A DNA stretch of 64,000 nt, from NCBI GenBank assembly GCA_934254675.1, contig CAKQLP010000002.1:15731-79730 (forward strand), read 5' to 3'. Both the position numbers and the translations under genes were made by a program. Source of the DNA: an uncultured Alphaproteobacteria bacterium (GTDB lineage: Bacteria; Pseudomonadota; Alphaproteobacteria; RF32; CAG-239). The notes under the pieces were generated by a model. The model saw only the letters and a program-made list of their open reading frames with translations, did no database searches and was not told the DNA's origin. This document shows, one piece after another, positions 1 through 64,000 of the stretch (position 1 is the first letter of the stretch; every line of letters starts with the position of its first letter).

Positions 1-1
1 A

Positions 2-847
2 GTGAAAGATAAAAACAATCGGGTGCACACAACCTTTTCGCAAACTGTGGTCAATACGGGGCGTTTGGCCTCATCTAATCCAAATTTGCAAAATATTCCA
101 AACCGCTCGGAAATTGGACGGAAAATTCGCTCGTGTTTTGTGGCGCGGAAGGGTTATAAAATTGTAGCTGCCGATTACAGCCAAATGGAGTTGCGTCTGT
201 TGGCGTCGGTGGCTGATGTAAAGGCTTTGAAAGAGGCTTTTGCCGCCGGAATCGATATTCACGCCGCCACAGCCGCTCGAGTGTTTGGATTAAAACCTGA
301 AGAAGTGGATAGAGAACACCGCAACCGCGCTAAAGCTATCAATTTTGGTATTGTCTATGGAATTTCTCAATTTGGTTTGGCTAAACAAATCGGCACCACT
401 AAGGAAATTGCCAAACAATATATAGATTCTTATTTTGCCGCAATGCCGGAAGTTAAAACCTATATGGAAAAGACCATAGCATTTGCCCGTAGTCATGGTT
501 ATGTTTTAACGCCGATGGGACGTAAATGCGCCGTGTTGGGGATTAATGATAAAAATCATCGTGTGGTTTCATTTGCCGAACGCGCGGCTATAAACGCGCC
601 AATACAGGGCGGGGCGGCCGATATTGTGAAATTGGCCATGCAAAAAGTTTTTCAGGCAATGAAAGTACATCAATTGGACGGGCGTTTGCTGTTGCAAGTG
701 CACGATGAATTGGTGCTGGAAGTAAAAGCCGAGCATGCTGGACAAACTGCCGCTTTATTGCAAAAAATTATGGAAGAGGCGGCTGATATGGCAGTAAAAA
801 TGGTGGTGGAAACCGGTGTTGGCGACACTTGGGCTTCTGCACATTAA
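2..847 (+). CDS. polA: DNA polymerase I, C-terminal polymerase domain (5'-truncated by window edge)
   Basis: ORF translation carries Pol I family A motifs (..DYSQMELRLLA.., ..INFGIVYGIS.., ..LLQVHDELVLE..). The ORF is open to the window start. Confidence 0.9.
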   Translation: MKDKNNRVHTTFSQTVVNTGRLASSNPNLQNIPNRSEIGRKIRSCFVARKGYKIVAADYSQMELRLLASVADVKALKEAFAAGIDIHAATAARVFGLKPEEVDREHRNRAKAINFGIVYGISQFGLAKQIGTTKEIAKQYIDSYFAAMPEVKTYMEKTIAFARSHGYVLTPMGRKCAVLGINDKNHRVVSFAERAAINAPIQGGAADIVKLAMQKVFQAMKVHQLDGRLLLQVHDELVLEVKAEHAGQTAALLQKIMEEAADMAVKMVVETGVGDTWASAH

Positions 848-984
848 AATAACAAAAAAATCCTATGTTTGAAACACAGGATTTTTTTGTTTAGTTTGTA
901 ATATTTTGATAAACAAAGTATGTGTTAACCTTTCAGTCATAAATTATGTCGTATAAAAGAAACAATAGATTAGAAGGAGAATGC

Positions 985-1530
985 AAAATGAAAAAATATT
1001 TGATAATTGCCGCCGGTTTGTTGGCCGCCGTTTCCGCAAATGCCGGAGAGTATCGTCCGTATGTCGGGTTTGACTATGTGAATATGACACCAAACTTAAA
1101 AGGCAGATATGAAAATACTCACGCCGATAACTATGATTTAGGAAGCTTGGCCGCCGGTGTAAAATTTGTTGACTATGGTTCAATAGAATTTTTTGCCGAA
1201 CGTTCAATGCGGGAAAAGAAAGTTTTGGGTTCAAATGTGGCTCGTAGCCGTTTTTATGGTTATGGCGCCGATATTTTGATTGATATGTATAATGTTTCGG
1301 ATGCCACAATTTTAGGTTCTGTCGGGTATGGACGAATTTCTTCAAACTTGAAGTACAATGGTAAAAGCGATAAAGATAAAACAAATGCGTTGCGTCTTGG
1401 CGTGGGCGGTGAAATTAATCCGACACCGGAATGGGGATTCCGCGCAATGTATCGTTATTCTCTGGCGGATGGTGACGCTTATAATAACAGCAAAGAATTT
1501 ACAATAGGCGCACGCTATTATTTTTATTAG
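985..1530 (+). CDS. outer-membrane beta-barrel protein (OmpA-like/porin-family)
   Basis: GGAG RBS precedes the ATG at 985. Signal peptide MKKYLIIAAGLLAAVSANA. Alternating amphipathic beta-strand pattern with a C-terminal aromatic residue (..RYYFY), typical of OM beta-barrels. Confidence 0.6.
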   Translation, partial: KMKKYLIIAAGLLAAVSANAGEYRPYVGFDYVNMTPNLKGRYENTHADNYDLGSLAAGVKFVDYGSIEFFAERSMREKKVLGSNVARSRFYGYGADILIDMYNVSDATILGSVGYGRISSNLKYNGKSDKDKTNALRLGVGGEINPTPEWGFRAMYRYSLADGDAYNNSKEFTIGARYYFY

Positions 1531-1611
1531 TTGGAAAATGAGCATTTTCTGAAAATTATGACGCTCGCACGATAGCTATGTGTGAGCGTCATAATTATTA
1601 TGTTTATCTTT

Positions 1612-2070
1612 TTATCTTTTCCGTTTTTTCTTAAAGAAATCTTGCAGTAATTGAGAACTTTCGGTGGCAAGGATGCCGTGTTCAATTTGCGGTCGGTGAT
1701 GGCATGTCGGTGCGTCAAAAAATTTTACGCCGCTGATGACCGCGCCGCCTTTTTCATCGGTTGCGCCAAAATAAAGATGTTTGATACGAGCAAAAGATAT
1801 TGCCGCCGCGCACATGGTGCATGGTTCTAAAGTAACATACATATCCATGTCCCAAAGGCGTGATTGTTTTAATTTTTTACAGGCTCTTTGAATGGCTAAA
1901 ATTTCAGCATGAGCCGTCGCGTCTCCATTGTGGGCGCTTTGATTGCGAGCCGCGGCTATGATTTCGTCTGTTTGTGGATTGACGACGATGGCGCCGATGG
2001 GAACTTCATCATTTTCAGCCGCTTCTTTGGCTAAATTTAAGGCTAAAAGCATATAATTTTCTTTTTCCAT
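1612..2070 (-). CDS. tadA: tRNA adenosine(34) deaminase
   Basis: CMP/dCMP-type deaminase zinc motifs HAEILAI and PCTMCAAAI. Size (152 aa) is typical of TadA. Confidence 0.85.
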   Translation of the reverse strand: MEKENYMLLALNLAKEAAENDEVPIGAIVVNPQTDEIIAAARNQSAHNGDATAHAEILAIQRACKKLKQSRLWDMDMYVTLEPCTMCAAAISFARIKHLYFGATDEKGGAVISGVKFFDAPTCHHRPQIEHGILATESSQLLQDFFKKKRKR

Positions 2071-2134
2071 AGTTTCACTCTTTTTTCATAAATTTCTGTT
2101 AGTATAACTAAAATTGTGTAAAAAGGAAGAAAAA

Positions 2135-2857
2135 ATGGCGGAAAGATTGGCAAAATTTATGGCTCGCAGCGGTGTATGTTCTCGCCGTGACGCTGAAAAA
2201 TTGATTGAACAAAAACGAGTTACCGTAAATGGTGAAATTATTGATACACCGGCTTTTAATGTTGATGGAACCGAAAAAATTTTATTGGATGGTGAAAAAC
2301 TGCCCGAAATTGAGCAAACTCGCCTATGGTTGTATCATAAACCTGCCGGATTGCTGACAACTCATAAAGATACCGAAGCCAGAGCAACGGTCTTTGACCA
2401 TTTGCCGGCCGGATTGCCTCGTGTTATCAGTGTCGGTCGTTTGGATTTGAATTCAGAAGGATTACTGTTGTTAACAAATAACGGAGAACTTTCCCGCAAG
2501 TTGGAATTGCCTGAAAATGGTTGGAGCCGTCGCTATAAGGTGCGTGTCCATGGTGTTGTTAATAAGAAAAAGTTGTCTGAACTAGCAGATGGAACGGTTA
2601 TCGATGGGATAAATTATGGACCGGTTAAGGCGGAATTAGAAAGCCAAAATGGAACAAACAGCTGGCTGATTGTTACTTTGAATGAAGGAAAAAACAGAGA
2701 AATACGTAAACTTATGAAATCTATCGGATTGGAAGTGGCGCGGCTTATTCGATTGTCTTATGGCCCATTTCAACTGGGTAGTTTGAAAAAAGGCGAGGTG
2801 CGGGAAATTCCTCAGAAAGTTTTGAAAGAACAATTAGGGAGTAAAATAAGCTTATGA
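2135..2857 (+). CDS. rRNA pseudouridine synthase, RsuA/RluB family with N-terminal S4 domain
   Basis: S4 RNA-binding region (RLAKFMARSGVCSRRDAEKLIEQKRVTVNG) and catalytic GRLD motif (VGRLDLNSEGLLLLTNNGEL). RBS is upstream of the ATG at 2135. Confidence 0.75.
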   Translation: MAERLAKFMARSGVCSRRDAEKLIEQKRVTVNGEIIDTPAFNVDGTEKILLDGEKLPEIEQTRLWLYHKPAGLLTTHKDTEARATVFDHLPAGLPRVISVGRLDLNSEGLLLLTNNGELSRKLELPENGWSRRYKVRVHGVVNKKKLSELADGTVIDGINYGPVKAELESQNGTNSWLIVTLNEGKNREIRKLMKSIGLEVARLIRLSYGPFQLGSLKKGEVREIPQKVLKEQLGSKISL

Positions 2858-3405
2858 GAATTGTGGCTGGACAATATCGTGGAAAAAAACTTTTTACTCC
2901 GGAAGGTAAAGACGTTCGTCCAACATCGGAACGAGCCAGAGAAGCTGTTTTTAATATATTAAATTCTCGTTGGGGGAGTGATTATAGTTTTATTCATTTA
3001 GCGGATATTTTCGCCGGAACGGGAGCGTTTGGCTTGGAAGCTTTGTCTCGCGGCGCTGCCTCTGTAACTTTAGTTGACAAAGACACGGCGCTGGCGCTGA
3101 AAAACGCTAAAATGTTTGTAAAAGAGCAAAATAGAATTAAAGTAGTAAGAGCCGATGCCTTGAATTTACCTAAATTACAAACCAAATTTAATGTAGTTTT
3201 TATGGATGCGCCTTATGCGAAAGGTTTGACAGAAGAAGTTTTAAAGCAATTGATTGCTAAGGAATGGTTGAGTGAAAATTTTTTGTGTATTGTTGAAATC
3301 AGATGCGATGAACATATTGATATTCCAAAAGAATATGAAGTTGTTGATGAACGGGAATATGGTTTGGCAAAAATTTTATTTTTAGAGTCCAAAAATGTAA
3401 AATAA
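2854..3405 (+). CDS. rsmD: 16S rRNA (guanine966-N2)-methyltransferase-like (RsmD family)
   Basis: N-terminus MRIVAGQYRGKKL..P.G..RPT..R.REA.FN and the DAPY motif region (FMDAPYAKG). Start overlaps the previous gene by 4 nt (ATGA-type coupling). Confidence 0.7.
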   Translation: MRIVAGQYRGKKLFTPEGKDVRPTSERAREAVFNILNSRWGSDYSFIHLADIFAGTGAFGLEALSRGAASVTLVDKDTALALKNAKMFVKEQNRIKVVRADALNLPKLQTKFNVVFMDAPYAKGLTEEVLKQLIAKEWLSENFLCIVEIRCDEHIDIPKEYEVVDEREYGLAKILFLESKNVK

Positions 3406-3470
3406 TTGTTATTTTTTGTCGAAAATTGGTTGCGAATATGAAAAAAATATGGTAGTTTATAAGAAAGACA

Positions 3471-5729
3471 ATGGAAAAAGAGGTTATTATGGCAAACGTT
3501 TTATTAGAAAATACAAATGTTTTTGAATTGAAGCCGGAATATCAAGTTGAGGCATTGCGTAAAAGATTTGGTGCTGAACAAAATGCTCTTAAAGGGAGTT
3601 ATAATTCCAATGTGGTTGAAAAACATCGTATTCAAGGCGCTTATGAAGATTTTGTTTCGGATAAAGACGCAACGTTTGATTATGACCAATTGAGTTTGCT
3701 GTCCTATAAAGACGAATTGGAAGATGCTCAGCATCAAGTTATTGAAAAAGCAGCAAACAGACGTGGTGAAATGGAATTGCTGGATAAATATGACACTTCT
3801 TTTGCTTCACTTTATCAAATTAAAGAGCAAAGTGAAAAGTCAGGAGAAAAAGTCTCTTTTTCATTTAAGGAAGTCAGTCAGGATTATCCGGCTGGGATTA
3901 TCACTCAAGAACAATATTATGAAATGGGGGCAAACCCTAAGGGAGAAGTTAAACAATTGGCTTTGCAGGTGAAATTGCCTGAAGGCGAGCGTTTTGATTT
4001 ATTAATGCCGCCATATGACAAGCCGGGTGATGACAATAAAAAAGTTAAAGCTCAAATTGCCTTTGATGAAGATGCTTTGCAAGCTTTAAATGCCGATAAA
4101 TTAGCAAAAATAATGGATTTTTGCGAGAGCCATGGATTATCGACATTTCAAATGGATGTTCCATATTCTTTTGATGGAAATATTGATGCCGAAGAAAAAA
4201 TGGGAGCTTTGTTGCAGCAATTAAAAGAACAAGCATCTCAAAAAGAAATAATCGCTATGCAAAATGAGGCTCATAATATAGAAAACAGCAAGAACAATGC
4301 GTTAAATAATACAAAAAATGTTCAAGAAGATGCCCAGAACACGCATGCTTTATATGATGAACCTCAGCAACAGGAAGTTATTGAAACAGATTCTTTAGCG
4401 CAAAGCAATGAAGCTTCAAATTCAGTTGAAATGCCGATGGCGCAAAAAAAAACAAAACCCGAAAAGACTCAAAGTGACGCTGAAGCAGGATTTGAGAAAT
4501 TTTTAGAAGGTGGTTTGCGTAAAAGTCGGGGCTTTTCTTATTTTAAGGAAACTTCTTTTTCCGGTTGGACAAAATATATTGTATATGACAAGGCTGATAG
4601 GGATAATCGCAAAAAAGACGGAAGAAAAGATAAAAGCGGTGAGGCTAAATTCACATATAGTTTTAAACTGTTTGTAAAAAAAGAAAAAGGCCAATTTCGT
4701 TTTGCCTATCGGACTCCGGGAAATAAAAAAATAGATGATTCCGTGGTTAACGGAATGGTTGGTCAATTTAAAGATTTAGGGATTAAACGCGTGCGTTTTC
4801 CGGATGGTTTGCAAGATGCTGAAAAGAAACTTTGGCGAATTGCTTTGGCTGAAAACGGTATTGTTCCGGTTGGTATGGGATTGGACAAGGCTAAGGCCGA
4901 AGGCATGTTGAAAGCGGCAAAAGAAAAATTATCGGCGGAAGCTTATATTCAGTATAGGTATAAGTTGGCATTGCAAATGGAAAAAGATAATTTAAAAAAA
5001 GGAAAAACAGTTTCTCCATCGGAGCAAGATTTTATCGACAGTATCAAAAACAGTCAGAAATATATGGCGTTTACAGAAGGATATGGCGGAAAACTTAAAG
5101 GAATGTTGCGAGACAGTTTGGATGCCGCGGATATAAACCATGATGACGGCGCGATTGAAAAAGCTGCCGCATATATGGCGATGCGCCGTTTGTTTGATGT
5201 TTATAAAGAAACTGTTGACCATGCGGATATTTTAGGCAGCCAAAACCTAAGCAATGAGGAAAAGCAAAAAATTAAAGTTGCCGGTTTAACAGGACAAGTC
5301 AGCGAATTTAATCCGGAACAAATGGGACAGTTGTATGAAATTATGAAAATAAAAAGCAAAGCTGATGCCAAAAAAGAAATAGATGAAGGTTTGTTGGATA
5401 CACGTGATGTGAATAACAAAGGTTCAAAAGGCGCAAAGCGTGCTGATAATGTGATTATTAAAGAAGTTTTTGACGGTGCCCGCAATCGTTTTGAAAAGGT
5501 CAATGAAATTTTGGCTCCGCTTGGTGTTGATGAAATTAGTTTTCCAAAATCTTTCGGACGTTTACATTATGATAACTTTTATAAAGAGCATCCGGAATTT
5601 CAAAGAAGAGCTCCGCAGCAAAGCAATACGCCACAGCAAACAAATCCAGCACCTTCCAAATCTGCTGAAAACAGCCACAAAGTAAAAGCGTTTGTTCAAA
5701 ACTATCATACCGCAAAAGGGAGAGAATAG
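3471..5729 (+). CDS. large hypothetical protein (752 aa), K/E/D-rich, no signal peptide, no recognisable domain
   Basis: Long uninterrupted ORF with a good purine-rich RBS region. No Walker A, protease or nuclease motif found by eye. Confidence 0.6.
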   Translation: MEKEVIMANVLLENTNVFELKPEYQVEALRKRFGAEQNALKGSYNSNVVEKHRIQGAYEDFVSDKDATFDYDQLSLLSYKDELEDAQHQVIEKAANRRGEMELLDKYDTSFASLYQIKEQSEKSGEKVSFSFKEVSQDYPAGIITQEQYYEMGANPKGEVKQLALQVKLPEGERFDLLMPPYDKPGDDNKKVKAQIAFDEDALQALNADKLAKIMDFCESHGLSTFQMDVPYSFDGNIDAEEKMGALLQQLKEQASQKEIIAMQNEAHNIENSKNNALNNTKNVQEDAQNTHALYDEPQQQEVIETDSLAQSNEASNSVEMPMAQKKTKPEKTQSDAEAGFEKFLEGGLRKSRGFSYFKETSFSGWTKYIVYDKADRDNRKKDGRKDKSGEAKFTYSFKLFVKKEKGQFRFAYRTPGNKKIDDSVVNGMVGQFKDLGIKRVRFPDGLQDAEKKLWRIALAENGIVPVGMGLDKAKAEGMLKAAKEKLSAEAYIQYRYKLALQMEKDNLKKGKTVSPSEQDFIDSIKNSQKYMAFTEGYGGKLKGMLRDSLDAADINHDDGAIEKAAAYMAMRRLFDVYKETVDHADILGSQNLSNEEKQKIKVAGLTGQVSEFNPEQMGQLYEIMKIKSKADAKKEIDEGLLDTRDVNNKGSKGAKRADNVIIKEVFDGARNRFEKVNEILAPLGVDEISFPKSFGRLHYDNFYKEHPEFQRRAPQQSNTPQQTNPAPSKSAENSHKVKAFVQNYHTAKGRE

Positions 5730-5751
5730 AGCGATATTTGAAAATTAAAAG

Positions 5752-5792
5752 AAAAATCTCTGGCTTTATATTCAAAGGCAGAGATTTTTCTT
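5752..5792. terminator. bidirectional Rho-independent terminator between convergent genes
   Basis: Hairpin AAATCTCTG-(N16)-CAGAGATTT, flanked by an A-run on the 5' side and a T-run on the 3' side. Confidence 0.5.
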
Positions 5793-6110
5793 TTAGCTAA
5801 AAATTACTTTCCAGCGATAAGGGGATGAAGTCTTGGGGTGAAAGGTGTATCCGACAATTTTGTTTTTGTTGGTGATAATACGCCACACGCCAGGAACTAA
5901 AGATACAATTTCTAAAACGGGATACTTTCCGGCAATCCAAGTTGTTTTGGAACGAAATTTCCCATTGAAGTTTGCATGTTCCACTTTTACGCTGACATGT
6001 TGATGTTTTTTGAGCTGCAAAAAAATTTTTTTGTTTTCCTTCAGCTCGTTGATTTCAAAATTTTGAACCATAATAATAAGATTTAGTCCAACAAAATAGT
6101 TTAAATGCAC
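5793..6110 (-). CDS. hypothetical protein (105 aa)
   Basis: ORF only. No motif recognised. Confidence 0.3.
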   Translation of the reverse strand: MHLNYFVGLNLIIMVQNFEINELKENKKIFLQLKKHQHVSVKVEHANFNGKFRSKTTWIAGKYPVLEIVSLVPGVWRIITNKNKIVGYTFHPKTSSPYRWKVIFS

Positions 6111-6270
6111 GATAGCTATAAAACATTATTTTCTAAAAGTAAAGTTGTTTAGCAAAAAATATATTAAAAATTGTTTATTCGTGTAAGAATTTTATAGAAA
6201 AGCTTGGTAAAAAATTGTTGACACTGCTTTTTTTGCAGTCTAGGATACAAATATATTAGGGAGTGTTGTC

Positions 6271-7842
6271 ATGGGATTGCGCTTTGCCGATTTAACATAT
6301 TCTGATAAAGAATTGGAACAAGATGCCATACATTATTTGAAAGAACAAGTGTATGAACCATCATATGCGGACAAGGTTAAAGCTTTTATTGCTGAAGATG
6401 TGGCAGATTTCAAGCGCAACTATGACGATGATGAAAATGTTTTCTTGAATTTATTTTATGATGAGTTTCGTAGCGGCTATGTGCCGATGGATGATCGTAA
6501 AATTTCCAACACAAATTTTCAGAAACTAACAAATGTTTTGGAAAAAGTTTTAGAGCGTTATGATGTGCCTGAAGATGATGTTGAGCGCTATGCTTTTATG
6601 TTGGACACAGAGTTTAGAAAAAACGCTTTTTGCTCGCATATGGAACCTTATTTTGCGGAATTAGATGCTGTGATAGCAACCGTAATGGTTGGATATTCCC
6701 GTAATCCGTTGTTCTCTATATATTCAATTGCTCGAGAATGGTGCATGGCTATGCATTTGAAAAAAATGTATCCGCAGCTGGTCAGAAAATTTGGTTATAA
6801 ATATCAACGGATATGTTATGATTATTCTGGAGAAGAACGATTAAAAAAACTTGTTGATTTTAAAGATAAATATCAGCACACATTTAAGAATATTGGTATA
6901 TTACGGGCAATTCATTCCAGTGTTTTTGCTTATGCGTATTTATATTTGAAAGCGGTGTTGACCAAAGAAGTTATCACGGCGGAAAATTTTATTTTAGATA
7001 GTTCTTCTTCAAAAATAACACTGTTATTGCAAGGTGAATCTATTACAAATTTTGATTTTCCTGTTACAAAATATGTCCTGAACAAGTTTAAAGAAGGAAT
7101 GTATGAAGATTTTTTGACGGAAGACGGAAAAATTAAATGGGATGCTCTGTATATTTTTACGTTTAATGCTATAAAAGATGCAGGTTTTGAAGGTATTCAC
7201 TTTTTTGGCTTTGACAGTATTGAAGCTAAAACCATACGTTCTTTTTGGAATAAAAGCGCCAATATGCAGAGCATGTTAAAAATATTGCGAAAATTGGCTT
7301 TGGAAAATAACAATCCGGTGTTTAATCGCCTGATAGAAGGGTGTGAATATCGTTTGGGACGGCCAGATAAAGCCAAAGAAAAAATGGAACAATTTATTGA
7401 AGATACGCGTCGAATTATGGCAGCTAGATCTTATGAGTTAACAAAACCGAGAACTATGGCGCAAGAACTGATTTCGGCTTTTCCTTCAGTATTTCTTGTT
7501 TATTTTCAGTGGCATCATAATTTTAGAAATATTTATCCAAAGTTTCCTGAGCGAGAAGCGCGTAAAAAAGACGAATTGCAAACAAAACTGAAACGAGATA
7601 CCGAGTTAAAAGAATTGGTTGCAAAACAAGCCGATAAATGGAAGCCTGTTCAAGAAAATGGTATTAAAGATATTGTTAGAAATAGTGTGCCAGAAGATAA
7701 ATTACGCGCTATTTTGGAAAATAAACAGCGAACAATGGCTGAAATGTCTCAGGAAAAACGTCGAGAGCAGTTTCAAGAACAAAATGCAGATAAGGCTTTG
7801 CGTACAGCGGAGCTTATGCGCCGTATGAATCAGAATTCTTGA
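6271..7842 (+). CDS. hypothetical protein (523 aa), charged C-terminal region, no signal peptide
   Basis: Long ORF with AGGGAG RBS. TTGACA-N17-TAGGAT promoter-like sequence at about 6220-6250. No known domain recognised. Confidence 0.6.
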   Translation: MGLRFADLTYSDKELEQDAIHYLKEQVYEPSYADKVKAFIAEDVADFKRNYDDDENVFLNLFYDEFRSGYVPMDDRKISNTNFQKLTNVLEKVLERYDVPEDDVERYAFMLDTEFRKNAFCSHMEPYFAELDAVIATVMVGYSRNPLFSIYSIAREWCMAMHLKKMYPQLVRKFGYKYQRICYDYSGEERLKKLVDFKDKYQHTFKNIGILRAIHSSVFAYAYLYLKAVLTKEVITAENFILDSSSSKITLLLQGESITNFDFPVTKYVLNKFKEGMYEDFLTEDGKIKWDALYIFTFNAIKDAGFEGIHFFGFDSIEAKTIRSFWNKSANMQSMLKILRKLALENNNPVFNRLIEGCEYRLGRPDKAKEKMEQFIEDTRRIMAARSYELTKPRTMAQELISAFPSVFLVYFQWHHNFRNIYPKFPEREARKKDELQTKLKRDTELKELVAKQADKWKPVQENGIKDIVRNSVPEDKLRAILENKQRTMAEMSQEKRREQFQEQNADKALRTAELMRRMNQNS

Positions 7843-9563
7843 TAATTTATTTTGTATAAAATATCTTTAGAACCAGTATTTATTTTTTCCAGCCATGGAT
7901 AAATTTGTTTGCCTGTTATGATTTTACCGTAAAATTTATCAATATTTTTATCTGGATAGATATAGTATTGGGAGTTAGAAAAATAACGATACGGAAGAAA
8001 TATATATTGAATTTGGTGTTTCTGCAATAACCTTTTTATTTCGGTTTCATCGGTTGAAAAGAATATTTTGTGATTGTCGGCTATGCCGGCGACGGCCGAG
8101 TGATAAGGTATGGCTACTGTTTTTATATTTTTATCAAAAATGAATTGAGGGGAGGCAAAGCGATCAGTTAAAATCACACTATTTTGCGGAATTTCTTCTG
8201 ATTTTATTGGATGTAAAGGTTCATATCTGAATGATGCTAATAAAAATAAAGCGGTGCAAATATAACCGAATGCTAAATATTTTGTATTTTGAGTTTTATA
8301 AGTTTTAAATAATAGTTTGTTGATAAAAATATTGTTTAAATAAGCTAAAATGCATAGTTCGTACAGAATAAAACGTTCTATAAAAAGGGATAGAAAACTA
8401 AAAAATACAAATAAAAATGCTAAATTAATTTCAATAGTGTGATTTTTTTGCGGTTTATAAAATAAAATCATCAATACTAAGACTGTTTCAAAAACAATCA
8501 TTTCTATCAAATAAACAAAGTGCCAAAGAGGTTTCATTTCTGTTATATATGGTAAAAAAGAATTTTTTATATTTTCATCATAAATTGAAGCGAAAATGAT
8601 AGATGTATTGAAAACATAACAGATGAATGTGAGAGAAACGGCTCCGCAGACAAGTGTGCCGAAAATTTTAGCAGATATTTTTTTTAGCTTAAACCAATAT
8701 AGTGTGTTAAACGAACTGTAAATTAAAAAAGTTATAACCACATGAATTGCTGAAAGTCTCGTGTTTTCAAAGCTGAAATAGCCTCTATAAGGGGGATTGA
8801 GAAGCCATGCTAAAATTGTTGCAATAAAAAGTCCTAAAGTGTAAGTTTTAATTGCATTTAATGAAATTTTATTAAACAGCCAGTTGAGAAAAAGCAGTCC
8901 TAAAATTGCAGCAACGAAAATAAATCCTTCCACGGCAGAAGAAATCCAGATGCCGCAGCCGGCTAGAATGCCGGCAAAAAATAAAAGGCGAAAACGCTCT
9001 TTGGCTAAGTTTAGCAAAACAGCGCTTATGTTATAGGCGAAAAATAAAAATATGACAGAATGGTGATCAGGTCGGTTAAAGTCAAAAACATTATTAAATT
9101 TAGTGAAAAAAGCAAACGAGAGGATAAAACTGAAAAGTAGAATTTTTGGCGTTTGTTTGACAAAGGGTTTTAATCCCCAAAAGACGACAATTAGACTTAA
9201 AGCCAAACAAAGCGGAGATAGAGCCATGCCGCTATAAAATATAGCTTCTTTAAGTGAAAAAAACGGTATCAGCGGTAAGGCTAAGATAGTCCAAATTATA
9301 TCCAATAGACGGGTAAAATGTAAAATTTCACCAAACGGATAATTTCCATAAGGATAAATCTGTTCATACCAACTGAAATTTTGCAACCAATAAATGATGC
9401 GGGTGGCATGGGTGTAACAATCTGTGCCAACATAAAATAATTTGTGAAATTGAATATATGTCAGAAGAATATCACCGCATGTGTAAATAGCGGTTATTCC
9501 CAAAATCCATAAATAAAGATGTTTTACAAAACAGTTGGCTGTTTGGGTTTGCACTTTGTTCAT
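7830..9563 (-). CDS. polytopic membrane protein (577 aa), possibly GT-C-type glycosyltransferase-like
   Basis: About 12 predicted hydrophobic helices followed by a ~130-aa soluble C-terminal domain. Abuts mtnN on the same strand (9563/9564), suggesting co-transcription. Family assignment is tentative. Confidence 0.45.
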   Translation of the reverse strand: MNKVQTQTANCFVKHLYLWILGITAIYTCGDILLTYIQFHKLFYVGTDCYTHATRIIYWLQNFSWYEQIYPYGNYPFGEILHFTRLLDIIWTILALPLIPFFSLKEAIFYSGMALSPLCLALSLIVVFWGLKPFVKQTPKILLFSFILSFAFFTKFNNVFDFNRPDHHSVIFLFFAYNISAVLLNLAKERFRLLFFAGILAGCGIWISSAVEGFIFVAAILGLLFLNWLFNKISLNAIKTYTLGLFIATILAWLLNPPYRGYFSFENTRLSAIHVVITFLIYSSFNTLYWFKLKKISAKIFGTLVCGAVSLTFICYVFNTSIIFASIYDENIKNSFLPYITEMKPLWHFVYLIEMIVFETVLVLMILFYKPQKNHTIEINLAFLFVFFSFLSLFIERFILYELCILAYLNNIFINKLLFKTYKTQNTKYLAFGYICTALFLLASFRYEPLHPIKSEEIPQNSVILTDRFASPQFIFDKNIKTVAIPYHSAVAGIADNHKIFFSTDETEIKRLLQKHQIQYIFLPYRYFSNSQYYIYPDKNIDKFYGKIITGKQIYPWLEKINTGSKDILYKINYQEF

Positions 9564-10235
9564 CTAGGTAAGACTTTCTAATAATTTAGATAGTAGTTCA
9601 ATTGATTTCTGGGCGGTATTTTGCCAGAACTCGGCGTATTGTTGTTCTGAAAAAGGATGCCCCGGAATATCACTGATTTGCCGCAGACAAAGCAGCGGAG
9701 TTTGATAAATATAACAAGTTTGAGCAATGGCCGCGCTTTCCATATCCACAGCCAAAGCAGTTGGAAAATTATGAGTAATTGCGTCAAGTTCTTTTTTTTC
9801 GGTTATAAATTTATCTCCGCAACAAATAAGCCCATGTTTGAATTTGGAGAGTTTTGCGACAAGTTTCGGTTCTGAGTGGTAGGTGGCTGGAAATTCTTGA
9901 ATTTGTCCATAGGCATTTGGTTCTCCGCACCAAACGTCGTGGTAGGTGATATCTGAACCAATGATATATTCGCCGATATGCAGCTGATTGCTTAGTCCGC
10001 CGGAAATACCGATATTGAGAATAGCGTCTGGAGCGAAGGTTTCTATTAAATCTGCGGTGCAAAGTGCCGCGTTTACTTTACCAATACCGGAAACAACGGC
10101 AAAAAGCTCACAATTTTTGAATATTCCGTGGTAAAAGGAATGTTTTTTTCCTTGCGTTAAGGCAAAGTCAGATACAATTGAAGCAAAAAGCTCAAGTTCT
10201 TTGTTCATAGCAAATATAACGCCGATTTTTTTCAT
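9564..10235 (-). CDS. mtnN: 5'-methylthioadenosine/S-adenosylhomocysteine nucleosidase
   Basis: PNP/UDP family features of Pfs: MKKIGVIFAM..E.., ..VSGIGKVNAA.., ..DMESAAIAQ... Confidence 0.8.
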   Translation of the reverse strand: MKKIGVIFAMNKELELFASIVSDFALTQGKKHSFYHGIFKNCELFAVVSGIGKVNAALCTADLIETFAPDAILNIGISGGLSNQLHIGEYIIGSDITYHDVWCGEPNAYGQIQEFPATYHSEPKLVAKLSKFKHGLICCGDKFITEKKELDAITHNFPTALAVDMESAAIAQTCYIYQTPLLCLRQISDIPGHPFSEQQYAEFWQNTAQKSIELLSKLLESLT

Positions 10236-10404
10236 GATTAACACTCCTTTGATTTTAGGATAATAAATTGTAAAATATTTAGCAACATAAAACTTGACAA
10301 TGCACAGAATGTAAGGTTAATAATTGTGTAGCGGGAATGACAACTGCAATGTGGATTTATAACCAACTTGTCCAGCAGTCAAATGGACTAAAAAGGAGAA
10401 AAAA

Positions 10405-11403
10405 ATGATAAAAACAGCTGAAGCTGTGTCTTTGGGACACCCTGATAAAATTGCCGACTATATTTCAAGTTATATTTTGGACAGATGTTTGGAACAAGAT
10501 GCATCTGTACGTTATGGCGTTGAAGTTATGGTAAAAAATCAAACCGTGGTATTGGGTGGAGAAATCAGCGGTAAAATTTCGTTTGAGTTTATGGAAGAAC
10601 ATGTTCGTCAGGCTGTGCGTGAAATCGGGTATGATGAGAGATATGCAAAAATTTGGGGGAATAACGCTATTGACGCCGATAAATTGCGTGTTTTGGATTT
10701 GATTAGCTGTCAATCATCTGAAATTGCCCAAGGCGTGGCTCAAGATGGCTGGGGAGACCAAGGCGTTTTTGTCGGCTATGCGTGTCAAGGCGTTGGTAAT
10801 ATTCCGACGGAATTATATATGGCGCGGCATTTGTGTAAAGCTTTGTATGAAAAGGCTCGTTTAAGTGATAATTTAGGATTGGATATTAAAACCCAGATTT
10901 GTATGGATAAAGGTAAGATAAAAACTGCTGTGGTAGCAATTCCTATGAAGCAACAGGAGGAATTGCGTCTGTTTGTCGCTGAAGTTTTAGGGCAAGAACC
11001 GGAAAAACTGATTATTAATGGTACGGGGATATATACTTGCCATTCCAGCGTGGCTGATTGCGGTGTTACCGGACGCAAATTGGCCTGCGATTTTTATGGA
11101 GCATCTTGTCCGATTGGCGGCGGTTCTCCATGGACTAAAGACGCCAGTAAGGCTGATTTAACACTGAATTTGTATGCGCGGCGTTTGGCTGTCCAAAATT
11201 TGGCGGATAATGACGAGGCTTTTGTTTATTTGGCATCTTGCATTGGACATCCTGAGTTGTTAAACGCAGTTTTGACAACGCGAAAAGCTGATAAATCTTA
11301 TGATAAAACATTGTCGGTCGAAAGCCGTCCGTCAATATTAATTGAGCGCTTGGGCTTAAATAAGCCCGTTTTTGCCAAATTTTGTCGTGAAGGCTTAGTT
11401 TAA
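10405..11403 (+). CDS. metK: S-adenosylmethionine synthetase (compact 332-aa form)
   Basis: GHPDKIAD, GWGDQG and TGRKLACDFYG...GGGSPWTKD motifs align with bacterial MetK. The protein is shorter than the ~385-aa canonical enzyme. It is divergent from mtnN. Confidence 0.75.
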   Translation: MIKTAEAVSLGHPDKIADYISSYILDRCLEQDASVRYGVEVMVKNQTVVLGGEISGKISFEFMEEHVRQAVREIGYDERYAKIWGNNAIDADKLRVLDLISCQSSEIAQGVAQDGWGDQGVFVGYACQGVGNIPTELYMARHLCKALYEKARLSDNLGLDIKTQICMDKGKIKTAVVAIPMKQQEELRLFVAEVLGQEPEKLIINGTGIYTCHSSVADCGVTGRKLACDFYGASCPIGGGSPWTKDASKADLTLNLYARRLAVQNLADNDEAFVYLASCIGHPELLNAVLTTRKADKSYDKTLSVESRPSILIERLGLNKPVFAKFCREGLV

Positions 11404-11469
11404 TGCCGCTTGACAAGCTGAGTTGATTGCCGTATTTTGTCCTCAAGTTTTTAATTTGAGGACATTTTA

Positions 11470-13743
11470 TTGATGGAAAAACAAGAACTGTTGGCACCAG
11501 CCGGAGATATTGAAGCCGGCTATGCCGCTCTTTATTATGGGGCAGATGCGGTCTATTTGGGATTACCAAAATTTTCGGCCAGGGCGACCGCTACCAATTT
11601 TGATGAACCGGCGTTAAATGAGTTTACCGCGTATGCTCATCATTTGAAACGCAAAGTTTACGCGGCGATAAACACGGTTTTGCAAGAAGATGAATTGTCT
11701 GATTTGTTGCAAATGCTTGATATGTGCGTGCGTTGCCATATAGATGGTGTAATTTTACAAGATTTGGGCGTGGCTCGGGTGATGCGTGAAAAATATCCGC
11801 AGATAGAACGTCATGCCAGCACGCAAATGGCTGTGCATAATAAAGAAGGCGCTCTATTTTTACAAAAAATGGGATTTAAACGGGTCGTTTTAGCCCGAGA
11901 ACTGACGTTGGCCGAAATTAAGGAAATTGCCGCTATTCCAAATTTGGAAACCGAAGCTTTTATTCATGGCGCACTTTGCTACTCTTATAGCGGGTTGTGT
12001 CAATTTTCTGCTTTGGAATATGGACGTAGCGCTAATCGTGGAAAATGTTTATATCCCTGTCGTTCTAGTTTTGAGTGTGATGGAAAAAAAGCTCATTTTT
12101 TCTCAATGAAGGATATGGCTTTGCAAGAAAAAGTATTGCAAATGCCTGTAACATCATTAAAAATTGAAGGACGTAAAAAATCGGCATTGTATGTGGCGTC
12201 TGTGACAGATTATTATCGTCGGATTTTAGATGGCAAAGGGGCGGATATTGTTTGTGAAGAGCATATTAAGCAAATTTTTTCTCGTCCATGGTGCCAATTT
12301 CATTTTGAGGGTAAAAATAAAGATATTATAGATCGTGATTTTGTTGGGCATCGTGGTTTGTCTGTGGGCAAAGTTGAAGGATGCGAGAATGGATGGTTGC
12401 GTTTTAAAACGTCACATAAAATTTCTCGCCACGATGGGTTGCAGATAGATATTCCAAGTATGGAAAAACCATTTGGCTTCTCGGTGCAAAAAATACGTGT
12501 GAATAGGCAAAATGTTTTTGAGGCAAAAGCAAATAATATTGTTGAGGTGGAATTGCCTCACCAATGTCCAAAACTTGATAAAGGATGGATAATTTATTTA
12601 GCTTCGTCAAGTGAGGTAAAAGGGGCTTATCATTATGAAAAACCTAAAGCAGAATTATATCGAAATACCAATAATATAAATGTTGATGTTAATGTTTTAG
12701 ATAATAAGATAACAGCTTCATCCGGTGTTTATAGTGTTTCTGTTGAGGGTAACTTTACACCGGCAAATAATCCGCAAAAAAGTATTGAGGCAATTAGAAC
12801 AGCATTTGCTAAAACCGGTGATACAAACTTTAACTTGGTTGAATTACATATTGAAAATCCAAATAATTTATTTACACCATCGTCTTTACTAAATGAACTG
12901 CGGAGAAATCTTTATGGGCAAATTAAGTTTGAACAACCAATAGTGGATTTGCCAAAGACGGAGGTTCGTCAAAAAATAAATTGGCAACCTAAATTTGCAG
13001 TAAAAGTTGACGATATTAATTGTTTGAAAAAAATTGATTTAAATAATATAAGTGAAATCATTTATTTAATAAATCCAAATAGTGATTTAAGCTGTTTAAG
13101 CAAATTGCCTAAAAACAAAGTGAGGATTGCTTTGCCGGCAGTTTGTCGTCATCCGAAACTGTATGCGGATATTATTGCCAATCTGCTTGCCGGTGGCTAT
13201 AAAAAATGGGAGGTCGCCAACTACTGGGCTTTAGATGTTTTGCCATTGAATCAATTGGATATTAGTTTTGATTCGTCTTTGTATATGTTGAATACTCAGG
13301 CAATAGCTATGGCCGAGGAAATAGGTGCTTCGCAAATTACATTATCACTTGAAGATACAAAATTAAATATTTGTAAATTAATAGAAAAATCATCATTAAA
13401 AACAAGCCTTGTTATATATCAGGATGTTCCTTTATTTACAAGTGTCGGCTGTATTCGAGATAATCTTTGCCGCAGTTGTCAGCATGAAGAAAAATGGTTT
13501 GATTTAGCGAAAGACGGGCACAAATATAAAGCATTATCTCGGGATTGCCAAATAATGTTGTTTGATGCAAAACCATATTGCGTGGCATCCGAAGCAAAGG
13601 ATATGCAACCGGATTATTTTCGAATGGATTTTTGCTATTATCCATATACGGCTGAAAATGTTTTGAATATTGTTAATAAATTAGTTAAATTTAATGATGT
13701 ATCTAATTGCATTAAAGGAAATTTTATTAATAATAATATTTGA
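11470..13743 (+). CDS. U32 family peptidase (long form with C-terminal extension)
   Basis: N-terminal ELLAPAGD..A..GADAVYLG, typical of peptidase U32 (collagenase-like). Confidence 0.8.
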   Translation: MMEKQELLAPAGDIEAGYAALYYGADAVYLGLPKFSARATATNFDEPALNEFTAYAHHLKRKVYAAINTVLQEDELSDLLQMLDMCVRCHIDGVILQDLGVARVMREKYPQIERHASTQMAVHNKEGALFLQKMGFKRVVLARELTLAEIKEIAAIPNLETEAFIHGALCYSYSGLCQFSALEYGRSANRGKCLYPCRSSFECDGKKAHFFSMKDMALQEKVLQMPVTSLKIEGRKKSALYVASVTDYYRRILDGKGADIVCEEHIKQIFSRPWCQFHFEGKNKDIIDRDFVGHRGLSVGKVEGCENGWLRFKTSHKISRHDGLQIDIPSMEKPFGFSVQKIRVNRQNVFEAKANNIVEVELPHQCPKLDKGWIIYLASSSEVKGAYHYEKPKAELYRNTNNINVDVNVLDNKITASSGVYSVSVEGNFTPANNPQKSIEAIRTAFAKTGDTNFNLVELHIENPNNLFTPSSLLNELRRNLYGQIKFEQPIVDLPKTEVRQKINWQPKFAVKVDDINCLKKIDLNNISEIIYLINPNSDLSCLSKLPKNKVRIALPAVCRHPKLYADIIANLLAGGYKKWEVANYWALDVLPLNQLDISFDSSLYMLNTQAIAMAEEIGASQITLSLEDTKLNICKLIEKSSLKTSLVIYQDVPLFTSVGCIRDNLCRSCQHEEKWFDLAKDGHKYKALSRDCQIMLFDAKPYCVASEAKDMQPDYFRMDFCYYPYTAENVLNIVNKLVKFNDVSNCIKGNFINNNI

Positions 13744-13831
13744 TATTAATATGGTTGTTAAAAAATGCACTCGTATTTTTACTAATACAAGTGCATTTTA
13801 TTTTCAGTAATTTTTTTATGTCAAAAAATGG

Positions 13832-14890
13832 TTATAAAGATTGCAATATTGCATCTATACCCAGTTGGTGATGAAACAAAATTATAAAGTAGATTAAAGC
13901 TGAAAAAATTGCAAAAATAACCAAAATATTAATATAGACTGATGATTTTTTAGGCAAGGTTCCTTTTAATCCTTCATCGCAAGCATAGCTGATATAGATG
14001 CGGCAAGCAGATATAATGTAAAGAGGCCTAAAAATAAGCATGATAACCAATAACGCTACAATCATAGGAATGCCGGCATATTTATAAAAAGAATACATGT
14101 CGTTCTTGGCTGGAATATCATCCAGAAAGGCAAAGAATAATATTGTACCAATATAACATCCAATACCGACAATCCAACAGATTAAAGAATATCCTAAACG
14201 TAATTTTATTAGAGGTAAAAAACGTTTTTTGGCGAGATTGAGAGAATCTTGGCATGCTTCTTTAAATGACCTTCCAAATAAAAGAGCCGGTACAAAACCA
14301 AGAGTTAACATTTTCCATATTTGATAAATTATTTCATTATAAGCTCGTACCGACGCAGGTGTTCTATTATTTTTTTTAGGCAGGCGTTCTATAATTCGTT
14401 TTATGGTCCACCAACCATCTATCCATGAAAAAATCCAGATTGTTCCACTGTGTTTTAAGGCAATTTTGAAACAATCTGTGAATGTTGATTCTTTGTTTTG
14501 AAAGCGCAAAATACAAGAGGCGTTCATACATGCCGTTAAAATACCTAAAGGGTATGCCGCAAGACCAACGCAAGCTAAAGACCACAACCATAAAATTAAA
14601 TCAGCATATTTATTGTAAGAGTCTCCGTTTTCTGCTTTTTCCCAAATTTCTTCAGGTATCCAGCTTAGCACTTGTACCCATATATAATAGGCAAGAACAA
14701 TACAGCCCCATTGCAAAAGCGCAAAAACAATATTTTCTTTTTCTGTTAAAACAAAGCGCAATGAAGTGGCTATGCTTCTGAAAAAGCCGCCGACTGAGCC
14801 AAAGTATCCGGGATTTTCGGAAAAATCTATTTCCTTGTATGCTTTTAATTTCAGATTGTTTAATTCATTTTTTATTGGGATAAGGGACAT
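13832..14890 (-). CDS. hypothetical integral membrane protein (352 aa)
   Basis: Multiple hydrophobic segments. No recognised motif. Confidence 0.45.
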   Translation of the reverse strand: MSLIPIKNELNNLKLKAYKEIDFSENPGYFGSVGGFFRSIATSLRFVLTEKENIVFALLQWGCIVLAYYIWVQVLSWIPEEIWEKAENGDSYNKYADLILWLWSLACVGLAAYPLGILTACMNASCILRFQNKESTFTDCFKIALKHSGTIWIFSWIDGWWTIKRIIERLPKKNNRTPASVRAYNEIIYQIWKMLTLGFVPALLFGRSFKEACQDSLNLAKKRFLPLIKLRLGYSLICWIVGIGCYIGTILFFAFLDDIPAKNDMYSFYKYAGIPMIVALLVIMLIFRPLYIISACRIYISYACDEGLKGTLPKKSSVYINILVIFAIFSALIYFIILFHHQLGIDAILQSL

Positions 14891-14949
14891 GAGTTTTCTC
14901 CAAGGCTAATAATTTTTTAAATAGTACATAAATATTAAGTGAGTTGCAA

Positions 14950-14980
14950 TGAAAAACGCCCCAGAAAAGGGGCGTTGTGT
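14950..14980. terminator. Rho-independent terminator
   Basis: AACGCCCC-agaaaa-GGGGCGTT hairpin with flanking A/T runs. Confidence 0.5.
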
Positions 14981-15000
14981 AAAAAAATAAACCAGCTAAA

Positions 15001-15264
15001 TTAAATATCTAGGGCTTTACGATATGTGTCAACAACCAATTCTTGTTCATCACGATCAGCAGCGTTCATTTTGCGTAATTTTAAAACTGTCCGCATAGCC
15101 TTGACATCAAATCCGGCAGATTTTGCTTCGGCAAAAATATCGCGGATGTCGCTTTGAATACCTTTTTTTTCTTCTTCCAAACGTTCAATGCGTTCAATCA
15201 GCGAGCGCAAACGATCAACGGCAACACCGCCGACTTCTGTTGTTACATTTTCTTCAGCCATTGT
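15001..15264 (-). CDS. GapR-like DUF2312 family DNA-binding protein
   Basis: The segment IERIERLEEEKKGIQSDIRDIFAEAKSAGFDVKAMRTVLKLRK matches the conserved core of the DUF2312/GapR family, which is mostly alphaproteobacterial. Confidence 0.65.
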   Translation of the reverse strand, partial: TMAEENVTTEVGGVAVDRLRSLIERIERLEEEKKGIQSDIRDIFAEAKSAGFDVKAMRTVLKLRKMNAADRDEQELVVDTYRKALDI

Positions 15265-15409
15265 TTTTCTCCTATAAAAATTTTCTTTCCAGTTTGTAGC
15301 AAACAAAAATACTTTTGACAAGTGTAATTTTTATCTAAATATTCTCTTTAAACTAATAAGTTTTTAACCTATATGGGTATATAGTTGTACTAAATTAATT
15401 TTTTTAGAG

Positions 15410-16840
15410 GTGAAAACAATGCCAATAGATACACATACAAAAATTTTAGCAACCGTCGGTCCGGCCACAGCATCGGAAGAAATGTTGGAAAAATTGGTTC
15501 AGTCCGGCGTGGACGCTTTTCGTTTTAACTTTAGTCATGGCACGCATGAAGAACATGCCGAGCGTTATCAAACCGTGCGTAAACTGGCAGAAAAGTATCG
15601 CAGACATTTGACGGTTATTGCCGATATGCAAGGACCAAAACTAAGGGTTGGAACATTTAAATCTGATAAAGTTCTGCTAAAAAATGGTAGCGTTTTTGTG
15701 TTGGATATGAATGATGAACCAGGGGATGAAACCCGTGTTATGCTTCCGCATAAAGAAATTTTTGAAGCGGTAAAAGCCGGAGATATGCTGTTATTAAATG
15801 ATGGCAATATTGAATTAAAAGTTCTCAAAAAAGATGGTTATAAAATGGAAACGGAAGTTGTTGTGGGTGGCTATTTGTCCGCACATAAGGGTGTAAATTT
15901 ACCAAATGTGAAATTGCCGATTTCCGCTATTACCGAAAAAGATAAAATAGATTTGCAATTTGCTCTTTCTTTGGGCGTGGACTGGATTTGCCTTTCTTTT
16001 GTTCAAAGTGTAGAAGATGTCCGCATGGCTCGTAAGTTGATAGATGGCAAAGCTTGGATTATTTCAAAGTTAGAAAAGCCAAGTGCTATTGATGAACTTG
16101 ACGATATTGTAAAGGAATCTGACGGAATTATGGTTGCTCGTGGTGATTTGGGGGTTGAATGCCCAATCCAGACAGTTCCTATTTTGCAAAAGCGTATTGT
16201 TAAAACATGTCGAAAATATGCCAGACCGGTAATTGTGGCCACTCAGATGTTGGAGTCTATGATTGGGAACCCGACACCGACAAGAGCAGAAGTTTCTGAT
16301 GTCGCTACCGCGGTTTATGACGGTGCTGATGCGGTTATGCTGTCGGCCGAAACGGCAACCGGCGGATATCCAGCGGAAACGGTTTCAATGATGCACAATA
16401 TTATTACACAGGTTGAAAATGATCGCACTTATTATTCATGTATTCAGCGTGATAAAGATTTGTCCGGTTGTGAAGATATGGCTGATGCCATTACTTATGC
16501 GGCCAGTGAAATGTCTGATGTTCTTCCGAATGTTGCCGCTGTTGTAACTTATACAGTGTCTGGATTTACAACTTTGTCTATGGCACGCGAACGTCCTGAT
16601 TTACCGATTTTGGCCGTGACTAATTCATTAGAGGTGGCTCGTCGTATGGGTATTGTTTGGGGTGTTAAGAGTTTTGTTAAAAATGAAACATTCCAAAATT
16701 TTGACGGGATGGAACAAACAGCAATTGATGTTGCGGCAGAAAGTCATTTAGGAAAAAAAGGTGACTATTTGATTATTACCGCCGGATATCCAATCGGTCA
16801 TAAAGGTATGACAAATTTAATACATACCGTTCAAATATAA
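15410..16840 (+). CDS. pyk: pyruvate kinase
   Basis: TKILATVGPA N-terminus and MVARGDLGVE motif. Length 476 aa. Confidence 0.9.
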   Translation: MKTMPIDTHTKILATVGPATASEEMLEKLVQSGVDAFRFNFSHGTHEEHAERYQTVRKLAEKYRRHLTVIADMQGPKLRVGTFKSDKVLLKNGSVFVLDMNDEPGDETRVMLPHKEIFEAVKAGDMLLLNDGNIELKVLKKDGYKMETEVVVGGYLSAHKGVNLPNVKLPISAITEKDKIDLQFALSLGVDWICLSFVQSVEDVRMARKLIDGKAWIISKLEKPSAIDELDDIVKESDGIMVARGDLGVECPIQTVPILQKRIVKTCRKYARPVIVATQMLESMIGNPTPTRAEVSDVATAVYDGADAVMLSAETATGGYPAETVSMMHNIITQVENDRTYYSCIQRDKDLSGCEDMADAITYAASEMSDVLPNVAAVVTYTVSGFTTLSMARERPDLPILAVTNSLEVARRMGIVWGVKSFVKNETFQNFDGMEQTAIDVAAESHLGKKGDYLIITAGYPIGHKGMTNLIHTVQI

Positions 16841-16858
16841 TGTAGTTTGAATAGTGAT

Positions 16859-16899
16859 ATTTCCTTATGGATATAAAGGCCATAAGGAAATATTTTTTT
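16859..16899. terminator. bidirectional Rho-independent terminator (pyk / MATE convergent pair)
   Basis: TTTCCTTATGG-(N9)-CCATAAGGAAA hairpin followed by T7. Confidence 0.55.
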
Positions 16900-18247
16900 A
16901 AATATTCAAAGATTTATGTGTATGGTTTTGCCAAAAATAAAATAAGACAACAACTAAAAAAGTAAATGTTTCCGAAATTGGCATGGCAAGCCATATACCC
17001 TTTGTACCCATAAGTTTTGGTAAAAGAATAAATGCGGGAACTAAAAATATAAATCCGCGAAACAAGGCGAAAAAAAGAGCAGGTCTTATTTTTTCTAAGC
17101 TTTGAAAATAGCCAATAACTGTTAGATTGATTATAAAACAGACAAAACCAGTCGCAAAATAAGGAAAACCATGTATAGCCAGTTGGGCTGCCGGACTGTC
17201 GTTTTGTAGAAATAGACCAACCATGAATGACGGAAAAACACAAAAGATTGTTGTAACAAGCATGCCGCAAACCAAAGCTGTTGTTAAGGCCAATTTTACA
17301 GTAGATTGCACTCTGTCGTGGAACCCTAAACCATAATTATAGCTGATAATCGGTTGGGCCGACTGGGCAATGGCATTACCGACCATAAAAACAAATGGTG
17401 TGTAATAACAGCAAACACCAAAAGCGCCTACACCGGCATCACCTAAATATTTCATAAATATCTGGTTGCCTGTAAACATCAAAATGGCCATAGTGGCTTC
17501 GCCAATCATGGCTGAAGAGCCAATTCGGCATTGATTAACAATGCCTTTGGCAAATAAAGGAAAGCCTCGTAAGTTAATTTGAATAGGGTATAATTTGAGA
17601 TTTTTGGCTTTGTATAATAAATAACACAGAGTCAGAATTCCGCCAACAATCGTTGCTATGGTTGTCGCTAACGCGGCTCCCATGACACCCATGTGAAGTG
17701 GAAACATGAATAGCCAATCTAAAAACGTATTAATAACAGCTTCAATAATTGTAAGCCACATGGCTAATTGCGGAGCTCCGTCCAAACGGATGATAAACAG
17801 GCCTAACGATGACCACATTAGAAAAACAAATGATGGTAAAATCCAAAGCAGGTAAGTTTTTACATGGTTTAACAAATAATCGGAAGAGCCTAAAATATAA
17901 GCAGTTTTATCAGGAAAAAACAGCATCAATCCGGAAAGGCAAAGAGCAAAAATAGAAACGAATAATAAAGATTGTGACACATTGAGCCGTGCCAGTTTTA
18001 TTTTGCCTTTAGCTAATGCCAACGAAGCAATGACTGAACTACCGATACCCGCCATTAATCCAATTCCGGTAAATATCATAAAAAGAGGCGCTGTGATGTT
18101 TATGGCGGCAATGCCGTCGCTGCCGACACTTTGACCGACAAACATGCCGTCAATAGCTGTAAAGGTACATATGCTAATCATACCGAACAATGTCGGAATA
18201 AAAATTTTTTGAAATAAAACTGAGATATTTTCTGTACCAAAGTTCAT
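16898..18247 (-). CDS. MATE family efflux transporter
   Basis: 449 aa with 12 TM segments and MATE-type repeats (..GNAIAQSAQPIISYNYG..). Confidence 0.8.
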   Translation of the reverse strand: MNFGTENISVLFQKIFIPTLFGMISICTFTAIDGMFVGQSVGSDGIAAINITAPLFMIFTGIGLMAGIGSSVIASLALAKGKIKLARLNVSQSLLFVSIFALCLSGLMLFFPDKTAYILGSSDYLLNHVKTYLLWILPSFVFLMWSSLGLFIIRLDGAPQLAMWLTIIEAVINTFLDWLFMFPLHMGVMGAALATTIATIVGGILTLCYLLYKAKNLKLYPIQINLRGFPLFAKGIVNQCRIGSSAMIGEATMAILMFTGNQIFMKYLGDAGVGAFGVCCYYTPFVFMVGNAIAQSAQPIISYNYGLGFHDRVQSTVKLALTTALVCGMLVTTIFCVFPSFMVGLFLQNDSPAAQLAIHGFPYFATGFVCFIINLTVIGYFQSLEKIRPALFFALFRGFIFLVPAFILLPKLMGTKGIWLAMPISETFTFLVVVLFYFWQNHTHKSLNI

Positions 18248-18393
18248 AAAATCACCATAAAATAAAGTAGCTTAAATATAAAAAAAAGACCGGTATAATA
18301 ATTGGTTTTGCCCAGTCATCTTATCCGGCTTCAAACCTCCGATGAGGAATATAAAACTGTTATCAGCCTATATATAAGCAATATTTAAAAGTG

Positions 18394-19110
18394 TCAAGCA
18401 TCTTTGTTCGCATCGTTTTCCAACTCGTGGTCGTCGATGGAATAGCCGGTGGCGCGAATGGTGCGGATATAGTCGGAGCCAAATTCGTTGAGGGCTTTGC
18501 GCAAGCGGCGGATATGCACATCTACGGTGCGGGTTTCAACATATACGCTGTTTCCCCAGACTTCGCGCAACAAATCTTCACGAGAAAAAACATGGCGCGG
18601 GTTGGCAATTAATAATTTTAAAATTCTAAATTCGGTTGGTCCTAAACGCACATAATTTTCGCCGCGAAAAACTTTTTTCTCAATAGTATCCAAGCGGATA
18701 TCTTGAAAGATGTATTCTTTTTGGGTTAATTGCGAAGTGGTGCTGACACGGCGCAAATTGGTTTTTATGCGTGCTAAAAGTTCAGGAATGGAAAAAGGTT
18801 TGGTCACATAATCATCTGCACCGGCCGAAAGTCCGATAACCTTGTCTTCTTCCTGACTTTTTGCTGTCAGCATGATAATCGGAATGCTTTTTAAATCTGG
18901 ATTATTACGAATGATTTTACAGAGTTCCAAACCAGACATTTCCGGTAGCATCCAGTCCAATAAAATCAACGATGGCAAATGTTTTTCCACAGCAGTCAGC
19001 ACGCGGTTTCCGTGAGAAACTGTGATTGTTGTGTAACCATTTTTTTCCAAGTTATATTTCAGTAAAAGGGCAATCGCCTGTTCATCTTCAACAATCATTA
19101 TTGTCGCCAT
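18394..19110 (-). CDS. phoB: OmpR/PhoB-family winged-helix response regulator (PhoB-like)
   Basis: Receiver motifs (IMIVEDE, LILLDWMLP, KS at ..LTAKS..) and a C-terminal wHTH (VYVETRTVDVHIRRLRKAL) very similar to PhoB. No adjacent histidine kinase. Confidence 0.75.
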   Translation of the reverse strand: MATIMIVEDEQAIALLLKYNLEKNGYTTITVSHGNRVLTAVEKHLPSLILLDWMLPEMSGLELCKIIRNNPDLKSIPIIMLTAKSQEEDKVIGLSAGADDYVTKPFSIPELLARIKTNLRRVSTTSQLTQKEYIFQDIRLDTIEKKVFRGENYVRLGPTEFRILKLLIANPRHVFSREDLLREVWGNSVYVETRTVDVHIRRLRKALNEFGSDYIRTIRATGYSIDDHELENDANKDA

Positions 19111-19760
19111 TATTTTTCTCCCGCTAGATGTAGTTGACGGATAATTTCCGTTGGATTGTCGCTTTTAAATATGGCGGAACCGGCCACTAGTGTGTCAGCT
19201 CCTTGTTTTACGCAAAGTTTGGCTGTTTCAATATTGATTCCGCCGTCAACTTCTATTGTTATGTTGCGTGAACCGACAATCTTTTTGGCTTCGGCTATTT
19301 TCGGTAACATGTTTTGCATAAATTTTTGTCCGCCAAACCCCGGTTCCACTGTCATAATCAGGATATTATCTATATCTTCCAAAAACGGGCGTAAAATTTG
19401 CACCGGAGTATCTGGTTTTACAGAGACACCGGCTTTTAGTCCGACAGATTTTATTTGCGCTAAAACCGAATGTAAATTTTGACAGGCTTCATAATGTACA
19501 GTTATCAAATCTGCTCCGCTTGTTAAAAATTGCGGCAAAAATTTTTCTGGATTTTCAACCATTAAATGAGCGTCAAAAAAAAGTCGGCTTTGAGGTCTCA
19601 ATTGTTTTATCATATTCGCGCCAAAGCTTAAATTTGGCACAAAATGACCATCCATAATATCCAAATGCAACCAATCGGCTCCATTTTTTTCCACATTTGC
19701 CACTTCGTCCGCCAAATGTCCAAAGTCTGCCGCTAAAAGACTAGGTGCCACTAAAACCAT
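19110..19760 (-). CDS. rpe: ribulose-phosphate 3-epimerase
   Basis: MVLVAPSLLAADF...HLDIMDGHFVPN...HLMV motifs. Confidence 0.9.
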   Translation of the reverse strand: MVLVAPSLLAADFGHLADEVANVEKNGADWLHLDIMDGHFVPNLSFGANMIKQLRPQSRLFFDAHLMVENPEKFLPQFLTSGADLITVHYEACQNLHSVLAQIKSVGLKAGVSVKPDTPVQILRPFLEDIDNILIMTVEPGFGGQKFMQNMLPKIAEAKKIVGSRNITIEVDGGINIETAKLCVKQGADTLVAGSAIFKSDNPTEIIRQLHLAGEK

Positions 19761-19883
19761 ATTTGTCTCCTTACTTTTCTTATTTTTGAGATTAAACTTA
19801 AAAGATTAAATAGTCGTAAACGTTGATTTCGTTTATTGAATGATTATGTATTATTCCGTTCAATTAAAAAAAGGAGAGATACA

Positions 19884-20375
19884 ATGGGTGAAATGGCTAA
19901 AAAAATTGTAAAAATGGATTTAGACGAATTATTAAAAGTTTTAAATGAGGCATACTCTGAAGAATGGTTGGCCTATTATCAATATTGGCTGGGGGCAAAA
20001 TTGGCGTATGGACCGGAACGTCCCAGCGTGGTGAAAGAGTTTGAAGAACACGCCGGCGAAGAGTTAAAGCACGCGGATTGGTTGGCTAATCGAATTTTGC
20101 AACTTGGCGGAACACCGGCAATCAGTCCGGAAGAATGGGGGCGCTTGGCGCATTGTAAATATATGCCTCCAAAATCAGCTGAAGTTCTTGCTTTGGTTAA
20201 AGATAATTTGGCGGCCGAACGTTGCGCAATTGATCGTTACCAGCGTTTGTGCGATATGACTGAGGGTAAAGACCATGAAACTTTTCGCATTTCCCGCAAA
20301 ATACTTAAAGAAGAACTGGAACATGAACAGGAAATGGAGGATTTTGTGGCAGATCTAAAAGACAAACATATTTAG
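19884..20375 (+). CDS. ferritin-like (bacterioferritin/Dps-like) domain protein
   Basis: Four-helix-bundle ferritin-like di-iron ligand pattern (E..H...E...E..H). AAGGAG RBS precedes the ATG at 19884. Confidence 0.55.
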   Translation: MGEMAKKIVKMDLDELLKVLNEAYSEEWLAYYQYWLGAKLAYGPERPSVVKEFEEHAGEELKHADWLANRILQLGGTPAISPEEWGRLAHCKYMPPKSAEVLALVKDNLAAERCAIDRYQRLCDMTEGKDHETFRISRKILKEELEHEQEMEDFVADLKDKHI

Positions 20376-20498
20376 GATAAGGCTAAATTTCAGTATATTA
20401 ATTGCTGTTTTATGTATTAAAACGGCAATTAATTTTTTATACAGTTAAAAGCCGTGCAGAAATTATAAAAGTCGGTTGATTATTGGAATTATTCAGCT

Positions 20499-21821
20499 AT
20501 GATGTCGCGTATGATTGATATGATGCCGGAAATAAAAGAATATACTGTCAGCGAAATTTCTGCCGCTATTAAAAAGTTGGTGGAAAATTCGTTTGCGTTT
20601 GTACGCGTTAAAGGCGAAATTTTTGGAGCTAAACGCGCGGATTCCGGCCATTGGTATTTATCGCTGAAAGATGAAAATTCGTTGCTTGCCGCTGTTTGTT
20701 GGCGCGGTGTGGCAAATACTCTGCCGCTGAAAATTGAAGACGGCATAGAAGTAATTGCCAGTGGGCGCATTACCACTTTTAACGGGCGTTCATCGTATCA
20801 ATTGGTGATAGAAAAACTGGAAATTGCCGGCGAAGGGGCGTTGCTGAAACTTTTGGAAGAGCGCAAACAAAAGTTTTTGGCCGAAGGGCTGTTTGCGCAA
20901 GAACATAAAAAGCCTATTCCTTATTTGCCGCAAACAATCGGGGTGATTACCAGTCCAACCGGTGCGGTTATCCGAGATATTATCCATCGGGTGCGTGATC
21001 GTTTTCCTACTCGAATTATCGTGTGGCCGACGCCGGTACAGGGTGAGGGAGCGGCGGAGAAGATAGCCGCAGCCATAAAAGGCTTTAATGCGTTGCCTTT
21101 AGGTGACAAAAATCGTCCGGATGTGTTGATTGTGGCGCGCGGTGGCGGTAGTTTGGAAGATTTGTGGCCGTTTAATGAAGAAGTTGTGGTGCGGGCGGTG
21201 TATGATTCTGTTATTCCGTTGATTTCGGCGGTGGGACATGAAACCGACACCATGCTTATTGACTATGCGGCGGATTTGCGTGCGCCGACTCCGACCGGTG
21301 CGGCAGAATTGGCGGTTCCGGTAAAAAAAGATATATACAATACCTTGCTGACGGCGGATTTGCGCATGCAAAACGCAGTTACGCGCTATATGAATGAATT
21401 TAAGCAATATGTGGAGGCGTTGGGACGTGGAATTCCGCCGTTGGAGCAGTTAATACTGGAAAATCAGCAAAAAATAGATGATAGAAGCGAACGGTTGAAA
21501 TTGGCGTTTGCAAATTTGCTAAAAGATAAAGATAATTTGTTAAAATTGACGAATTTGAAACCTTTTTATATTAAGAATCTGCTGGAAGTCAAAAATGAAA
21601 AACTGAAGAATTTGGCTTTACGATTGGATTCAGTCTCGGTGGAATCAGTGCTGAAACGTGGATTTGCTTGGGTTTCGGACGGACAATTTAAAACGTTGTA
21701 TTCCGCTACGCAAGCCAAACGCTGTGATGAGTTGCATATTCGATTTGTAGATGGAATCGTAAAAGTAAAAATGATGGAGAAACACAATGCCGTTCAAGGC
21801 GATTTGTTTGACAATTTGTAG
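20499..21821 (+). CDS. xseA: exodeoxyribonuclease VII large subunit
   Basis: OB-fold N-terminus (VRVKGEI.....SGHWYLSLKDE) and a central XseA catalytic region. The true start may be the internal ATG at 20520. Confidence 0.85.
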   Translation: MMSRMIDMMPEIKEYTVSEISAAIKKLVENSFAFVRVKGEIFGAKRADSGHWYLSLKDENSLLAAVCWRGVANTLPLKIEDGIEVIASGRITTFNGRSSYQLVIEKLEIAGEGALLKLLEERKQKFLAEGLFAQEHKKPIPYLPQTIGVITSPTGAVIRDIIHRVRDRFPTRIIVWPTPVQGEGAAEKIAAAIKGFNALPLGDKNRPDVLIVARGGGSLEDLWPFNEEVVVRAVYDSVIPLISAVGHETDTMLIDYAADLRAPTPTGAAELAVPVKKDIYNTLLTADLRMQNAVTRYMNEFKQYVEALGRGIPPLEQLILENQQKIDDRSERLKLAFANLLKDKDNLLKLTNLKPFYIKNLLEVKNEKLKNLALRLDSVSVESVLKRGFAWVSDGQFKTLYSATQAKRCDELHIRFVDGIVKVKMMEKHNAVQGDLFDNL

Positions 21822-22620
21822 TTTGTTGGCGGCTATACCGGCCAAGGCTTTGACAATGTGCGGAGCGGCTCAGCAGGGCGGAATTATTCGGCTACAAGAT
21901 GAAAATTTGGCCGAGGTTAAGCTAAACGGCAAAACGTATAACGCAGATAAAAACGGCGAACTGGCAATTGCTTTTGGCCGTGACGCCGAATTGCAACAGC
22001 CACTGAAAATTTTTTATAAAGACGGCTCAATGCAAACTTATAATTTGCAGATAGCCCAAATAAAATGGGATGTGCAAAAAGTTGATGGTTTGCCGACTTC
22101 TAAAGTTGCTCCGGCGCAAACCGATTGGGCGGCTATTCAAAAAGAGCAAAAAGACGTGGGCGGCGCGCTGAATGAATTTAGCGTGTCGGATAACTGGAAA
22201 GCCGATATGTTGAAGCCGGCGGAAGGACGTACCAGCGGAAATTTTGGCGGACAGCGCATTATGAACGGACAAAAGAAAAATCCGCATCAAGGGTGGGATA
22301 TTGCTGTGCCGGAGGGAACAGAAATTAAATCTCCGGCCGACGGAATGGTTACTTTAAGCGACGGGCCATATTTTTATAGCGGCAATGTGGTGGTTTTGGA
22401 ACACGGACAAAACTTGAGCACGGTTTATGCGCATTTGCAAAAAACTTTGGTGCACACCGGCGATAAAGTGCAAAAAGGACAGATTATCGGTTTGGCTGGT
22501 AAAACCGGCAGAGCGACCGGACCGCATTTGCATTGGGGAGCTTCACTGAATGGCGTGCGTTTTGACGCCAAAAATCTGTTGAATTTTTATAATAAAGACT
22601 GCAAAATAATAGAGGATTAA
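21787..22620 (+). CDS. M23 family metallopeptidase (secreted)
   Basis: Signal peptide. HxxxD and HLHW motifs (GWDIAVPEGT..., PHLHWGASLNG). Confidence 0.75.
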   Translation: MPFKAICLTICSLLAAIPAKALTMCGAAQQGGIIRLQDENLAEVKLNGKTYNADKNGELAIAFGRDAELQQPLKIFYKDGSMQTYNLQIAQIKWDVQKVDGLPTSKVAPAQTDWAAIQKEQKDVGGALNEFSVSDNWKADMLKPAEGRTSGNFGGQRIMNGQKKNPHQGWDIAVPEGTEIKSPADGMVTLSDGPYFYSGNVVVLEHGQNLSTVYAHLQKTLVHTGDKVQKGQIIGLAGKTGRATGPHLHWGASLNGVRFDAKNLLNFYNKDCKIIED

Positions 22621-22621
22621 A

Positions 22622-23452
22622 ATGACTACTTTCCATTTGACAATGTTGGCTTTGCTACAAGGAATTACTGAATTTTTGCCAGTGAGTTCCTCTGGGCATC
22701 TGATTTTGTTTTCTAAATTTACGACCTTTCCTGATCAAGGGTTGGAAATTGACGTAGCCTTGCATATTGGCTCGGTTATCGCTGTTATGATTTATTTTTG
22801 GCGAGATATTTGGTATATGGCGGTTGGGGTTGCTAAAAGCAGATTACTGCCGGATTTTAAAATATATGGCAGTAAAATGTTTTATTTGGTGCTGATAGCA
22901 ACCATTCCGGCACTTCTTTGCGGAGCGGCTTTAAAGTTTATGGGAACGGAAGAACTTCGCAGTACAAAGCTTATCGGGTGGAATATACTGTTGTATGGCT
23001 TGTTGCTGTGGGTTATTGATAAAATGTCGCTTACGGCTTTGAAAATCCGTAATTTAGAAGTTAAAGACGCGATTTTAATCGGCTTGGCGCAATGCTTAGC
23101 TTTGCTTCCTGGGACAAGCCGCTCGGGCATAACCATTACAATGGGAAGATTTTTGGGCTTGGAACGACGCGAAGCAGCTAAATTTTCTATGTTGCTGTCT
23201 ATTCCGACAATTATCGCCGCCGGCTTGGTCGAAGGCTATGAAATATGGCAAAGCGGTGATGTTGGACTGATTTTGAGAGCTTGCGATGGAGTGCTTTATT
23301 CATTTGGCTTTTCGCTATTGGCTATATTTGTACTGATGCAATGGCTCAAAAAATGGTCGTTTTTTCCGTTTGTTTTATATCGTGTGGCTTTGGGGACGGC
23401 CTTGCTTTTGGACGCTTATGGAATTTATGATGTCAAAGCGTTGTTTGCTTAA
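22622..23452 (+). CDS. uppP: undecaprenyl-diphosphate phosphatase
   Basis: BacA/UppP motifs: LLQGITEFLPVSSSGHL and GTSRSGITIT. Confidence 0.85.
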   Translation: MTTFHLTMLALLQGITEFLPVSSSGHLILFSKFTTFPDQGLEIDVALHIGSVIAVMIYFWRDIWYMAVGVAKSRLLPDFKIYGSKMFYLVLIATIPALLCGAALKFMGTEELRSTKLIGWNILLYGLLLWVIDKMSLTALKIRNLEVKDAILIGLAQCLALLPGTSRSGITITMGRFLGLERREAAKFSMLLSIPTIIAAGLVEGYEIWQSGDVGLILRACDGVLYSFGFSLLAIFVLMQWLKKWSFFPFVLYRVALGTALLLDAYGIYDVKALFA

Positions 23453-23502
23453 AAACATCTTGACAAGAAAATAAAATACGTCTATAAGTTTTGCTGTTAA
23501 AT

Positions 23503-23589
23503 GCTCTGGTGGCGGAATTGGTAGACGCGCATGCTTCAGGTGCATGTGGGAGGTCTCCCGTGGAGGTTCAAGTCCTCTTCAGAGCACCA
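23503..23589 (+). tRNA. tRNA-Leu (anticodon CAG), type II with long variable arm
   Basis: Hand-folded cloverleaf: 7-bp acceptor stem, anticodon loop TTCAGGT, T-loop GTTCAAGTC, 3' ACCA. Closely parallels E. coli tRNA-Leu(CAG). Confidence 0.9.
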
Positions 23590-23640
23590 TTTTTAGCTCC
23601 TTGCAATAAAGGGGCTTTTTTATTTTATTAGGTTGTTAAC

Positions 23641-24642
23641 ATGGAAAAAGAAACTGCGGCAGAACAACTTTTAAAATGGTATGATAAAAACGGCAGAAAT
23701 TTGCCGTGGCGCGTTAAAGGAGGGGCTCATCCCAGTCCGTATGTTATTTTAGTTTCAGAGTTAATGCTTCAACAAACAACGGTTAAAACTGTGATACCGT
23801 ATTTTGAAAAATTTATGAAGCGTTTTCCAACGATAAAAGATTTAGCAATTGCGGATGAAGAAGAAGTTTTGCAATATTGGCAAGGATTGGGATATTATTC
23901 GCGAGCCCGTTCTTTACATAAAACGGCGCAGATGATTTTTGAAAAATATAATGGAATTTTTCCTCAGAAAAAAGTCGATGTTCTAAAGTTAAAAGGAATT
24001 GGTCCTTATACGGCCGCAAGCTTTTTAGCACTGGCGTTTAATTTGCCGGAAACTGTGGTGGATGGAAATGTTGTTCGGATTGTTTGCAGATTGTTTCATC
24101 TTACCCAGCCTGTGAATCAAATAAAAGATATTATTCGGCAAAAAGCGGAGAGCTTAAACCAAACATCTCGTGCCGCGGATTATTCTTCGGCGATTATGGA
24201 TTTGGGCGCGTTAATCTGTACGCCAAAAAATCCGCAATGCTTGTTATGTCCATGGCAAGATTTGTGCCAATCTAAAAATGAGTTGGATTTAGAGCAAATT
24301 CCAAAAATTGAAAAAATTATAAAAAAAGAGCAAAAAGCTAAAGTTTTTGTGATTGTAAACAACAAAAACGAGTTATTTATTCGTAAGAGAATGGAAAAAG
24401 GTTTGCTTTTTGGCATGTATGAATTTCCATGGGGTGAAAATGTGGAATTTGCCAATGCTCAAGACAGTGGATTAACTGTAACGCATGTATTTACACATAT
24501 AAAGTTGGTTTTGCAAATTTACACATTGAAATCAGAAAATGTCGAAATGAATGGAAATTTTACTTCAAAAGATAATCTAAAAAATTATCCGATGTCAACT
24601 TTAATGAAAAAAGTTTTAAAAATGTGGAGTGAAAAATGTTAA
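23641..24642 (+). CDS. mutY: A/G-specific adenine DNA glycosylase
   Basis: HhH-GPD motif region (LKGIGPYTAASFLALAF) and 4Fe-4S cluster cysteines (C..P.C..CPW...C), plus a C-terminal NUDIX-like domain. Confidence 0.85.
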   Translation: MEKETAAEQLLKWYDKNGRNLPWRVKGGAHPSPYVILVSELMLQQTTVKTVIPYFEKFMKRFPTIKDLAIADEEEVLQYWQGLGYYSRARSLHKTAQMIFEKYNGIFPQKKVDVLKLKGIGPYTAASFLALAFNLPETVVDGNVVRIVCRLFHLTQPVNQIKDIIRQKAESLNQTSRAADYSSAIMDLGALICTPKNPQCLLCPWQDLCQSKNELDLEQIPKIEKIIKKEQKAKVFVIVNNKNELFIRKRMEKGLLFGMYEFPWGENVEFANAQDSGLTVTHVFTHIKLVLQIYTLKSENVEMNGNFTSKDNLKNYPMSTLMKKVLKMWSEKC

Positions 24643-24813
24643 AGTATATAGATTATAAAAAGGATAGTTTATCCTAAAATTGTAAATGAGGAAAACAACG
24701 AACTTTATGATTTGATGAAAGAAGTTTTTCGCTGATAGTTTGATTTAGAGTTAAATAGAGCCTCTTGTTAATGACGACAAGAGTTTTTTTATATTTATTA
24801 GGGAGAAAAATAG

Positions 24814-25410
24814 ATGATATATGGATATGTAAGAGTCTCGACAGATAAGCAAACATTGGAAAATCAAAAGTTTGAAATTAATAATTTTTGTCAGAATGAA
24901 AAAATTAAAGTTGAAAAGTGGGTAACAGAAACCATTAGCGGAACTAAAGATTTTGAAAAACGAAAACTTGGAAAATTACTAAAAAAGCTCAGAAAAGATG
25001 ATATTTTGATATGTTCTGAAATTTCACGTTTAGGACGTAATTTGCTGCAAATCATGACAATACTTAATTTTTGCATGAAAAAGGAAGCGCAGGTTTGGAC
25101 AATTAAAGATAATTATCGATTAGGTGTTGATATTCAAAGCAAAGTGCTGGCTTTTGCATTTTCGTTATCGGCAGAAATAGAACGAAATTTGATTAGTCAA
25201 AGAACAAAGGAAGCTTTGGCTCGACTCAAGGCCAATGGCCAAAAGTTGGGTCGAGTTTTGGGAAGCAAAAATAAGAAGCATATTTTAGACGGCAAAGAGC
25301 AAAGTGTTTTGCAGCTTATAAACAAAGGTGTTCCTAAAACTAAAGTGGCAAGAATACATGGTGTTAGTGTTTACACAATCTATAAATTTTTAAAAAATAG
25401 CTATAAATAA
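24814..25410 (+). CDS. small serine recombinase (resolvase/DNA invertase family)
   Basis: N-terminal catalytic motif MIYGYVRVSTDKQ.. and a C-terminal HTH (VARIHGVSVYTIYKFLK). 198 aa. Confidence 0.8.
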   Translation: MIYGYVRVSTDKQTLENQKFEINNFCQNEKIKVEKWVTETISGTKDFEKRKLGKLLKKLRKDDILICSEISRLGRNLLQIMTILNFCMKKEAQVWTIKDNYRLGVDIQSKVLAFAFSLSAEIERNLISQRTKEALARLKANGQKLGRVLGSKNKKHILDGKEQSVLQLINKGVPKTKVARIHGVSVYTIYKFLKNSYK

Positions 25411-25449
25411 AAAAAAAATCGAAGATGCAATCTCCGATTTTTTTTATAT

Positions 25450-25525
<76 letters not shown>

Positions 25526-25626
25526 ATGAACAGTTAAGACGTACACTTGATAACATAAAGACCTCAGCTTGTCAATATAATTTTAATAAATATTTTGTCA
25601 AAATAATATTTTTTAGAAAATATTGT

Positions 25627-26256
25627 TTAATTGTCAAACGGCGGTGCCATATCTGATGAATTAAAATTTATATGTTTCAGATAATTATACAGTGTTTTAC
25701 GATTACAGTTTAATATTTGAGCAATTTTGCTTTTAGGGGTATTATTTTTTAATAAAAGAAAAATTTTGTGATTGTGAGAATCTAGGATATGCCTATTGTT
25801 TTTACGTCCCGAAGGGCGGCCGAGCGGATGTCCTTCATTACGAAGTCGGTTTAAGGCTTCTTTGGTTCGTTGGCTAATAAGATTTCTTTCTATTTCAGCG
25901 GATAAGCCAAATGCAAACGCCAACACTTTACTTTGGATGTCAGAACCTAATCGGTAATTATCTTTAATTGTCCAAATAAGGACGCCTTTATTTAAACAAA
26001 AATTTAGAATGCTCATAACTTGAAAAAGGTTTCGACCTAATCTGGACAGTTCCGAAGCTATAAGAATATCTTTTTCTGAAAGTGTTTGGAGTAAGTTTCC
26101 TAATTTTCGTTTGTTTAATTCTTGAGTTGCGCTAATTGTTTCCATAATCCATCGGTCTATTTTTATTTTTTCTTTTTTGCAAAATTTTTCGATTTCATAT
26201 TTTTGATTTTTTGTAGTTTGCTTATCTGTGCTGACGCGAATATAACCATATATCAT
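25627..26256 (-). CDS. small serine recombinase (resolvase/DNA invertase family), paralog of 24814..25410
   Basis: MIYGYIRVSTDKQ.. catalytic N-terminus. Roughly 60-65% aa identity to the neighbouring recombinase, with a C-terminal HTH. Confidence 0.8.
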   Translation of the reverse strand: MIYGYIRVSTDKQTTKNQKYEIEKFCKKEKIKIDRWIMETISATQELNKRKLGNLLQTLSEKDILIASELSRLGRNLFQVMSILNFCLNKGVLIWTIKDNYRLGSDIQSKVLAFAFGLSAEIERNLISQRTKEALNRLRNEGHPLGRPSGRKNNRHILDSHNHKIFLLLKNNTPKSKIAQILNCNRKTLYNYLKHINFNSSDMAPPFDN

Positions 26257-26403
26257 GACTGTTTTCCCCAGTGGTCGTTTTTGTTGAAAAGAATAAAATT
26301 AAAATGTTTTTGATTGTTTACAAAGCAAACAACAAGCTTGTAAATAGTCAAAACAATGCTTATCATTTTTCTGTTTAATATCTTTATCCATTGGAGAAAA
26401 CAA

Positions 26404-29400
26404 ATGAAGCTCAAACTGAATAAAAGACAATTGTTTTATGGATTGTTTATTACTGTATCTGTGATTGCGGGAGTTCTCACAGGCGTTTATTTTAGCGGTG
26501 AATATATTTTGGGTAAGGATAAACTGGAAATTGCTAAAATCGGCAAGATAGATGTTCCGGCACCAACTAACTACGGAGAAAACGGAACAGTTTATCCTCA
26601 GCCTTTGTCCGTGACTTTTAATACTTCTGTGGCGGCTTTGGATAAAATAGGGCAGAATATAAAAAACGGCATAAATATTCAGCCTGATATCCGAGGCAGT
26701 TGGCAATGGATTAGCGGTGATTGCTTAATATTTACACCGGAAACGGATTGGTTGCCGAACACGTCATATAAAGTGACGATGAGTAAAAAAATTTTTAGTC
26801 CGCAAATCAAAATTGACAGTTATGACTTTCGTTTTAATTCTCCGGAATTTGTAGGAAATGTTATTGCTTCGGATTTTTATGAAGATCCACGGGAACTAAA
26901 AAACAAATCGGTTACAGCCAGTTTTAAATTTACATATCCGTTGGATATAAAGGATTTGAAAAAAAATATTCAAATAAAAACCGTTGGCGGAGAAGATTAT
27001 GATTTTGATTATAAGCTGGAAGAACATAACACAGTTCTGCATATAGTTTCAAAACCTGTAAAAATTAAAGATGAAGAAGATTTTGCTAAAATAAATATTC
27101 AAAAATTGGGCAATGCGTATAATCAAAAATTGTTGAAAAACACATTGGAAACAACGGTTAAGATTCCAAGCAGCACGACTTTTTTTAAAATTAAAAGGAT
27201 TTTTTCTGAAATTGTTAGAAATCCTCAAAAAAATAATAATCCCGAACAAATTTTAACGGTTGAGTTTACAACAGCGGTTAACCAAGAAGAATTGGCTCAA
27301 GCATTAAAGTTAAAATATTCAAAAGAAGATTGCTCGGTTTTGAGAGAAAAATTGTCTAAAAATCAGATTTCCGAAACGGAAGATTTAAATTTAGAAAATG
27401 TTTCTCAAACTCAAACAGATGCAAAAACTCAAATGTTTAAATATGACAGTTTTGAAAATAAAGGCTGTTTGCTGGCTTTAATAGACAATAATTTAACGTC
27501 GATTGAAGGATTTAAACTGGGAAAAGAAGACTCTGTGTCCGCAACGGCGGTTAACATGGCTTTTTATCCTCTGGAAGCTGATATGGCGTTTGACGGTGCA
27601 ATCCTTTCTTTGCAAGGCAGTAGAAAAATTGGCTTTATATCCAGAGGAGTTAAAGAATTGGATGTGGATATTGCCAGAATTAAAGAAAGTGATTTGAATC
27701 ATTTAGTTACACAAACTTATGGAAATTTTGAAAAACCGAATTTTGAATATTATAATTTTTCTGAAGAAGATATTGCTGAGATTTTTCATAAAAAATTACC
27801 TATAATTTCAAAAAATCCGGCGGAAGCGAATTATTCATCTTTGGACTTAAATGAATATTTAGAAAATAGGAAAGGTGTGTTTTTGCTATCTATTTATGGT
27901 AAAAACGGACAAAAATCGAGTTATAAAAATCGACGTTTATTGTTAATGACTGATTTGGGAATTGTGGTGAAAGATAATGTTGATAAAACTCATGATGTTT
28001 TTGTTTCTAATATTGCTTTGGAACAGCCTGTTGTCGGCGCCGATGTTCAAGTTTTAGGAAAAAATGGTCAGCCGGTGCTGACAGCTGTCACAGATAAAAA
28101 CGGGGTGGCAAAATTAGGCGATTTTTCAGCATTTACAAATGAAAAATCAGCAGTTGTTTATAAGGTTATAAAAGATGGGGATATTTCTTTTTTGCCTATT
28201 AATAAAGAAGACCGAATGCTGAATATGTCGCGTTTTGATGTTGGCGGAGACTATATAGACAGTGGTAATGATGCGCAAAATTCATTAAAAGGGTATATTT
28301 TCAGTGATAGAGGCGTTTATCGACCTTCGGAAACCGGACATTTGGGAATTTTGGTGCGTCAAGCAAATTTAACTATACCTCAGCAGCTTCCTTTGGATTT
28401 AATAATCCGCAAACCAAATGGTGAAATTTTTGCAACCCAGAAACTTTTGAGCAATGCCGATGGCTTTATGTCCTATGATTTTGTTTTGCCTGAAACGGTA
28501 TTGACAGGGGTGTATTCTGCCGAACTTTGGCTTAATGGAAAAGATAATCAGTCAATGTTTGTCGCTTATTCTTTTTTTAGAGTGGAAGAGTTTATGCCGG
28601 ACACCATGAAAATAAAAGCGGAAATTTCTCAAAGTTTTTCACAAGGATGGTATAATAATAAAACTTTAACGATTGACGCGGATTTGCAAAATTTATATGG
28701 AATTCCTGCGGCCGGCCATGTTTTACAAACAGAATACAATCTGATGCCGGTAGATTTTAGTTTTGAGTCCTATAAAGAATATAAATTCTGTAATCCTTAT
28801 CAGGAAAATAAAGTGAAAACGCTAAAGGATACTTTGCCTGATGTAAAAACAGATAGTGACGGAAAAGCTGAAATATCTATCAATTTGAGTGATTTTACAC
28901 AAGGAATGTACAAAATACATGTCAATATAGACGGTTTGGAAAACGGTGGAGCCCGTGGTGTTGGCACAAGCGTTTCAGCTTATGTTTCTCCGGCGGATTA
29001 TTTAATTGGCTGGAAAACCGATGGAAAACTGGACTATATTTATAAAGGGGCTGAACGAAAAGTAGATTTGATAGCTGTAAATAATGAACTGCAAACAATT
29101 GAACTGAAAAATCTGTCGCTGAAATTGATGAAAAAAAATTATGTGTCCGCATTGGTGGAGCAAAATAACGGAACATATCAATATCAAACAGTGTCTAAAG
29201 AAATATTGGTTAAAAAATCACCATTAATTATTTCAGCTTTAGGATTTAGTCAAAATTTGGAAACGTCGGAAGCAGGGGATTATGTTTTACTTGTTTGCGA
29301 TAATGTCAGCGGAAAAATTTTGGCCAAAATTGATTATTCTGTGTCTGGAGAAATGAATACGACGCAAAAAATAGATAAAAACACTCAATTGGGGGTAAAA

Positions 29401-31908
29401 CTTGATAAAAAAGAATACAATGCTGGTGAAACAATAAAAATGCAAATATCCGCGCCGTATCAGGGATATGGATTAATTACAATTGAACGCGACAGTGTAT
29501 ATGCTTATAAATGGTTTAAAATGGATAGTCTGACGAAAAATGAGGAAATTGTTTTGCCGAAGGATGTTGAGATAAACGCTTATGTCAATATAGCGGTATT
29601 TCGTTCTTTGAGTTCTTCAGATATTTATCTGTCTCCGCTAAGTTATGCAACAGTTCCATTCAGTATAAATAAGGAAAATAGAAAATTGGATATAGAGTTG
29701 GAGGTTCCGCAAAAAATTAAATCAGGCGGCGATTTACAGGTAAAATATAAAACAGCACAGGATGCTAAAATAATTATTTATGGCGTAAATGAAGGTATTT
29801 TGCAGGTGAGCCGATATAATATGCCGAATTTACTGGATATTTTTATGGCCAAAAGAGCGTTGCGAGTGATTACATCACAGATTATGGATTTAGTTATGCC
29901 AGATATTCGTTTTTTCCGCAATTTAAGTTCAAGCGGTGGAGATGGCGGCGAATCTGATGATTTTTTGAATCGAAATTTAAATCCATTTGCCCGTAAAACC
30001 GATAAGCCTGTTGCTTTTTGGAGCGGAATACTTCAAAGTGACGGCAATGAAAACGTGTATTCTTATCATGTTCCTGAAACATTTAACGGAAAAATAAAAA
30101 TTATGGCTGTGGCCGTGTCTAAAGATAAATTTGGCAGCGCAGATAAATCTGTTTTGGTTCAAAGCGACTTTGCGCTTGTTCCGTCAGGTCCATACAATGT
30201 GACGCCAAGCGATGAATTTATTGTCGGTTTGAGTGTTGGAAATCTTTTGGATAATTTGGATGATAAAGTTGCTGTAAATGTGTCATCAGAAGATGATTTT
30301 GAATTTGTGGGCGACACGCAACAAATTGTGAATTTACCAGCTCAAAAAGAAACGTTTTTGAACTTTCGTTTGAAAGCCGGACCAAAATTGGGGGCAAAAA
30401 CAATTTTATTTACTGTGCAAAGTCTAAGTGATGCAAGTCGAAAGGCTGTTATGCCGTTTAATTTAAGTGTTCGTTCCGCATCGCCTTATAGCAGTAAATT
30501 TGATATGGGATTGGCTAAATCTTCATATTCTCCGAGTGATGTTGAAAATATGTATGATGAATATCGTGTACAAAAAATATCGGCGTCTTCTTCACCTTTG
30601 GTTTTTGCGCAAGGATTGTTGCAGTATCTAAATAAATATCCGCATTATTGCACCGAACAAACGGTTAGCAAAATTTTTCCGGCAATGGAATTGTTTTTTA
30701 AATCTCCGGAACTATTAAACGGAATGGACGTTTACACGTTATTTGATGATGCAATGCGTGTTTTGCGGGAACGTCAAGCCATTAATGGTGGTTTCGCTTC
30801 TTGGAATAGTGACGTTTTAGACGTTAACACAAGAGATTCTTTATATGCCTCTCATTTTTTGGTTTTAGCCAAAAAACATGGATTTAATGTTCCTGAATAT
30901 ATGCTAAATTCCGCTTTATCTTATTGTGAAAGTGTTGCCGCGCTTCAGCCGAGTGATGAAAATGATATATATCCGGCGTATGCTTCCTATATTTTAACGT
31001 TGAATGGAAACATAACAACAAATTATTTGCTGAATTTGGAAGAATTTTATAAGGCGGAATTTGCCAAAGATTGGCAAAAAAATATAAGCACTGTCTTTTT
31101 GGCGGCAAGCTATAAACTTTTGCAAGATGAAAAACATGCTTCTTTATTGTTTGGGCAATATGAAGATACTTCAAATGCAACGGCAAACGCTATGAATATT
31201 TATCTGACAGCTAAGCATTTTCCGGAAAAAATGAAAACATTGACTAAAAATAGTGTAGAGCAATTATTAAAGCCTTTGTCTGAGGGAAATTTTACGACTT
31301 ATTCTGCTGGATGGTCCGTTTTGGCATTGAATGCGTTTAACCAAATGGAAAAAGATAAAGAAATTGAATTTTCTCCATTGAAATCCAAAGCAGATCCTTT
31401 TCCGACAATGTATTACACGCCAGAAACAAAGAATATAAAAGTTTCGGCTCCGTATCCTTTTTATTATGTAAATGCGCAGCAGGGTTTTTCAAAAAATTTG
31501 AACATAAAAGCTTATTCAAATGGATTGGAAGTGAGTAAAACATATTTTGATAGAAACGGGCAAATTGCAACGCATGCTAAACTGGGTGACGTTTTAACTG
31601 TTAAAGTAAATTATCGCAGTAATGATAAAGAACCTATATTTGATGTCGCTTTTGTTGATTTGTTTGCCGGATGCTTTGAAATGGTGGATAATTCTTTGGA
31701 AACCGGAAAAGATACAACCAACTCTGAAATTAGAGAAGACAGGGTAAATGTATATGCTCCGGCATTTGTGTATGAACAATCTTTCAGTTATAAAGTTAAA
31801 GTTGTTGCGGAAGGCACGTTTATTTTACCGGCGGTTTATGCTTCAGCAATGTACCAACCTTTGGCGCGTGCAAATTCCACTATGTCTAAGATAGTTGTCG
31901 GGGAATAA
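26404..31908 (+). CDS. alpha-2-macroglobulin family protein with intact CTEQ thioester
   Basis: About 1830 aa with an N-terminal signal-anchor and MG-domain-like repeats. Thioester motif YCTEQTVSK lies near the C-terminal third. Immediately followed by pbpC. Confidence 0.85.
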   Translation: MKLKLNKRQLFYGLFITVSVIAGVLTGVYFSGEYILGKDKLEIAKIGKIDVPAPTNYGENGTVYPQPLSVTFNTSVAALDKIGQNIKNGINIQPDIRGSWQWISGDCLIFTPETDWLPNTSYKVTMSKKIFSPQIKIDSYDFRFNSPEFVGNVIASDFYEDPRELKNKSVTASFKFTYPLDIKDLKKNIQIKTVGGEDYDFDYKLEEHNTVLHIVSKPVKIKDEEDFAKINIQKLGNAYNQKLLKNTLETTVKIPSSTTFFKIKRIFSEIVRNPQKNNNPEQILTVEFTTAVNQEELAQALKLKYSKEDCSVLREKLSKNQISETEDLNLENVSQTQTDAKTQMFKYDSFENKGCLLALIDNNLTSIEGFKLGKEDSVSATAVNMAFYPLEADMAFDGAILSLQGSRKIGFISRGVKELDVDIARIKESDLNHLVTQTYGNFEKPNFEYYNFSEEDIAEIFHKKLPIISKNPAEANYSSLDLNEYLENRKGVFLLSIYGKNGQKSSYKNRRLLLMTDLGIVVKDNVDKTHDVFVSNIALEQPVVGADVQVLGKNGQPVLTAVTDKNGVAKLGDFSAFTNEKSAVVYKVIKDGDISFLPINKEDRMLNMSRFDVGGDYIDSGNDAQNSLKGYIFSDRGVYRPSETGHLGILVRQANLTIPQQLPLDLIIRKPNGEIFATQKLLSNADGFMSYDFVLPETVLTGVYSAELWLNGKDNQSMFVAYSFFRVEEFMPDTMKIKAEISQSFSQGWYNNKTLTIDADLQNLYGIPAAGHVLQTEYNLMPVDFSFESYKEYKFCNPYQENKVKTLKDTLPDVKTDSDGKAEISINLSDFTQGMYKIHVNIDGLENGGARGVGTSVSAYVSPADYLIGWKTDGKLDYIYKGAERKVDLIAVNNELQTIELKNLSLKLMKKNYVSALVEQNNGTYQYQTVSKEILVKKSPLIISALGFSQNLETSEAGDYVLLVCDNVSGKILAKIDYSVSGEMNTTQKIDKNTQLGVKLDKKEYNAGETIKMQISAPYQGYGLITIERDSVYAYKWFKMDSLTKNEEIVLPKDVEINAYVNIAVFRSLSSSDIYLSPLSYATVPFSINKENRKLDIELEVPQKIKSGGDLQVKYKTAQDAKIIIYGVNEGILQVSRYNMPNLLDIFMAKRALRVITSQIMDLVMPDIRFFRNLSSSGGDGGESDDFLNRNLNPFARKTDKPVAFWSGILQSDGNENVYSYHVPETFNGKIKIMAVAVSKDKFGSADKSVLVQSDFALVPSGPYNVTPSDEFIVGLSVGNLLDNLDDKVAVNVSSEDDFEFVGDTQQIVNLPAQKETFLNFRLKAGPKLGAKTILFTVQSLSDASRKAVMPFNLSVRSASPYSSKFDMGLAKSSYSPSDVENMYDEYRVQKISASSSPLVFAQGLLQYLNKYPHYCTEQTVSKIFPAMELFFKSPELLNGMDVYTLFDDAMRVLRERQAINGGFASWNSDVLDVNTRDSLYASHFLVLAKKHGFNVPEYMLNSALSYCESVAALQPSDENDIYPAYASYILTLNGNITTNYLLNLEEFYKAEFAKDWQKNISTVFLAASYKLLQDEKHASLLFGQYEDTSNATANAMNIYLTAKHFPEKMKTLTKNSVEQLLKPLSEGNFTTYSAGWSVLALNAFNQMEKDKEIEFSPLKSKADPFPTMYYTPETKNIKVSAPYPFYYVNAQQGFSKNLNIKAYSNGLEVSKTYFDRNGQIATHAKLGDVLTVKVNYRSNDKEPIFDVAFVDLFAGCFEMVDNSLETGKDTTNSEIREDRVNVYAPAFVYEQSFSYKVKVVAEGTFILPAVYASAMYQPLARANSTMSKIVVGE

Positions 31909-34228
31909 GTTGAGAGGATGTGTCCGCAAATTATATCAGAACGTGTTTATTCGTTTTGCTTTGCTTTTATTATTGATTACTACGGTCGTTTATATTCTTG
32001 TCCCAAAGCCGGATTTGTACAACAAATACAGTTTTTCCAGCGCTGTTTATGATACAAACGGCAAACTGCTTAAACTCTCTTTGAGCAACGATGATAAATA
32101 TCGATTGTTTGTTTCTTTGCAAAATGTTCCAATTGAAGCCCGTCAGGCTTTGTTATTATACGAAGATCAATATTTTTATTATCATATCGGAGTTAATCCG
32201 TTTAGTCTATTTCGGGCAATTTTAGCAATGTCAAGCGGAGGAAGACGCCAAGGCGCGTCAACAATAACCATGCAAGTGGCGCGCATTGTGTTTCAGATAA
32301 ATTCAACCTCTTTTTTAGGAAAAATAGAGCAAATATTCCGTGCACTGCAAATTGAATTATTTTATAGCAAAAATGAAATTCTTGAAGCTTATTTTAATTT
32401 GGCGCCCTATGGTGGAAATATTGAAGGCATCGGGGCGGCGGCGTTAATCTATTTTCAACAAAACGCTGATAAACTTAATTTACCACAGATTTTGGCATTG
32501 ACAGTAATACCTCAAAATCCATCTAAACGTTCTTTGCTGACAGAGATTAATCGTAAACAGAATAGTGTTGCGTATCAAAGAATAAAAAATATATGGCTTG
32601 AAAAATATCAACATTCCCAAAATGAATATTTAAATCTTCCTTTGTCATCATCAGTATATTTGCCAGATAACGCATCGCATTTTACTCGAAGAATGTTTGC
32701 CGCTTATCAGGGTGAAATAAAGACGACATTAAATCTGAATTATCAAAAAGATTTGGAAGACATTATTCGCCGATATGTGGCTGAACAACGGCAAAAAGGT
32801 GTGTTCAATGCATCAGCCCTATTGTTAGATAGTCAAGACATGTCTGTTTTGGCTTATGTCGGTTCAGCAGATTTTTATAATAAAAACATTTCAGGACAAG
32901 TTGATGGTATAGTTGCCCGCCGTTCTCCCGGTTCAACGCTAAAACCCTTTGTTTATGCCTTAGCTTTGGAGCAGGGATTGATACATCCTTTGAGTATGCT
33001 TAAAGATGTTCCCAGCCGATATGGATTTTATTCTCCGGAAAATTTTGACCATACTTATTATGGTCTTTTAAATGCAACGAGAGCTTTGACATTAAGCAGA
33101 AATATTCCGGCGGTGGAACTTTTAATGCAAGTTGGTGAGAAAAATTTTTATGAATTGTTAAAAAAATGTGGGGTTAACTTGCCCAAAAAAGCGGATTATT
33201 ATGGTTTAGCGATGGCATTGGGCGGTGTCGAGGTGTCCATGGAAAATTTAGCCTCAATGTATGCTATGCTTGCCAATAATGGAAAATTTTCAAACATTGT
33301 TTTTCTAAAAAGCGAAAGTGCGGATTTTCAGCAATTGTTATTGCCTGAAGCGGCTTTTCTAACACGTTACATGTTGTTTCAAAATGAAAGCATAGATAAA
33401 AATTTGTCAAAGTCCATTAAAAGAAAAGCTATTTCCGCCGCATGGAAAACCGGAACTTCGTTTAGTTATAAAGATGCTTGGACAGCAGGAATTTTTGGAA
33501 AATATGTGTTAGTTGTGTGGCTTGGTAATTTTAATGGAAAATCCAATTCTGCTTTTGTGGGTAGAAAACTGGCTGCGCCTTTATTCTTTAGGATAGCCAG
33601 AAGATTTATGGATAAGAATTTATTGTCGTCTTATAAAGACGAAACAGAATATTTAAATTTGGCTAAAGTTAAAGTTTGTCAGGATACGGGAGATTTAGCT
33701 ACGGAATTTTGCTATAAAACAGTTGAAACCTATTTTATTCCCGGGGTGACTTCAATTAAAAATTCAAATATTACCCGTTTGATTCCTATTGATAAAAAAA
33801 GCGGGTTGAGAGCTTGCCGACACACTCCGCCGCAAACGGAACTCAAAAGCTATAATTTTTGGCCGTCAGAGATATTGTCTGCATATCAAAAAGCTGGAAT
33901 AAATTTGCAAAAACCGCCGGCGTTTAAAGAAAATTGTCAAAATGTGGAAGATTTTGTTCAAGGAACACCTCCAAAAATATTGAGACCATATAATGGAGAA
34001 AAAATTTTACTCAGTTCTTTGCAAGGCGGAAAAATTTTGGCTGAGGCGACTGTTGACGCGGATACTAATGAAGTTTACTGGTTTATAAATAACCGGTTAT
34101 GCGGAGTTTCTAAAGCTAATGAAATTTATGAAATAACTCCTCCTCAATATGGTCGCTTAGAAGTTAAAGCCGTAGATGGCTTGGGGCGGCAGACAGCTGT
34201 TTCAATACAGATACAGTCATTAAATTAA
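31895..34228 (+). CDS. pbpC: penicillin-binding protein 1C (bifunctional transglycosylase/transpeptidase)
   Basis: GT51 motifs (EDQYFYYHIGVNP, RQGASTITMQ). Transpeptidase motifs STLKPF (SxxK), SRN and KTGTS. Overlaps the a2m stop by 14 nt. Confidence 0.85.
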   Translation: MSGNKLRGCVRKLYQNVFIRFALLLLLITTVVYILVPKPDLYNKYSFSSAVYDTNGKLLKLSLSNDDKYRLFVSLQNVPIEARQALLLYEDQYFYYHIGVNPFSLFRAILAMSSGGRRQGASTITMQVARIVFQINSTSFLGKIEQIFRALQIELFYSKNEILEAYFNLAPYGGNIEGIGAAALIYFQQNADKLNLPQILALTVIPQNPSKRSLLTEINRKQNSVAYQRIKNIWLEKYQHSQNEYLNLPLSSSVYLPDNASHFTRRMFAAYQGEIKTTLNLNYQKDLEDIIRRYVAEQRQKGVFNASALLLDSQDMSVLAYVGSADFYNKNISGQVDGIVARRSPGSTLKPFVYALALEQGLIHPLSMLKDVPSRYGFYSPENFDHTYYGLLNATRALTLSRNIPAVELLMQVGEKNFYELLKKCGVNLPKKADYYGLAMALGGVEVSMENLASMYAMLANNGKFSNIVFLKSESADFQQLLLPEAAFLTRYMLFQNESIDKNLSKSIKRKAISAAWKTGTSFSYKDAWTAGIFGKYVLVVWLGNFNGKSNSAFVGRKLAAPLFFRIARRFMDKNLLSSYKDETEYLNLAKVKVCQDTGDLATEFCYKTVETYFIPGVTSIKNSNITRLIPIDKKSGLRACRHTPPQTELKSYNFWPSEILSAYQKAGINLQKPPAFKENCQNVEDFVQGTPPKILRPYNGEKILLSSLQGGKILAEATVDADTNEVYWFINNRLCGVSKANEIYEITPPQYGRLEVKAVDGLGRQTAVSIQIQSLN

Positions 34229-34231
34229 AAA

Positions 34232-34262
34232 AAGCTCCGGAGTTTTGTGACTCGGAGCTCTA
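34232..34262. terminator. bidirectional Rho-independent terminator
   Basis: GCTCCGAG-tttgtgac-CTCGGAGC hairpin with flanking A/T runs. Confidence 0.5.
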
Positions 34263-34265
34263 AAA

Positions 34266-34667
34266 TTAAAACACCTCTTGAACGCCGGAAGTGTAAATCA
34301 CCTGTTCCGGAGAAAGGGTCTTGAGTTTCATTTTCTTTGCCACCACGTCGAGTAAATCTCTGGGAGGAGTTTTAACGTAAAGTGACGAAGAAAGTTCAAA
34401 TAGAGTTTGTTTGATAAAATCTATTTGATGCTGTACATTTTTGGAAGGTTGCAAATCATTCAACTTTTTCAAATACTTAGTCAAGATTTTGGCAAAGTCG
34501 TTTTTGTCATCCGTGTGAAAAGCCAGAATGTTCACGGTGTTATCTTCAGAACGCACCGTACCCAGCCAAATAAAATCACATTGTGTCGGGAGAGAGGTAT
34601 CAGGAACCATTAATGTTCCGACAAACGTGACTAAATGTTTTGTGTTGTTAGGACCTTTTACTTCCAT
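34266..34667 (-). CDS. hypothetical protein (133 aa)
   Basis: ORF only. Confidence 0.35.
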   Translation of the reverse strand: MEVKGPNNTKHLVTFVGTLMVPDTSLPTQCDFIWLGTVRSEDNTVNILAFHTDDKNDFAKILTKYLKKLNDLQPSKNVQHQIDFIKQTLFELSSSLYVKTPPRDLLDVVAKKMKLKTLSPEQVIYTSGVQEVF

Positions 34668-34839
34668 AAAAAATAATTTAGCAGGCGTTTATCTTTAAAT
34701 GAATACGTTTGCCTAAAGCGTATCAGACATAATAAAAAACAAAAATATAAAATATTGAGCATAAATTAACTGAAAAATATATTTTTGTCAATAAGCTAAG
34801 TCATAAAAAAAATGCCAGAGACTGACATTTTTTTTACAA

Positions 34840-36069
34840 TTATTCATAGCGCAAAGCATTAATCGGATTTAATAAAGAAGCTTTGTAGGCTGGAAAAAAG
34901 CCAAACAGCAAACCGACAATGCCGGAAAAACTAAATGGCAATATTACATAAAATGTTGATATTGCCGCGGAAAGCGATGTCAGTTTCGGCAGAATATATA
35001 CTCCGGAAACACCAATTATCACTCCGATTAAACCACCGATTAAAGACAAAATCAGTGCTTCCATTAAAAACTGCAAGCGAATATCCCAACGTTTTGCGCC
35101 AATAGCCATACGAATGCCTATTTCTCTGGTGCGTTCGGTTACGGAAACAAGCATAATATTCATAATGCCAATGCCGCCCACAAGCAACGATATGGAAGCT
35201 ATTGAGCCCAGCAGAATAGTCATGATTTTGGTGGAATTTTGCATCATTTCCATAAATTGAGTTAAGTTCATAATGGTAAAATCATCATCTTTGGTCAGCC
35301 CGAGATTATGGCGTTGGCGCAAAAGTGCGGTAATTTCATCTTGCGATGTGTAGGTGCTTTCGGCATCATAGGCCTGTAACATCAGCATATTCACCATATC
35401 CGGAAATTGTGTGCCGGAAATCTTTTTTTGCACGGTGCTGAGCGGCAAATAGACCATATCGTCCTGATCTTGCCCCGGACCGCTTTGTCCGCGGGTGGTG
35501 AGTGCGCCGATAACGGTGAACGGCAGACCTTTAATTCGAATTGTTTTTCCCAGCGGGTCAATATCGCCGAACAACTCTTTAACCACAGTCTGACCGAGAA
35601 TGGCTACTTTGTTTGCGTTTTTTACATCAGCGTCCGAAAAATCGCGCCCGAAAGCCAATTCCCATTCTTTAATTTCAAAATAGCGGTTGTCTGTTCCCAC
35701 AATATTTGTGGCCCAGTTTGTGTTGCCATAAACAATTTGTCCGCTGTCGTTGACTACCGGTACGGCCAGATGAATAGCCGGAATTTTATTTTGAATGGCA
35801 TCGGCATCGCCGTTTTTTAAGGTTGGTTGCGAGCCGTGTCCCATTCTTGCGCCGCCGGAAGTCGATGAGCCGGAGCGAATCATAATCAAATTTGTTCCCA
35901 TACTGCGCATTTCTTTTTGAATGGAAAGCTGTGCGCCGTTACCGATGGCCAACATCACAATCACGGCGGCCACACCGATGATTATGCCCAAACTGGTTAA
36001 AACCGAGCGCATTTTGTTGGCCTGAATTGCCCGAATGGCTATTTTATAAATTGTTTTTAATTCAATCAT
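34840..36069 (-). CDS. ABC transporter permease, MacB/FtsX family
   Basis: N-terminal TM helix, large periplasmic domain and C-terminal FtsX-type 3-TM bundle. Overlaps the ATPase gene by 4 nt. Confidence 0.8.
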   Translation of the reverse strand: MIELKTIYKIAIRAIQANKMRSVLTSLGIIIGVAAVIVMLAIGNGAQLSIQKEMRSMGTNLIMIRSGSSTSGGARMGHGSQPTLKNGDADAIQNKIPAIHLAVPVVNDSGQIVYGNTNWATNIVGTDNRYFEIKEWELAFGRDFSDADVKNANKVAILGQTVVKELFGDIDPLGKTIRIKGLPFTVIGALTTRGQSGPGQDQDDMVYLPLSTVQKKISGTQFPDMVNMLMLQAYDAESTYTSQDEITALLRQRHNLGLTKDDDFTIMNLTQFMEMMQNSTKIMTILLGSIASISLLVGGIGIMNIMLVSVTERTREIGIRMAIGAKRWDIRLQFLMEALILSLIGGLIGVIIGVSGVYILPKLTSLSAAISTFYVILPFSFSGIVGLLFGFFPAYKASLLNPINALRYE

Positions 36070-36770
36070 TTTTGAGTTCTTTTCTGGTTTATAATGTCGG
36101 AATGAATTTCGCCGTCAACAATTTTGATGATACGTTTGGCGAATAAGGCGATATCTTCTTCGTGGGTTACAAGAATTATGGTGCGGTGTAAATTTTCATT
36201 AAGTTTGCTAAACAAATCCATAATTTCCACACTCATTTTGGTGTCAAGATTTCCTGTCGGTTCATCGGCAAAAATAATCGGAGCTTCATTAACAATGGCG
36301 CGAGCTATGGCCACGCGCTGTTGTTGTCCGCCGGAAAGTTGGTTGGGTTGATGGTGCATACGCTCATGCAAGCCAACGCTGTTCAAGGCTTTTTCGGCGC
36401 GTTCTTTACGTTCTTTATCGTCTATTCCGGCATAAATCATTGGTAATTCAACATTTTCAAGAGCCGAAGTGCGTGAAAGCAAGTTAAAACCTTGAAAGAC
36501 AAATCCGATTTTACGATTGCGGATTTCGGCCAGTTCATCACCGCTTAAATGTTCGATGTTTTCGCCATCTAAAACATATTCACCTGAAGTTGGGGTGTCC
36601 AAACAGCCCAAAATGTTCATCAATGTTGACTTTCCCGAGCCGGAAGGCCCCATAATAGCCACAAATTCACCGGCTTTAATCTCTAGATTTATTCCTTTCA
36701 AAATCTCTAAATCAAAACCATCCAAAGGATAACTTTTATGAATATTTTTCAGTTGTATCAGCGGGTTCAT
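36066..36770 (-). CDS. ABC transporter ATP-binding protein (MacB/LolD type)
   Basis: Walker [10 protein letters not shown], signature [14 protein letters not shown], Walker [13 protein letters not shown]. Confidence 0.85.
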
Positions 36771-37924
36771 CAGTGAGGCATCCTAAATTTCATTTTTTTG
36801 GCGTCAGCGGCGGAAGTTTCTTTAGAAACAATAACTTCATCACCGATTTTTAAGGAACTTTCTAAAATTTGCGTGTTATCATCGTCGCTTACTCCGATTT
36901 TTACGGTGACGCGTTCCGGTCTGCCGTTTTTAATAATCCAAACTCCGCGGTCTTTATAGCGTTTGGCCTTGTCGCTGTCGTCGATATAAAAACGCAAAGC
37001 TTGGTTAGGAACAAGCATCACGTTTTTTTCTTCGGCGGTAATAATTTCAACATTGGCGGTCATTCCCGGTTTTAATTTCAAATCGGTGTTATCTATGCCG
37101 ATAACCACTGTATAAGTTACCACATTTGAGGTAGTGATGGCTTCGTTGCGAACTTGAGTTACTGTGCCGTAAAAATAATCGTCAGCATAGCTGTCAACTG
37201 TGAAACGCACTTGTTGACCTTCTTTGACTTTGGCAATATCCGCTTCAACAACCGAGGCTTCAATTTGCATTTTGGTTAAGTCTTCGGCCACCGAAAAAAT
37301 TTCAGGCGTTTCAAAACTTGCCGCCACGGTTTGTCCGACTTCCACGGATTTAGAAATGACAATGCCGTCAACCGGAGCTTTAATTTCAGTATAAGAAAGT
37401 TCGGTTTGCGCCGAATTTAAGGAAGCTTGCGCTTGTTTGACCTGCGCTTGTTCCAGTGCCAATTGAGCCACGGAATTGTCATAGTCACGCTCGGCCGCCT
37501 CCAAGTCTTTTTCGGTGGAATATTTGGAAGCGTTCAGTTTGGAAATGCGATTTAAGGCTTTTTTATAGTATTTAATGTTGTTTTCTTCAACGGCGACCTG
37601 TGCTTTGGCTATGTCCAAAGCGGCTTCACGCTGTTGGACAGTGGCTTTGGCGTTTTCTTGGTCAATCAGGGCTAAGAGTTGTCCCTTTTTAACAACAGAG
37701 TTATAATCGACATAAATTTCAGCAATGCGTCCCGAAGCCTGAGAACCGACAGAAACTGTGGAAAGCGGATTGATTGTGCCGGAAGCGGTTATGCTCTCCA
37801 TAATGTCACCATTTTCAATTTTTTGCGTTTTATAAACCATACTGTCGGTATCGCGGTTCATAAGTTTATAACTGACACTCACAATAATCAGCAGGGCAGT
37901 GCCGTAAATCAAGTACTTTTTCAT
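36770..37924 (-). CDS. efflux periplasmic adaptor subunit (HlyD/MacA family)
   Basis: Signal-anchor, coiled-coil hairpin region and beta-barrel/lipoyl domains. First gene of a three-gene operon with the ABC genes. Confidence 0.8.
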   Translation of the reverse strand: MKKYLIYGTALLIIVSVSYKLMNRDTDSMVYKTQKIENGDIMESITASGTINPLSTVSVGSQASGRIAEIYVDYNSVVKKGQLLALIDQENAKATVQQREAALDIAKAQVAVEENNIKYYKKALNRISKLNASKYSTEKDLEAAERDYDNSVAQLALEQAQVKQAQASLNSAQTELSYTEIKAPVDGIVISKSVEVGQTVAASFETPEIFSVAEDLTKMQIEASVVEADIAKVKEGQQVRFTVDSYADDYFYGTVTQVRNEAITTSNVVTYTVVIGIDNTDLKLKPGMTANVEIITAEEKNVMLVPNQALRFYIDDSDKAKRYKDRGVWIIKNGRPERVTVKIGVSDDDNTQILESSLKIGDEVIVSKETSAADAKKMKFRMPH

Positions 37925-38149
37925 TTTATAACCTTTCGCTTAATAATTAAGGTTCAATATAAAAAATAATTTGTAAAAAATCCATATTTTTTGTGGCGTA
38001 ATCACTAAAAATATGTGCAAAAAATGGTATGGAAAAAAATGGAATATATCAGTTTATTAACATTGCGGTGTGCTGGTATTAAAAAAAAGGCTTTATTTTT
38101 TTGATTTTTCTGTTATATATAAATCGGTTAAAGTGTAACCCTGTCTTAT

Positions 38150-39424
38150 TTGAGGAATAATTTTTTGAAAAAACTTTTGAAGAAAAATAAGTTCAAATTT
38201 AAGAAACAAAAGGTTCTTTATGCGGAAAAGAAGCCTTTTTTGGCTGATAAGGAAATTATATTCCGTAGCAACGGAAGAGCTAAAGTATTTAATATTTCTC
38301 ACCGTTTACAAGTGTTTGCGTTGATGCTGTTTGCGGCGGTTTTTGCGTGGTCGGGTTATAATTATTATTTTTATCACGTTTCGGCAAAAATTATTCATCA
38401 CAAAGATAAAGAACTGGGAAAAACACGCGACGCTTATATTGATTTGATGTCTGACGTGACGGCTTTGCAAAATAATTTGAAAAATGTGGTTTCTTCAATT
38501 GATGAAGCCGGAGATGGTCTGAAAGAAATAGAAAATTATAAAGAAAAAGCAATGGTTGTTGAAGATAAAATTAAACAAATTGCCGATTCTGAAAGTTGGA
38601 TTGACGCCGATAAGGTAGAAGAAAAAGTGACCAAAAAAGAAGCGTTGTTGCAAAAAGATTTGGTGCAGACCGAAAATAACCAACTAAAACAAAAAATAGA
38701 AGAATTGGGCGGTAAAATCACCAATTTGCAAGAAACCGTAAAAGGATTGGAAACAGCTGAAATCGCTATTTTAGATAAAATTCATAAACTTTCAGGTCGG
38801 GAAATTGAGCAAATTAAAAGTTCTTTGACGCAAATTAATAAATCACTTAAAGATAAAAATCGTTATTTTAATCCGCTTTCAAACATTAAAGAAGGTAAGG
38901 GCGGGGCTTTTGAGCCGGCGCAAGGCATGAAAATTGAAAATAAAGAATTGCTAAAAAAAATGTCGGCGACTTTTCAACAAATAGATACATTAGAAAATTA
39001 TAAGCGGGCAATGAAAAACGTGCCGCTGGGAAAACCGGTTTACCGCTATCAATTAAGTTCATCTTATGGCACGCGTCAAGACCCGTTTAAGGCTTATTTG
39101 GCTAACCATAAGGGCTTGGATATGCGGGCGGCGGCGGGCAGTCGTATTTCCGCTCAGGCCGCCGGTAAGGTAACATCGGCCGGATATCAAAAAAACGGCT
39201 ATGGCAATTTGGTGGTGGTTGACCACGGCAATGGTTTTGTGACAAAATATGCACATATGCGCAAAATTTATGTTAAAACAGGGGACAAAGTGGCTTATAA
39301 TCAAGCTTTGGGTGAAGTCGGACGCACCGGCCGCGCCACAGGAAATCATTTGCACTATGAAGTATTGTATCGTGGGGCAAATGTGAATCCGGCTGCTTTT
39401 ATAACCTTGAACAGCCTGAATTAA
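38150..39424 (+). CDS. coiled-coil M23/LytM-domain peptidase (EnvC/DipM-like)
   Basis: Long coiled-coil region followed by a C-terminal M23 domain (GLDMRAAAGSRISAQAAGKV..., NHLHYEVLYRGANVNP). Confidence 0.75.
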   Translation: MRNNFLKKLLKKNKFKFKKQKVLYAEKKPFLADKEIIFRSNGRAKVFNISHRLQVFALMLFAAVFAWSGYNYYFYHVSAKIIHHKDKELGKTRDAYIDLMSDVTALQNNLKNVVSSIDEAGDGLKEIENYKEKAMVVEDKIKQIADSESWIDADKVEEKVTKKEALLQKDLVQTENNQLKQKIEELGGKITNLQETVKGLETAEIAILDKIHKLSGREIEQIKSSLTQINKSLKDKNRYFNPLSNIKEGKGGAFEPAQGMKIENKELLKKMSATFQQIDTLENYKRAMKNVPLGKPVYRYQLSSSYGTRQDPFKAYLANHKGLDMRAAAGSRISAQAAGKVTSAGYQKNGYGNLVVVDHGNGFVTKYAHMRKIYVKTGDKVAYNQALGEVGRTGRATGNHLHYEVLYRGANVNPAAFITLNSLN

Positions 39425-39434
39425 GGAGATTGAA

Positions 39435-39932
39435 ATGAGAAGTTTAAAACGTTTAATTTATTTGAAAATAGCTCGAATGAGCAGGGGCTCCAATACTCCT
39501 GTGCCAAGCATTATCAGCTGTGACACCAAAATAAAAGGCGATATCTGGGGCGGTGACACAATTCATATTGACGGCAAATTAGAAGGCAATATCATGTGCA
39601 ATGAAGTGATTATCGGCACGCGCGGCTATATTGTGGGCGACATCAAAGCCAAATCATTGAGTGTTTATGGCACAGTTAACGGCATTATCGACACGGATGA
39701 ACTGTTTATAGCCAACAACGCGCGTTTAATTGGAAACGCTTATTACAATAAAATTGCTTTGGAGCCCGGAGCGTATATTGAAGGCAATTGCATGCCGCGT
39801 TCACGTCGTCCGGAAGCGCAGCCGAGACCATCTGTCAGCCAAGCGCAAGCAAAAGCGCAAGAACAGCCAAAAACAGAGCCGAAGCCGACTGAAAGCAAAA
39901 CAGTAGAAACTTCGTTAAAAGCTGTGAAATAA
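39435..39932 (+). CDS. bactofilin family cytoskeletal protein
   Basis: DUF583/bactofilin beta-helical repeats (IGTRGYIVGDIKAKSLSVYGTVNGII..) with a Pro/Gln-rich C-terminal tail. Confidence 0.75.
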   Translation: MRSLKRLIYLKIARMSRGSNTPVPSIISCDTKIKGDIWGGDTIHIDGKLEGNIMCNEVIIGTRGYIVGDIKAKSLSVYGTVNGIIDTDELFIANNARLIGNAYYNKIALEPGAYIEGNCMPRSRRPEAQPRPSVSQAQAKAQEQPKTEPKPTESKTVETSLKAVK

Positions 39933-40411
39933 TGGCGGGAAAAAGTAAAAAAGCGGATTATATTTCTACCGGTCAGGTGGCGCAAAACCGACGGGCGCAT
40001 TTTGATTATATCATAGACGAAGTTTTTCAGGCCGGTTTGGTTTTAACCGGAACAGAGGTTAAATCACTGCGCTTGGGGCACGCCAATATCAATGACGCTT
40101 ATGGCATTGTTGAAAAAGGCGAACTATATATGTCTAACATTTTTATTGCCGAATATGTTAATAAAGGATATGAAAGCCACGTTGAACGACGTAACCGCAA
40201 ATTGTTGCTTCATCATAAAGAAATTGTAAAAATTCAAAATTCTTTAGCGAGAAAAGGCACGACCTTGATTGCCATGAAACTATATTTTGACAATCATGGC
40301 AGAGCAAAGTTGGAAATAGGTTTGGGACGGGGTAAAAAGCTTTATGATAAACGGGAAACGGCGAAGGAGCGTGATTGGAATCGTGAAAAATCTCGGTTGA
40401 TGGCTCATTAA
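39932..40411 (+). CDS. smpB: SsrA-binding protein
   Basis: SmpB-like 159-aa protein with a basic C-terminal tail. Start overlaps the bactofilin stop. Confidence 0.9.
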   Translation: MAGKSKKADYISTGQVAQNRRAHFDYIIDEVFQAGLVLTGTEVKSLRLGHANINDAYGIVEKGELYMSNIFIAEYVNKGYESHVERRNRKLLLHHKEIVKIQNSLARKGTTLIAMKLYFDNHGRAKLEIGLGRGKKLYDKRETAKERDWNREKSRLMAH

Positions 40412-40550
40412 TGTTTTTGAGAAAACAATATTTTAATTTAAGGGGATAAACTTGTTTGGTTTATTTCCTTTTTTTGTTAAGCGCGGGCTGAGAAAATACT
40501 GCCGTTGAAATGTTTTAGAATCAGCAAACAAATTGGTTGGCTGAAAACAT

Positions 40551-40590
40551 AAAAAAAGAAACGTCCAAGTTAGGAGCAAGGACGTTTCGG
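40551..40590 (-). terminator. Rho-independent terminator of pilin-like gene 1
   Basis: GAAACGTCC-(N13)-GGACGTTTC hairpin followed on the minus strand by TTTCTTTTTTT. An identical hairpin follows pilin-like gene 2. Confidence 0.55.
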
Positions 40591-40687
40591 AGAAAAACCG
40601 CCGTAATGAGAGTGAAAACCGGCGATTATCGGAAAAGCCGAACGATTGAAACCCAAAGGTTTCTATAACCGTTAAGCTTTTCCAAAC

Positions 40688-41482
40688 TCAGTAAAACTTC
40701 CATAAAATGGAGTTTGCGTTTGCTGTTGAACTACAAGCTTTTGCCGCTTCAGCAACATTCATTGGCGTTTTTTGGGTAGTACCATTAACACATGCCGCCA
40801 TTGGTGTTGCTGTAGGTGTTGCTGTAGGTGTTGCAGGTGCAGGTGTTTCAGGTGTATTTAATTCCATATTGGCAGAGGCGAGTGCCGTGCCGTTTCCGCC
40901 AATGTTGTTTGATGCTGAACTAGCAGTAACTGAACCACCTGAGCAAGTTATTGATTGAACACCTGCAGAATCAGCGGTTTGTTCCGCACCAGAAGCTACA
41001 ATGCCGACTAAACCGGAAGAATAGCCGGAACCCCAATCATTGGTCGCCAAGGTCACGCAGGCTTCTTTCGGCAAGCCATTCATGATAACAAAAAATCCTC
41101 TGTTAGTCCCACTATCTGATCCGGCATCCATTCCGGTAACTGTGCCGGCACCGATAACAACCGAACCCAAGAAAGCGTTTTGAAGTTTTTTTCCTGTGGT
41201 TGAATTTGTACTATCCGCAATTTGCAGTTCATCCGGCACCACACCCATATGAATAGCCGAATCATTATCCAACCCGCTGTAATTTTGTTGTTGCGCGTAC
41301 AAAGTTCTGATGTTGGTCACAATCATGGCGACGTTGTCCGCAACTTTGTTTGTTTTAAATTTAGTCATGGCTTTTGAATAGCCGGCAATACCGCCAACGC
41401 TCAAAACGCCGATAATGGCCAGTACGCCCAACATTTCAATCATTGAACGGCCTGACTGTTCTTCATATTTATAATTATTCAT
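40688..41482 (-). CDS. type IV pilin-like protein (prepilin N-terminal domain), Thr/Pro-repeat containing
   Basis: Class III signal (..EEQSG|RSMIEMLGVLAIIGVLSVGGIAGY) with Glu at +5 and a hydrophobic alpha1 helix. C-terminal (ATPT)n repeats. The paralog at 47285 shares its first ~60 aa. Confidence 0.7.
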   Translation of the reverse strand: MNNYKYEEQSGRSMIEMLGVLAIIGVLSVGGIAGYSKAMTKFKTNKVADNVAMIVTNIRTLYAQQQNYSGLDNDSAIHMGVVPDELQIADSTNSTTGKKLQNAFLGSVVIGAGTVTGMDAGSDSGTNRGFFVIMNGLPKEACVTLATNDWGSGYSSGLVGIVASGAEQTADSAGVQSITCSGGSVTASSASNNIGGNGTALASANMELNTPETPAPATPTATPTATPMAACVNGTTQKTPMNVAEAAKACSSTANANSILWKFY

Positions 41483-41753
41483 TGTTTTCTCTTCCATAAT
41501 TCTTGTTAACACAAAAAAAGCCACCGATAAGGCAGCTGGAAGTTGGAAACTACTGATCAAAAAATAGTGTAGCATGTTAGCTATGTACATAGCCTATTTT
41601 GCTACCTTCCAGCCATATGACCAGAAGGCACGCACAAAATTTACGCCCTTGTACAAAGACGTTTGACCAAAGAGGTTTCCACACCCCAGACAGACTATCA
41701 TCCATCCATCTATCACTCTAACAAAGATGTTTGATAATGTAAAGAATATTTTT

Positions 41754-41996
41754 TTAATTATCCTTTTCATGTTTGCTGACATCTTGTTTTTCCAAGGCGG
41801 GGTTAGCTTTGGAATGTTCAATTTTGACTATTTCCGTGTGATAGTGGTCAACAATGTGCAGAAGTTTGTGCCAAAAACCTTCCTCGTAGGCAACAATAGT
41901 TCCCCATACAGCCATAATAAACATTAGTACGGTGGAAATACTTTCAGCTATGTCCAATTTTTCTTTTAGCGTGTATTTTTGTTTTGTGTTTTGCAT
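41754..41996 (-). CDS. small hypothetical membrane protein (80 aa)
   Basis: ORF with one hydrophobic helix. Weak evidence. Confidence 0.25.
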   Translation of the reverse strand: MQNTKQKYTLKEKLDIAESISTVLMFIMAVWGTIVAYEEGFWHKLLHIVDHYHTEIVKIEHSKANPALEKQDVSKHEKDN

Positions 41997-42148
41997 ATTA
42001 AATAAATAGGCATTTTATTTTTTAAAACAAGGTTGTTGTTTGGAATGACCAAGTGGTTAAGGGCAATGGTGATTTTATCGGCGCTTTCAAAATAAAATTT
42101 CGCCTTTACATCAAATAAGAAAGCTTGTTTTTATTTAATACTTTTTCC

Positions 42149-42832
42149 TTAAATCGCGGCAAAATGCTTTTTGATAAGCTGATGAATTTCAAGCATGTTG
42201 TCGCTGACGGCAAAAGCGCCGTTGTGGCGGCAAGCCGCGGCATATTCAGGCGTGTTGTGCCCTGTGGCGCCAATGTAGGCTATAACCGGAATGTTTGCCG
42301 CTTTGGCCGCTTTTACACCGGCTAGAGAATCTTCAACAACCAGACATTGCGCCGGTTCAAAATTCATTTGGCGGGCGGCGTATAGAAAAATGTCCGGCGC
42401 CGGCTTGCCGTTTGGCACCATATAGGCGGTAAACGTGTTTTTATTGTTAAAATACTTGTCCAATCCCAATTTGAATGTTTTTTTGTTATGTTTTTCAATT
42501 GTGGCGCCGGTGGCAACGCATTGCGCAAAGTTTTTATCGTCTAAAATTTGCTCGATGTTTTCGGTTAGAGTTAGTTCGGACGCAATTAAACGATCTTCGT
42601 TTTGGTGAATTTCTTGCCAAAAATTGTCATTCAGTTTCAGTTCCGGAAAATCATGCGCCAGCAAATCGACTTTTGTTTTGTCGGCTTTACCCTCCAGATA
42701 ACGTTTTTGCTGTTCTGGCGTCAGGGTGAAATTGTATAGTTTTTTCAAGGTGTCAACCCAGTTTTGCACCCACAAATGCTCGCTGTCGGCTAAAACGCCG
42801 TCAAAGTCCCAAATGATTAAATTTTTAGTCAT
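42149..42832 (-). CDS. HAD-superfamily hydrolase (subfamily IA, phosphatase/phosphomutase-like)
   Basis: Motif I (DFDGVLADSE), motif II (T) and motif III/IV (K...EDSLAGVKAAKAA). Overlaps the upstream GT gene by 8 nt. Confidence 0.8.
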   Translation of the reverse strand: MTKNLIIWDFDGVLADSEHLWVQNWVDTLKKLYNFTLTPEQQKRYLEGKADKTKVDLLAHDFPELKLNDNFWQEIHQNEDRLIASELTLTENIEQILDDKNFAQCVATGATIEKHNKKTFKLGLDKYFNNKNTFTAYMVPNGKPAPDIFLYAARQMNFEPAQCLVVEDSLAGVKAAKAANIPVIAYIGATGHNTPEYAAACRHNGAFAVSDNMLEIHQLIKKHFAAI

Positions 42833-44459
42833 GTTCTTTATCCTGTGTTTTTGTTCGATATTCGTCTTTTAAAATCATTAATTGTTCAATCTCGGTTGTT
42901 TTGTAATATTTGTTGATAAGTTCTTGATTCCATATATAGGCGTCAACGCTCGGAATTTTAACCATTAAGTCCGTCAAAGCGTAGTCCGGAATGTTTACAT
43001 TTTGATAAAGTCGAACCAAATCGGCGTTATATTCATACAATTTTTTAGCTCGCCGCTCATTAAGCGGGGTATTTGTGTAGTCTTTTGCAAAGATGACAGC
43101 CGGCATCTTTTGGGTTATCAGCGTGTCCAGATTGTTTTTTTTGCCAAAATTTATTTCATAGATATAACCGATGTCGTTAAGCTGAAACCAGACATAAGAA
43201 GGATCGGGACGAAACAGGTTATAGATGCAGTTGTCGGCGTTGAAAACCGTTTCGTCAGGCGAAGTATTCTTAATAACATAATCCGCCATCCTTAAAACAG
43301 TCGTGCTGGAATTTTTGCTCGGTTCGTTGGTATAGATGAATGAGGCGAAAATGATACAGGAAATTCCAAGAGCCGTGTGATAAAGCTTGTTTTTGAGTGG
43401 CGTGTCGTGCTTGAAAAAAGAGCAGGCAATGACAATGGCGGCAAGTTCAAAAAACAATGAAAAATAATGCACATACGGTGAAAATGTCAGCAATCGTATG
43501 CCGAGTTCGGCAAAAAGCAAAAAAATGATACATTTGCTGTAAATGGTATTATAAGATAAAAAAACGGGATAGAAAAGAATTGCCGCGCAACTAAATAGAA
43601 TTATGGAGGGCGTAAGAGTTATTGTTGCATATCCCAGTGTTGTCGGCATGTTTATTATTGTGTTCAGCGGAGTTGTTTTTATAATGTGAAAGCCATAATA
43701 AACGGGAATAAGACTGTTGAGCTTGTAATTTAATTCAAAATAAAGCGCAAACATATTGTGCCAAAAAAGCCATGCCGTAAAAATGCCGAATAAAAGCAAC
43801 GGCAAACAAAGCGCTTTAAAAAAATCTTGGTATTTTATTTGTTTTTTTATAAGCGCGTGAAAAATAAAAGCTCCCAAGAAAAACAGCAAGAGAATGATTT
43901 TTTGCAAAAAGAAAAAAGAGAGCGTGAACAAGGCAAATGAAATTGTTAATTTAATTGATTGTTTTGTTTCAAAATACCTGAATAAAAAATATAAACCGCT
44001 CCAAAAACAGAGATTCATAAAAACATCTGGTCGGAATTCAACAAAATTTCGGCTTAAATAATCTCCGCAACCAAAAAGCAAAAGAGCCAAAACCCATTGT
44101 TTGCCGGTTCCAAAATAACGTGTAATGATTTTATAAATGAAAAACCAACTTGTCAAAACGGCTAAAAAAACGGAAAAACGAGCCACATAATAGACATTGA
44201 CATTGTCAAACATAAAACCAGTGATGGGCGCAAACAAATACCATAACAGCGGGTTATGATGTTCAAAAAAATCAAGATAAGGCGTTTTTCCGCTCCAAAC
44301 AAGCCACGACGCGTGTATATGCTCCAGTTCATCAACATTCAACAAACCGCTGTTTGTAAAAAGATGAGCCAAAGTTTGCGCCATAAATAACAAAATGAAA
44401 AGTGTGTTTAATAAGTTTTTTGATGACGGGAGTTTTATTTTAGCTTTTAGTTGTTCCAT
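42825..44459 (-). CDS. ArnT/PMT-family (COG1807-like) GT-C membrane glycosyltransferase
   Basis: First periplasmic loop NVDELEHIHASWLVWSGKTPYLDFFEHHNPLLWYL matches the DE....ML.SGDW..P.L....YFEKPPL.YW signature of ArnT/PMT_2 enzymes. Multiple TM helices and a C-terminal soluble domain. Confidence 0.6.
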   Translation of the reverse strand: MEQLKAKIKLPSSKNLLNTLFILLFMAQTLAHLFTNSGLLNVDELEHIHASWLVWSGKTPYLDFFEHHNPLLWYLFAPITGFMFDNVNVYYVARFSVFLAVLTSWFFIYKIITRYFGTGKQWVLALLLFGCGDYLSRNFVEFRPDVFMNLCFWSGLYFLFRYFETKQSIKLTISFALFTLSFFFLQKIILLLFFLGAFIFHALIKKQIKYQDFFKALCLPLLLFGIFTAWLFWHNMFALYFELNYKLNSLIPVYYGFHIIKTTPLNTIINMPTTLGYATITLTPSIILFSCAAILFYPVFLSYNTIYSKCIIFLLFAELGIRLLTFSPYVHYFSLFFELAAIVIACSFFKHDTPLKNKLYHTALGISCIIFASFIYTNEPSKNSSTTVLRMADYVIKNTSPDETVFNADNCIYNLFRPDPSYVWFQLNDIGYIYEINFGKKNNLDTLITQKMPAVIFAKDYTNTPLNERRAKKLYEYNADLVRLYQNVNIPDYALTDLMVKIPSVDAYIWNQELINKYYKTTEIEQLMILKDEYRTKTQDKEHD

Positions 44460-44520
44460 TTTTTTGCCTTATTATATTCTAAATGTAGCATAAAAGAATA
44501 TTGGCGGAGAGTCAATTTAT

Positions 44521-45270
44521 ATGTATTTGGATTTTGCAAAAATACCAATTTATGCACTGGTTTTGAAAAAATGTCTTACATGGATTGAAAATATTTTATA
44601 TAACATATTAGGTGTTATGTATTTAGAGGAAATAATGTTTTTAAATAATTTCTTTGAAAAATTTTCCGGTCGGTTGTGTTGGAATGTTAACTTTTTTACT
44701 TTTTTAGAAGTTTTTCTTATAATTCTGACGCCGTTTATGGTGAAATATGCCAATCCCGAATTGTTTATAGAAGGGAATGTCGTTGAAAATTTGCAGTTGG
44801 TTATACTGGTTGTGGCGTTTTGCGTGGCATTTAGAGCGCCAAAAGATAAAAAAATGTTTAGAGCATTGGCGTTGGTCGTTATTTTGCTGCTGATGCGCGA
44901 AACAAATTTGGGGCGAGGGTATTTTTGTGCAAAATATTTGTCACCAGAGGATATTTGTCGTTGGAAAAATCTAAAATATGGTTTTTTTGTGGAACCTTTG
45001 CGCAATTTGTACGGGCTATTCATTTTGTATTATGTTTGGCGGCAAAAGGTTTATAAAGTTGTGGGGCAATATATGTTGAAAGCGCCGTTATTTGTTTGGG
45101 ATTTGAGCATTTTTGTCGGTGCGGTTGTAACAGCCACTTTGGCGGAGTGGCCGCAAATTGATAATGAAATTTTGGAAGAATCTTGTGAAACTTTGATGTA
45201 TGTTGCGTTTTTGAATTGTTTATACCGCTATGAACGATGTAAAATTAAAAATAGTGAAATTGGTGATTAA
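44521..45270 (+). CDS. hypothetical membrane protein (249 aa)
   Basis: Several hydrophobic helices. Divergent from the GT-C gene. Confidence 0.4.
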   Translation: MYLDFAKIPIYALVLKKCLTWIENILYNILGVMYLEEIMFLNNFFEKFSGRLCWNVNFFTFLEVFLIILTPFMVKYANPELFIEGNVVENLQLVILVVAFCVAFRAPKDKKMFRALALVVILLLMRETNLGRGYFCAKYLSPEDICRWKNLKYGFFVEPLRNLYGLFILYYVWRQKVYKVVGQYMLKAPLFVWDLSIFVGAVVTATLAEWPQIDNEILEESCETLMYVAFLNCLYRYERCKIKNSEIGD

Positions 45271-45301
45271 GATTTTTAGTTTGTTCAATAAATTTAATGA
45301 C

Positions 45302-45336
45302 ATAAAAAAACAGCCTCGATGCAAATAGAATCGAAG
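45302..45336. terminator. bidirectional Rho-independent terminator
   Basis: CAGCCTCGAT-(N10)-ATCGAAGCTG hairpin with flanking A/T runs. Confidence 0.45.
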
Positions 45337-45348
45337 CTGTTTAAATTT

Positions 45349-45561
45349 TTAGCCAATAATGTGGAAACAGTGCAAGATTAAACCGATAATGGCGCATAAT
45401 GCTAAAAATAAAACCATTATCAGTCCGGAAATATCCGGCGCGGTTTTTAATGTGTCATCAAGTTTATGTTGGCGAATTTTTTTGTCAACATAAAGACCGA
45501 CTGCCAAAAGAATGAAGTAGCAAACAATAACCACACTCCAAAAAATAGTTGTAGGACTCAT
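45349..45561 (-). CDS. small two-TM membrane protein (70 aa)
   Basis: ORF with two hydrophobic segments. Confidence 0.3.
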   Translation of the reverse strand: MSPTTIFWSVVIVCYFILLAVGLYVDKKIRQHKLDDTLKTAPDISGLIMVLFLALCAIIGLILHCFHIIG

Positions 45562-45673
45562 AACAATAATTTTAATAATACAAATTTAGTTTTATAAATA
45601 GATTATTTTTTATTTTTTGTCAATAAATTAAGTAAAAAAAATAGCCATAGGTTTCAAAACCCAAGGCATTCTT

Positions 45674-45895
45674 TTAGCAACAAAACAGTCCGACTTTTGT
45701 TAAAATAAAGCCTGTTGCCGCAATCAAAAGCGCATAAACGCAGATGAATGTTTTGGTAAAGTCCCCACGATTTGGAGACGCGGTATTCTTTTGCGTTGCG
45801 TAACGATCTTTGTTTTCTCGGCGATTAATAATAATGCTGAAAACAGCAGCGGCTGAAAGAGCGGCAAGAACGAGAATACCAAAAAATAATCCCAT
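45674..45895 (-). CDS. small two-TM membrane protein (73 aa)
   Basis: ORF with two hydrophobic segments. Confidence 0.3.
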   Translation of the reverse strand: MGLFFGILVLAALSAAAVFSIIINRRENKDRYATQKNTASPNRGDFTKTFICVYALLIAATGFILTKVGLFCC

Positions 45896-46037
45896 AATGT
45901 TAAAAAAATTTAGTTAAATAATTAATAAATAATTCAAATTCGGCGCATAAATTAGCATGATTTTTTTTATTGTCAATAAATAAATGCTAATGTAATGTGA
46001 ATTTTAATGATTATATACGCATATGGAGGAAAAAATA

Positions 46038-46913
46038 ATGAAAAAGATTTTATTTTTTGCTGTTGCTTGTTTAACAGCTTGTCATCAAGAAAATAATTTG
46101 ACGACGGAACATTTGGATATTACTTTGGAAAATGAAAAAGCTGAAACCCAAATCACGGTTGACTATCCGCAAAGTATAAATAATGGAAATTTAGATGCGC
46201 TCAGACAGCAGGTTGTGACATTTGTGTTGCCAAATTACTCTGAAAGTTTGGAAAATGGCGCTGATATTTTTAAGCAGTTTGCGGAAGAAAAAAATAAAAT
46301 GCTGTCAGCGGATAATGATTTTGGAATGGCTATGAAATTTGCTTATAACGGAAACATTTTATTGGTGGCGCAAAATGAAAAATTTGCGACATTTACCTTG
46401 GATGCTTATATTTATACCGGTGGCGCGCATGGTATGCCAATTTGGTCGTCTAAGACTTTGCGTAAAACAGACGGAATGATTTTGAATGATAAATTATTGA
46501 ATGAAAAAGTTAATTCAGAGGCGTTCAAAAAACTTTTGGAGCAAGGTGTTAAGACTTATTTTACAGTGCAAAAAGGGGCTTTTTATCAGTGCGATTTTCA
46601 ATCGGATAAATTACAAAGCGAGATATTTGAAAATTATAAAATAGATGATTTGCCTTTGCCGCAAGAAAAGCCGTTTTTAACAAAAAATGGCGTGGGTTTT
46701 GTTTATATGCCGTATGAAATTTCTTGGTATGCCAATGGGCGGATAGCGTTTGTTTTACCATATTCGCAAATGACAGATTATATGTCTGAAGATGCTTTGA
46801 ATTTGGTGAAAAATGTTAATAAAAATGGCAAAATCGAAGCTTATGTCGATGAACAAACTCGACAGAAATATCAAGATTATTTGGCTCAGCCTGAACATAA
46901 AATCTGTCAATAA
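46038..46913 (+). CDS. DUF3298/DUF4163-like lipoprotein (RsiV/PdaC-type fold)
   Basis: GGAGG RBS. Lipobox LTAC. ITVDYPQ... and YIYTGGAHGMP motifs characteristic of the DUF4163-DUF3298 pair. Confidence 0.6.
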   Translation: MKKILFFAVACLTACHQENNLTTEHLDITLENEKAETQITVDYPQSINNGNLDALRQQVVTFVLPNYSESLENGADIFKQFAEEKNKMLSADNDFGMAMKFAYNGNILLVAQNEKFATFTLDAYIYTGGAHGMPIWSSKTLRKTDGMILNDKLLNEKVNSEAFKKLLEQGVKTYFTVQKGAFYQCDFQSDKLQSEIFENYKIDDLPLPQEKPFLTKNGVGFVYMPYEISWYANGRIAFVLPYSQMTDYMSEDALNLVKNVNKNGKIEAYVDEQTRQKYQDYLAQPEHKICQ

Positions 46914-46944
46914 GATATTTGGAAAAGGTGTTTTTCCCTGTCAT

Positions 46945-47175
46945 TCTCGGACATGCTTTATTAAACACATTTTAAATGTCATTTTCGGATGTGTTCTTAC
47001 TTTTTTCATGTCATTCTCGGACGTGTTCCGAGAATCCATATAAAATGATAAAGGAATGGATGGATCCTCGGGTCAAGCCCGAGGATGACGATAAATAATA
47101 AAGGATGACATAATAAAAAAAACACCCGAGGATGACGCAATAAAAAATACTCAAGGGATGACATTGAAGAGAGAG
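46945..47175. repeat. cluster of short GC-rich palindromic/direct repeats in AT-rich intergenic DNA
   Basis: TGTCATTCTCGGACRTG x3. Perfect palindromes ATTCTCGGAcgtgtTCCGAGAAT and CCTCGGGtcaagCCCGAGG. Direct repeats RGGATGACR x4 at about 21-27 bp spacing. Confidence 0.6.
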
Positions 47176-47284
47176 ACTATAACTAAAGTCATATAACTAT
47201 TAGAATATTGTTTTAAATATTAAAATGTGTTTTAATAATAATATAATGTGCAAATTAACATTATATTATTTAAGGAGAAAAACA

Positions 47285-47917
47285 ATGAATATGATGAAAA
47301 CAAATGAAACCGGTCGTTCCATGATTGAAATGCTCGGTGTTTTGGCGATTATCGGTGTGCTGTCCGTTGGTGGTATTGCCGGCTATTCCAAAGCTATGAA
47401 CAAATTTAAAACAAACAAGGTTGCAGATAATGTGTCTATGATTGTGACCAACATCAGAACCTTGTACGCGCAACAAAATAATTATGCGGGTTTAAATAAT
47501 ATAACAGCTATTCAAATGGGCGTTGTTCCAGATGAATTGGGTACAGACACTACTTCAGGTACTTTAACAAATGCCTTTTTAGGTGGTGTTAATATTGGCA
47601 CAGCAACAGTTACCAGTTTGGATGCTGGTACATCTGGCGCCAATAGAGGATTCTTTTTAACCATGAACGGTTTGACTAAAGAAGCGTGCGTGACCTTGGC
47701 CGCCAATGACTGGGGTTCCGGTTATTCCGCCGGTTATGTGGGAATGACTGTTTCTGGCTCGGCTCAAACTAGTTATAACACGTCATTTGCTGTAAATTGC
47801 ACGGATCGTGGAGCAGCTAAATGGTGTGCAAGCCAAGGACCGATGCAGGTTTCTCAAGCGGCCACTGGTTGTTCTGCCACTGGAAACACAAATTCGATTA
47901 CTTGGGTATTCTACTGA
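47285..47917 (+). CDS. type IV pilin-like protein, paralog of 40688..41482
   Basis: AAGGAG RBS. Signal ..NETG|RSMIEMLGVLAIIGVLSVGGIAGYSKAM. C-terminus NSITWVFY versus NSILWKFY in the paralog. Confidence 0.7.
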   Translation: MNMMKTNETGRSMIEMLGVLAIIGVLSVGGIAGYSKAMNKFKTNKVADNVSMIVTNIRTLYAQQNNYAGLNNITAIQMGVVPDELGTDTTSGTLTNAFLGGVNIGTATVTSLDAGTSGANRGFFLTMNGLTKEACVTLAANDWGSGYSAGYVGMTVSGSAQTSYNTSFAVNCTDRGAAKWCASQGPMQVSQAATGCSATGNTNSITWVFY

Positions 47918-48005
47918 GTTTGGAAACGCATGACGGCTTGAGCGATATCCGATAGCCGCCATGTCTCCAAAGACTGCCGTTACTCTCATTGTGGCAGTTT
48001 TCTCC

Positions 48006-48045
48006 GAAACGTCCTTGCTCCTAACTCGGACGTTTCTTTTTTTGT
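48006..48045 (+). terminator. Rho-independent terminator of pilin-like gene 2
   Basis: GAAACGTCC-(N13)-GGACGTTTC followed by TTTTTTT. Identical stem to the pilin-1 terminator. Confidence 0.55.
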
Positions 48046-48183
48046 ATATAACATATTGAATAGTGAAATATTTTTTTGGCTTTTTAACATAGACATTAGG
48101 TCTAAAACCGCTTTAATTTGTTAAAAAATCCTTTATATTTTCTTTATATTATTTTTACTTTTTTTAGCAAAAGGAGGTCACCA

Positions 48184-48375
48184 ATGAAAACGCATACCTT
48201 TGCCAACGTTATTATACATGATTTGTCGTCAAAATCTCGTTTGCATGACAATTTTGAAATTAGCCGCGGAATTATCAGCGAGCTGGTTGAAGGCTGGAAT
48301 AAAAATATTTATGTTATTCCTAATCAAGCATTGCATTTATATAGCGAAAAGACAAAAAAATATTTGTATATGTAA
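48184..48375 (+). CDS. small hypothetical protein (63 aa)
   Basis: Strong AAGGAGG RBS 7 nt upstream of the ATG. Confidence 0.3.
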   Translation: MKTHTFANVIIHDLSSKSRLHDNFEISRGIISELVEGWNKNIYVIPNQALHLYSEKTKKYLYM

Positions 48376-48502
48376 AAAAATTTGTTCGCGACTCCTTAAT
48401 TTTAGGTAAAAATCTTGTCAAGATGTCTTTTATTTTAGATTTAAAACCTTCTAACATTGCTTATATCAGTTTCACAACAATTATTTTTATATGAGGTGAA
48501 AA

Positions 48503-48775
48503 ATGAATACAGCAAAAAATAAACAAACATCGGAATTGAAAAACTATCTTTATTTTGCCGGAACAATCTATGACAGTTTTGAGGCGTTGGAAGAGACCTT
48601 GGGAAAATTAAAACTGGAACGTCCGTTGTTTTTGCTTTATATGGCTAAAAAAGCCTATGCCGAAGAAGTGTTTGCCGCCGCTGGTGAAAAACAAGAAAAA
48701 TTAGAAGATGTGATGATGATGCCGCCGTCACAGATAAAACTGCGTTCTTGCGAATATCCGCGCCGTTTGCAATAG
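48503..48775 (+). CDS. hypothetical protein (90 aa)
   Basis: ORF with a GAGGTG RBS. Confidence 0.35.
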   Translation: MNTAKNKQTSELKNYLYFAGTIYDSFEALEETLGKLKLERPLFLLYMAKKAYAEEVFAAAGEKQEKLEDVMMMPPSQIKLRSCEYPRRLQ

Positions 48776-48854
48776 CTTTTAAATCGATTTATTCTTTTAT
48801 TGCATTTTACTGAAACTGTGCCATTATAATTCCTAAAAAATAAGGAGAATTATA

Positions 48855-50051
48855 ATGAACGGCAAAGTGATAATTTTGATGATGGATTCATTTGGTGTTG
48901 GCGGCGCGCCCGACGCGGTCGCCTTTGCCAATGCGGGTGCGAACACTTTTGCGCATATTGTGCAAAAACAAGGCGGACTGAATGTGCCAAATTTGGCTTA
49001 TTTGGGGTTGCAAACTGTCGGTTTTGAAGCTAGCGGCGAAAAAACAGAGTTAAATTGTGCCGGACAACCGGCTTTTTCTGTCGGGCATAAATTCGGACAT
49101 GCTAAAGAAATCAGCAAAGGCAAAGACACAACCTCCGGACACTGGGAAATGGCCGGAACACCTGTTTTGTTCGATTGGGGATATTTTAAGCCAGATTATC
49201 CATCTTTTCCACCGGAGCTGATTGCGGAAATTTGCGCCAAAGGTGGCATTGAGGGAATTTTGGGCAATAAAGCCGCTTCCGGCACGGCAATTATCGAAGA
49301 ATTGGGCGAAGAACACCTCAAAACCGGCAAGCCGATTTTTTATACTTCTGCCGACAGCGTGTTGCAAATTGCCTGTCACGAACAACATTTTGGCTTGGAG
49401 CGGCTGTATAACCTTTGCGAAGTCGCTTTTGCGGCGGCTAAGCCGTATAATATTGCTCGAATTATTGCCCGTCCGTTTGTTGGTGAGCGTAAGGGCGAAT
49501 TTATGCGGACAAAGAATCGCCACGATTATTCGGTTACGCCGCCGGAAGTCACCGTTTTGAATAAGGCGGCCAACGCCGGACACGAGGTTATTTCTGTGGG
49601 AAAAATCAGAGATATTTACGCCGGTTCGGGAATAACGCAAGCGTATAAAGCCAGTGGATTGGAAGAATTGTGGAACGTGACGCTGGAACAGGTGAAAGCC
49701 GCTCCGCAAAATGCCATTGTTTTTACAAACTTTGTCGATTTTGATATGGTTTATGGTCATCGCCGCGATGTTGCCGGTTATGCCAAAGGTTTGGAATATT
49801 TTGACAGCCGACTGCCGGAATTGCTTCCGTTGCTTGGTGAAAACGATATTGTCTTTATTACCGCCGACCATGGTTGTGACCCGACTTATTCCGGAACAGA
49901 CCACACGCGGGAACAAGTGCCAGTTTTGATGTTTGGAAAAAAAGTACAGACGCAAAATATCGGACAACGCCGGACTTATGCGGATATCGCCCAGACAATT
50001 TGCGCTTTTTACAGATTAGAACCTATGAATTTTGGAGAAAGCTTTTTATGA
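48855..50051 (+). CDS. deoB: phosphopentomutase
   Basis: N-terminus [17 protein letters not shown] and metal-binding motifs (TADHGCDPT). 398 aa. Confidence 0.85.
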
Positions 50052-50809
50052 GTTGGCAATCATCTAATCTGTCGCCGAAAAAACATTGCTTTTTTGGTGC
50101 GGAAGGCGGCGTGTCGCAAGGAAAATATGCTTCGTTGAACACCAATTACAACAGTTTGGATTCTAAGGTTGCTGTTCGGCAAAATTTTGAAATTATCACG
50201 GCGTTTTTCAAAAAAAACTATGAGGATATGTTTACTCTTAATCAAGGGGTTTCCAATAAAGTTGTCGAGGCGGATTTGCCTCAGCAATTCAGCATAACGG
50301 CAGACGGCGCGGTAACGACAAATCCAAATATTTTGCTTGGCATAAAAACAGCCGATTGCGCGCCGGTGCTGTTGGCTGACTATAAGCACGGAGTTATTGG
50401 AGCGGCGCACGCCGGTTGGCGCGGGGCTTATAAAGGCGTGGTGGAAAATACGATTTCTCTGATGCAAAGACGCGGGGCGGTTTTGACGGATATTGCGGTT
50501 GCAATAGGACCTTGTATGCAACAAGCGTCGTTTGAAGTGGCTGAGGACATGAAAGCTTGTTTGTTGGCTGAAAATTTACAAAATGAAAAGTATTTTCATC
50601 AGGGTAAAGACGCTAGCCACTTTTATTTTGATTTAAGCGGCTATTTGGAAGATAAAATTAAACGGCAGGGGATTGACAATGTGGTTAATTCGCGTATAGA
50701 TACCTATCCGGCGGAAAACGGCTATTTCAGTTATCGCCGCAATACCCATCTGCGGCTGATAGAACAACCGCGGGATTATCCGACACAATATTCTTTTATT
50801 TGCTTATAG
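50048..50809 (+). CDS. pgeF: YfiH/PgeF family protein (DUF152; purine nucleoside phosphorylase/laccase-domain protein)
   Basis: CAPVLLAD....GAAHAGWRG motif. ATGA start/stop overlap with deoB. Confidence 0.7.
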
Positions 50810-50817
50810 AGGGTAAA

Positions 50818-51525
50818 ATGAGAACGAAAATGCTTCCTTATTTTAATGAACGGCCAAGCAAAGTCAGCGCGTTGGTGTTGCATTGCAGTGCGCACGATAC
50901 AGAGGATATGATAGCTGTTTTGCAAAAAGAAGAACTCAGCGCGCATTATGTTGTTGGGCTGAATGGCGATGTTGTTCAGCTGGTGCCCGAGGAAAAACGC
51001 GCTTGGCACGCTGGTATAAGTTTGTGGCGTGAGTTTGAAAATTTGAACCATAATTCTGTTGGAATCGAGATTAGTTCGCTGTCTATGGGGCAGGAACCTT
51101 ATAGCGAAAAACAAATAAAAAGCGTTATGGAACTGTGTCAGGAAATAATTAAGCGGCATCAGATTCCGGCGCGAAATGTGGTGGGACATTCGGATATTGC
51201 TCCAACGCGAAAACCAGATCCGGGGGTGGCGTTTCCGTGGAAATTGTTGGCGGAAAACGGCGTCGGTTTGTGGTATGACTTGCAAGATGCGGAAAAAATA
51301 GCCGAGAATAATCCGGAAATTTTGCTCAAGAGAATCGGCTATAATACCGAAAATTTGCCGGCGGCGATGACGGCTTTTTGTCGGCATTTTGTTCCGCAAG
51401 AAGTGGAAATACGGCAAGACATACATGCTTTGTTGCAACATCCGTATGATGAAAATTTTAGGTTAGATGAAAAATATTTGCCGATTTTGAAGGCGTGTTG
51501 TGCGGCGTATCAAAAAACAAAATAA
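50818..51525 (+). CDS. N-acetylmuramoyl-L-alanine amidase, AmpD-like (Amidase_2)
   Basis: Amidase_2 zinc ligands (H in LVLHCSAH, AHYVVGLNG, ..RAWHAG.., ..GHSDIAPTRKPDPG). Confidence 0.75.
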   Translation: MRTKMLPYFNERPSKVSALVLHCSAHDTEDMIAVLQKEELSAHYVVGLNGDVVQLVPEEKRAWHAGISLWREFENLNHNSVGIEISSLSMGQEPYSEKQIKSVMELCQEIIKRHQIPARNVVGHSDIAPTRKPDPGVAFPWKLLAENGVGLWYDLQDAEKIAENNPEILLKRIGYNTENLPAAMTAFCRHFVPQEVEIRQDIHALLQHPYDENFRLDEKYLPILKACCAAYQKTK

Positions 51526-51642
51526 TAAAAATTGATAGCTAATGCCCTGACAAAATATAAAAAATGTTTGACAAAAAACAAGCCGCGTGATAAATAAATA
51601 ATGTTTTAATATCATTATGTTTTATCTTTAATTTTTATTACC

Positions 51643-52128
51643 ATGAATTTTAAAAAACTCGTTCAGGATTTTTATCGAATCTTGAAAACTCTTCCAAACT
51701 ATGGAAAAGTTTTGGCTGTCGCTTCGGTGGCAACGCTGTATGTGGCTATTAATCCAAGTGTTAAATGGCCAACTGTTATGGGGTATGAGTATAACTGGGT
51801 TAGAGAACGTGATGGTAAAATGGTTTATGCTTTGCGTACTAAGCTTGCCGCAAACCAAAAACCTACAACTTACGTTAATACCGGAACAGAACCACATCCC
51901 GGTGATGAAATCGTGATTATCAAGGTGCATGACCGCAAAAAGCCGTATTTCTTTCGCCATGAATTTGGTAAGGGATATAGGCGTTGGGAAGAAGCAATTT
52001 ACGATTATCGAAAATCGCAAAAGCGAAAAAGAATGATTGTTTCATTCCTTTTTTCTACCGGTCTTTGTCTGGCATCTTACCCAGGGTTGGTGAGACGTAT
52101 GCTCGCTCTTATTCCTAAGGGAAAATAA
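51643..52128 (+). CDS. hypothetical protein (161 aa)
   Basis: TTGACA-N17-TAAATA promoter-like sequence upstream. Terminator hairpin at 52137-52163. Confidence 0.4.
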   Translation: MNFKKLVQDFYRILKTLPNYGKVLAVASVATLYVAINPSVKWPTVMGYEYNWVRERDGKMVYALRTKLAANQKPTTYVNTGTEPHPGDEIVIIKVHDRKKPYFFRHEFGKGYRRWEEAIYDYRKSQKRKRMIVSFLFSTGLCLASYPGLVRRMLALIPKGK

Positions 52129-52282
52129 ATTTAAAAAAACGCCTGATTCGGGCGTTTTTTTGTGCAAAAAATAAAATTGTAAAAAAAATTGCCAAAATTA
52201 AACAAAAAACTTGACAATAAAATAAATTGAGATAATATGAAACTGTTTCTTGTATTATTTAACTATATTTAAATTTATTGTT

Positions 52283-52696
52283 ATGAAAAGGTTTTTTTCT
52301 TTCGTTGTGATTTTTTGTCTCAGCGTTGTCTTGTTTTCATCTTGTGGTGGAAGCAAAAAGGACGGCAGTGAAGGGTACACTCAAAAGGAACTCTTCCACA
52401 GCAGTGAACGTTACGATGCTTTAAAGTATCTCAACCGTCTTAACTGGTGTAAGGCCGGTCCTGACGGAAAGGTCTTTTTAGGCTCGGTTGACAATGGTAT
52501 TGATATAACCGATTTGCGGTATGTCAATGCCCCCGAAGTAGTACCAACCTCTACTGATCAGGTTGTGGTTTGGAAACACGGCAAGCAGTTTCTTCTTGTT
52601 AAATGTGATGAGAACGTGCCTGTGATGTCTCGTGTTCGCGTGGCTCAGGATTGGTGCCGAGATAACTTTGGCGATGAACCGCAAACCCTTGAATAG
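52283..52696 (+). CDS. hypothetical lipoprotein (137 aa)
   Basis: Signal peptide with lipobox FSSC. Terminator hairpin AGAGAAAGT-ctatgaa-CTTTCTCT plus T-run at 52716-52745. Confidence 0.4.
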   Translation: MKRFFSFVVIFCLSVVLFSSCGGSKKDGSEGYTQKELFHSSERYDALKYLNRLNWCKAGPDGKVFLGSVDNGIDITDLRYVNAPEVVPTSTDQVVVWKHGKQFLLVKCDENVPVMSRVRVAQDWCRDNFGDEPQTLE

Positions 52697-52922
52697 GTTA
52701 TTTGAAAAGAGAAAGTCTATGAACTTTCTCTTTTTTTCTTTTAATCTTTAAACTTATTGAGGATATGTTTCTAAATATTTAGTTTTAATCGTCTTGAAAA
52801 GAATAAAAAACAATATAAATAAAAAGTGTTCAAAGTGAAACGGCGATTGTTTTTAAGCAATTAAATTCTAAGTCGGCATTTTGAACCACGAGTTTAACAG
52901 CGTATGATAAAAAAATTTAAGT

Positions 52923-52996
52923 AATTAAATACTTTTATGATACAAAGACGAACTCGGAAGACCTTATAATTTGATGTATGATAAAAGTATTTAATT
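52923..52996. repeat. 20-bp near-perfect inverted repeat (stem 20, loop 34)
   Basis: AATTAAATACTTTTATGATA ... TATGATAAAAGTATTTAATT (one mismatch) in the AT-rich spacer upstream of tRNA-Thr. Confidence 0.5.
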
Positions 52997-53113
52997 GTTA
53001 ATATTAATTTTTTAACAATCTTTTAGAATCACAAATAAAGGTATTAGAACCGAAGGAGAGTAGAGGAATATTCCTTTGCTCTCCGATTTTTATAAAATTT
53101 TGAAAAAAAACAG

Positions 53114-53148
53114 TTGACAATCGAAAATGTACAGTATATAAAAACTTT
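53114..53148 (+). promoter_or_regulatory. sigma70-like promoter for tRNA-Thr
   Basis: TTGACA-17 bp-TATAAA ending about 9 bp before the tRNA 5' end. Confidence 0.45.
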
Positions 53149-53157
53149 CAGTTGAAC

Positions 53158-53233
53158 GCCAACATAGCTCAGTTGGTAGAGCTACTGATTTGTAATCAGT
53201 GGGTCGGGAGTTCGAGTCTCTCTGTTGGCACCA
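53158..53233 (+). tRNA. tRNA-Thr (anticodon TGT)
   Basis: Hand-numbered cloverleaf: acceptor 1-7/66-72 fully paired, D-stem GCTC/GAGC, anticodon stem ACTGA/TCAGT, loop TTTGTAA, T-loop TTCGAGT, 3' ACCA. Confidence 0.85.
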
Positions 53234-53299
53234 TTTCAAGCCTTGATTCATCAAGGTTTTTTTTATTTTAAACCATAGAAATGTCAAGAAAGAAAAATA

Positions 53300-53653
53300 A
53301 TGGAAAAATTACCGCATTTACATCATCATAATAAGGAAACGCATATTTTAGAAATTCCGTTGGAAAAAGCGTTTTTGCGTACGGCGGAAACATTTCAGCT
53401 TATTTCCGATGCGACCAGATTGAAAATTTTGTGGTTGCTGTGTCATAATGAAGTTTGTGTGAATAATATTGCCGTATTGGTTAAAATGAGCTCTCCGGCC
53501 GTATCCCATCATTTGCGTTTGTTAAAACAGGCTGGTTTGATTGAAAGTCGCCGCGAAGGTAAAGAAATGTATTATAAATTGGCGGAGACATCGGAAGCCG
53601 CATTGTTACACCGCGCTTTGGATGATATTTTGGACATCAAATGCCCATTATAA
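53300..53653 (+). CDS. ArsR/SmtB-family metalloregulatory transcriptional repressor
   Basis: wHTH core LKILWLLCHNEVCVNNIAVLVKMSSPAVSHHLRLLKQAGLIESRREG. His-rich N-terminus (LPHLHHHNKETH) and Cys pair CHNEVC near the alpha3 position. Confidence 0.75.
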   Translation: MEKLPHLHHHNKETHILEIPLEKAFLRTAETFQLISDATRLKILWLLCHNEVCVNNIAVLVKMSSPAVSHHLRLLKQAGLIESRREGKEMYYKLAETSEAALLHRALDDILDIKCPL

Positions 53654-53679
53654 AAACAATTAAAAGGGGAATGTCAGAT

Positions 53680-54123
53680 ATGAAAAAAGTGTTGTTAATT
53701 TTATTGTCATTTTTGTATGTTAGTAAGGTGGCGTTAGCGGAAGAATTAAATATTAATGAATATAAGCAAGTATTGACACAATGTTATAATAATTTTGAAC
53801 ATAATGAAAAGCGTTGTTCAGATTGGAATTCAAGATGTTTCAATCATCTTCAGGCGGAGCAAGAAAAACTGCAGAAATGTTATCAGAAAGTTGCTGTTAG
53901 TATTTTTACGGAATTTTATGATTTATCAAATGAAGATGCTCTGCAAAAATTTGATAATTATAAAAATTTTTTACAGATTGAGTATAAGTTTATTTATAGT
54001 GATTCAATTTATTGTAAGAAAAATAATTGTGGCATAGCACCAAATTTATATAGTGAATATGCCACAAGCCAAGGTTTATATAATTATATTAATAAAACAA
54101 TAAATTATATTGAAAATCAATAA
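53680..54123 (+). CDS. small secreted Cys-containing protein, paralog A of tandem family
   Basis: Signal peptide MKKVLLILLSFLYVSKVALAEE, nearly identical to paralog B. Shares a ..YC..N.CGI.P.. C-terminal motif with paralog C. Confidence 0.5.
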   Translation: MKKVLLILLSFLYVSKVALAEELNINEYKQVLTQCYNNFEHNEKRCSDWNSRCFNHLQAEQEKLQKCYQKVAVSIFTEFYDLSNEDALQKFDNYKNFLQIEYKFIYSDSIYCKKNNCGIAPNLYSEYATSQGLYNYINKTINYIENQ

Positions 54124-54145
54124 GTATTGCTTCTTCTTATTCAGT

Positions 54146-54227
54146 CTTATGCCGAGGAGGGGAAAGTTTTGTCAGACATACTGGAACATCTGATTTATAT
54201 GAATAATGTAAAAGACGGATACTAATC
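54146..54227 (+). repeat. 82-bp perfect copy of the 3' end of paralog C (56395..56476), out of frame downstream of paralog A
   Basis: CTTATGCCGAGGAGGGGAAAGTTTTGTCAGACATACTGGAACATCTGATTTATATGAATAATGTAAAAGACGGATACTAA occurs identically at both places. Confidence 0.7.
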
Positions 54228-54842
54228 AGAGATTTTTAATCCAACGCATTTTTCAAAGTCATCAATGGTATTTTGATGAAAATATTTTTCAGAATAAACA
54301 TTACCTGTTAGGCAATGTAATTTATCATTATTCTCTAATAAGCAATTCATTTTAGATGAATATTGTGAACTGCGTGAATCCTTAACTAGACAAGAACATT
54401 TTTCGCATTCATTTACATCTACGGTTTTATAATATGTTCCACATAATTCAGTACGATATTCATTATTTTTATAATGGCTTAAAAGATATTCTTCATCTTT
54501 ATGTGTATAACATTTTATATTATTTAAACTTTCGCCATCTATATTTTCACAGAAAAAACTTAAAATTTCTGTTTGTTTAGTTTGATTATTAGTAATTGTT
54601 CCAGAACAGCCAGCTGTTCCGCAATCATCTTCGGAATGCAAAGGACTAAGCCTCCAGAAAACATCTACCGATAAAGAATATTGTTTATAAATTCCTGTAT
54701 ATTCGCTTTCTAATTCTGAATTATTTTGACTTAAAATACTAGCTTGTTTCAGAATAAATGGACCACAAGGCCAATCTTGCGGCAAAGCATAAGCCTTACC
54801 GCAAAATATAACCGCAAATAAAATAATCAGACTATTTTTCAA
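54222..54842 (-). CDS. secreted Cys-rich protein (206 aa, 17 Cys)
   Basis: Signal peptide MKNSLIILFAVIFCGKAYA. Many Cys pairs (C..C, CEKCSC). No recognised domain. Confidence 0.45.
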   Translation of the reverse strand: MKNSLIILFAVIFCGKAYALPQDWPCGPFILKQASILSQNNSELESEYTGIYKQYSLSVDVFWRLSPLHSEDDCGTAGCSGTITNNQTKQTEILSFFCENIDGESLNNIKCYTHKDEEYLLSHYKNNEYRTELCGTYYKTVDVNECEKCSCLVKDSRSSQYSSKMNCLLENNDKLHCLTGNVYSEKYFHQNTIDDFEKCVGLKISD

Positions 54843-54929
54843 ATAATGTACTCTGTTTAGATTTATATTAAAATAAAAATATAATGAATTAGAAAAGAAA
54901 ACAAGGAATTTTTAGAGAGGCAAAATAAA

Positions 54930-54989
54930 CCTCTTGACTTTGTTTATATTAAAATTATTATAAAAACAATTAAAAGGGGAATATCAGAT
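54930..54989 (+). promoter_or_regulatory. conserved promoter/leader module of the tandem secreted-protein family (copy 1)
   Basis: CCTCTTGACTTTGTTTATATTAAAATTATTATAAAAACAATTAAAAGGGGAAT contains TTGACT-N17-ATTATA and a GGGGAA RBS. Near-identical copy at 55680..55741, partial copy at 53645..53679. Confidence 0.5.
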
Positions 54990-55442
54990 ATGAAAAAGGT
55001 GTTGTTGTTTTTATTGTCATTTTTGTATGTTAGTAAAGTGGCGTTAGCGGAAGAAATAGAGAAAACTAAGTTTGATAGTGTAGAGAAACAAATGGATAAA
55101 TATAAAAATGAATGCTTTAATAAATATGCTTTTCCCAAAGGAATTGATAATTATAGTATGTATAATGATGATATCAAAAACGGAGATTTTAGATATCATC
55201 AATGTTTAAAAAATGTTATTATTAGAAAAATAAAAGAAATATCATCTGCTGACGATGCGAAACTAATGATAGAAGATTTGAACAAAATACAAGATTCTTT
55301 TAGTGGCTTTTATTGGACATTGTACAATAGAAAAGATACGGGAGTATTTGGTAGAGGAATAAACGATGCCGTTCTAGGACGTCGTTTTGAGGACATCCTA
55401 GAAGACATTTTGTACTATCAATCTACATATAATATTGATTAA
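54990..55442 (+). CDS. small secreted protein, paralog B of tandem family
   Basis: Signal peptide MKKVLLFLLSFLYVSKVALAEE. 150 aa. Confidence 0.5.
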   Translation: MKKVLLFLLSFLYVSKVALAEEIEKTKFDSVEKQMDKYKNECFNKYAFPKGIDNYSMYNDDIKNGDFRYHQCLKNVIIRKIKEISSADDAKLMIEDLNKIQDSFSGFYWTLYNRKDTGVFGRGINDAVLGRRFEDILEDILYYQSTYNID

Positions 55443-55679
55443 GGATAATTTTTTAATAATTCTTGTGCTTTTTTACATTCATCTAAAAATCGTTGTTTTA
55501 TAGAATCTTGTACTTCAGGTGTGCTTTTACTGAAATATCTTTTGACATTGTATCGTTCGTTATAGATGAGGTTAATAATATCCTTATTGCTAAGAAGAGA
55601 AGCTCAAACCGCAGAAGATGGAAATACGGCATTAGAAAATAATGCAGAATCGGCTGAGTAATAAAGCTTTTTTGTGTTA

Positions 55680-55741
55680 AACCTCTTGACTTTATTTATA
55701 TTAAAATTATTATAAAAACAATTAAAAGGGGAATATTGGGT
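55680..55741 (+). promoter_or_regulatory. conserved promoter/leader module (copy 2)
   Basis: AACCTCTTGACTTTATTTATATTAAAATTATTATAAAAACAATTAAAAGGGGAATATTGGGT. Confidence 0.5.
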
Positions 55742-56476
55742 ATGAAAAAGGTGTTGTTGATTTTTTTATTGCTGTGTGGTAATAATGCTTGGGCTGATGT
55801 TTGCTATGATATTGGCGAACAGACGGCTGAGAAGGCTTTTAAGCTTATTCAACAGCAAAAAGAAATATATGAGTATTGTTCTCTTTGTGATAATGCCAAA
55901 CCAATTATTATTCCTGTTCAAAATGTAGTTAAAGGAAGTCCTATATCAGTTAATAATAAGAAACTTGATTTAGTTCATACTTATTACAAAAATAAAGGTA
56001 AATTTATAAATTTAGGAGTTGCATCAGGCTGTATTAAAGCCGGAGAATATAATATTGCAACAGAGCTGGCAGACTTGCCGGTTAAGCAGCCTACTGAAAT
56101 AGATTATCGTCAAATAAGTCGGCAGCAAATGAAAGATATTTTTGATAAATGCAGTAACTCAGCAAAAAGTGAAAAATCTACAATATCAGAAATAGAAAAA
56201 CAAAATAAGCAAATAAATAATTGTTTGATTGAAGTTATCAAAACAGAAATTAAAAAGGGATTTGACAATAACCAGCAAGCTCAAATGTTTAGTTATTTGG
56301 AGCAAGTTCATAAGTCTGTATTTAATTTCTATTACGGAATAGCAGCCGAGAGCAAATATTGCAGTGGGGAATGCGGAATAATGCCAAGTATTCAGCCTTA
56401 TGCCGAGGAGGGGAAAGTTTTGTCAGACATACTGGAACATCTGATTTATATGAATAATGTAAAAGACGGATACTAA
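55742..56476 (+). CDS. secreted Cys-containing protein, paralog C of tandem family (244 aa)
   Basis: Signal peptide MKKVLLIFLLLCGNNAWA. C-terminus ..KYCSGECGIMPSIQPYAEEGKVLSDILEHLIYMNNVKDGY, whose coding sequence is duplicated at 54146..54227. Confidence 0.5.
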   Translation: MKKVLLIFLLLCGNNAWADVCYDIGEQTAEKAFKLIQQQKEIYEYCSLCDNAKPIIIPVQNVVKGSPISVNNKKLDLVHTYYKNKGKFINLGVASGCIKAGEYNIATELADLPVKQPTEIDYRQISRQQMKDIFDKCSNSAKSEKSTISEIEKQNKQINNCLIEVIKTEIKKGFDNNQQAQMFSYLEQVHKSVFNFYYGIAAESKYCSGECGIMPSIQPYAEEGKVLSDILEHLIYMNNVKDGY

Positions 56477-56502
56477 TATAAAATTAATATCCGTCTTAAT
56501 AT

Positions 56503-57651
56503 TTATTTTATTCTAAACCGTTCAAATCTATTAGGTAATCCATGACTATATTCTTTATAGTTGGAGTTGCTGTTTGTTTCAATTTGATGTTCAAAATCAG
56601 CTTTTCTGAAATCAACAATTGCATTGTTGACACGTATAATTTCTTCAGGTGTCAAATTATTTAAAGCTCTTATTGTCTGAGAACCAAAGATACCATCTTC
56701 ATCAACTTGCATATTTGTTTGTTGGTTAATGGCTCTCTGAGCCCATTGAGCAGGAGCAGTTGGACTATGATTAAAAAATGAATCAAACATTATTTCTTGT
56801 AGTGTTGGAGCTATAATTTCTCCAATGCGATATTTATCAAAATAATCCAATCTAGCGATTTGCTTAACTTGGTCTCGTGTTATATCTTTAATATTATCAG
56901 GGTATTGCTCAGCTAATTCAGGATGTGCAATTTTAAATCTCTCCAAGGAACTTTGCTGAATCCCCATATTAGTAGGAGTATCAATACGATTATTCCTATC
57001 TTCATATCCACCTTCTTCTTCTAAGCTTTTATTTATAACTCTATTAAAAATAGCTGCTTTATTGTTTTCATTCGTAGTTTGATGATGTGAAACATTATTA
57101 AGTGTGGGTACTGGAGTTTTTATGTCATATTCAGAAATAGTACAAGTAGTTTTAGGTCTATTCCAAGAAAAAGTAGTTTGATTTTGCATTTTATTTGCTT
57201 CAGTGTTCCACGGAGTTGGTGTTTGGTTTAATGAAGTGTTGTTATTTTGTGTCAAGATATTATTTGACTGTCCAAAAGCCGTATTTTGCTGCTGGTTTGT
57301 CTGCGGAACCGGGGCTATTGTGCCAGAGTTCTGATACAGTCCATAGTTCTGATTTTTAAGCGAATTGGTGACGTTTTCAATATTATCACTGATGTTGGAG
57401 GAGCCGAAACCATAGTTATTAGCCGGATTGCCGCCCCAAAAGTTGTTGCTGTACTGCGGATAGTCTTGCGTTATGCCTTGATTGTTGTAGTTTTTTATCA
57501 GTTCATTTTCCCGATTAGTTCTCGCCATTTGATAAGATATTTCATCGCGTAATGAAAAATTTCTGTGGTCAACGCCGTAAGAATCTATTTTGTTTTCACC
57601 ATTTTCATAGCCTAATTGAGATTTAAAATTTCTGTACATATTTTTCTCCAA
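56503..57651 (-). CDS. GH108-like N-acetylmuramidase domain protein with PG-binding-like C-terminus and long N/Q-rich N-terminal region
   Basis: The ..LEEEGGYEDRNNRIDTPTNMGI.. segment matches the EGGY....D.GG.T..GI signature of GH108. The C-terminal ..VDEDGIFGSQTIRALNN.. resembles the PG_binding_3 module. Residues ~60-200 are low-complexity, N/Q/T/S-rich. No signal peptide. Confidence 0.5.
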   Translation of the reverse strand: MEKNMYRNFKSQLGYENGENKIDSYGVDHRNFSLRDEISYQMARTNRENELIKNYNNQGITQDYPQYSNNFWGGNPANNYGFGSSNISDNIENVTNSLKNQNYGLYQNSGTIAPVPQTNQQQNTAFGQSNNILTQNNNTSLNQTPTPWNTEANKMQNQTTFSWNRPKTTCTISEYDIKTPVPTLNNVSHHQTTNENNKAAIFNRVINKSLEEEGGYEDRNNRIDTPTNMGIQQSSLERFKIAHPELAEQYPDNIKDITRDQVKQIARLDYFDKYRIGEIIAPTLQEIMFDSFFNHSPTAPAQWAQRAINQQTNMQVDEDGIFGSQTIRALNNLTPEEIIRVNNAIVDFRKADFEHQIETNSNSNYKEYSHGLPNRFERFRIK

Positions 57652-57872
57652 ATTTTATTGTTTTTAGCTTATTAAATAATTTATTTCTTATTATATACGC
57701 GCGCAAAATTAAACCGCAAAGCCTTAATCAGCTGCAATCATAAAACAAGATAAATTATTTTAATGTGGTATTATTATCATAAATATCTTTTAAAGTCAAG
57801 TTTAAAATAAGAAAAATATAAAATATTCTAATTATGTAAAATAAATATATTATTCTATAGGTGGAAACATAA

Positions 57873-57921
57873 CTTGACAGAAACTTGTTTATGTAATACA
57901 ATTAAACAAATGTTTAATCGT
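57873..57921 (+). promoter_or_regulatory. promoter with overlapping 11-2-11 palindromic operator (ArsR/SmtB-type) upstream of the HMA/P-type ATPase operon
   Basis: TTGACA-17-TACAAT. The palindrome ACAATTAAACA-aa-TGTTTAATCGT (10/11 symmetric) overlaps the -10 and +1. Core TAAACA-NN-TGTTTA resembles the TGAACA-NN-TGTTCA core of SmtB/CzrA/CadC 12-2-12 operators. Confidence 0.5.
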
Positions 57922-57938
57922 TTAATCTGGAGGGTAAA

Positions 57939-58154
57939 ATGCGAAAAACATATCAATTGGAAGATTTGGATTGCGCCGTGTGTGCGGAAAAAATGGAAAA
58001 AGCCATAAAAGAACTTGAAGGAATTGAGTATGCCAATGTTAATTTTATAACACAAAAAATGACGATTGAAACAAGTCAGAACATTGAGGAAATGATGGAG
58101 AAAATTGTGAAATTAGTGGCAAAAATCGAACCCGACTGCACAATTGTATTATAG
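57939..58154 (+). CDS. heavy-metal-associated (HMA) domain metallochaperone (CopZ-like)
   Basis: 71 aa with the metal-binding motif LDCAVCAEK (CxxC) in a ferredoxin-like fold. Confidence 0.7.
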   Translation: MRKTYQLEDLDCAVCAEKMEKAIKELEGIEYANVNFITQKMTIETSQNIEEMMEKIVKLVAKIEPDCTIVL

Positions 58155-58162
58155 GTGGACAG

Positions 58163-60007
58163 ATGACTAAAAAATTACGTAAATTATTAAATAAAATTAT
58201 CATCGCGGCAGCGTTTTTCGGCTTTGCTTTTCTGCCGTTTCCGCCGCTCGTGACACTGCTTTGTTTTGCTGTGTCTTATGGCATTGTCGGGTTGCCGATT
58301 ATAAAGAAAGCCGTGAATAATATTAAAAACGGCGAAGTTTTTGATGAAAATTTTTTAATGACAATTGCCACTTTGGGGGCTGTCGCTTTGGGCGAATATC
58401 CCGAAGCGGTGGCTGTTATGCTGTTTTTCCAGATAGGAGAGTTTTTTCAAAGCTACGCGGTTAACCGCTCTCGCAAATCTATTGCCGCTTTGATGAATAT
58501 TCGGCCAGATTTTGCCAGAATACAGAAAAACGGCGAATGGATAAAAGTTAGTCCGGAAGAAGTAAAAAAAGGCGAGGTTATAGAAATTTATTCGGGTGAA
58601 AAAATTCCGCTAGATGGTGTGATTATCAGCGGAGTTTCCAGTTTGGACACATCTTCTTTGACAGGTGAAACGTTGCCGCGTGAAGTAAAAAAAGGCGACA
58701 ATGTTTTGAGCGGGAGCATCAATTTAGGCGGTGTTTTGTCGGTTAAAACCACAAGCGTTTATGCGGAATCCACAGTGGCTAAAATTTTAGATTTGGTGGA
58801 AAACGCCTCTTCTAAAAAAGCCGAGGTTGAAAACTTTATTTCAAAATTTGCGCGTTGGTACACGCCATCGGTGGTGATTGTGGCCGTTTTGTTGGCTTTT
58901 TTGCCGCCGGTATTCGGTGAAAGCTTGTCGGTTTGGGTATATCGCGCCATTACATTTTTGGTAATTTCCTGTCCTTGCGCGTTGGTGATATCTATCCCGC
59001 TCAGCTTTTTTGGCGGAATTGGCGCGGCTTCCAAATGTGGGATTTTGATAAAAGGCAGTAATTATTTAGAGGCGTTGGCGCAAACTGAAATCGTGGTGTT
59101 TGATAAAACCGGAACTTTAACCAAAGGCGAATTTGCGGTTGCGGAAATTAAGCCGGAAAATAATATTTCCAGCGCGGAATTGTTGGAAATTGCCGCACAT
59201 TTGGAAGCCTTTTCGGCGCATCCGATAGCGATTTCAATAAAAAAAGCTTATGGCAAAAAGCCTGATTTGCAACGGGTGTCCGATGTTAGAGATTATTTCG
59301 GTAAAGGTGTTTGCGGAAATTTTGATAAAGATGAAATTGTATTAGGAAACGCGCAAATAATGCGGGATAAAAGGGTGAAAGTACCGGAAGTTAACTCAAC
59401 CGGAACTATTGTTTATGTGCTGAAAAACGGACATTATCTAGGCTGTATTATTATTGAAGATAAAATCAAAGATGACGCACTATCCGCCATTAGACAACTG
59501 AAAAAATTGGGTGTTTCGCAAACTGTTATGTTGACCGGAGATAGAGAAAATAACGCTCAAAGCGTGGCGCAGAATCTTAATTTAGATAAATATTGTGCCG
59601 AATTGCTTCCGGCTGACAAAGTGCAAAAATTTGAGGAACTATTAGAAACTAAAAATTCCAAAGGAAAAGTTTTGTTTGTGGGAGATGGTATTAACGACGC
59701 GCCGGTTTTGGCTCGTTCGGATATCGGGGTGGCAATGGGCGGAATTGGCTCTGACGCGGCAATAGAGGCGGCTGATGTGGTGATTATGACCGACGAACCT
59801 TCAAAAATAGCCAAAGCTATTGAAATTTCGCAAAAAACATTGCGTTTGGTGCACGAAAACGTGGTGTTTATTTTGGCGGTGAAATTTGCGGTATTGGGTT
59901 TGGGGGCTATTGGCTATGCTTCTATTTGGGCGGCCGTGTTTGCCGATGTCGGGGTTTCTGTGCTCTCCATTTTGAACGCTATGCGCGCTTTAAGATTTTA
60001 TAAATAG
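58163..60007 (+). CDS. heavy-metal-translocating P1B-type ATPase (no fused HMA domain)
   Basis: TM CPC motif (SCPCALVIS), phosphorylation site DKTGTLT, GDGINDAP hinge. 614 aa. Confidence 0.85.
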   Translation: MTKKLRKLLNKIIIAAAFFGFAFLPFPPLVTLLCFAVSYGIVGLPIIKKAVNNIKNGEVFDENFLMTIATLGAVALGEYPEAVAVMLFFQIGEFFQSYAVNRSRKSIAALMNIRPDFARIQKNGEWIKVSPEEVKKGEVIEIYSGEKIPLDGVIISGVSSLDTSSLTGETLPREVKKGDNVLSGSINLGGVLSVKTTSVYAESTVAKILDLVENASSKKAEVENFISKFARWYTPSVVIVAVLLAFLPPVFGESLSVWVYRAITFLVISCPCALVISIPLSFFGGIGAASKCGILIKGSNYLEALAQTEIVVFDKTGTLTKGEFAVAEIKPENNISSAELLEIAAHLEAFSAHPIAISIKKAYGKKPDLQRVSDVRDYFGKGVCGNFDKDEIVLGNAQIMRDKRVKVPEVNSTGTIVYVLKNGHYLGCIIIEDKIKDDALSAIRQLKKLGVSQTVMLTGDRENNAQSVAQNLNLDKYCAELLPADKVQKFEELLETKNSKGKVLFVGDGINDAPVLARSDIGVAMGGIGSDAAIEAADVVIMTDEPSKIAKAIEISQKTLRLVHENVVFILAVKFAVLGLGAIGYASIWAAVFADVGVSVLSILNAMRALRFYK

Positions 60008-60058
60008 CAATTTTTTTTAGATACAGCCTTTCAAAAAGAAAGGCTGTATCTGATTTTA

Positions 60059-63000
60059 TTAAAAATTATATTTTAAATTAACATATCCTGTATGACTGAT
60101 AAAATCTTTCCTAAATTTCCCTTCATATCCAATATCACTTTCAATGTTATCAGATAAGTTAAAAGAGGTCTTTACTCCTGCTTCCAGTCCAAATTGTTTT
60201 AAGTTTTTTCCTTCTATAAAATAAGTTGAACCATTAGACAGAGATACAAAAGAATTTTCTTTATCAGTTACAATATCATATGTTGCGGTTAAATGAATTT
60301 CCGGACGCCAGTAAAGTACACTTTTTTCAAAACAGTTATAGATGTTCTTGCTTAATTTTATTCCTCCTAAAGCCGTTAAATAATTTAAATTATCCGATGA
60401 TACTTTCTGACCAATTTGATCTGTGTAACTATTTCTGCGAACATTATTATAGCGTAGTCCTGTTTCCGGGGTAATCTTAAAATCATAAATGTACGCATCA
60501 TATCCAGTTATGGCGTTAGCAGCAAGATTTTTTACATTATACTTAGCTGTATAATGGTTGTTTATAATAAATTTTTTTTCATTATAGTCAGACCAGTTAT
60601 ATATTGTCGCAAGATGCGCAAACCAATTATTTGGTTTATATTCTCCGTAAACAAAAGCCGTATTCGTATCAACATCAGCTTTTCTTTCATACGCATTTAT
60701 TTTGTCTGTTGTAAAAGCATAACCTATGCCGCTTTTTATTGTGTCGGTCAACTTTTTTTCTGCTCCGAGCATTATTCCAGAACTTTTAATATTAAAGCCG
60801 TAAATTTTGCCCATATCGTTTATTTTGGAATAGTTACCCAAAATTTGAACGAATACGGAGCCGTCATTAAATATATTATCTCCAGATGATAATCCATATT
60901 TACGATTTTTCGAAGAACTGTGAAGCCGATTTTCGATATTGTCAAAAATCTGATTATTTTTCAATAACATCATAGATTGTAAAACCGGACTGTCATTTGG
61001 AGCTAAGGACGTTAAGGCTTTATTCAGTTGAGACGCGTTATTTTGTGCTAAATCCGCTAAATTGTCAGCCAGTTGTTTCTGAATTCCGTCAGAAAATCTG
61101 TTATCGTCTATCCAAGCTTTTGCGGTGTTTTCATTGTTTGTTGTTCCGCCATTTTCGCGACTAACATCGCTTGCTTTTCGTTTAAGGCTGACAATGTAAT
61201 CTCCGGCAGTTGAACTTTTTTCAAAATGATACATATTGTTATCATAAACAGATGATAAATTGTCAACAAACGGATTTGCGCTGGAAAAAACGGAAATCGT
61301 TTTTTGGTTATTTGATATATCAACTAAGCCTTGAGCCAGTGTTAAATTTAATGTTCCACCATTTAAAACCAGCTTGTCAGCATATAAAGAACCATTTTTA
61401 TCCGTATTTACGGTTATATTTAGCATAGAGCCTTTGTTAAATTCCGCCTGCTTTAGAGTTATATGCTGTGTATCGATGTCTAAAATACCGCCATTAGCCT
61501 GAAATGTTTCAACAGATTTGAGTTCATCTCCGTTTTTAAGCTTTAGAACTCCGTTTTGCAAAGCAACGTTGTTTGCTGTAACATCAGCATTGAAGGATAT
61601 ATTTTTAGTCCCATTCAAAAAAATTGTACCATTTCCTGTTATTGCGGAATCAAAGATTATATTATGGTTTTCCGCATTTAATGTTAGAATGCCGTTATTG
61701 ATAATTGCGGCACCGTTAAAACCATAAAAAGATGTATCCGTGACAAACATTTCTTGTGTCGGTGATAAGGAGATTCCCTTGAAATTATTTCCATTGACAG
61801 ATTTTCCGCTACTACCGATAACCAATTCTGTTCCGGTTAATGCTCCTAAGTCACCGGAAAGAATTTCATCTTTTCCCATAACAAAGGATTTTTGTGCATT
61901 GGTGAAATGAACAGCCGTTTCAAGAGTGTTATCTTTGCCGAATTTTATTTTGTTTGCAACTGTGTCCACCATATATAGATAAGAATGATGCACATTTTCG
62001 CCGACAGTAATATCTAGAATATTGTTTAGTTTTATCAAATTGTTTTTAGTATCAATGGAAATTTCTGTAATGTTTTGGTCTGCATCATTCAAGATATTTA
62101 ACTTTTTTAGTTCTAAATAATTAGTGTTTGTTGTAGCGTTTGCCGTAAAAGAATCTAAAGTTTTCTGTTGCAAATCAATGTCAAGACCGATAGAGGCATT
62201 GTTGTGCAAGATTATGTCACTTAAATCTGTGTTTTTGATATTGTTATCACTTAAATCAATAAATCCGCCATAAATGTTAAATTTTGTTCCGGAAACAAGA
62301 GAGCCATAATAATCAAGGTTGTTTTGAGTGTTGTGTCCAAATTTTAATGTGCCATTGTATAAATTTAGTTCGTTTACGCCGATGGCGTTATTAAATTCCA
62401 CAACACCGTTTGTGGGAGCAATATCTGAATTATCTTGGGCAACACTGATATCTATATTATCTTTGTTTATATTTATGATTGAATCTGATTGAGATAAAGC
62501 ATCTTTTATTCCTTCAATGCCGTCATTAAAAGTGATATTTTTTTCACCGGCATTTAAATTGATTGTTCCGCCGGTGGTTTTTATGGCGTTTGATTTGCCA
62601 TTTGCAATATTACCGGTGAATTCTGTGGCTGAATCTTTTGCATAAATATTTATATTGCCTCCCCAATTGTAGATGGCTCCACCTTCTGTTGTCGCCGAAT
62701 TATTTAAAAAAGAGCCGCTGAGGCGATTTAGATTGCCCATATAATTTGTAATAACACCGCCTTGGCCTGAGGTGGTGTTATTAAAACTTTTGAAATTAGT
62801 GTTTGTGATATATAAATTTTGCGTTACACCCATACCTGAAATAATCAGTCCTTGATTAGTGTTGTTACCAACAACGGTATAATTATTTCCCTGAATAGAT
62901 AAAGATTGTCCATTAAGCGGGTTCAAATTTCCAGATAAATTTTCATCGCTTGTAAGTTCATAGGTTTTATCTGTTGATTGATTATCATCAACGGCTTTGG

Positions 63001-63127
63001 CTAAAGAACTGTAAGCGTGAGCAGACGCCGATATTGTTATAAAAGCAATGTTAATAATTGCGCACTTTTTTAAAACGGAAATATATTGTTTTTTTAATAA
63101 ACCCAGAGCTTTTCTAGTGTACCGCAT
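60059..63127 (-). CDS. autotransporter (type Va) outer-membrane protein with beta-helical passenger
   Basis: Signal peptide. Passenger rich in N/G/T repeats (..NGG.LN.., ..G.LN.N..). C-terminal ~280 aa beta-barrel ending ..VNLKYNF (terminal aromatic). Confidence 0.75.
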   Translation of the reverse strand: MRYTRKALGLLKKQYISVLKKCAIINIAFITISASAHAYSSLAKAVDDNQSTDKTYELTSDENLSGNLNPLNGQSLSIQGNNYTVVGNNTNQGLIISGMGVTQNLYITNTNFKSFNNTTSGQGGVITNYMGNLNRLSGSFLNNSATTEGGAIYNWGGNINIYAKDSATEFTGNIANGKSNAIKTTGGTINLNAGEKNITFNDGIEGIKDALSQSDSIININKDNIDISVAQDNSDIAPTNGVVEFNNAIGVNELNLYNGTLKFGHNTQNNLDYYGSLVSGTKFNIYGGFIDLSDNNIKNTDLSDIILHNNASIGLDIDLQQKTLDSFTANATTNTNYLELKKLNILNDADQNITEISIDTKNNLIKLNNILDITVGENVHHSYLYMVDTVANKIKFGKDNTLETAVHFTNAQKSFVMGKDEILSGDLGALTGTELVIGSSGKSVNGNNFKGISLSPTQEMFVTDTSFYGFNGAAIINNGILTLNAENHNIIFDSAITGNGTIFLNGTKNISFNADVTANNVALQNGVLKLKNGDELKSVETFQANGGILDIDTQHITLKQAEFNKGSMLNITVNTDKNGSLYADKLVLNGGTLNLTLAQGLVDISNNQKTISVFSSANPFVDNLSSVYDNNMYHFEKSSTAGDYIVSLKRKASDVSRENGGTTNNENTAKAWIDDNRFSDGIQKQLADNLADLAQNNASQLNKALTSLAPNDSPVLQSMMLLKNNQIFDNIENRLHSSSKNRKYGLSSGDNIFNDGSVFVQILGNYSKINDMGKIYGFNIKSSGIMLGAEKKLTDTIKSGIGYAFTTDKINAYERKADVDTNTAFVYGEYKPNNWFAHLATIYNWSDYNEKKFIINNHYTAKYNVKNLAANAITGYDAYIYDFKITPETGLRYNNVRRNSYTDQIGQKVSSDNLNYLTALGGIKLSKNIYNCFEKSVLYWRPEIHLTATYDIVTDKENSFVSLSNGSTYFIEGKNLKQFGLEAGVKTSFNLSDNIESDIGYEGKFRKDFISHTGYVNLKYNF

Positions 63128-63255
63128 TTATTCTCCTATACCATAAAATAAAAACATCCATTTAAAATCTAAGTAAATTATTTTTGTTAAAAATTAGTAA
63201 ATTAAAGTGTTGTTTATTGACTAAACGTATTGTACATTTAAGTTGTTTAACAAAA

Positions 63256-64000
63256 ATGAAAGAAAACTTGGGGAATACTTTGACAAAGCTGGATAAAGAA
63301 GAAATCGTCCGTCGCTTGAAAGACGATGCAGGACAAGACGAGCTTTTGGCCAAGGCGGATAAAGTCCGCCACGATTATGTTGGCGATGAAGTGCATTTGC
63401 GCGGGCTTATTGAATTTTCAAACATTTGTCGTAATAATTGCCTTTATTGCGGTATCAGACGGGATAATGCCCATCTTTGTCGCTATCGTATGGATGAAGA
63501 AGAGTTGATTGAAACAGCGCGGCGCGGTGTGGCGTTGGGTTTTAAGACTATTGTTATGCAATCCGGCGAGGATATGTATTATAACACAGAAAGAATGTGC
63601 CGCATTGTGGAAACTATTAAAAAATTTGATGTGGCGGTAACGCTTAGTATAGGGGAACGAACATACAAAGAATATAAAGCCTTTAAAGAGGCCGGAGCCG
63701 ACCGCTATTTGATGCGGATAGAAACAACAGATAAAGATTTGTATCATAAACTGGATCCGAATATGAGTTGGCAGAAACGCTATGAGTGTTTGCTTATGCT
63801 GAAAGAACTTGGTTATGAACTGGGTTCGGGGTGTATGGTTGGACTTCCGGAACAAAGTATTGAATCTATTGCCGATGATTTGCTGTTTTTGAAAGAACTT
63901 GAAGTGGATATGGCGGGAATTGGTCCGTTTATTCCGCACCAACACACGCCACTCAAAGATGCCGCCGGAGGTACTTTGGATTTGGCTTTGCGGACAATGG
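63256..64000 (+). CDS. hydE: [FeFe]-hydrogenase maturase HydE, radical SAM (3'-truncated by window edge)
   Basis: ATG at 63256 opens a frame running to the window end. Translation ..YVGDEVHLRGLIEFSNICRNNCLYCGIRRDN...IVMQSGED...GADRYLMRIETT...GSGCMVGLPEQ...DMAGIGPFIPH.. aligns almost residue-for-residue with Thermotoga HydE, including the CX3CX2C radical-SAM motif. Confidence 0.8.
   Translation, partial: MKENLGNTLTKLDKEEIVRRLKDDAGQDELLAKADKVRHDYVGDEVHLRGLIEFSNICRNNCLYCGIRRDNAHLCRYRMDEEELIETARRGVALGFKTIVMQSGEDMYYNTERMCRIVETIKKFDVAVTLSIGERTYKEYKAFKEAGADRYLMRIETTDKDLYHKLDPNMSWQKRYECLLMLKELGYELGSGCMVGLPEQSIESIADDLLFLKELEVDMAGIGPFIPHQHTPLKDAAGGTLDLALRTM

Follow-up and report, generated by a model that had tools for sequence, protein, structure and literature searches.

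Genes and relics of the island

The locus is a 4.2-kb island of low GC content (29.7%, vs. 37-39% in its flanks) within the window, by which we mean the whole 64-kb stretch of DNA analysed here. It holds a minus-strand gene for a polymorphic peptidoglycan-hydrolase toxin and an array of 'immunity-type' genes, namely paralog A, a gene for a 206-aa protein, paralog B and paralog C. By inspection, a signal peptide is present in each of the immunity-type proteins and absent from the toxin. The neighbours of the island in the window are arsR and an HMA/P-type ATPase pair; its copies in other genomes lie next to rpoC, rimP, tig and mscL. No recombinase gene was found in or beside the island among Pfam domains and neighbour genes. 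The features are as follows.

53647-57848: low-GC island, toxin and immunity-type gene array
53647-53679, plus strand: truncated 5' module before A, with a ribosome-binding site (RBS) and part of a -10 box, without a -35 box (repeat family, pattern search)
53680-54123, plus strand: paralog A, 147 aa, complete, signal peptide cleaved between ...ALA and EE
54117-54148, minus strand: A-type toxin 3' relic, last ~9 codons (...IRRSNTY and stop), containing the junction microhomology
54138-54226, plus strand: C-type 3' stub, reading IQ[S/P]YAEEGKVLSDILEHLIYMNNVKDGY and stop, exact match to C from 54146
54222-54842, minus strand: gene for a 206-aa Cys-rich signal-peptide protein, its stop overlapping the stub end by 4-5 nt
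54908-54989, plus strand: full 5' module before B, promoter-like TTGACT-16-TATTAT (54934-54961), then RBS
54990-55442, plus strand: paralog B, 150-aa signal-peptide protein, an orphan in the window
55439-55603, minus strand: B-type toxin relic, last 54 codons and stop of a VgrG3-like C-terminal domain, 165 nt
55596-55661, plus strand: rpoC 3' relic, REAQTAEDGNTALENNAESAE and stop, 66 nt, 21 codons
55678-55741, plus strand: full 5' module before C, TTGACT-16-TATTAT at 55686-55713
55742-56476, plus strand: paralog C, 244 aa, signal peptide cleaved between AWA and D, N-terminal alpha/beta domain
56463-56497, both strands: bidirectional terminator hairpin separating C from the toxin gene (plus-strand z -4.6, minus-strand z -6.8)
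56503-57639, minus strand: polymorphic toxin, 378 aa, with a ~100-aa conserved N-terminal domain, an N/Q-rich linker and a C-type GH108 + PG_binding_3 C-terminal domain
57640-57848, minus strand: stretch upstream of the toxin gene, closing the island on the right; other island copies are homologous as far as 57814-57848

The truncated module before A also contains the final codons of arsR (53300-53653) with their stop, and the homology of A's upstream region to the full 5' modules begins at 53647. The full module before B runs on into the signal-peptide codons of that gene. Relics lie in the array at 54117-54148, 54138-54226 and 55439-55603, together with the 21 codons of rpoC, and intact versions of every one of them were recovered from other genomes. 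With A, the 206-aa gene and B as orphans, these relics provide one of the characters of a polymorphic-toxin locus, displaced or orphaned modules beside the active gene.

The toxin family and its putative partners

The C-terminal domain (CTD) of the resident toxin was assigned to the N-acetylmuramidase family GH108 by sequence match (PF05838, 42.6 bits, cut-off 21.2); its match to PG_binding_3 (PF09374, 20.5 bits) lies below the cut-off of 24.6. The DNA encoding the N-terminal domain is 97-98% identical in contigs L012 and L015, in which the CTDs differ. In an exhaustive protein search, the 100-aa domain, at residues 1-100, was found to head 222 clusters at 50% identity, and representatives 94-99% identical in this domain fall in different clusters. 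CTDs of the family matched the Pfam entries GH108, VgrG3_C, Tlde1, YkuD, SLT, Pesticin, GH46 and phage lysozyme, so that a constant N-terminus is combined with alternative CTDs, as in other polymorphic toxins. The N-terminal domain itself matched no known family or fold (model pLDDT 74).

The immunity-type gene was seen to vary with the toxin domain in five pairings (A, B, C, D and the 206-aa gene), each a genomic association only. The exact paralog A protein was found on nine contigs, and in L012 it lies tail-to-tail with, and overlaps, a 363-aa toxin bearing an A-type GH108+PG_binding_3 CTD. In L019, B lies tail-to-tail (4-nt overlap) with a toxin bearing a VgrG3-like muramidase CTD (Pfam T6SS_VgrG3-like_C, E=3e-33), and D accompanies a D-type GH108 CTD in L004 and L015. 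C-type genes accompany C-type CTDs in the window and in L024, where a homologue 48% identical to C adjoins a CTD 66% identical to that of the resident toxin; C is presumed to be the cognate partner of the resident CTD. Chimeric proteins with an A-type C-terminal domain lie beside an A-type CTD in L026-28. The exception in orientation is the 206-aa family: the 206-aa protein is 82% identical to a 218-aa protein of L001, and in L001-L003 a toxin and this homologue form an operon in which the homologue comes second, so that both lie on one strand instead of facing each other. The CTD of that toxin is left unclassified, as an 'SLT-like' assignment of the L001 domain found no Pfam or PDB support.

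We read paralog A as an orphan immunity-type gene: its cognate, an A-type GH108 CTD, is absent from the window locus. The 206-aa gene is likewise an orphan there. From these arrangements we infer that A, B, C and the 206-aa protein would neutralise their partner CTDs in the periplasm. None of the immunity-type proteins, paralog A included, matched a Pfam, NCBIfam or PADLOC family. The C-terminus of C forms a four-helix, four-Cys bundle, and its model matched generic helical bundles only. An assignment of A, B and C to LprI/DUF1311-type lysozyme inhibitors was rejected, with no Pfam or PDB sequence match and only generic helical bundles in Foldseek, and so was a reading of C as a lipoprotein ('LLLCG'), as the Cys is not conserved in homologues and the AxA/D cleavage site is.

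A C-type 3' end downstream of paralog A

The initial annotation reported a perfect 82-bp copy of the 3' end of C (54146-54227 and 56395-56476) behind paralog A. Comparison of the window with itself confirmed that the repeat is real and set its exact length at 81 nt (54146-54226 = 56397-56477), with coordinates displaced by 1-2 nt. Counted from 54138 and 56389 the identity is 88/89, the lone mismatch being position 54145, and 0/100 dinucleotide-preserving shuffles yielded a match. As annotated, the block encodes the last residues of C, 29 in number, and its stop codon. It spans most of the last helix of the four-helix bundle (210-243 in the AlphaFold model of C). The invariant C207 and C211 of the C family lie upstream of it and are thus absent from the stub, which therefore cannot function alone.

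The copy had been described as out of frame; the stub in fact shares the frame of A, from which it is separated by A's TAA (54121-54123) and five codons (VLLLL). With a single TAA in between, read-through or a TAA-to-sense switch could extend A with a C-type last helix, and natural chimeras of a C-type N-domain and an A-type C-domain do exist in the family. However, a frame is shared by chance in one case out of three, A already has a homologous last helix, and the stubs have accumulated non-synonymous substitutions (Q-S in the window, L in L018) and an in-frame TAG (L013, L022, L030), so that we consider a use of the tail very improbable. The same evidence bears on the suggestion that A may be a truncated derivative and on the question whether a single indel would restore an in-frame fusion of A with the module. 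The first does not hold, since the C-terminus of A aligns to the end of its A-type homologues (P0015-P0019) and the identical 147-aa protein faces a toxin partner of its own in L012. As to the second, the two parts are in frame already, and, A being complete, a fusion would duplicate the last helix and not restore one.

No RNA structure (z +1.1 and -0.2) and no inverted-repeat fold were found in the stub, and readings of it as an attC-like site or as a terminator were discarded. In the terminator hairpin behind C, the final 11-15 nt of the gene form the left arm; the stub copy lacks the right arm. The stub sequence is ordinary C-family coding sequence, with protein-level conservation down to 48% identity. 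Two copies of the repeat are present in the 64-kb window. Its conserved core was found in 2 of ~185,000 species-representative genomes and on 2 JGI metagenome contigs, and in none of the viral contigs; every database occurrence sits inside the same kind of locus. It is thus not a dispersed repeat unrelated to these genes, one of the ways in which the initial observation might have been explained away.

Junctions shared with other genomes

The window tracks L012 from A through position 54148. The segment behind A, read on the minus strand, translates as *D*IRRSNTY* (asterisks, stop codons), vs. IFEKGWIRRSNTY and stop in L012, and is thus the 3' end of the A-type toxin gene. The junction between this flank and the stub is an 11-nt microhomology, TATYCAGYCTT (54138-54148), and on the A side the boundary lies at an 11-nt match to the codons for K-G-W-I in the toxin gene. 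On its other side the stub passes unbroken into the 206-aa gene, the stop of which overlaps full-length C in the same manner in other genomes (C and the 206-aa gene are adjacent in L001-L005, L008, L009, L015 and L029).

The A-stub-206 arrangement is present in L006/L010/L016, L007/L017, L011 and L018, representing at least four independent metagenome assemblies from different samples. A collapsed or mis-joined repeat could be suspected, since the assembly is of the metagenome type and L004, L005, L008 and L009 end inside or just past the repeat. But the same A-stub-206-B order recurs in at least four samples, with different assemblers, on contigs that include ones of 68 kb and 322 kb, and both flanks of each repeat copy are unique and consistent; an assembly artefact, named at the outset as a possible refutation, is hardly credible.

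The junction between A and the stub is also found in L015, at a different chromosomal site, and in L018, where the order is arsR-A-stub-206-B and a minus-strand ORF begins behind B. Because the same junction occurs in L018 and at the other site in L015 (whose stub differs from L015's own C at 6/89 positions), the copy is older than the C gene of the window, and the junction, by these comparisons, predates the divergence of strains and loci. Stub-to-C differences amount to 0-6 per 89 nt, within the range of allelic variation. The near-identity of the stub to C is therefore unexceptional, and the earlier statement that perfect identity implies a very recent exchange was too strong.

One alternative is that the copy was made recently in this genome, by gene conversion or a short duplication, with the resident C as donor and the region behind A as recipient. 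This would account for the single difference in 89 positions and for the fact that at three sites which vary among strains (54141, 54143 and 54210) the window's stub shares the state of the window's C. In addition, differences between close strains are concentrated in the stub (window vs. L018, p=0.009; L029 vs. L030, p=0.0008), and among near-identical strains they also cluster in the repeated 5' module. Nevertheless, conversion needs prior homology, and the 3' end and flank of A have none to C; the stub is contiguous with the 206-aa gene just as full-length C is elsewhere; and the junction exists in L015 and in L018, whose contig ends after B, before any C. A recent origin of this kind is quite improbable, and gene conversion from the resident C, proposed in the initial annotation, is not retained as the source of the copy. 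It does find a place as secondary homogenisation: the shared states and the clustered differences suggest that conversion probably acts on a pre-existing stub, which may be refreshed and kept nearly identical to C by occasional events of this kind.

The 89-nt block might instead be a discrete recombination site or cassette end, attC-like or the target of a site-specific recombinase. Its left boundary, TATYCAG, occurs in two unrelated contexts, after A and, in five other contigs, after the terminator of a HAD-like housekeeping gene, and repeated intergenic modules are also found in the recombinase-associated immunity islands of Bacteroidales (bioRxiv 10.1101/471110). Against this, the island, between arsR and the HMA/P-type ATPase pair, is without a recombinase, the block is unstructured coding sequence, the other junctions of the array lie at unrelated sequences, and the A-side boundary falls at the match to the K-G-W-I codons. 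We consider such a site improbable.

The remaining junctions are of the same type. The B-type toxin relic (ASLLSNKDIINLIYNERYNVKRYFSKSTPEVQDSIKQRFLDECKKAQELLKNYP and stop) is 99.4% identical to the intact gene of L019, and is joined to the rpoC relic at an 8-nt microhomology, AGAGAAGC (55596-55603). In L015, the island sits between the true rpoC 3' end and rimP-nusA; the presence of an rpoC relic before C thus indicates that the C module came from an island copy adjoining rpoC. In L018, B abuts the first 99 nt of the minus-strand ORF, which match the B-type toxin (toxB) relic and correspond to the last 99 nt of the VgrG3-like toxin gene. There the contig breaks off, short of the rest of toxB and of any place where a C gene could follow; as far as it goes, the arrangement agrees with a state preceding the arrival of C. 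Within B of L015 there is a deletion flanked by the microhomology TGGA. The 7-nt sequence ATTTTTA at 54908-54914 repeats that at 54233-54239, and in other genomes the 206-aa gene is deleted between the two. In L019 both the stub and the body of the 206-aa gene are missing behind A, a state that derives unambiguously from neither a window-type nor an L012-type junction.

A proposed history of the locus

Taken together, we consider it likely that the stub is a scar left when toxin and immunity genes were serially displaced through homology-facilitated illegitimate recombination. The initial proposal of a footprint of cassette recombination at a module-exchanging locus is thereby supported. The anatomy of the island, its junctions, the intact versions of its relics and the polymorphism of the toxin family were observed directly; the mechanism and the order of events suggested below are deduced from them, the latter from a few metagenome contigs, which are mostly short and in part perhaps of mixed strains.

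According to this scheme, the toxin gene would keep its constant N-terminal part and swap its CTD together with the adjacent immunity-type gene. In the cases observed, the immunity-type genes mostly face the toxin tail-to-tail, each with its own conserved promoter and signal-peptide module. An incoming module of CTD and immunity gene would enter by one crossover in the conserved N-terminal region of the toxin or in the 5' module, and by an illegitimate join at a short microhomology at its other end. Older immunity genes would be displaced from the toxin but retained, and fragments of displaced genes would stay behind as scars. In the present case, a segment comprising the final 89 nt of a C gene and running into the 206-aa gene would have been joined to the 3' end of A's toxin at the 11-nt microhomology, giving A, ~9 codons of the old A toxin, the C stub and the 206-aa gene. 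B would have been added later; finally C and the present toxin domain would have come in as one module, derived from an island copy beside rpoC.

Taken alone, the stub is a commonplace scar of a well-known type. The history of this locus is legible junction by junction, with its microhomologies, through relics within 4 kb and intact versions in other metagenomes, and this record provides unusually direct support for homology-facilitated illegitimate recombination in the growth of orphan-immunity arrays. It also reveals small polymorphic peptidoglycan-hydrolase toxins that form an unannotated family, along with several periplasmic partner families likewise lacking annotation; these may shape strain competition among uncultured human-gut Alphaproteobacteria. 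A bolder possibility, which we regard as unlikely, is that the 5' module and the C-type 3' end are selected recombination handles which form, with the constant toxin N-terminus, a dedicated shuffling system, and that the toxins make up a new class of bacteriocins or effectors which target the cell wall and reach it by an undescribed delivery route in these bacteria.

Comparison with known systems

Rhs and CDI loci have a conserved N-terminal part, variable C-terminal toxin domains and downstream strings of orphan modules and fragments, and their short conserved stretches are recombination anchors. The present locus resembles them in its conserved N-terminus and variable CTDs, in the orphans and fragments alongside, and in its short conserved recombination anchors. 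It differs in the size of its toxins (250-430 aa, with no Pfam match to Rhs/YD repeats, TPS or PAAR domains) and in its orphans, which are mostly immunity-type genes, the toxin-domain stumps being of at most 54 codons. Orphan modules and C-terminal displacement in Rhs/CDI systems were treated by Jackson 2009, Poole 2011 and Koskiniemi 2014, as cited in PMC5361080.

The T6SS immunity arrays of Vibrio cholerae form by sequential displacement of effector-immunity modules (Kirchberger et al. 2017, PMC5361080). There, too, the 5' part of the toxin is constant, incoming modules of toxin domain and immunity gene replace the old toxin domain, old immunity genes are kept farther from the toxin, 3' ends of displaced effectors remain, and homology-facilitated illegitimate and homologous recombination, without an integrase, has been proposed. 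The match to this published model supports the displacement mechanism for our locus, which by analogy would join an already known class of immunity arrays that arise in this way. Unlike those arrays, the window locus is not flanked by T6SS genes, and neither linkage to vgrG, hcp, PAAR or adaptor genes (island neighbours in the window and in other genomes) nor a MIX, FIX or PAAR domain (Pfam search of the toxin) was found. Its immunity-type genes mostly face the toxin, each with a conserved promoter/signal-peptide module, its relics include an immunity-type gene as well as toxin genes, and its modules have moved among several chromosomal sites (arsR, rpoC/rimP, HAD).

Bacteriocins of the colicin M and pesticin type act on the cell wall from the periplasm, and most cmi immunity genes lie downstream of the toxin on the opposite strand (PMC5821083, PMC3390615). 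Similarly, the toxin here is small and modular, with an N-terminal region that is disordered in part, including the disordered N/Q-rich linker, a C-terminal cell-wall-targeting domain and no signal peptide, and it has an opposite-strand downstream immunity-type gene that would encode a periplasmic protector; one member of the toxin family matches the Pfam Pesticin domain. At the window locus neither a TonB box nor a receptor-binding domain, a lysis gene or an SOS box was identified; the conserved D-x-Y-G-V-D-H motif could, as a guess, be a TonB box.

The AID and rAID-1 islands of gut Bacteroidales are orphan-immunity arrays, with a conserved XerD-family recombinase and no resident toxin (bioRxiv 10.1101/471110). 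They share with our locus their human-gut hosts, the arrays of orphan immunity genes, a skewed GC content and repetitive intergenic sequences. Unlike rAID-1, the window array is linked to a toxin of its own and lacks a recombinase; together with the unstructured stub, the lack of a recombinase also sets it apart from integron/attC arrays.

Two observations concern the flank at the HAD-like gene. A reading of this flank as a toxin relic ('GWIRC' and stop) was set aside, since its GWI codons lie within the microhomology and no family member ends in this manner. The fixed left boundary of the stub, which recurs beside this gene, is not predicted by a purely random illegitimate join.

Organization of the island

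The repeat under study lies in an island of 4.2 kb (53647-57848) which combines a toxin gene with an array of immunity-type genes, has a G+C content of 29.7% as compared to 37-39% in both flanks, and is bordered by an arsR-family regulator gene on one side and an HMA/P-type ATPase pair on the other. Its features are as follows.

53680-54123, plus: gene A
54138-54226, plus: stub repeating the 3' end of gene C
54222-54842, minus: gene for a 206-aa Cys-rich protein
54990-55442, plus: gene B
55439-55603, minus: toxin relic between B and C, last 54 codons of a VgrG3-like muramidase toxin
55596-55661, plus: rpoC relic, last 21 codons, joined to the toxin relic at the 8-nt microhomology AGAGAAGC
55742-56476, plus: gene C
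56503-57639, minus: toxin gene at the right end of the island, 378 aa, without signal peptide

The toxin consists of a ~100-aa N-terminal domain, an N/Q-rich linker and a C-terminal domain (CTD) composed of a GH108 muramidase and PG_binding_3. To the left of its gene lie four genes for signal-peptide proteins (C, B, the 206-aa protein and A), none of which matched any Pfam, NCBIfam or PADLOC family; C faces the toxin gene, with a strong terminator hairpin between them. In this bidirectional hairpin (56463-56497; z -4.6 and -6.8) the final 11-15 nt of C pair with an inverted copy of themselves immediately downstream; the hairpin was found only at the C/toxin junction, being absent at junctions of C with the 206-aa gene.

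A nearly identical 5' module, comprising a promoter-like TTGACT-16-TATTAT, an RBS and the first signal-peptide codons, precedes both B and C. Ahead of A it is truncated, with homology starting at 53647; as the -35 box is missing there, A may be transcribed by read-through from arsR. The truncated module also supplies the last two codons and stop of the arsR-family gene (53300-53679 region).

The toxin family and its partners

An exhaustive HMMER search seeded with residues 1-100 of the toxin (57340-57639, minus strand) yielded 222 clusters at 50% identity, in which this domain is always at the extreme N-terminus of proteins mostly 250-430 aa long (family members P0075-P0213). Proteins 94-99% identical to that of the window in the N-terminal domain were split into different clusters because the remainder of the protein differs, and in close contigs the N-terminal DNA is 97-98% identical and the CTD replaced (the 363-aa toxin of L012 and the 391-aa toxin of L015). 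Among 70 representatives the CTDs were GH108 (12), VgrG3-like muramidase (3), Tlde1 (3), YkuD (2) and SLT (2), with single cases of Pesticin, GH46, phage lysozyme and a PBECR2 nuclease domain. The N-terminal domain belongs to no Pfam or NCBIfam family, and its AlphaFold model (fair, pLDDT 74) had no match in PDB or BFVD. It contains a nearly invariant D19-x-Y-G-V-D-H25, whose resemblance to a TonB box is a matter of speculation. The CTDs of three family members match Pfam SAA (serum amyloid A; E=1.8e-17).

The immunity-type genes were found next to particular CTDs in related contigs. A protein identical to A (147 aa) is encoded in L012 in a tail-to-tail overlap with the 363-aa GH108 toxin. A protein identical to B overlaps by 4 nt, in L019, a toxin with a VgrG3-like CTD (Pfam E=3e-33), and in L018 B is adjoined by a minus-strand ORF; its first 99 nt, which run to the contig end, match the 3' end of the VgrG3-like toxin gene. 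D, a further protein of this type (161 aa), stands opposite a toxin of a third GH108 type in both L004 and L015. In L001-L003 a homologue with 82% identity to the 206-aa protein is encoded second in an operon, together with a toxin of unclassified CTD. C itself faces the CTD of the window; in L024 its 48% homologue adjoins a split toxin with a CTD 66% identical. The most distant "C homologues" (P0015-P0019; L026-L028, 5001-6808) are chimeras in which a C-type N-terminal domain is combined with a C-terminal domain of the A type, and the GH108 CTD of the toxin that they face is also A-type; the partner C-terminal domain therefore co-varies with the toxin CTD. As modelled for C, the domain forms a bundle of four helices that contains four invariant cysteines, and the natural chimeras are evidence that this bundle is the specificity module.

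The co-variation with the CTDs, the signal peptides and the cell-wall targets make putative periplasmic immunity proteins the natural reading of A, B, C and the 206-aa protein; since no known immunity fold was matched, this role is one that we infer.

Several further observations concern these contigs. In L024/L025 (1113-6626) the toxin beside the C homologue is split into ORFs of 171 aa and 128 aa; the island also carries a phage-type integrase and an AbiE toxin-antitoxin pair, and OmpH genes and a giant ORF of ~4000 aa lie nearby. In L029 (island orientation), membrane proteins of 114-120 aa are encoded directly downstream of a 376-aa toxin variant on the same strand (8606-8950 and 10751-11113, minus), and a similar gene is an orphan beside A in L012 (4-366, minus). 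These proteins probably represent a further kind of immunity protein, directed at a different CTD.

The stub is a remnant of a C-type gene

Positions 54146-54226 are identical to 56397-56477 over 81 nt, and from 54138/56389 onwards 88 of 89 nt match, the sole mismatch being at 54145. No match of this size was seen in 100 shuffles of the window. The block corresponds to the last 29 codons and stop of C, a 244-aa ORF; the initial annotation had rightly placed it at the 3' end of C, with positions off by one or two bases. It had also described the copy as out of frame with A, but position 54139 is in the frame of A, and translation started within A reads ...INYIENQ*VLLLLIQSYAEEGKVLSDILEHLIYMNNVKDGY*.

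An assembly artefact can be dismissed, as the order A-stub-206-B recurs at 99-100% identity in contigs of at least four other samples (L006/L010/L016, L007/L017, L011 and L018), some of them 68 kb and 322 kb long. Nor is the block a dispersed repeat: its conserved 44-nt core, found in two species-representative genomes (both uncultured human-gut Alphaproteobacteria MAGs) and two JGI metagenome contigs, and in no viral contig, always lies within the same kind of locus.

On its right side the stub runs unbroken into the 206-aa gene, whose stop codon overlaps the last stub bases. Full-length C overlaps the 206-aa gene identically in L001-L003 (different species, ~81-85% DNA identity), L004, L005, L008, L009, L015 and L029; the stub and the 206-aa gene are therefore a piece of a C-206 module. 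On the left side lies the 3' end of the toxin partner of A, which takes up the 14 nt following the stop of A and the initial 11 nt of the block: the window tracks L012 up to 54148, the minus strand reading ...IRRSNTY* as compared to ...EKGWIRRSNTY* in L012. The sequence TATYCAGCCTT is common to both parents, encoding S-I-Q-P-Y in C and, on the opposite strand, K-G-W-I in the toxin, and the join is thus an 11-nt microhomology at 54138-54148.

The earlier suggestion that A is a truncated derivative does not hold, as A is complete: its length equals that of the A gene found next to its toxin, and its own last helix is present and homologous to the one encoded by the stub. The stub comprises only C residues 216-244, most of the last helix without the invariant cysteines; it has no significant RNA structure on either strand, and an in-frame stop or non-synonymous changes are present in the stubs of other genomes. 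The block is a dead remnant.

Five other islands (L013, L014, L022, L029 and L030) start with the same stub and the same left boundary, 7 nt past the terminator of a HAD-like housekeeping gene. The same microhomology may have been used twice, or one junction may descend from the other. The recurrence of this boundary beside A and in the five HAD-side contigs might also suggest a site-specific element, but this minor alternative is unlikely, as there is no recombinase, the stub is without structure and the other array junctions lie at unrelated sequences.

Other scars in the array

L019 carries an intact version of the toxin gene whose relic stands behind B, and the relic matches it at 99.4% identity. 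In L015 such an island occupies the interval from the true rpoC to rimP-nusA, and together with the rpoC relic this indicates that the C + toxin-CTD module of the window was copied from an rpoC-side to the arsR-side island. Modules thus pass from one island copy to another, and these copies occupy different places in the chromosome (arsR-HMA in the window, rpoC-rimP in L015, HAD-rimP in L029). L018, with arsR-A-stub-206-B followed by the 99 nt that match the 3' end of the B-type toxin gene, fits the state expected before the arrival of C, its contig stopping there (window 55538), short of a complete toxin gene and of any position of C. In other genomes the 206-aa gene has been lost between two ATTTTTA repeats, leaving an "empty" junction, stub-TCAGAGATTTTTA-GAGAGGC-promoter. 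In L015 (3130-3165) B is a pseudogene, broken at a TGGA microhomology by a frame-breaking deletion of 215 nt; the copy of the 206-aa gene beside the stub is reduced to 40 nt in the same contig.

Age of the junction and conversion of stubs

The A-stub junction is common to strains 0.5-1% apart (L011, L018) and occurs at another chromosomal site, 3% divergent, in L015; it is therefore older than their divergence. Within one genome, stub and full C differ at 1/89 positions (window) or 6/89 (L015). For stubs from different strains the figure is 2-4/89, and for the two 3'-module copies of L004, one of them cut by the contig start, it is 2/81. The near-identity in the window, initially taken to imply a very recent exchange, thus lies within normal allelic variation and alone dates no event.

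There are nevertheless signs that repeated copies exchange sequence. The window and L018 differ at 24 positions in 2539 nt, of which 8 belong to the 5' module and 4 to the stub (for the stub, p=0.009); L029 and L030 differ at 4/550 through the neighbouring HAD-like gene, but at 6/89 in the stub (p=0.0008). The L029 stub has the functional-C haplotype, and that of L030 a degenerate haplotype with a TAG stop, also present in more distant lineages. It is therefore likely that full-length C genes convert stubs from time to time; the gene conversion named in the first proposal is retained as acting on an existing relic, not as its origin.

Comparison with known systems

With a constant N-terminus and variable CTDs, co-varying neighbours, and orphans and relics, the locus behaves like a polymorphic toxin system to which an array of orphan immunity genes is attached. 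No T6SS gene linkage and no integrase or attC-like structure were found at the locus. In colicin M/pesticin-type bacteriocins, immunity genes are usually downstream on the opposite strand, with periplasmic action (PMC5821083, PMC3390615); the locus resembles these in gene layout and toxin size, and no TonB box or receptor domain was identified.

According to the model put forward for the T6SS immunity arrays of V. cholerae, one end of the incoming DNA is anchored through homology and the other is joined illegitimately; the toxin domain is replaced, older immunity genes are pushed back, and the arrays are afterwards reshuffled by ordinary homologous recombination in their conserved parts (PMC5361080). 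The anatomy of the island fits this model: the anchors would be the constant toxin N-terminus and the repeated 5' modules, and the illegitimate ends would be the microhomology joins (TATYCAGCCTT, AGAGAAGC). Given the tail-to-tail layout, the natural exchange unit would be the immunity C-terminal domain plus the toxin CTD, which would explain the chimeric partner proteins. The stub is a well-resolved case of a known phenomenon, set in an unannotated family of toxins and their partners in uncultured gut Alphaproteobacteria.

Other features of the window

At 26356-34228, the gene of a bacterial alpha-2-macroglobulin (1850 aa) precedes that of a PBP1C-type transglycosylase/transpeptidase (777 aa), the usual pairing. 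The window also encodes two pilins of the bundlin/PilS type (type IVb) and an autotransporter of 1022 aa that contains a Chlamydia-PMP-type repeat (40688-41590, minus; 47225-47917, plus; 60059-63127, minus). To the left of tRNA-Thr/arsR lies a gene for a 148-aa lipoprotein (52250-52696), of which a 38%-identical homologue is directly beside the toxin island in L001 (10866-11342); this pair may be a remnant of shared synteny.
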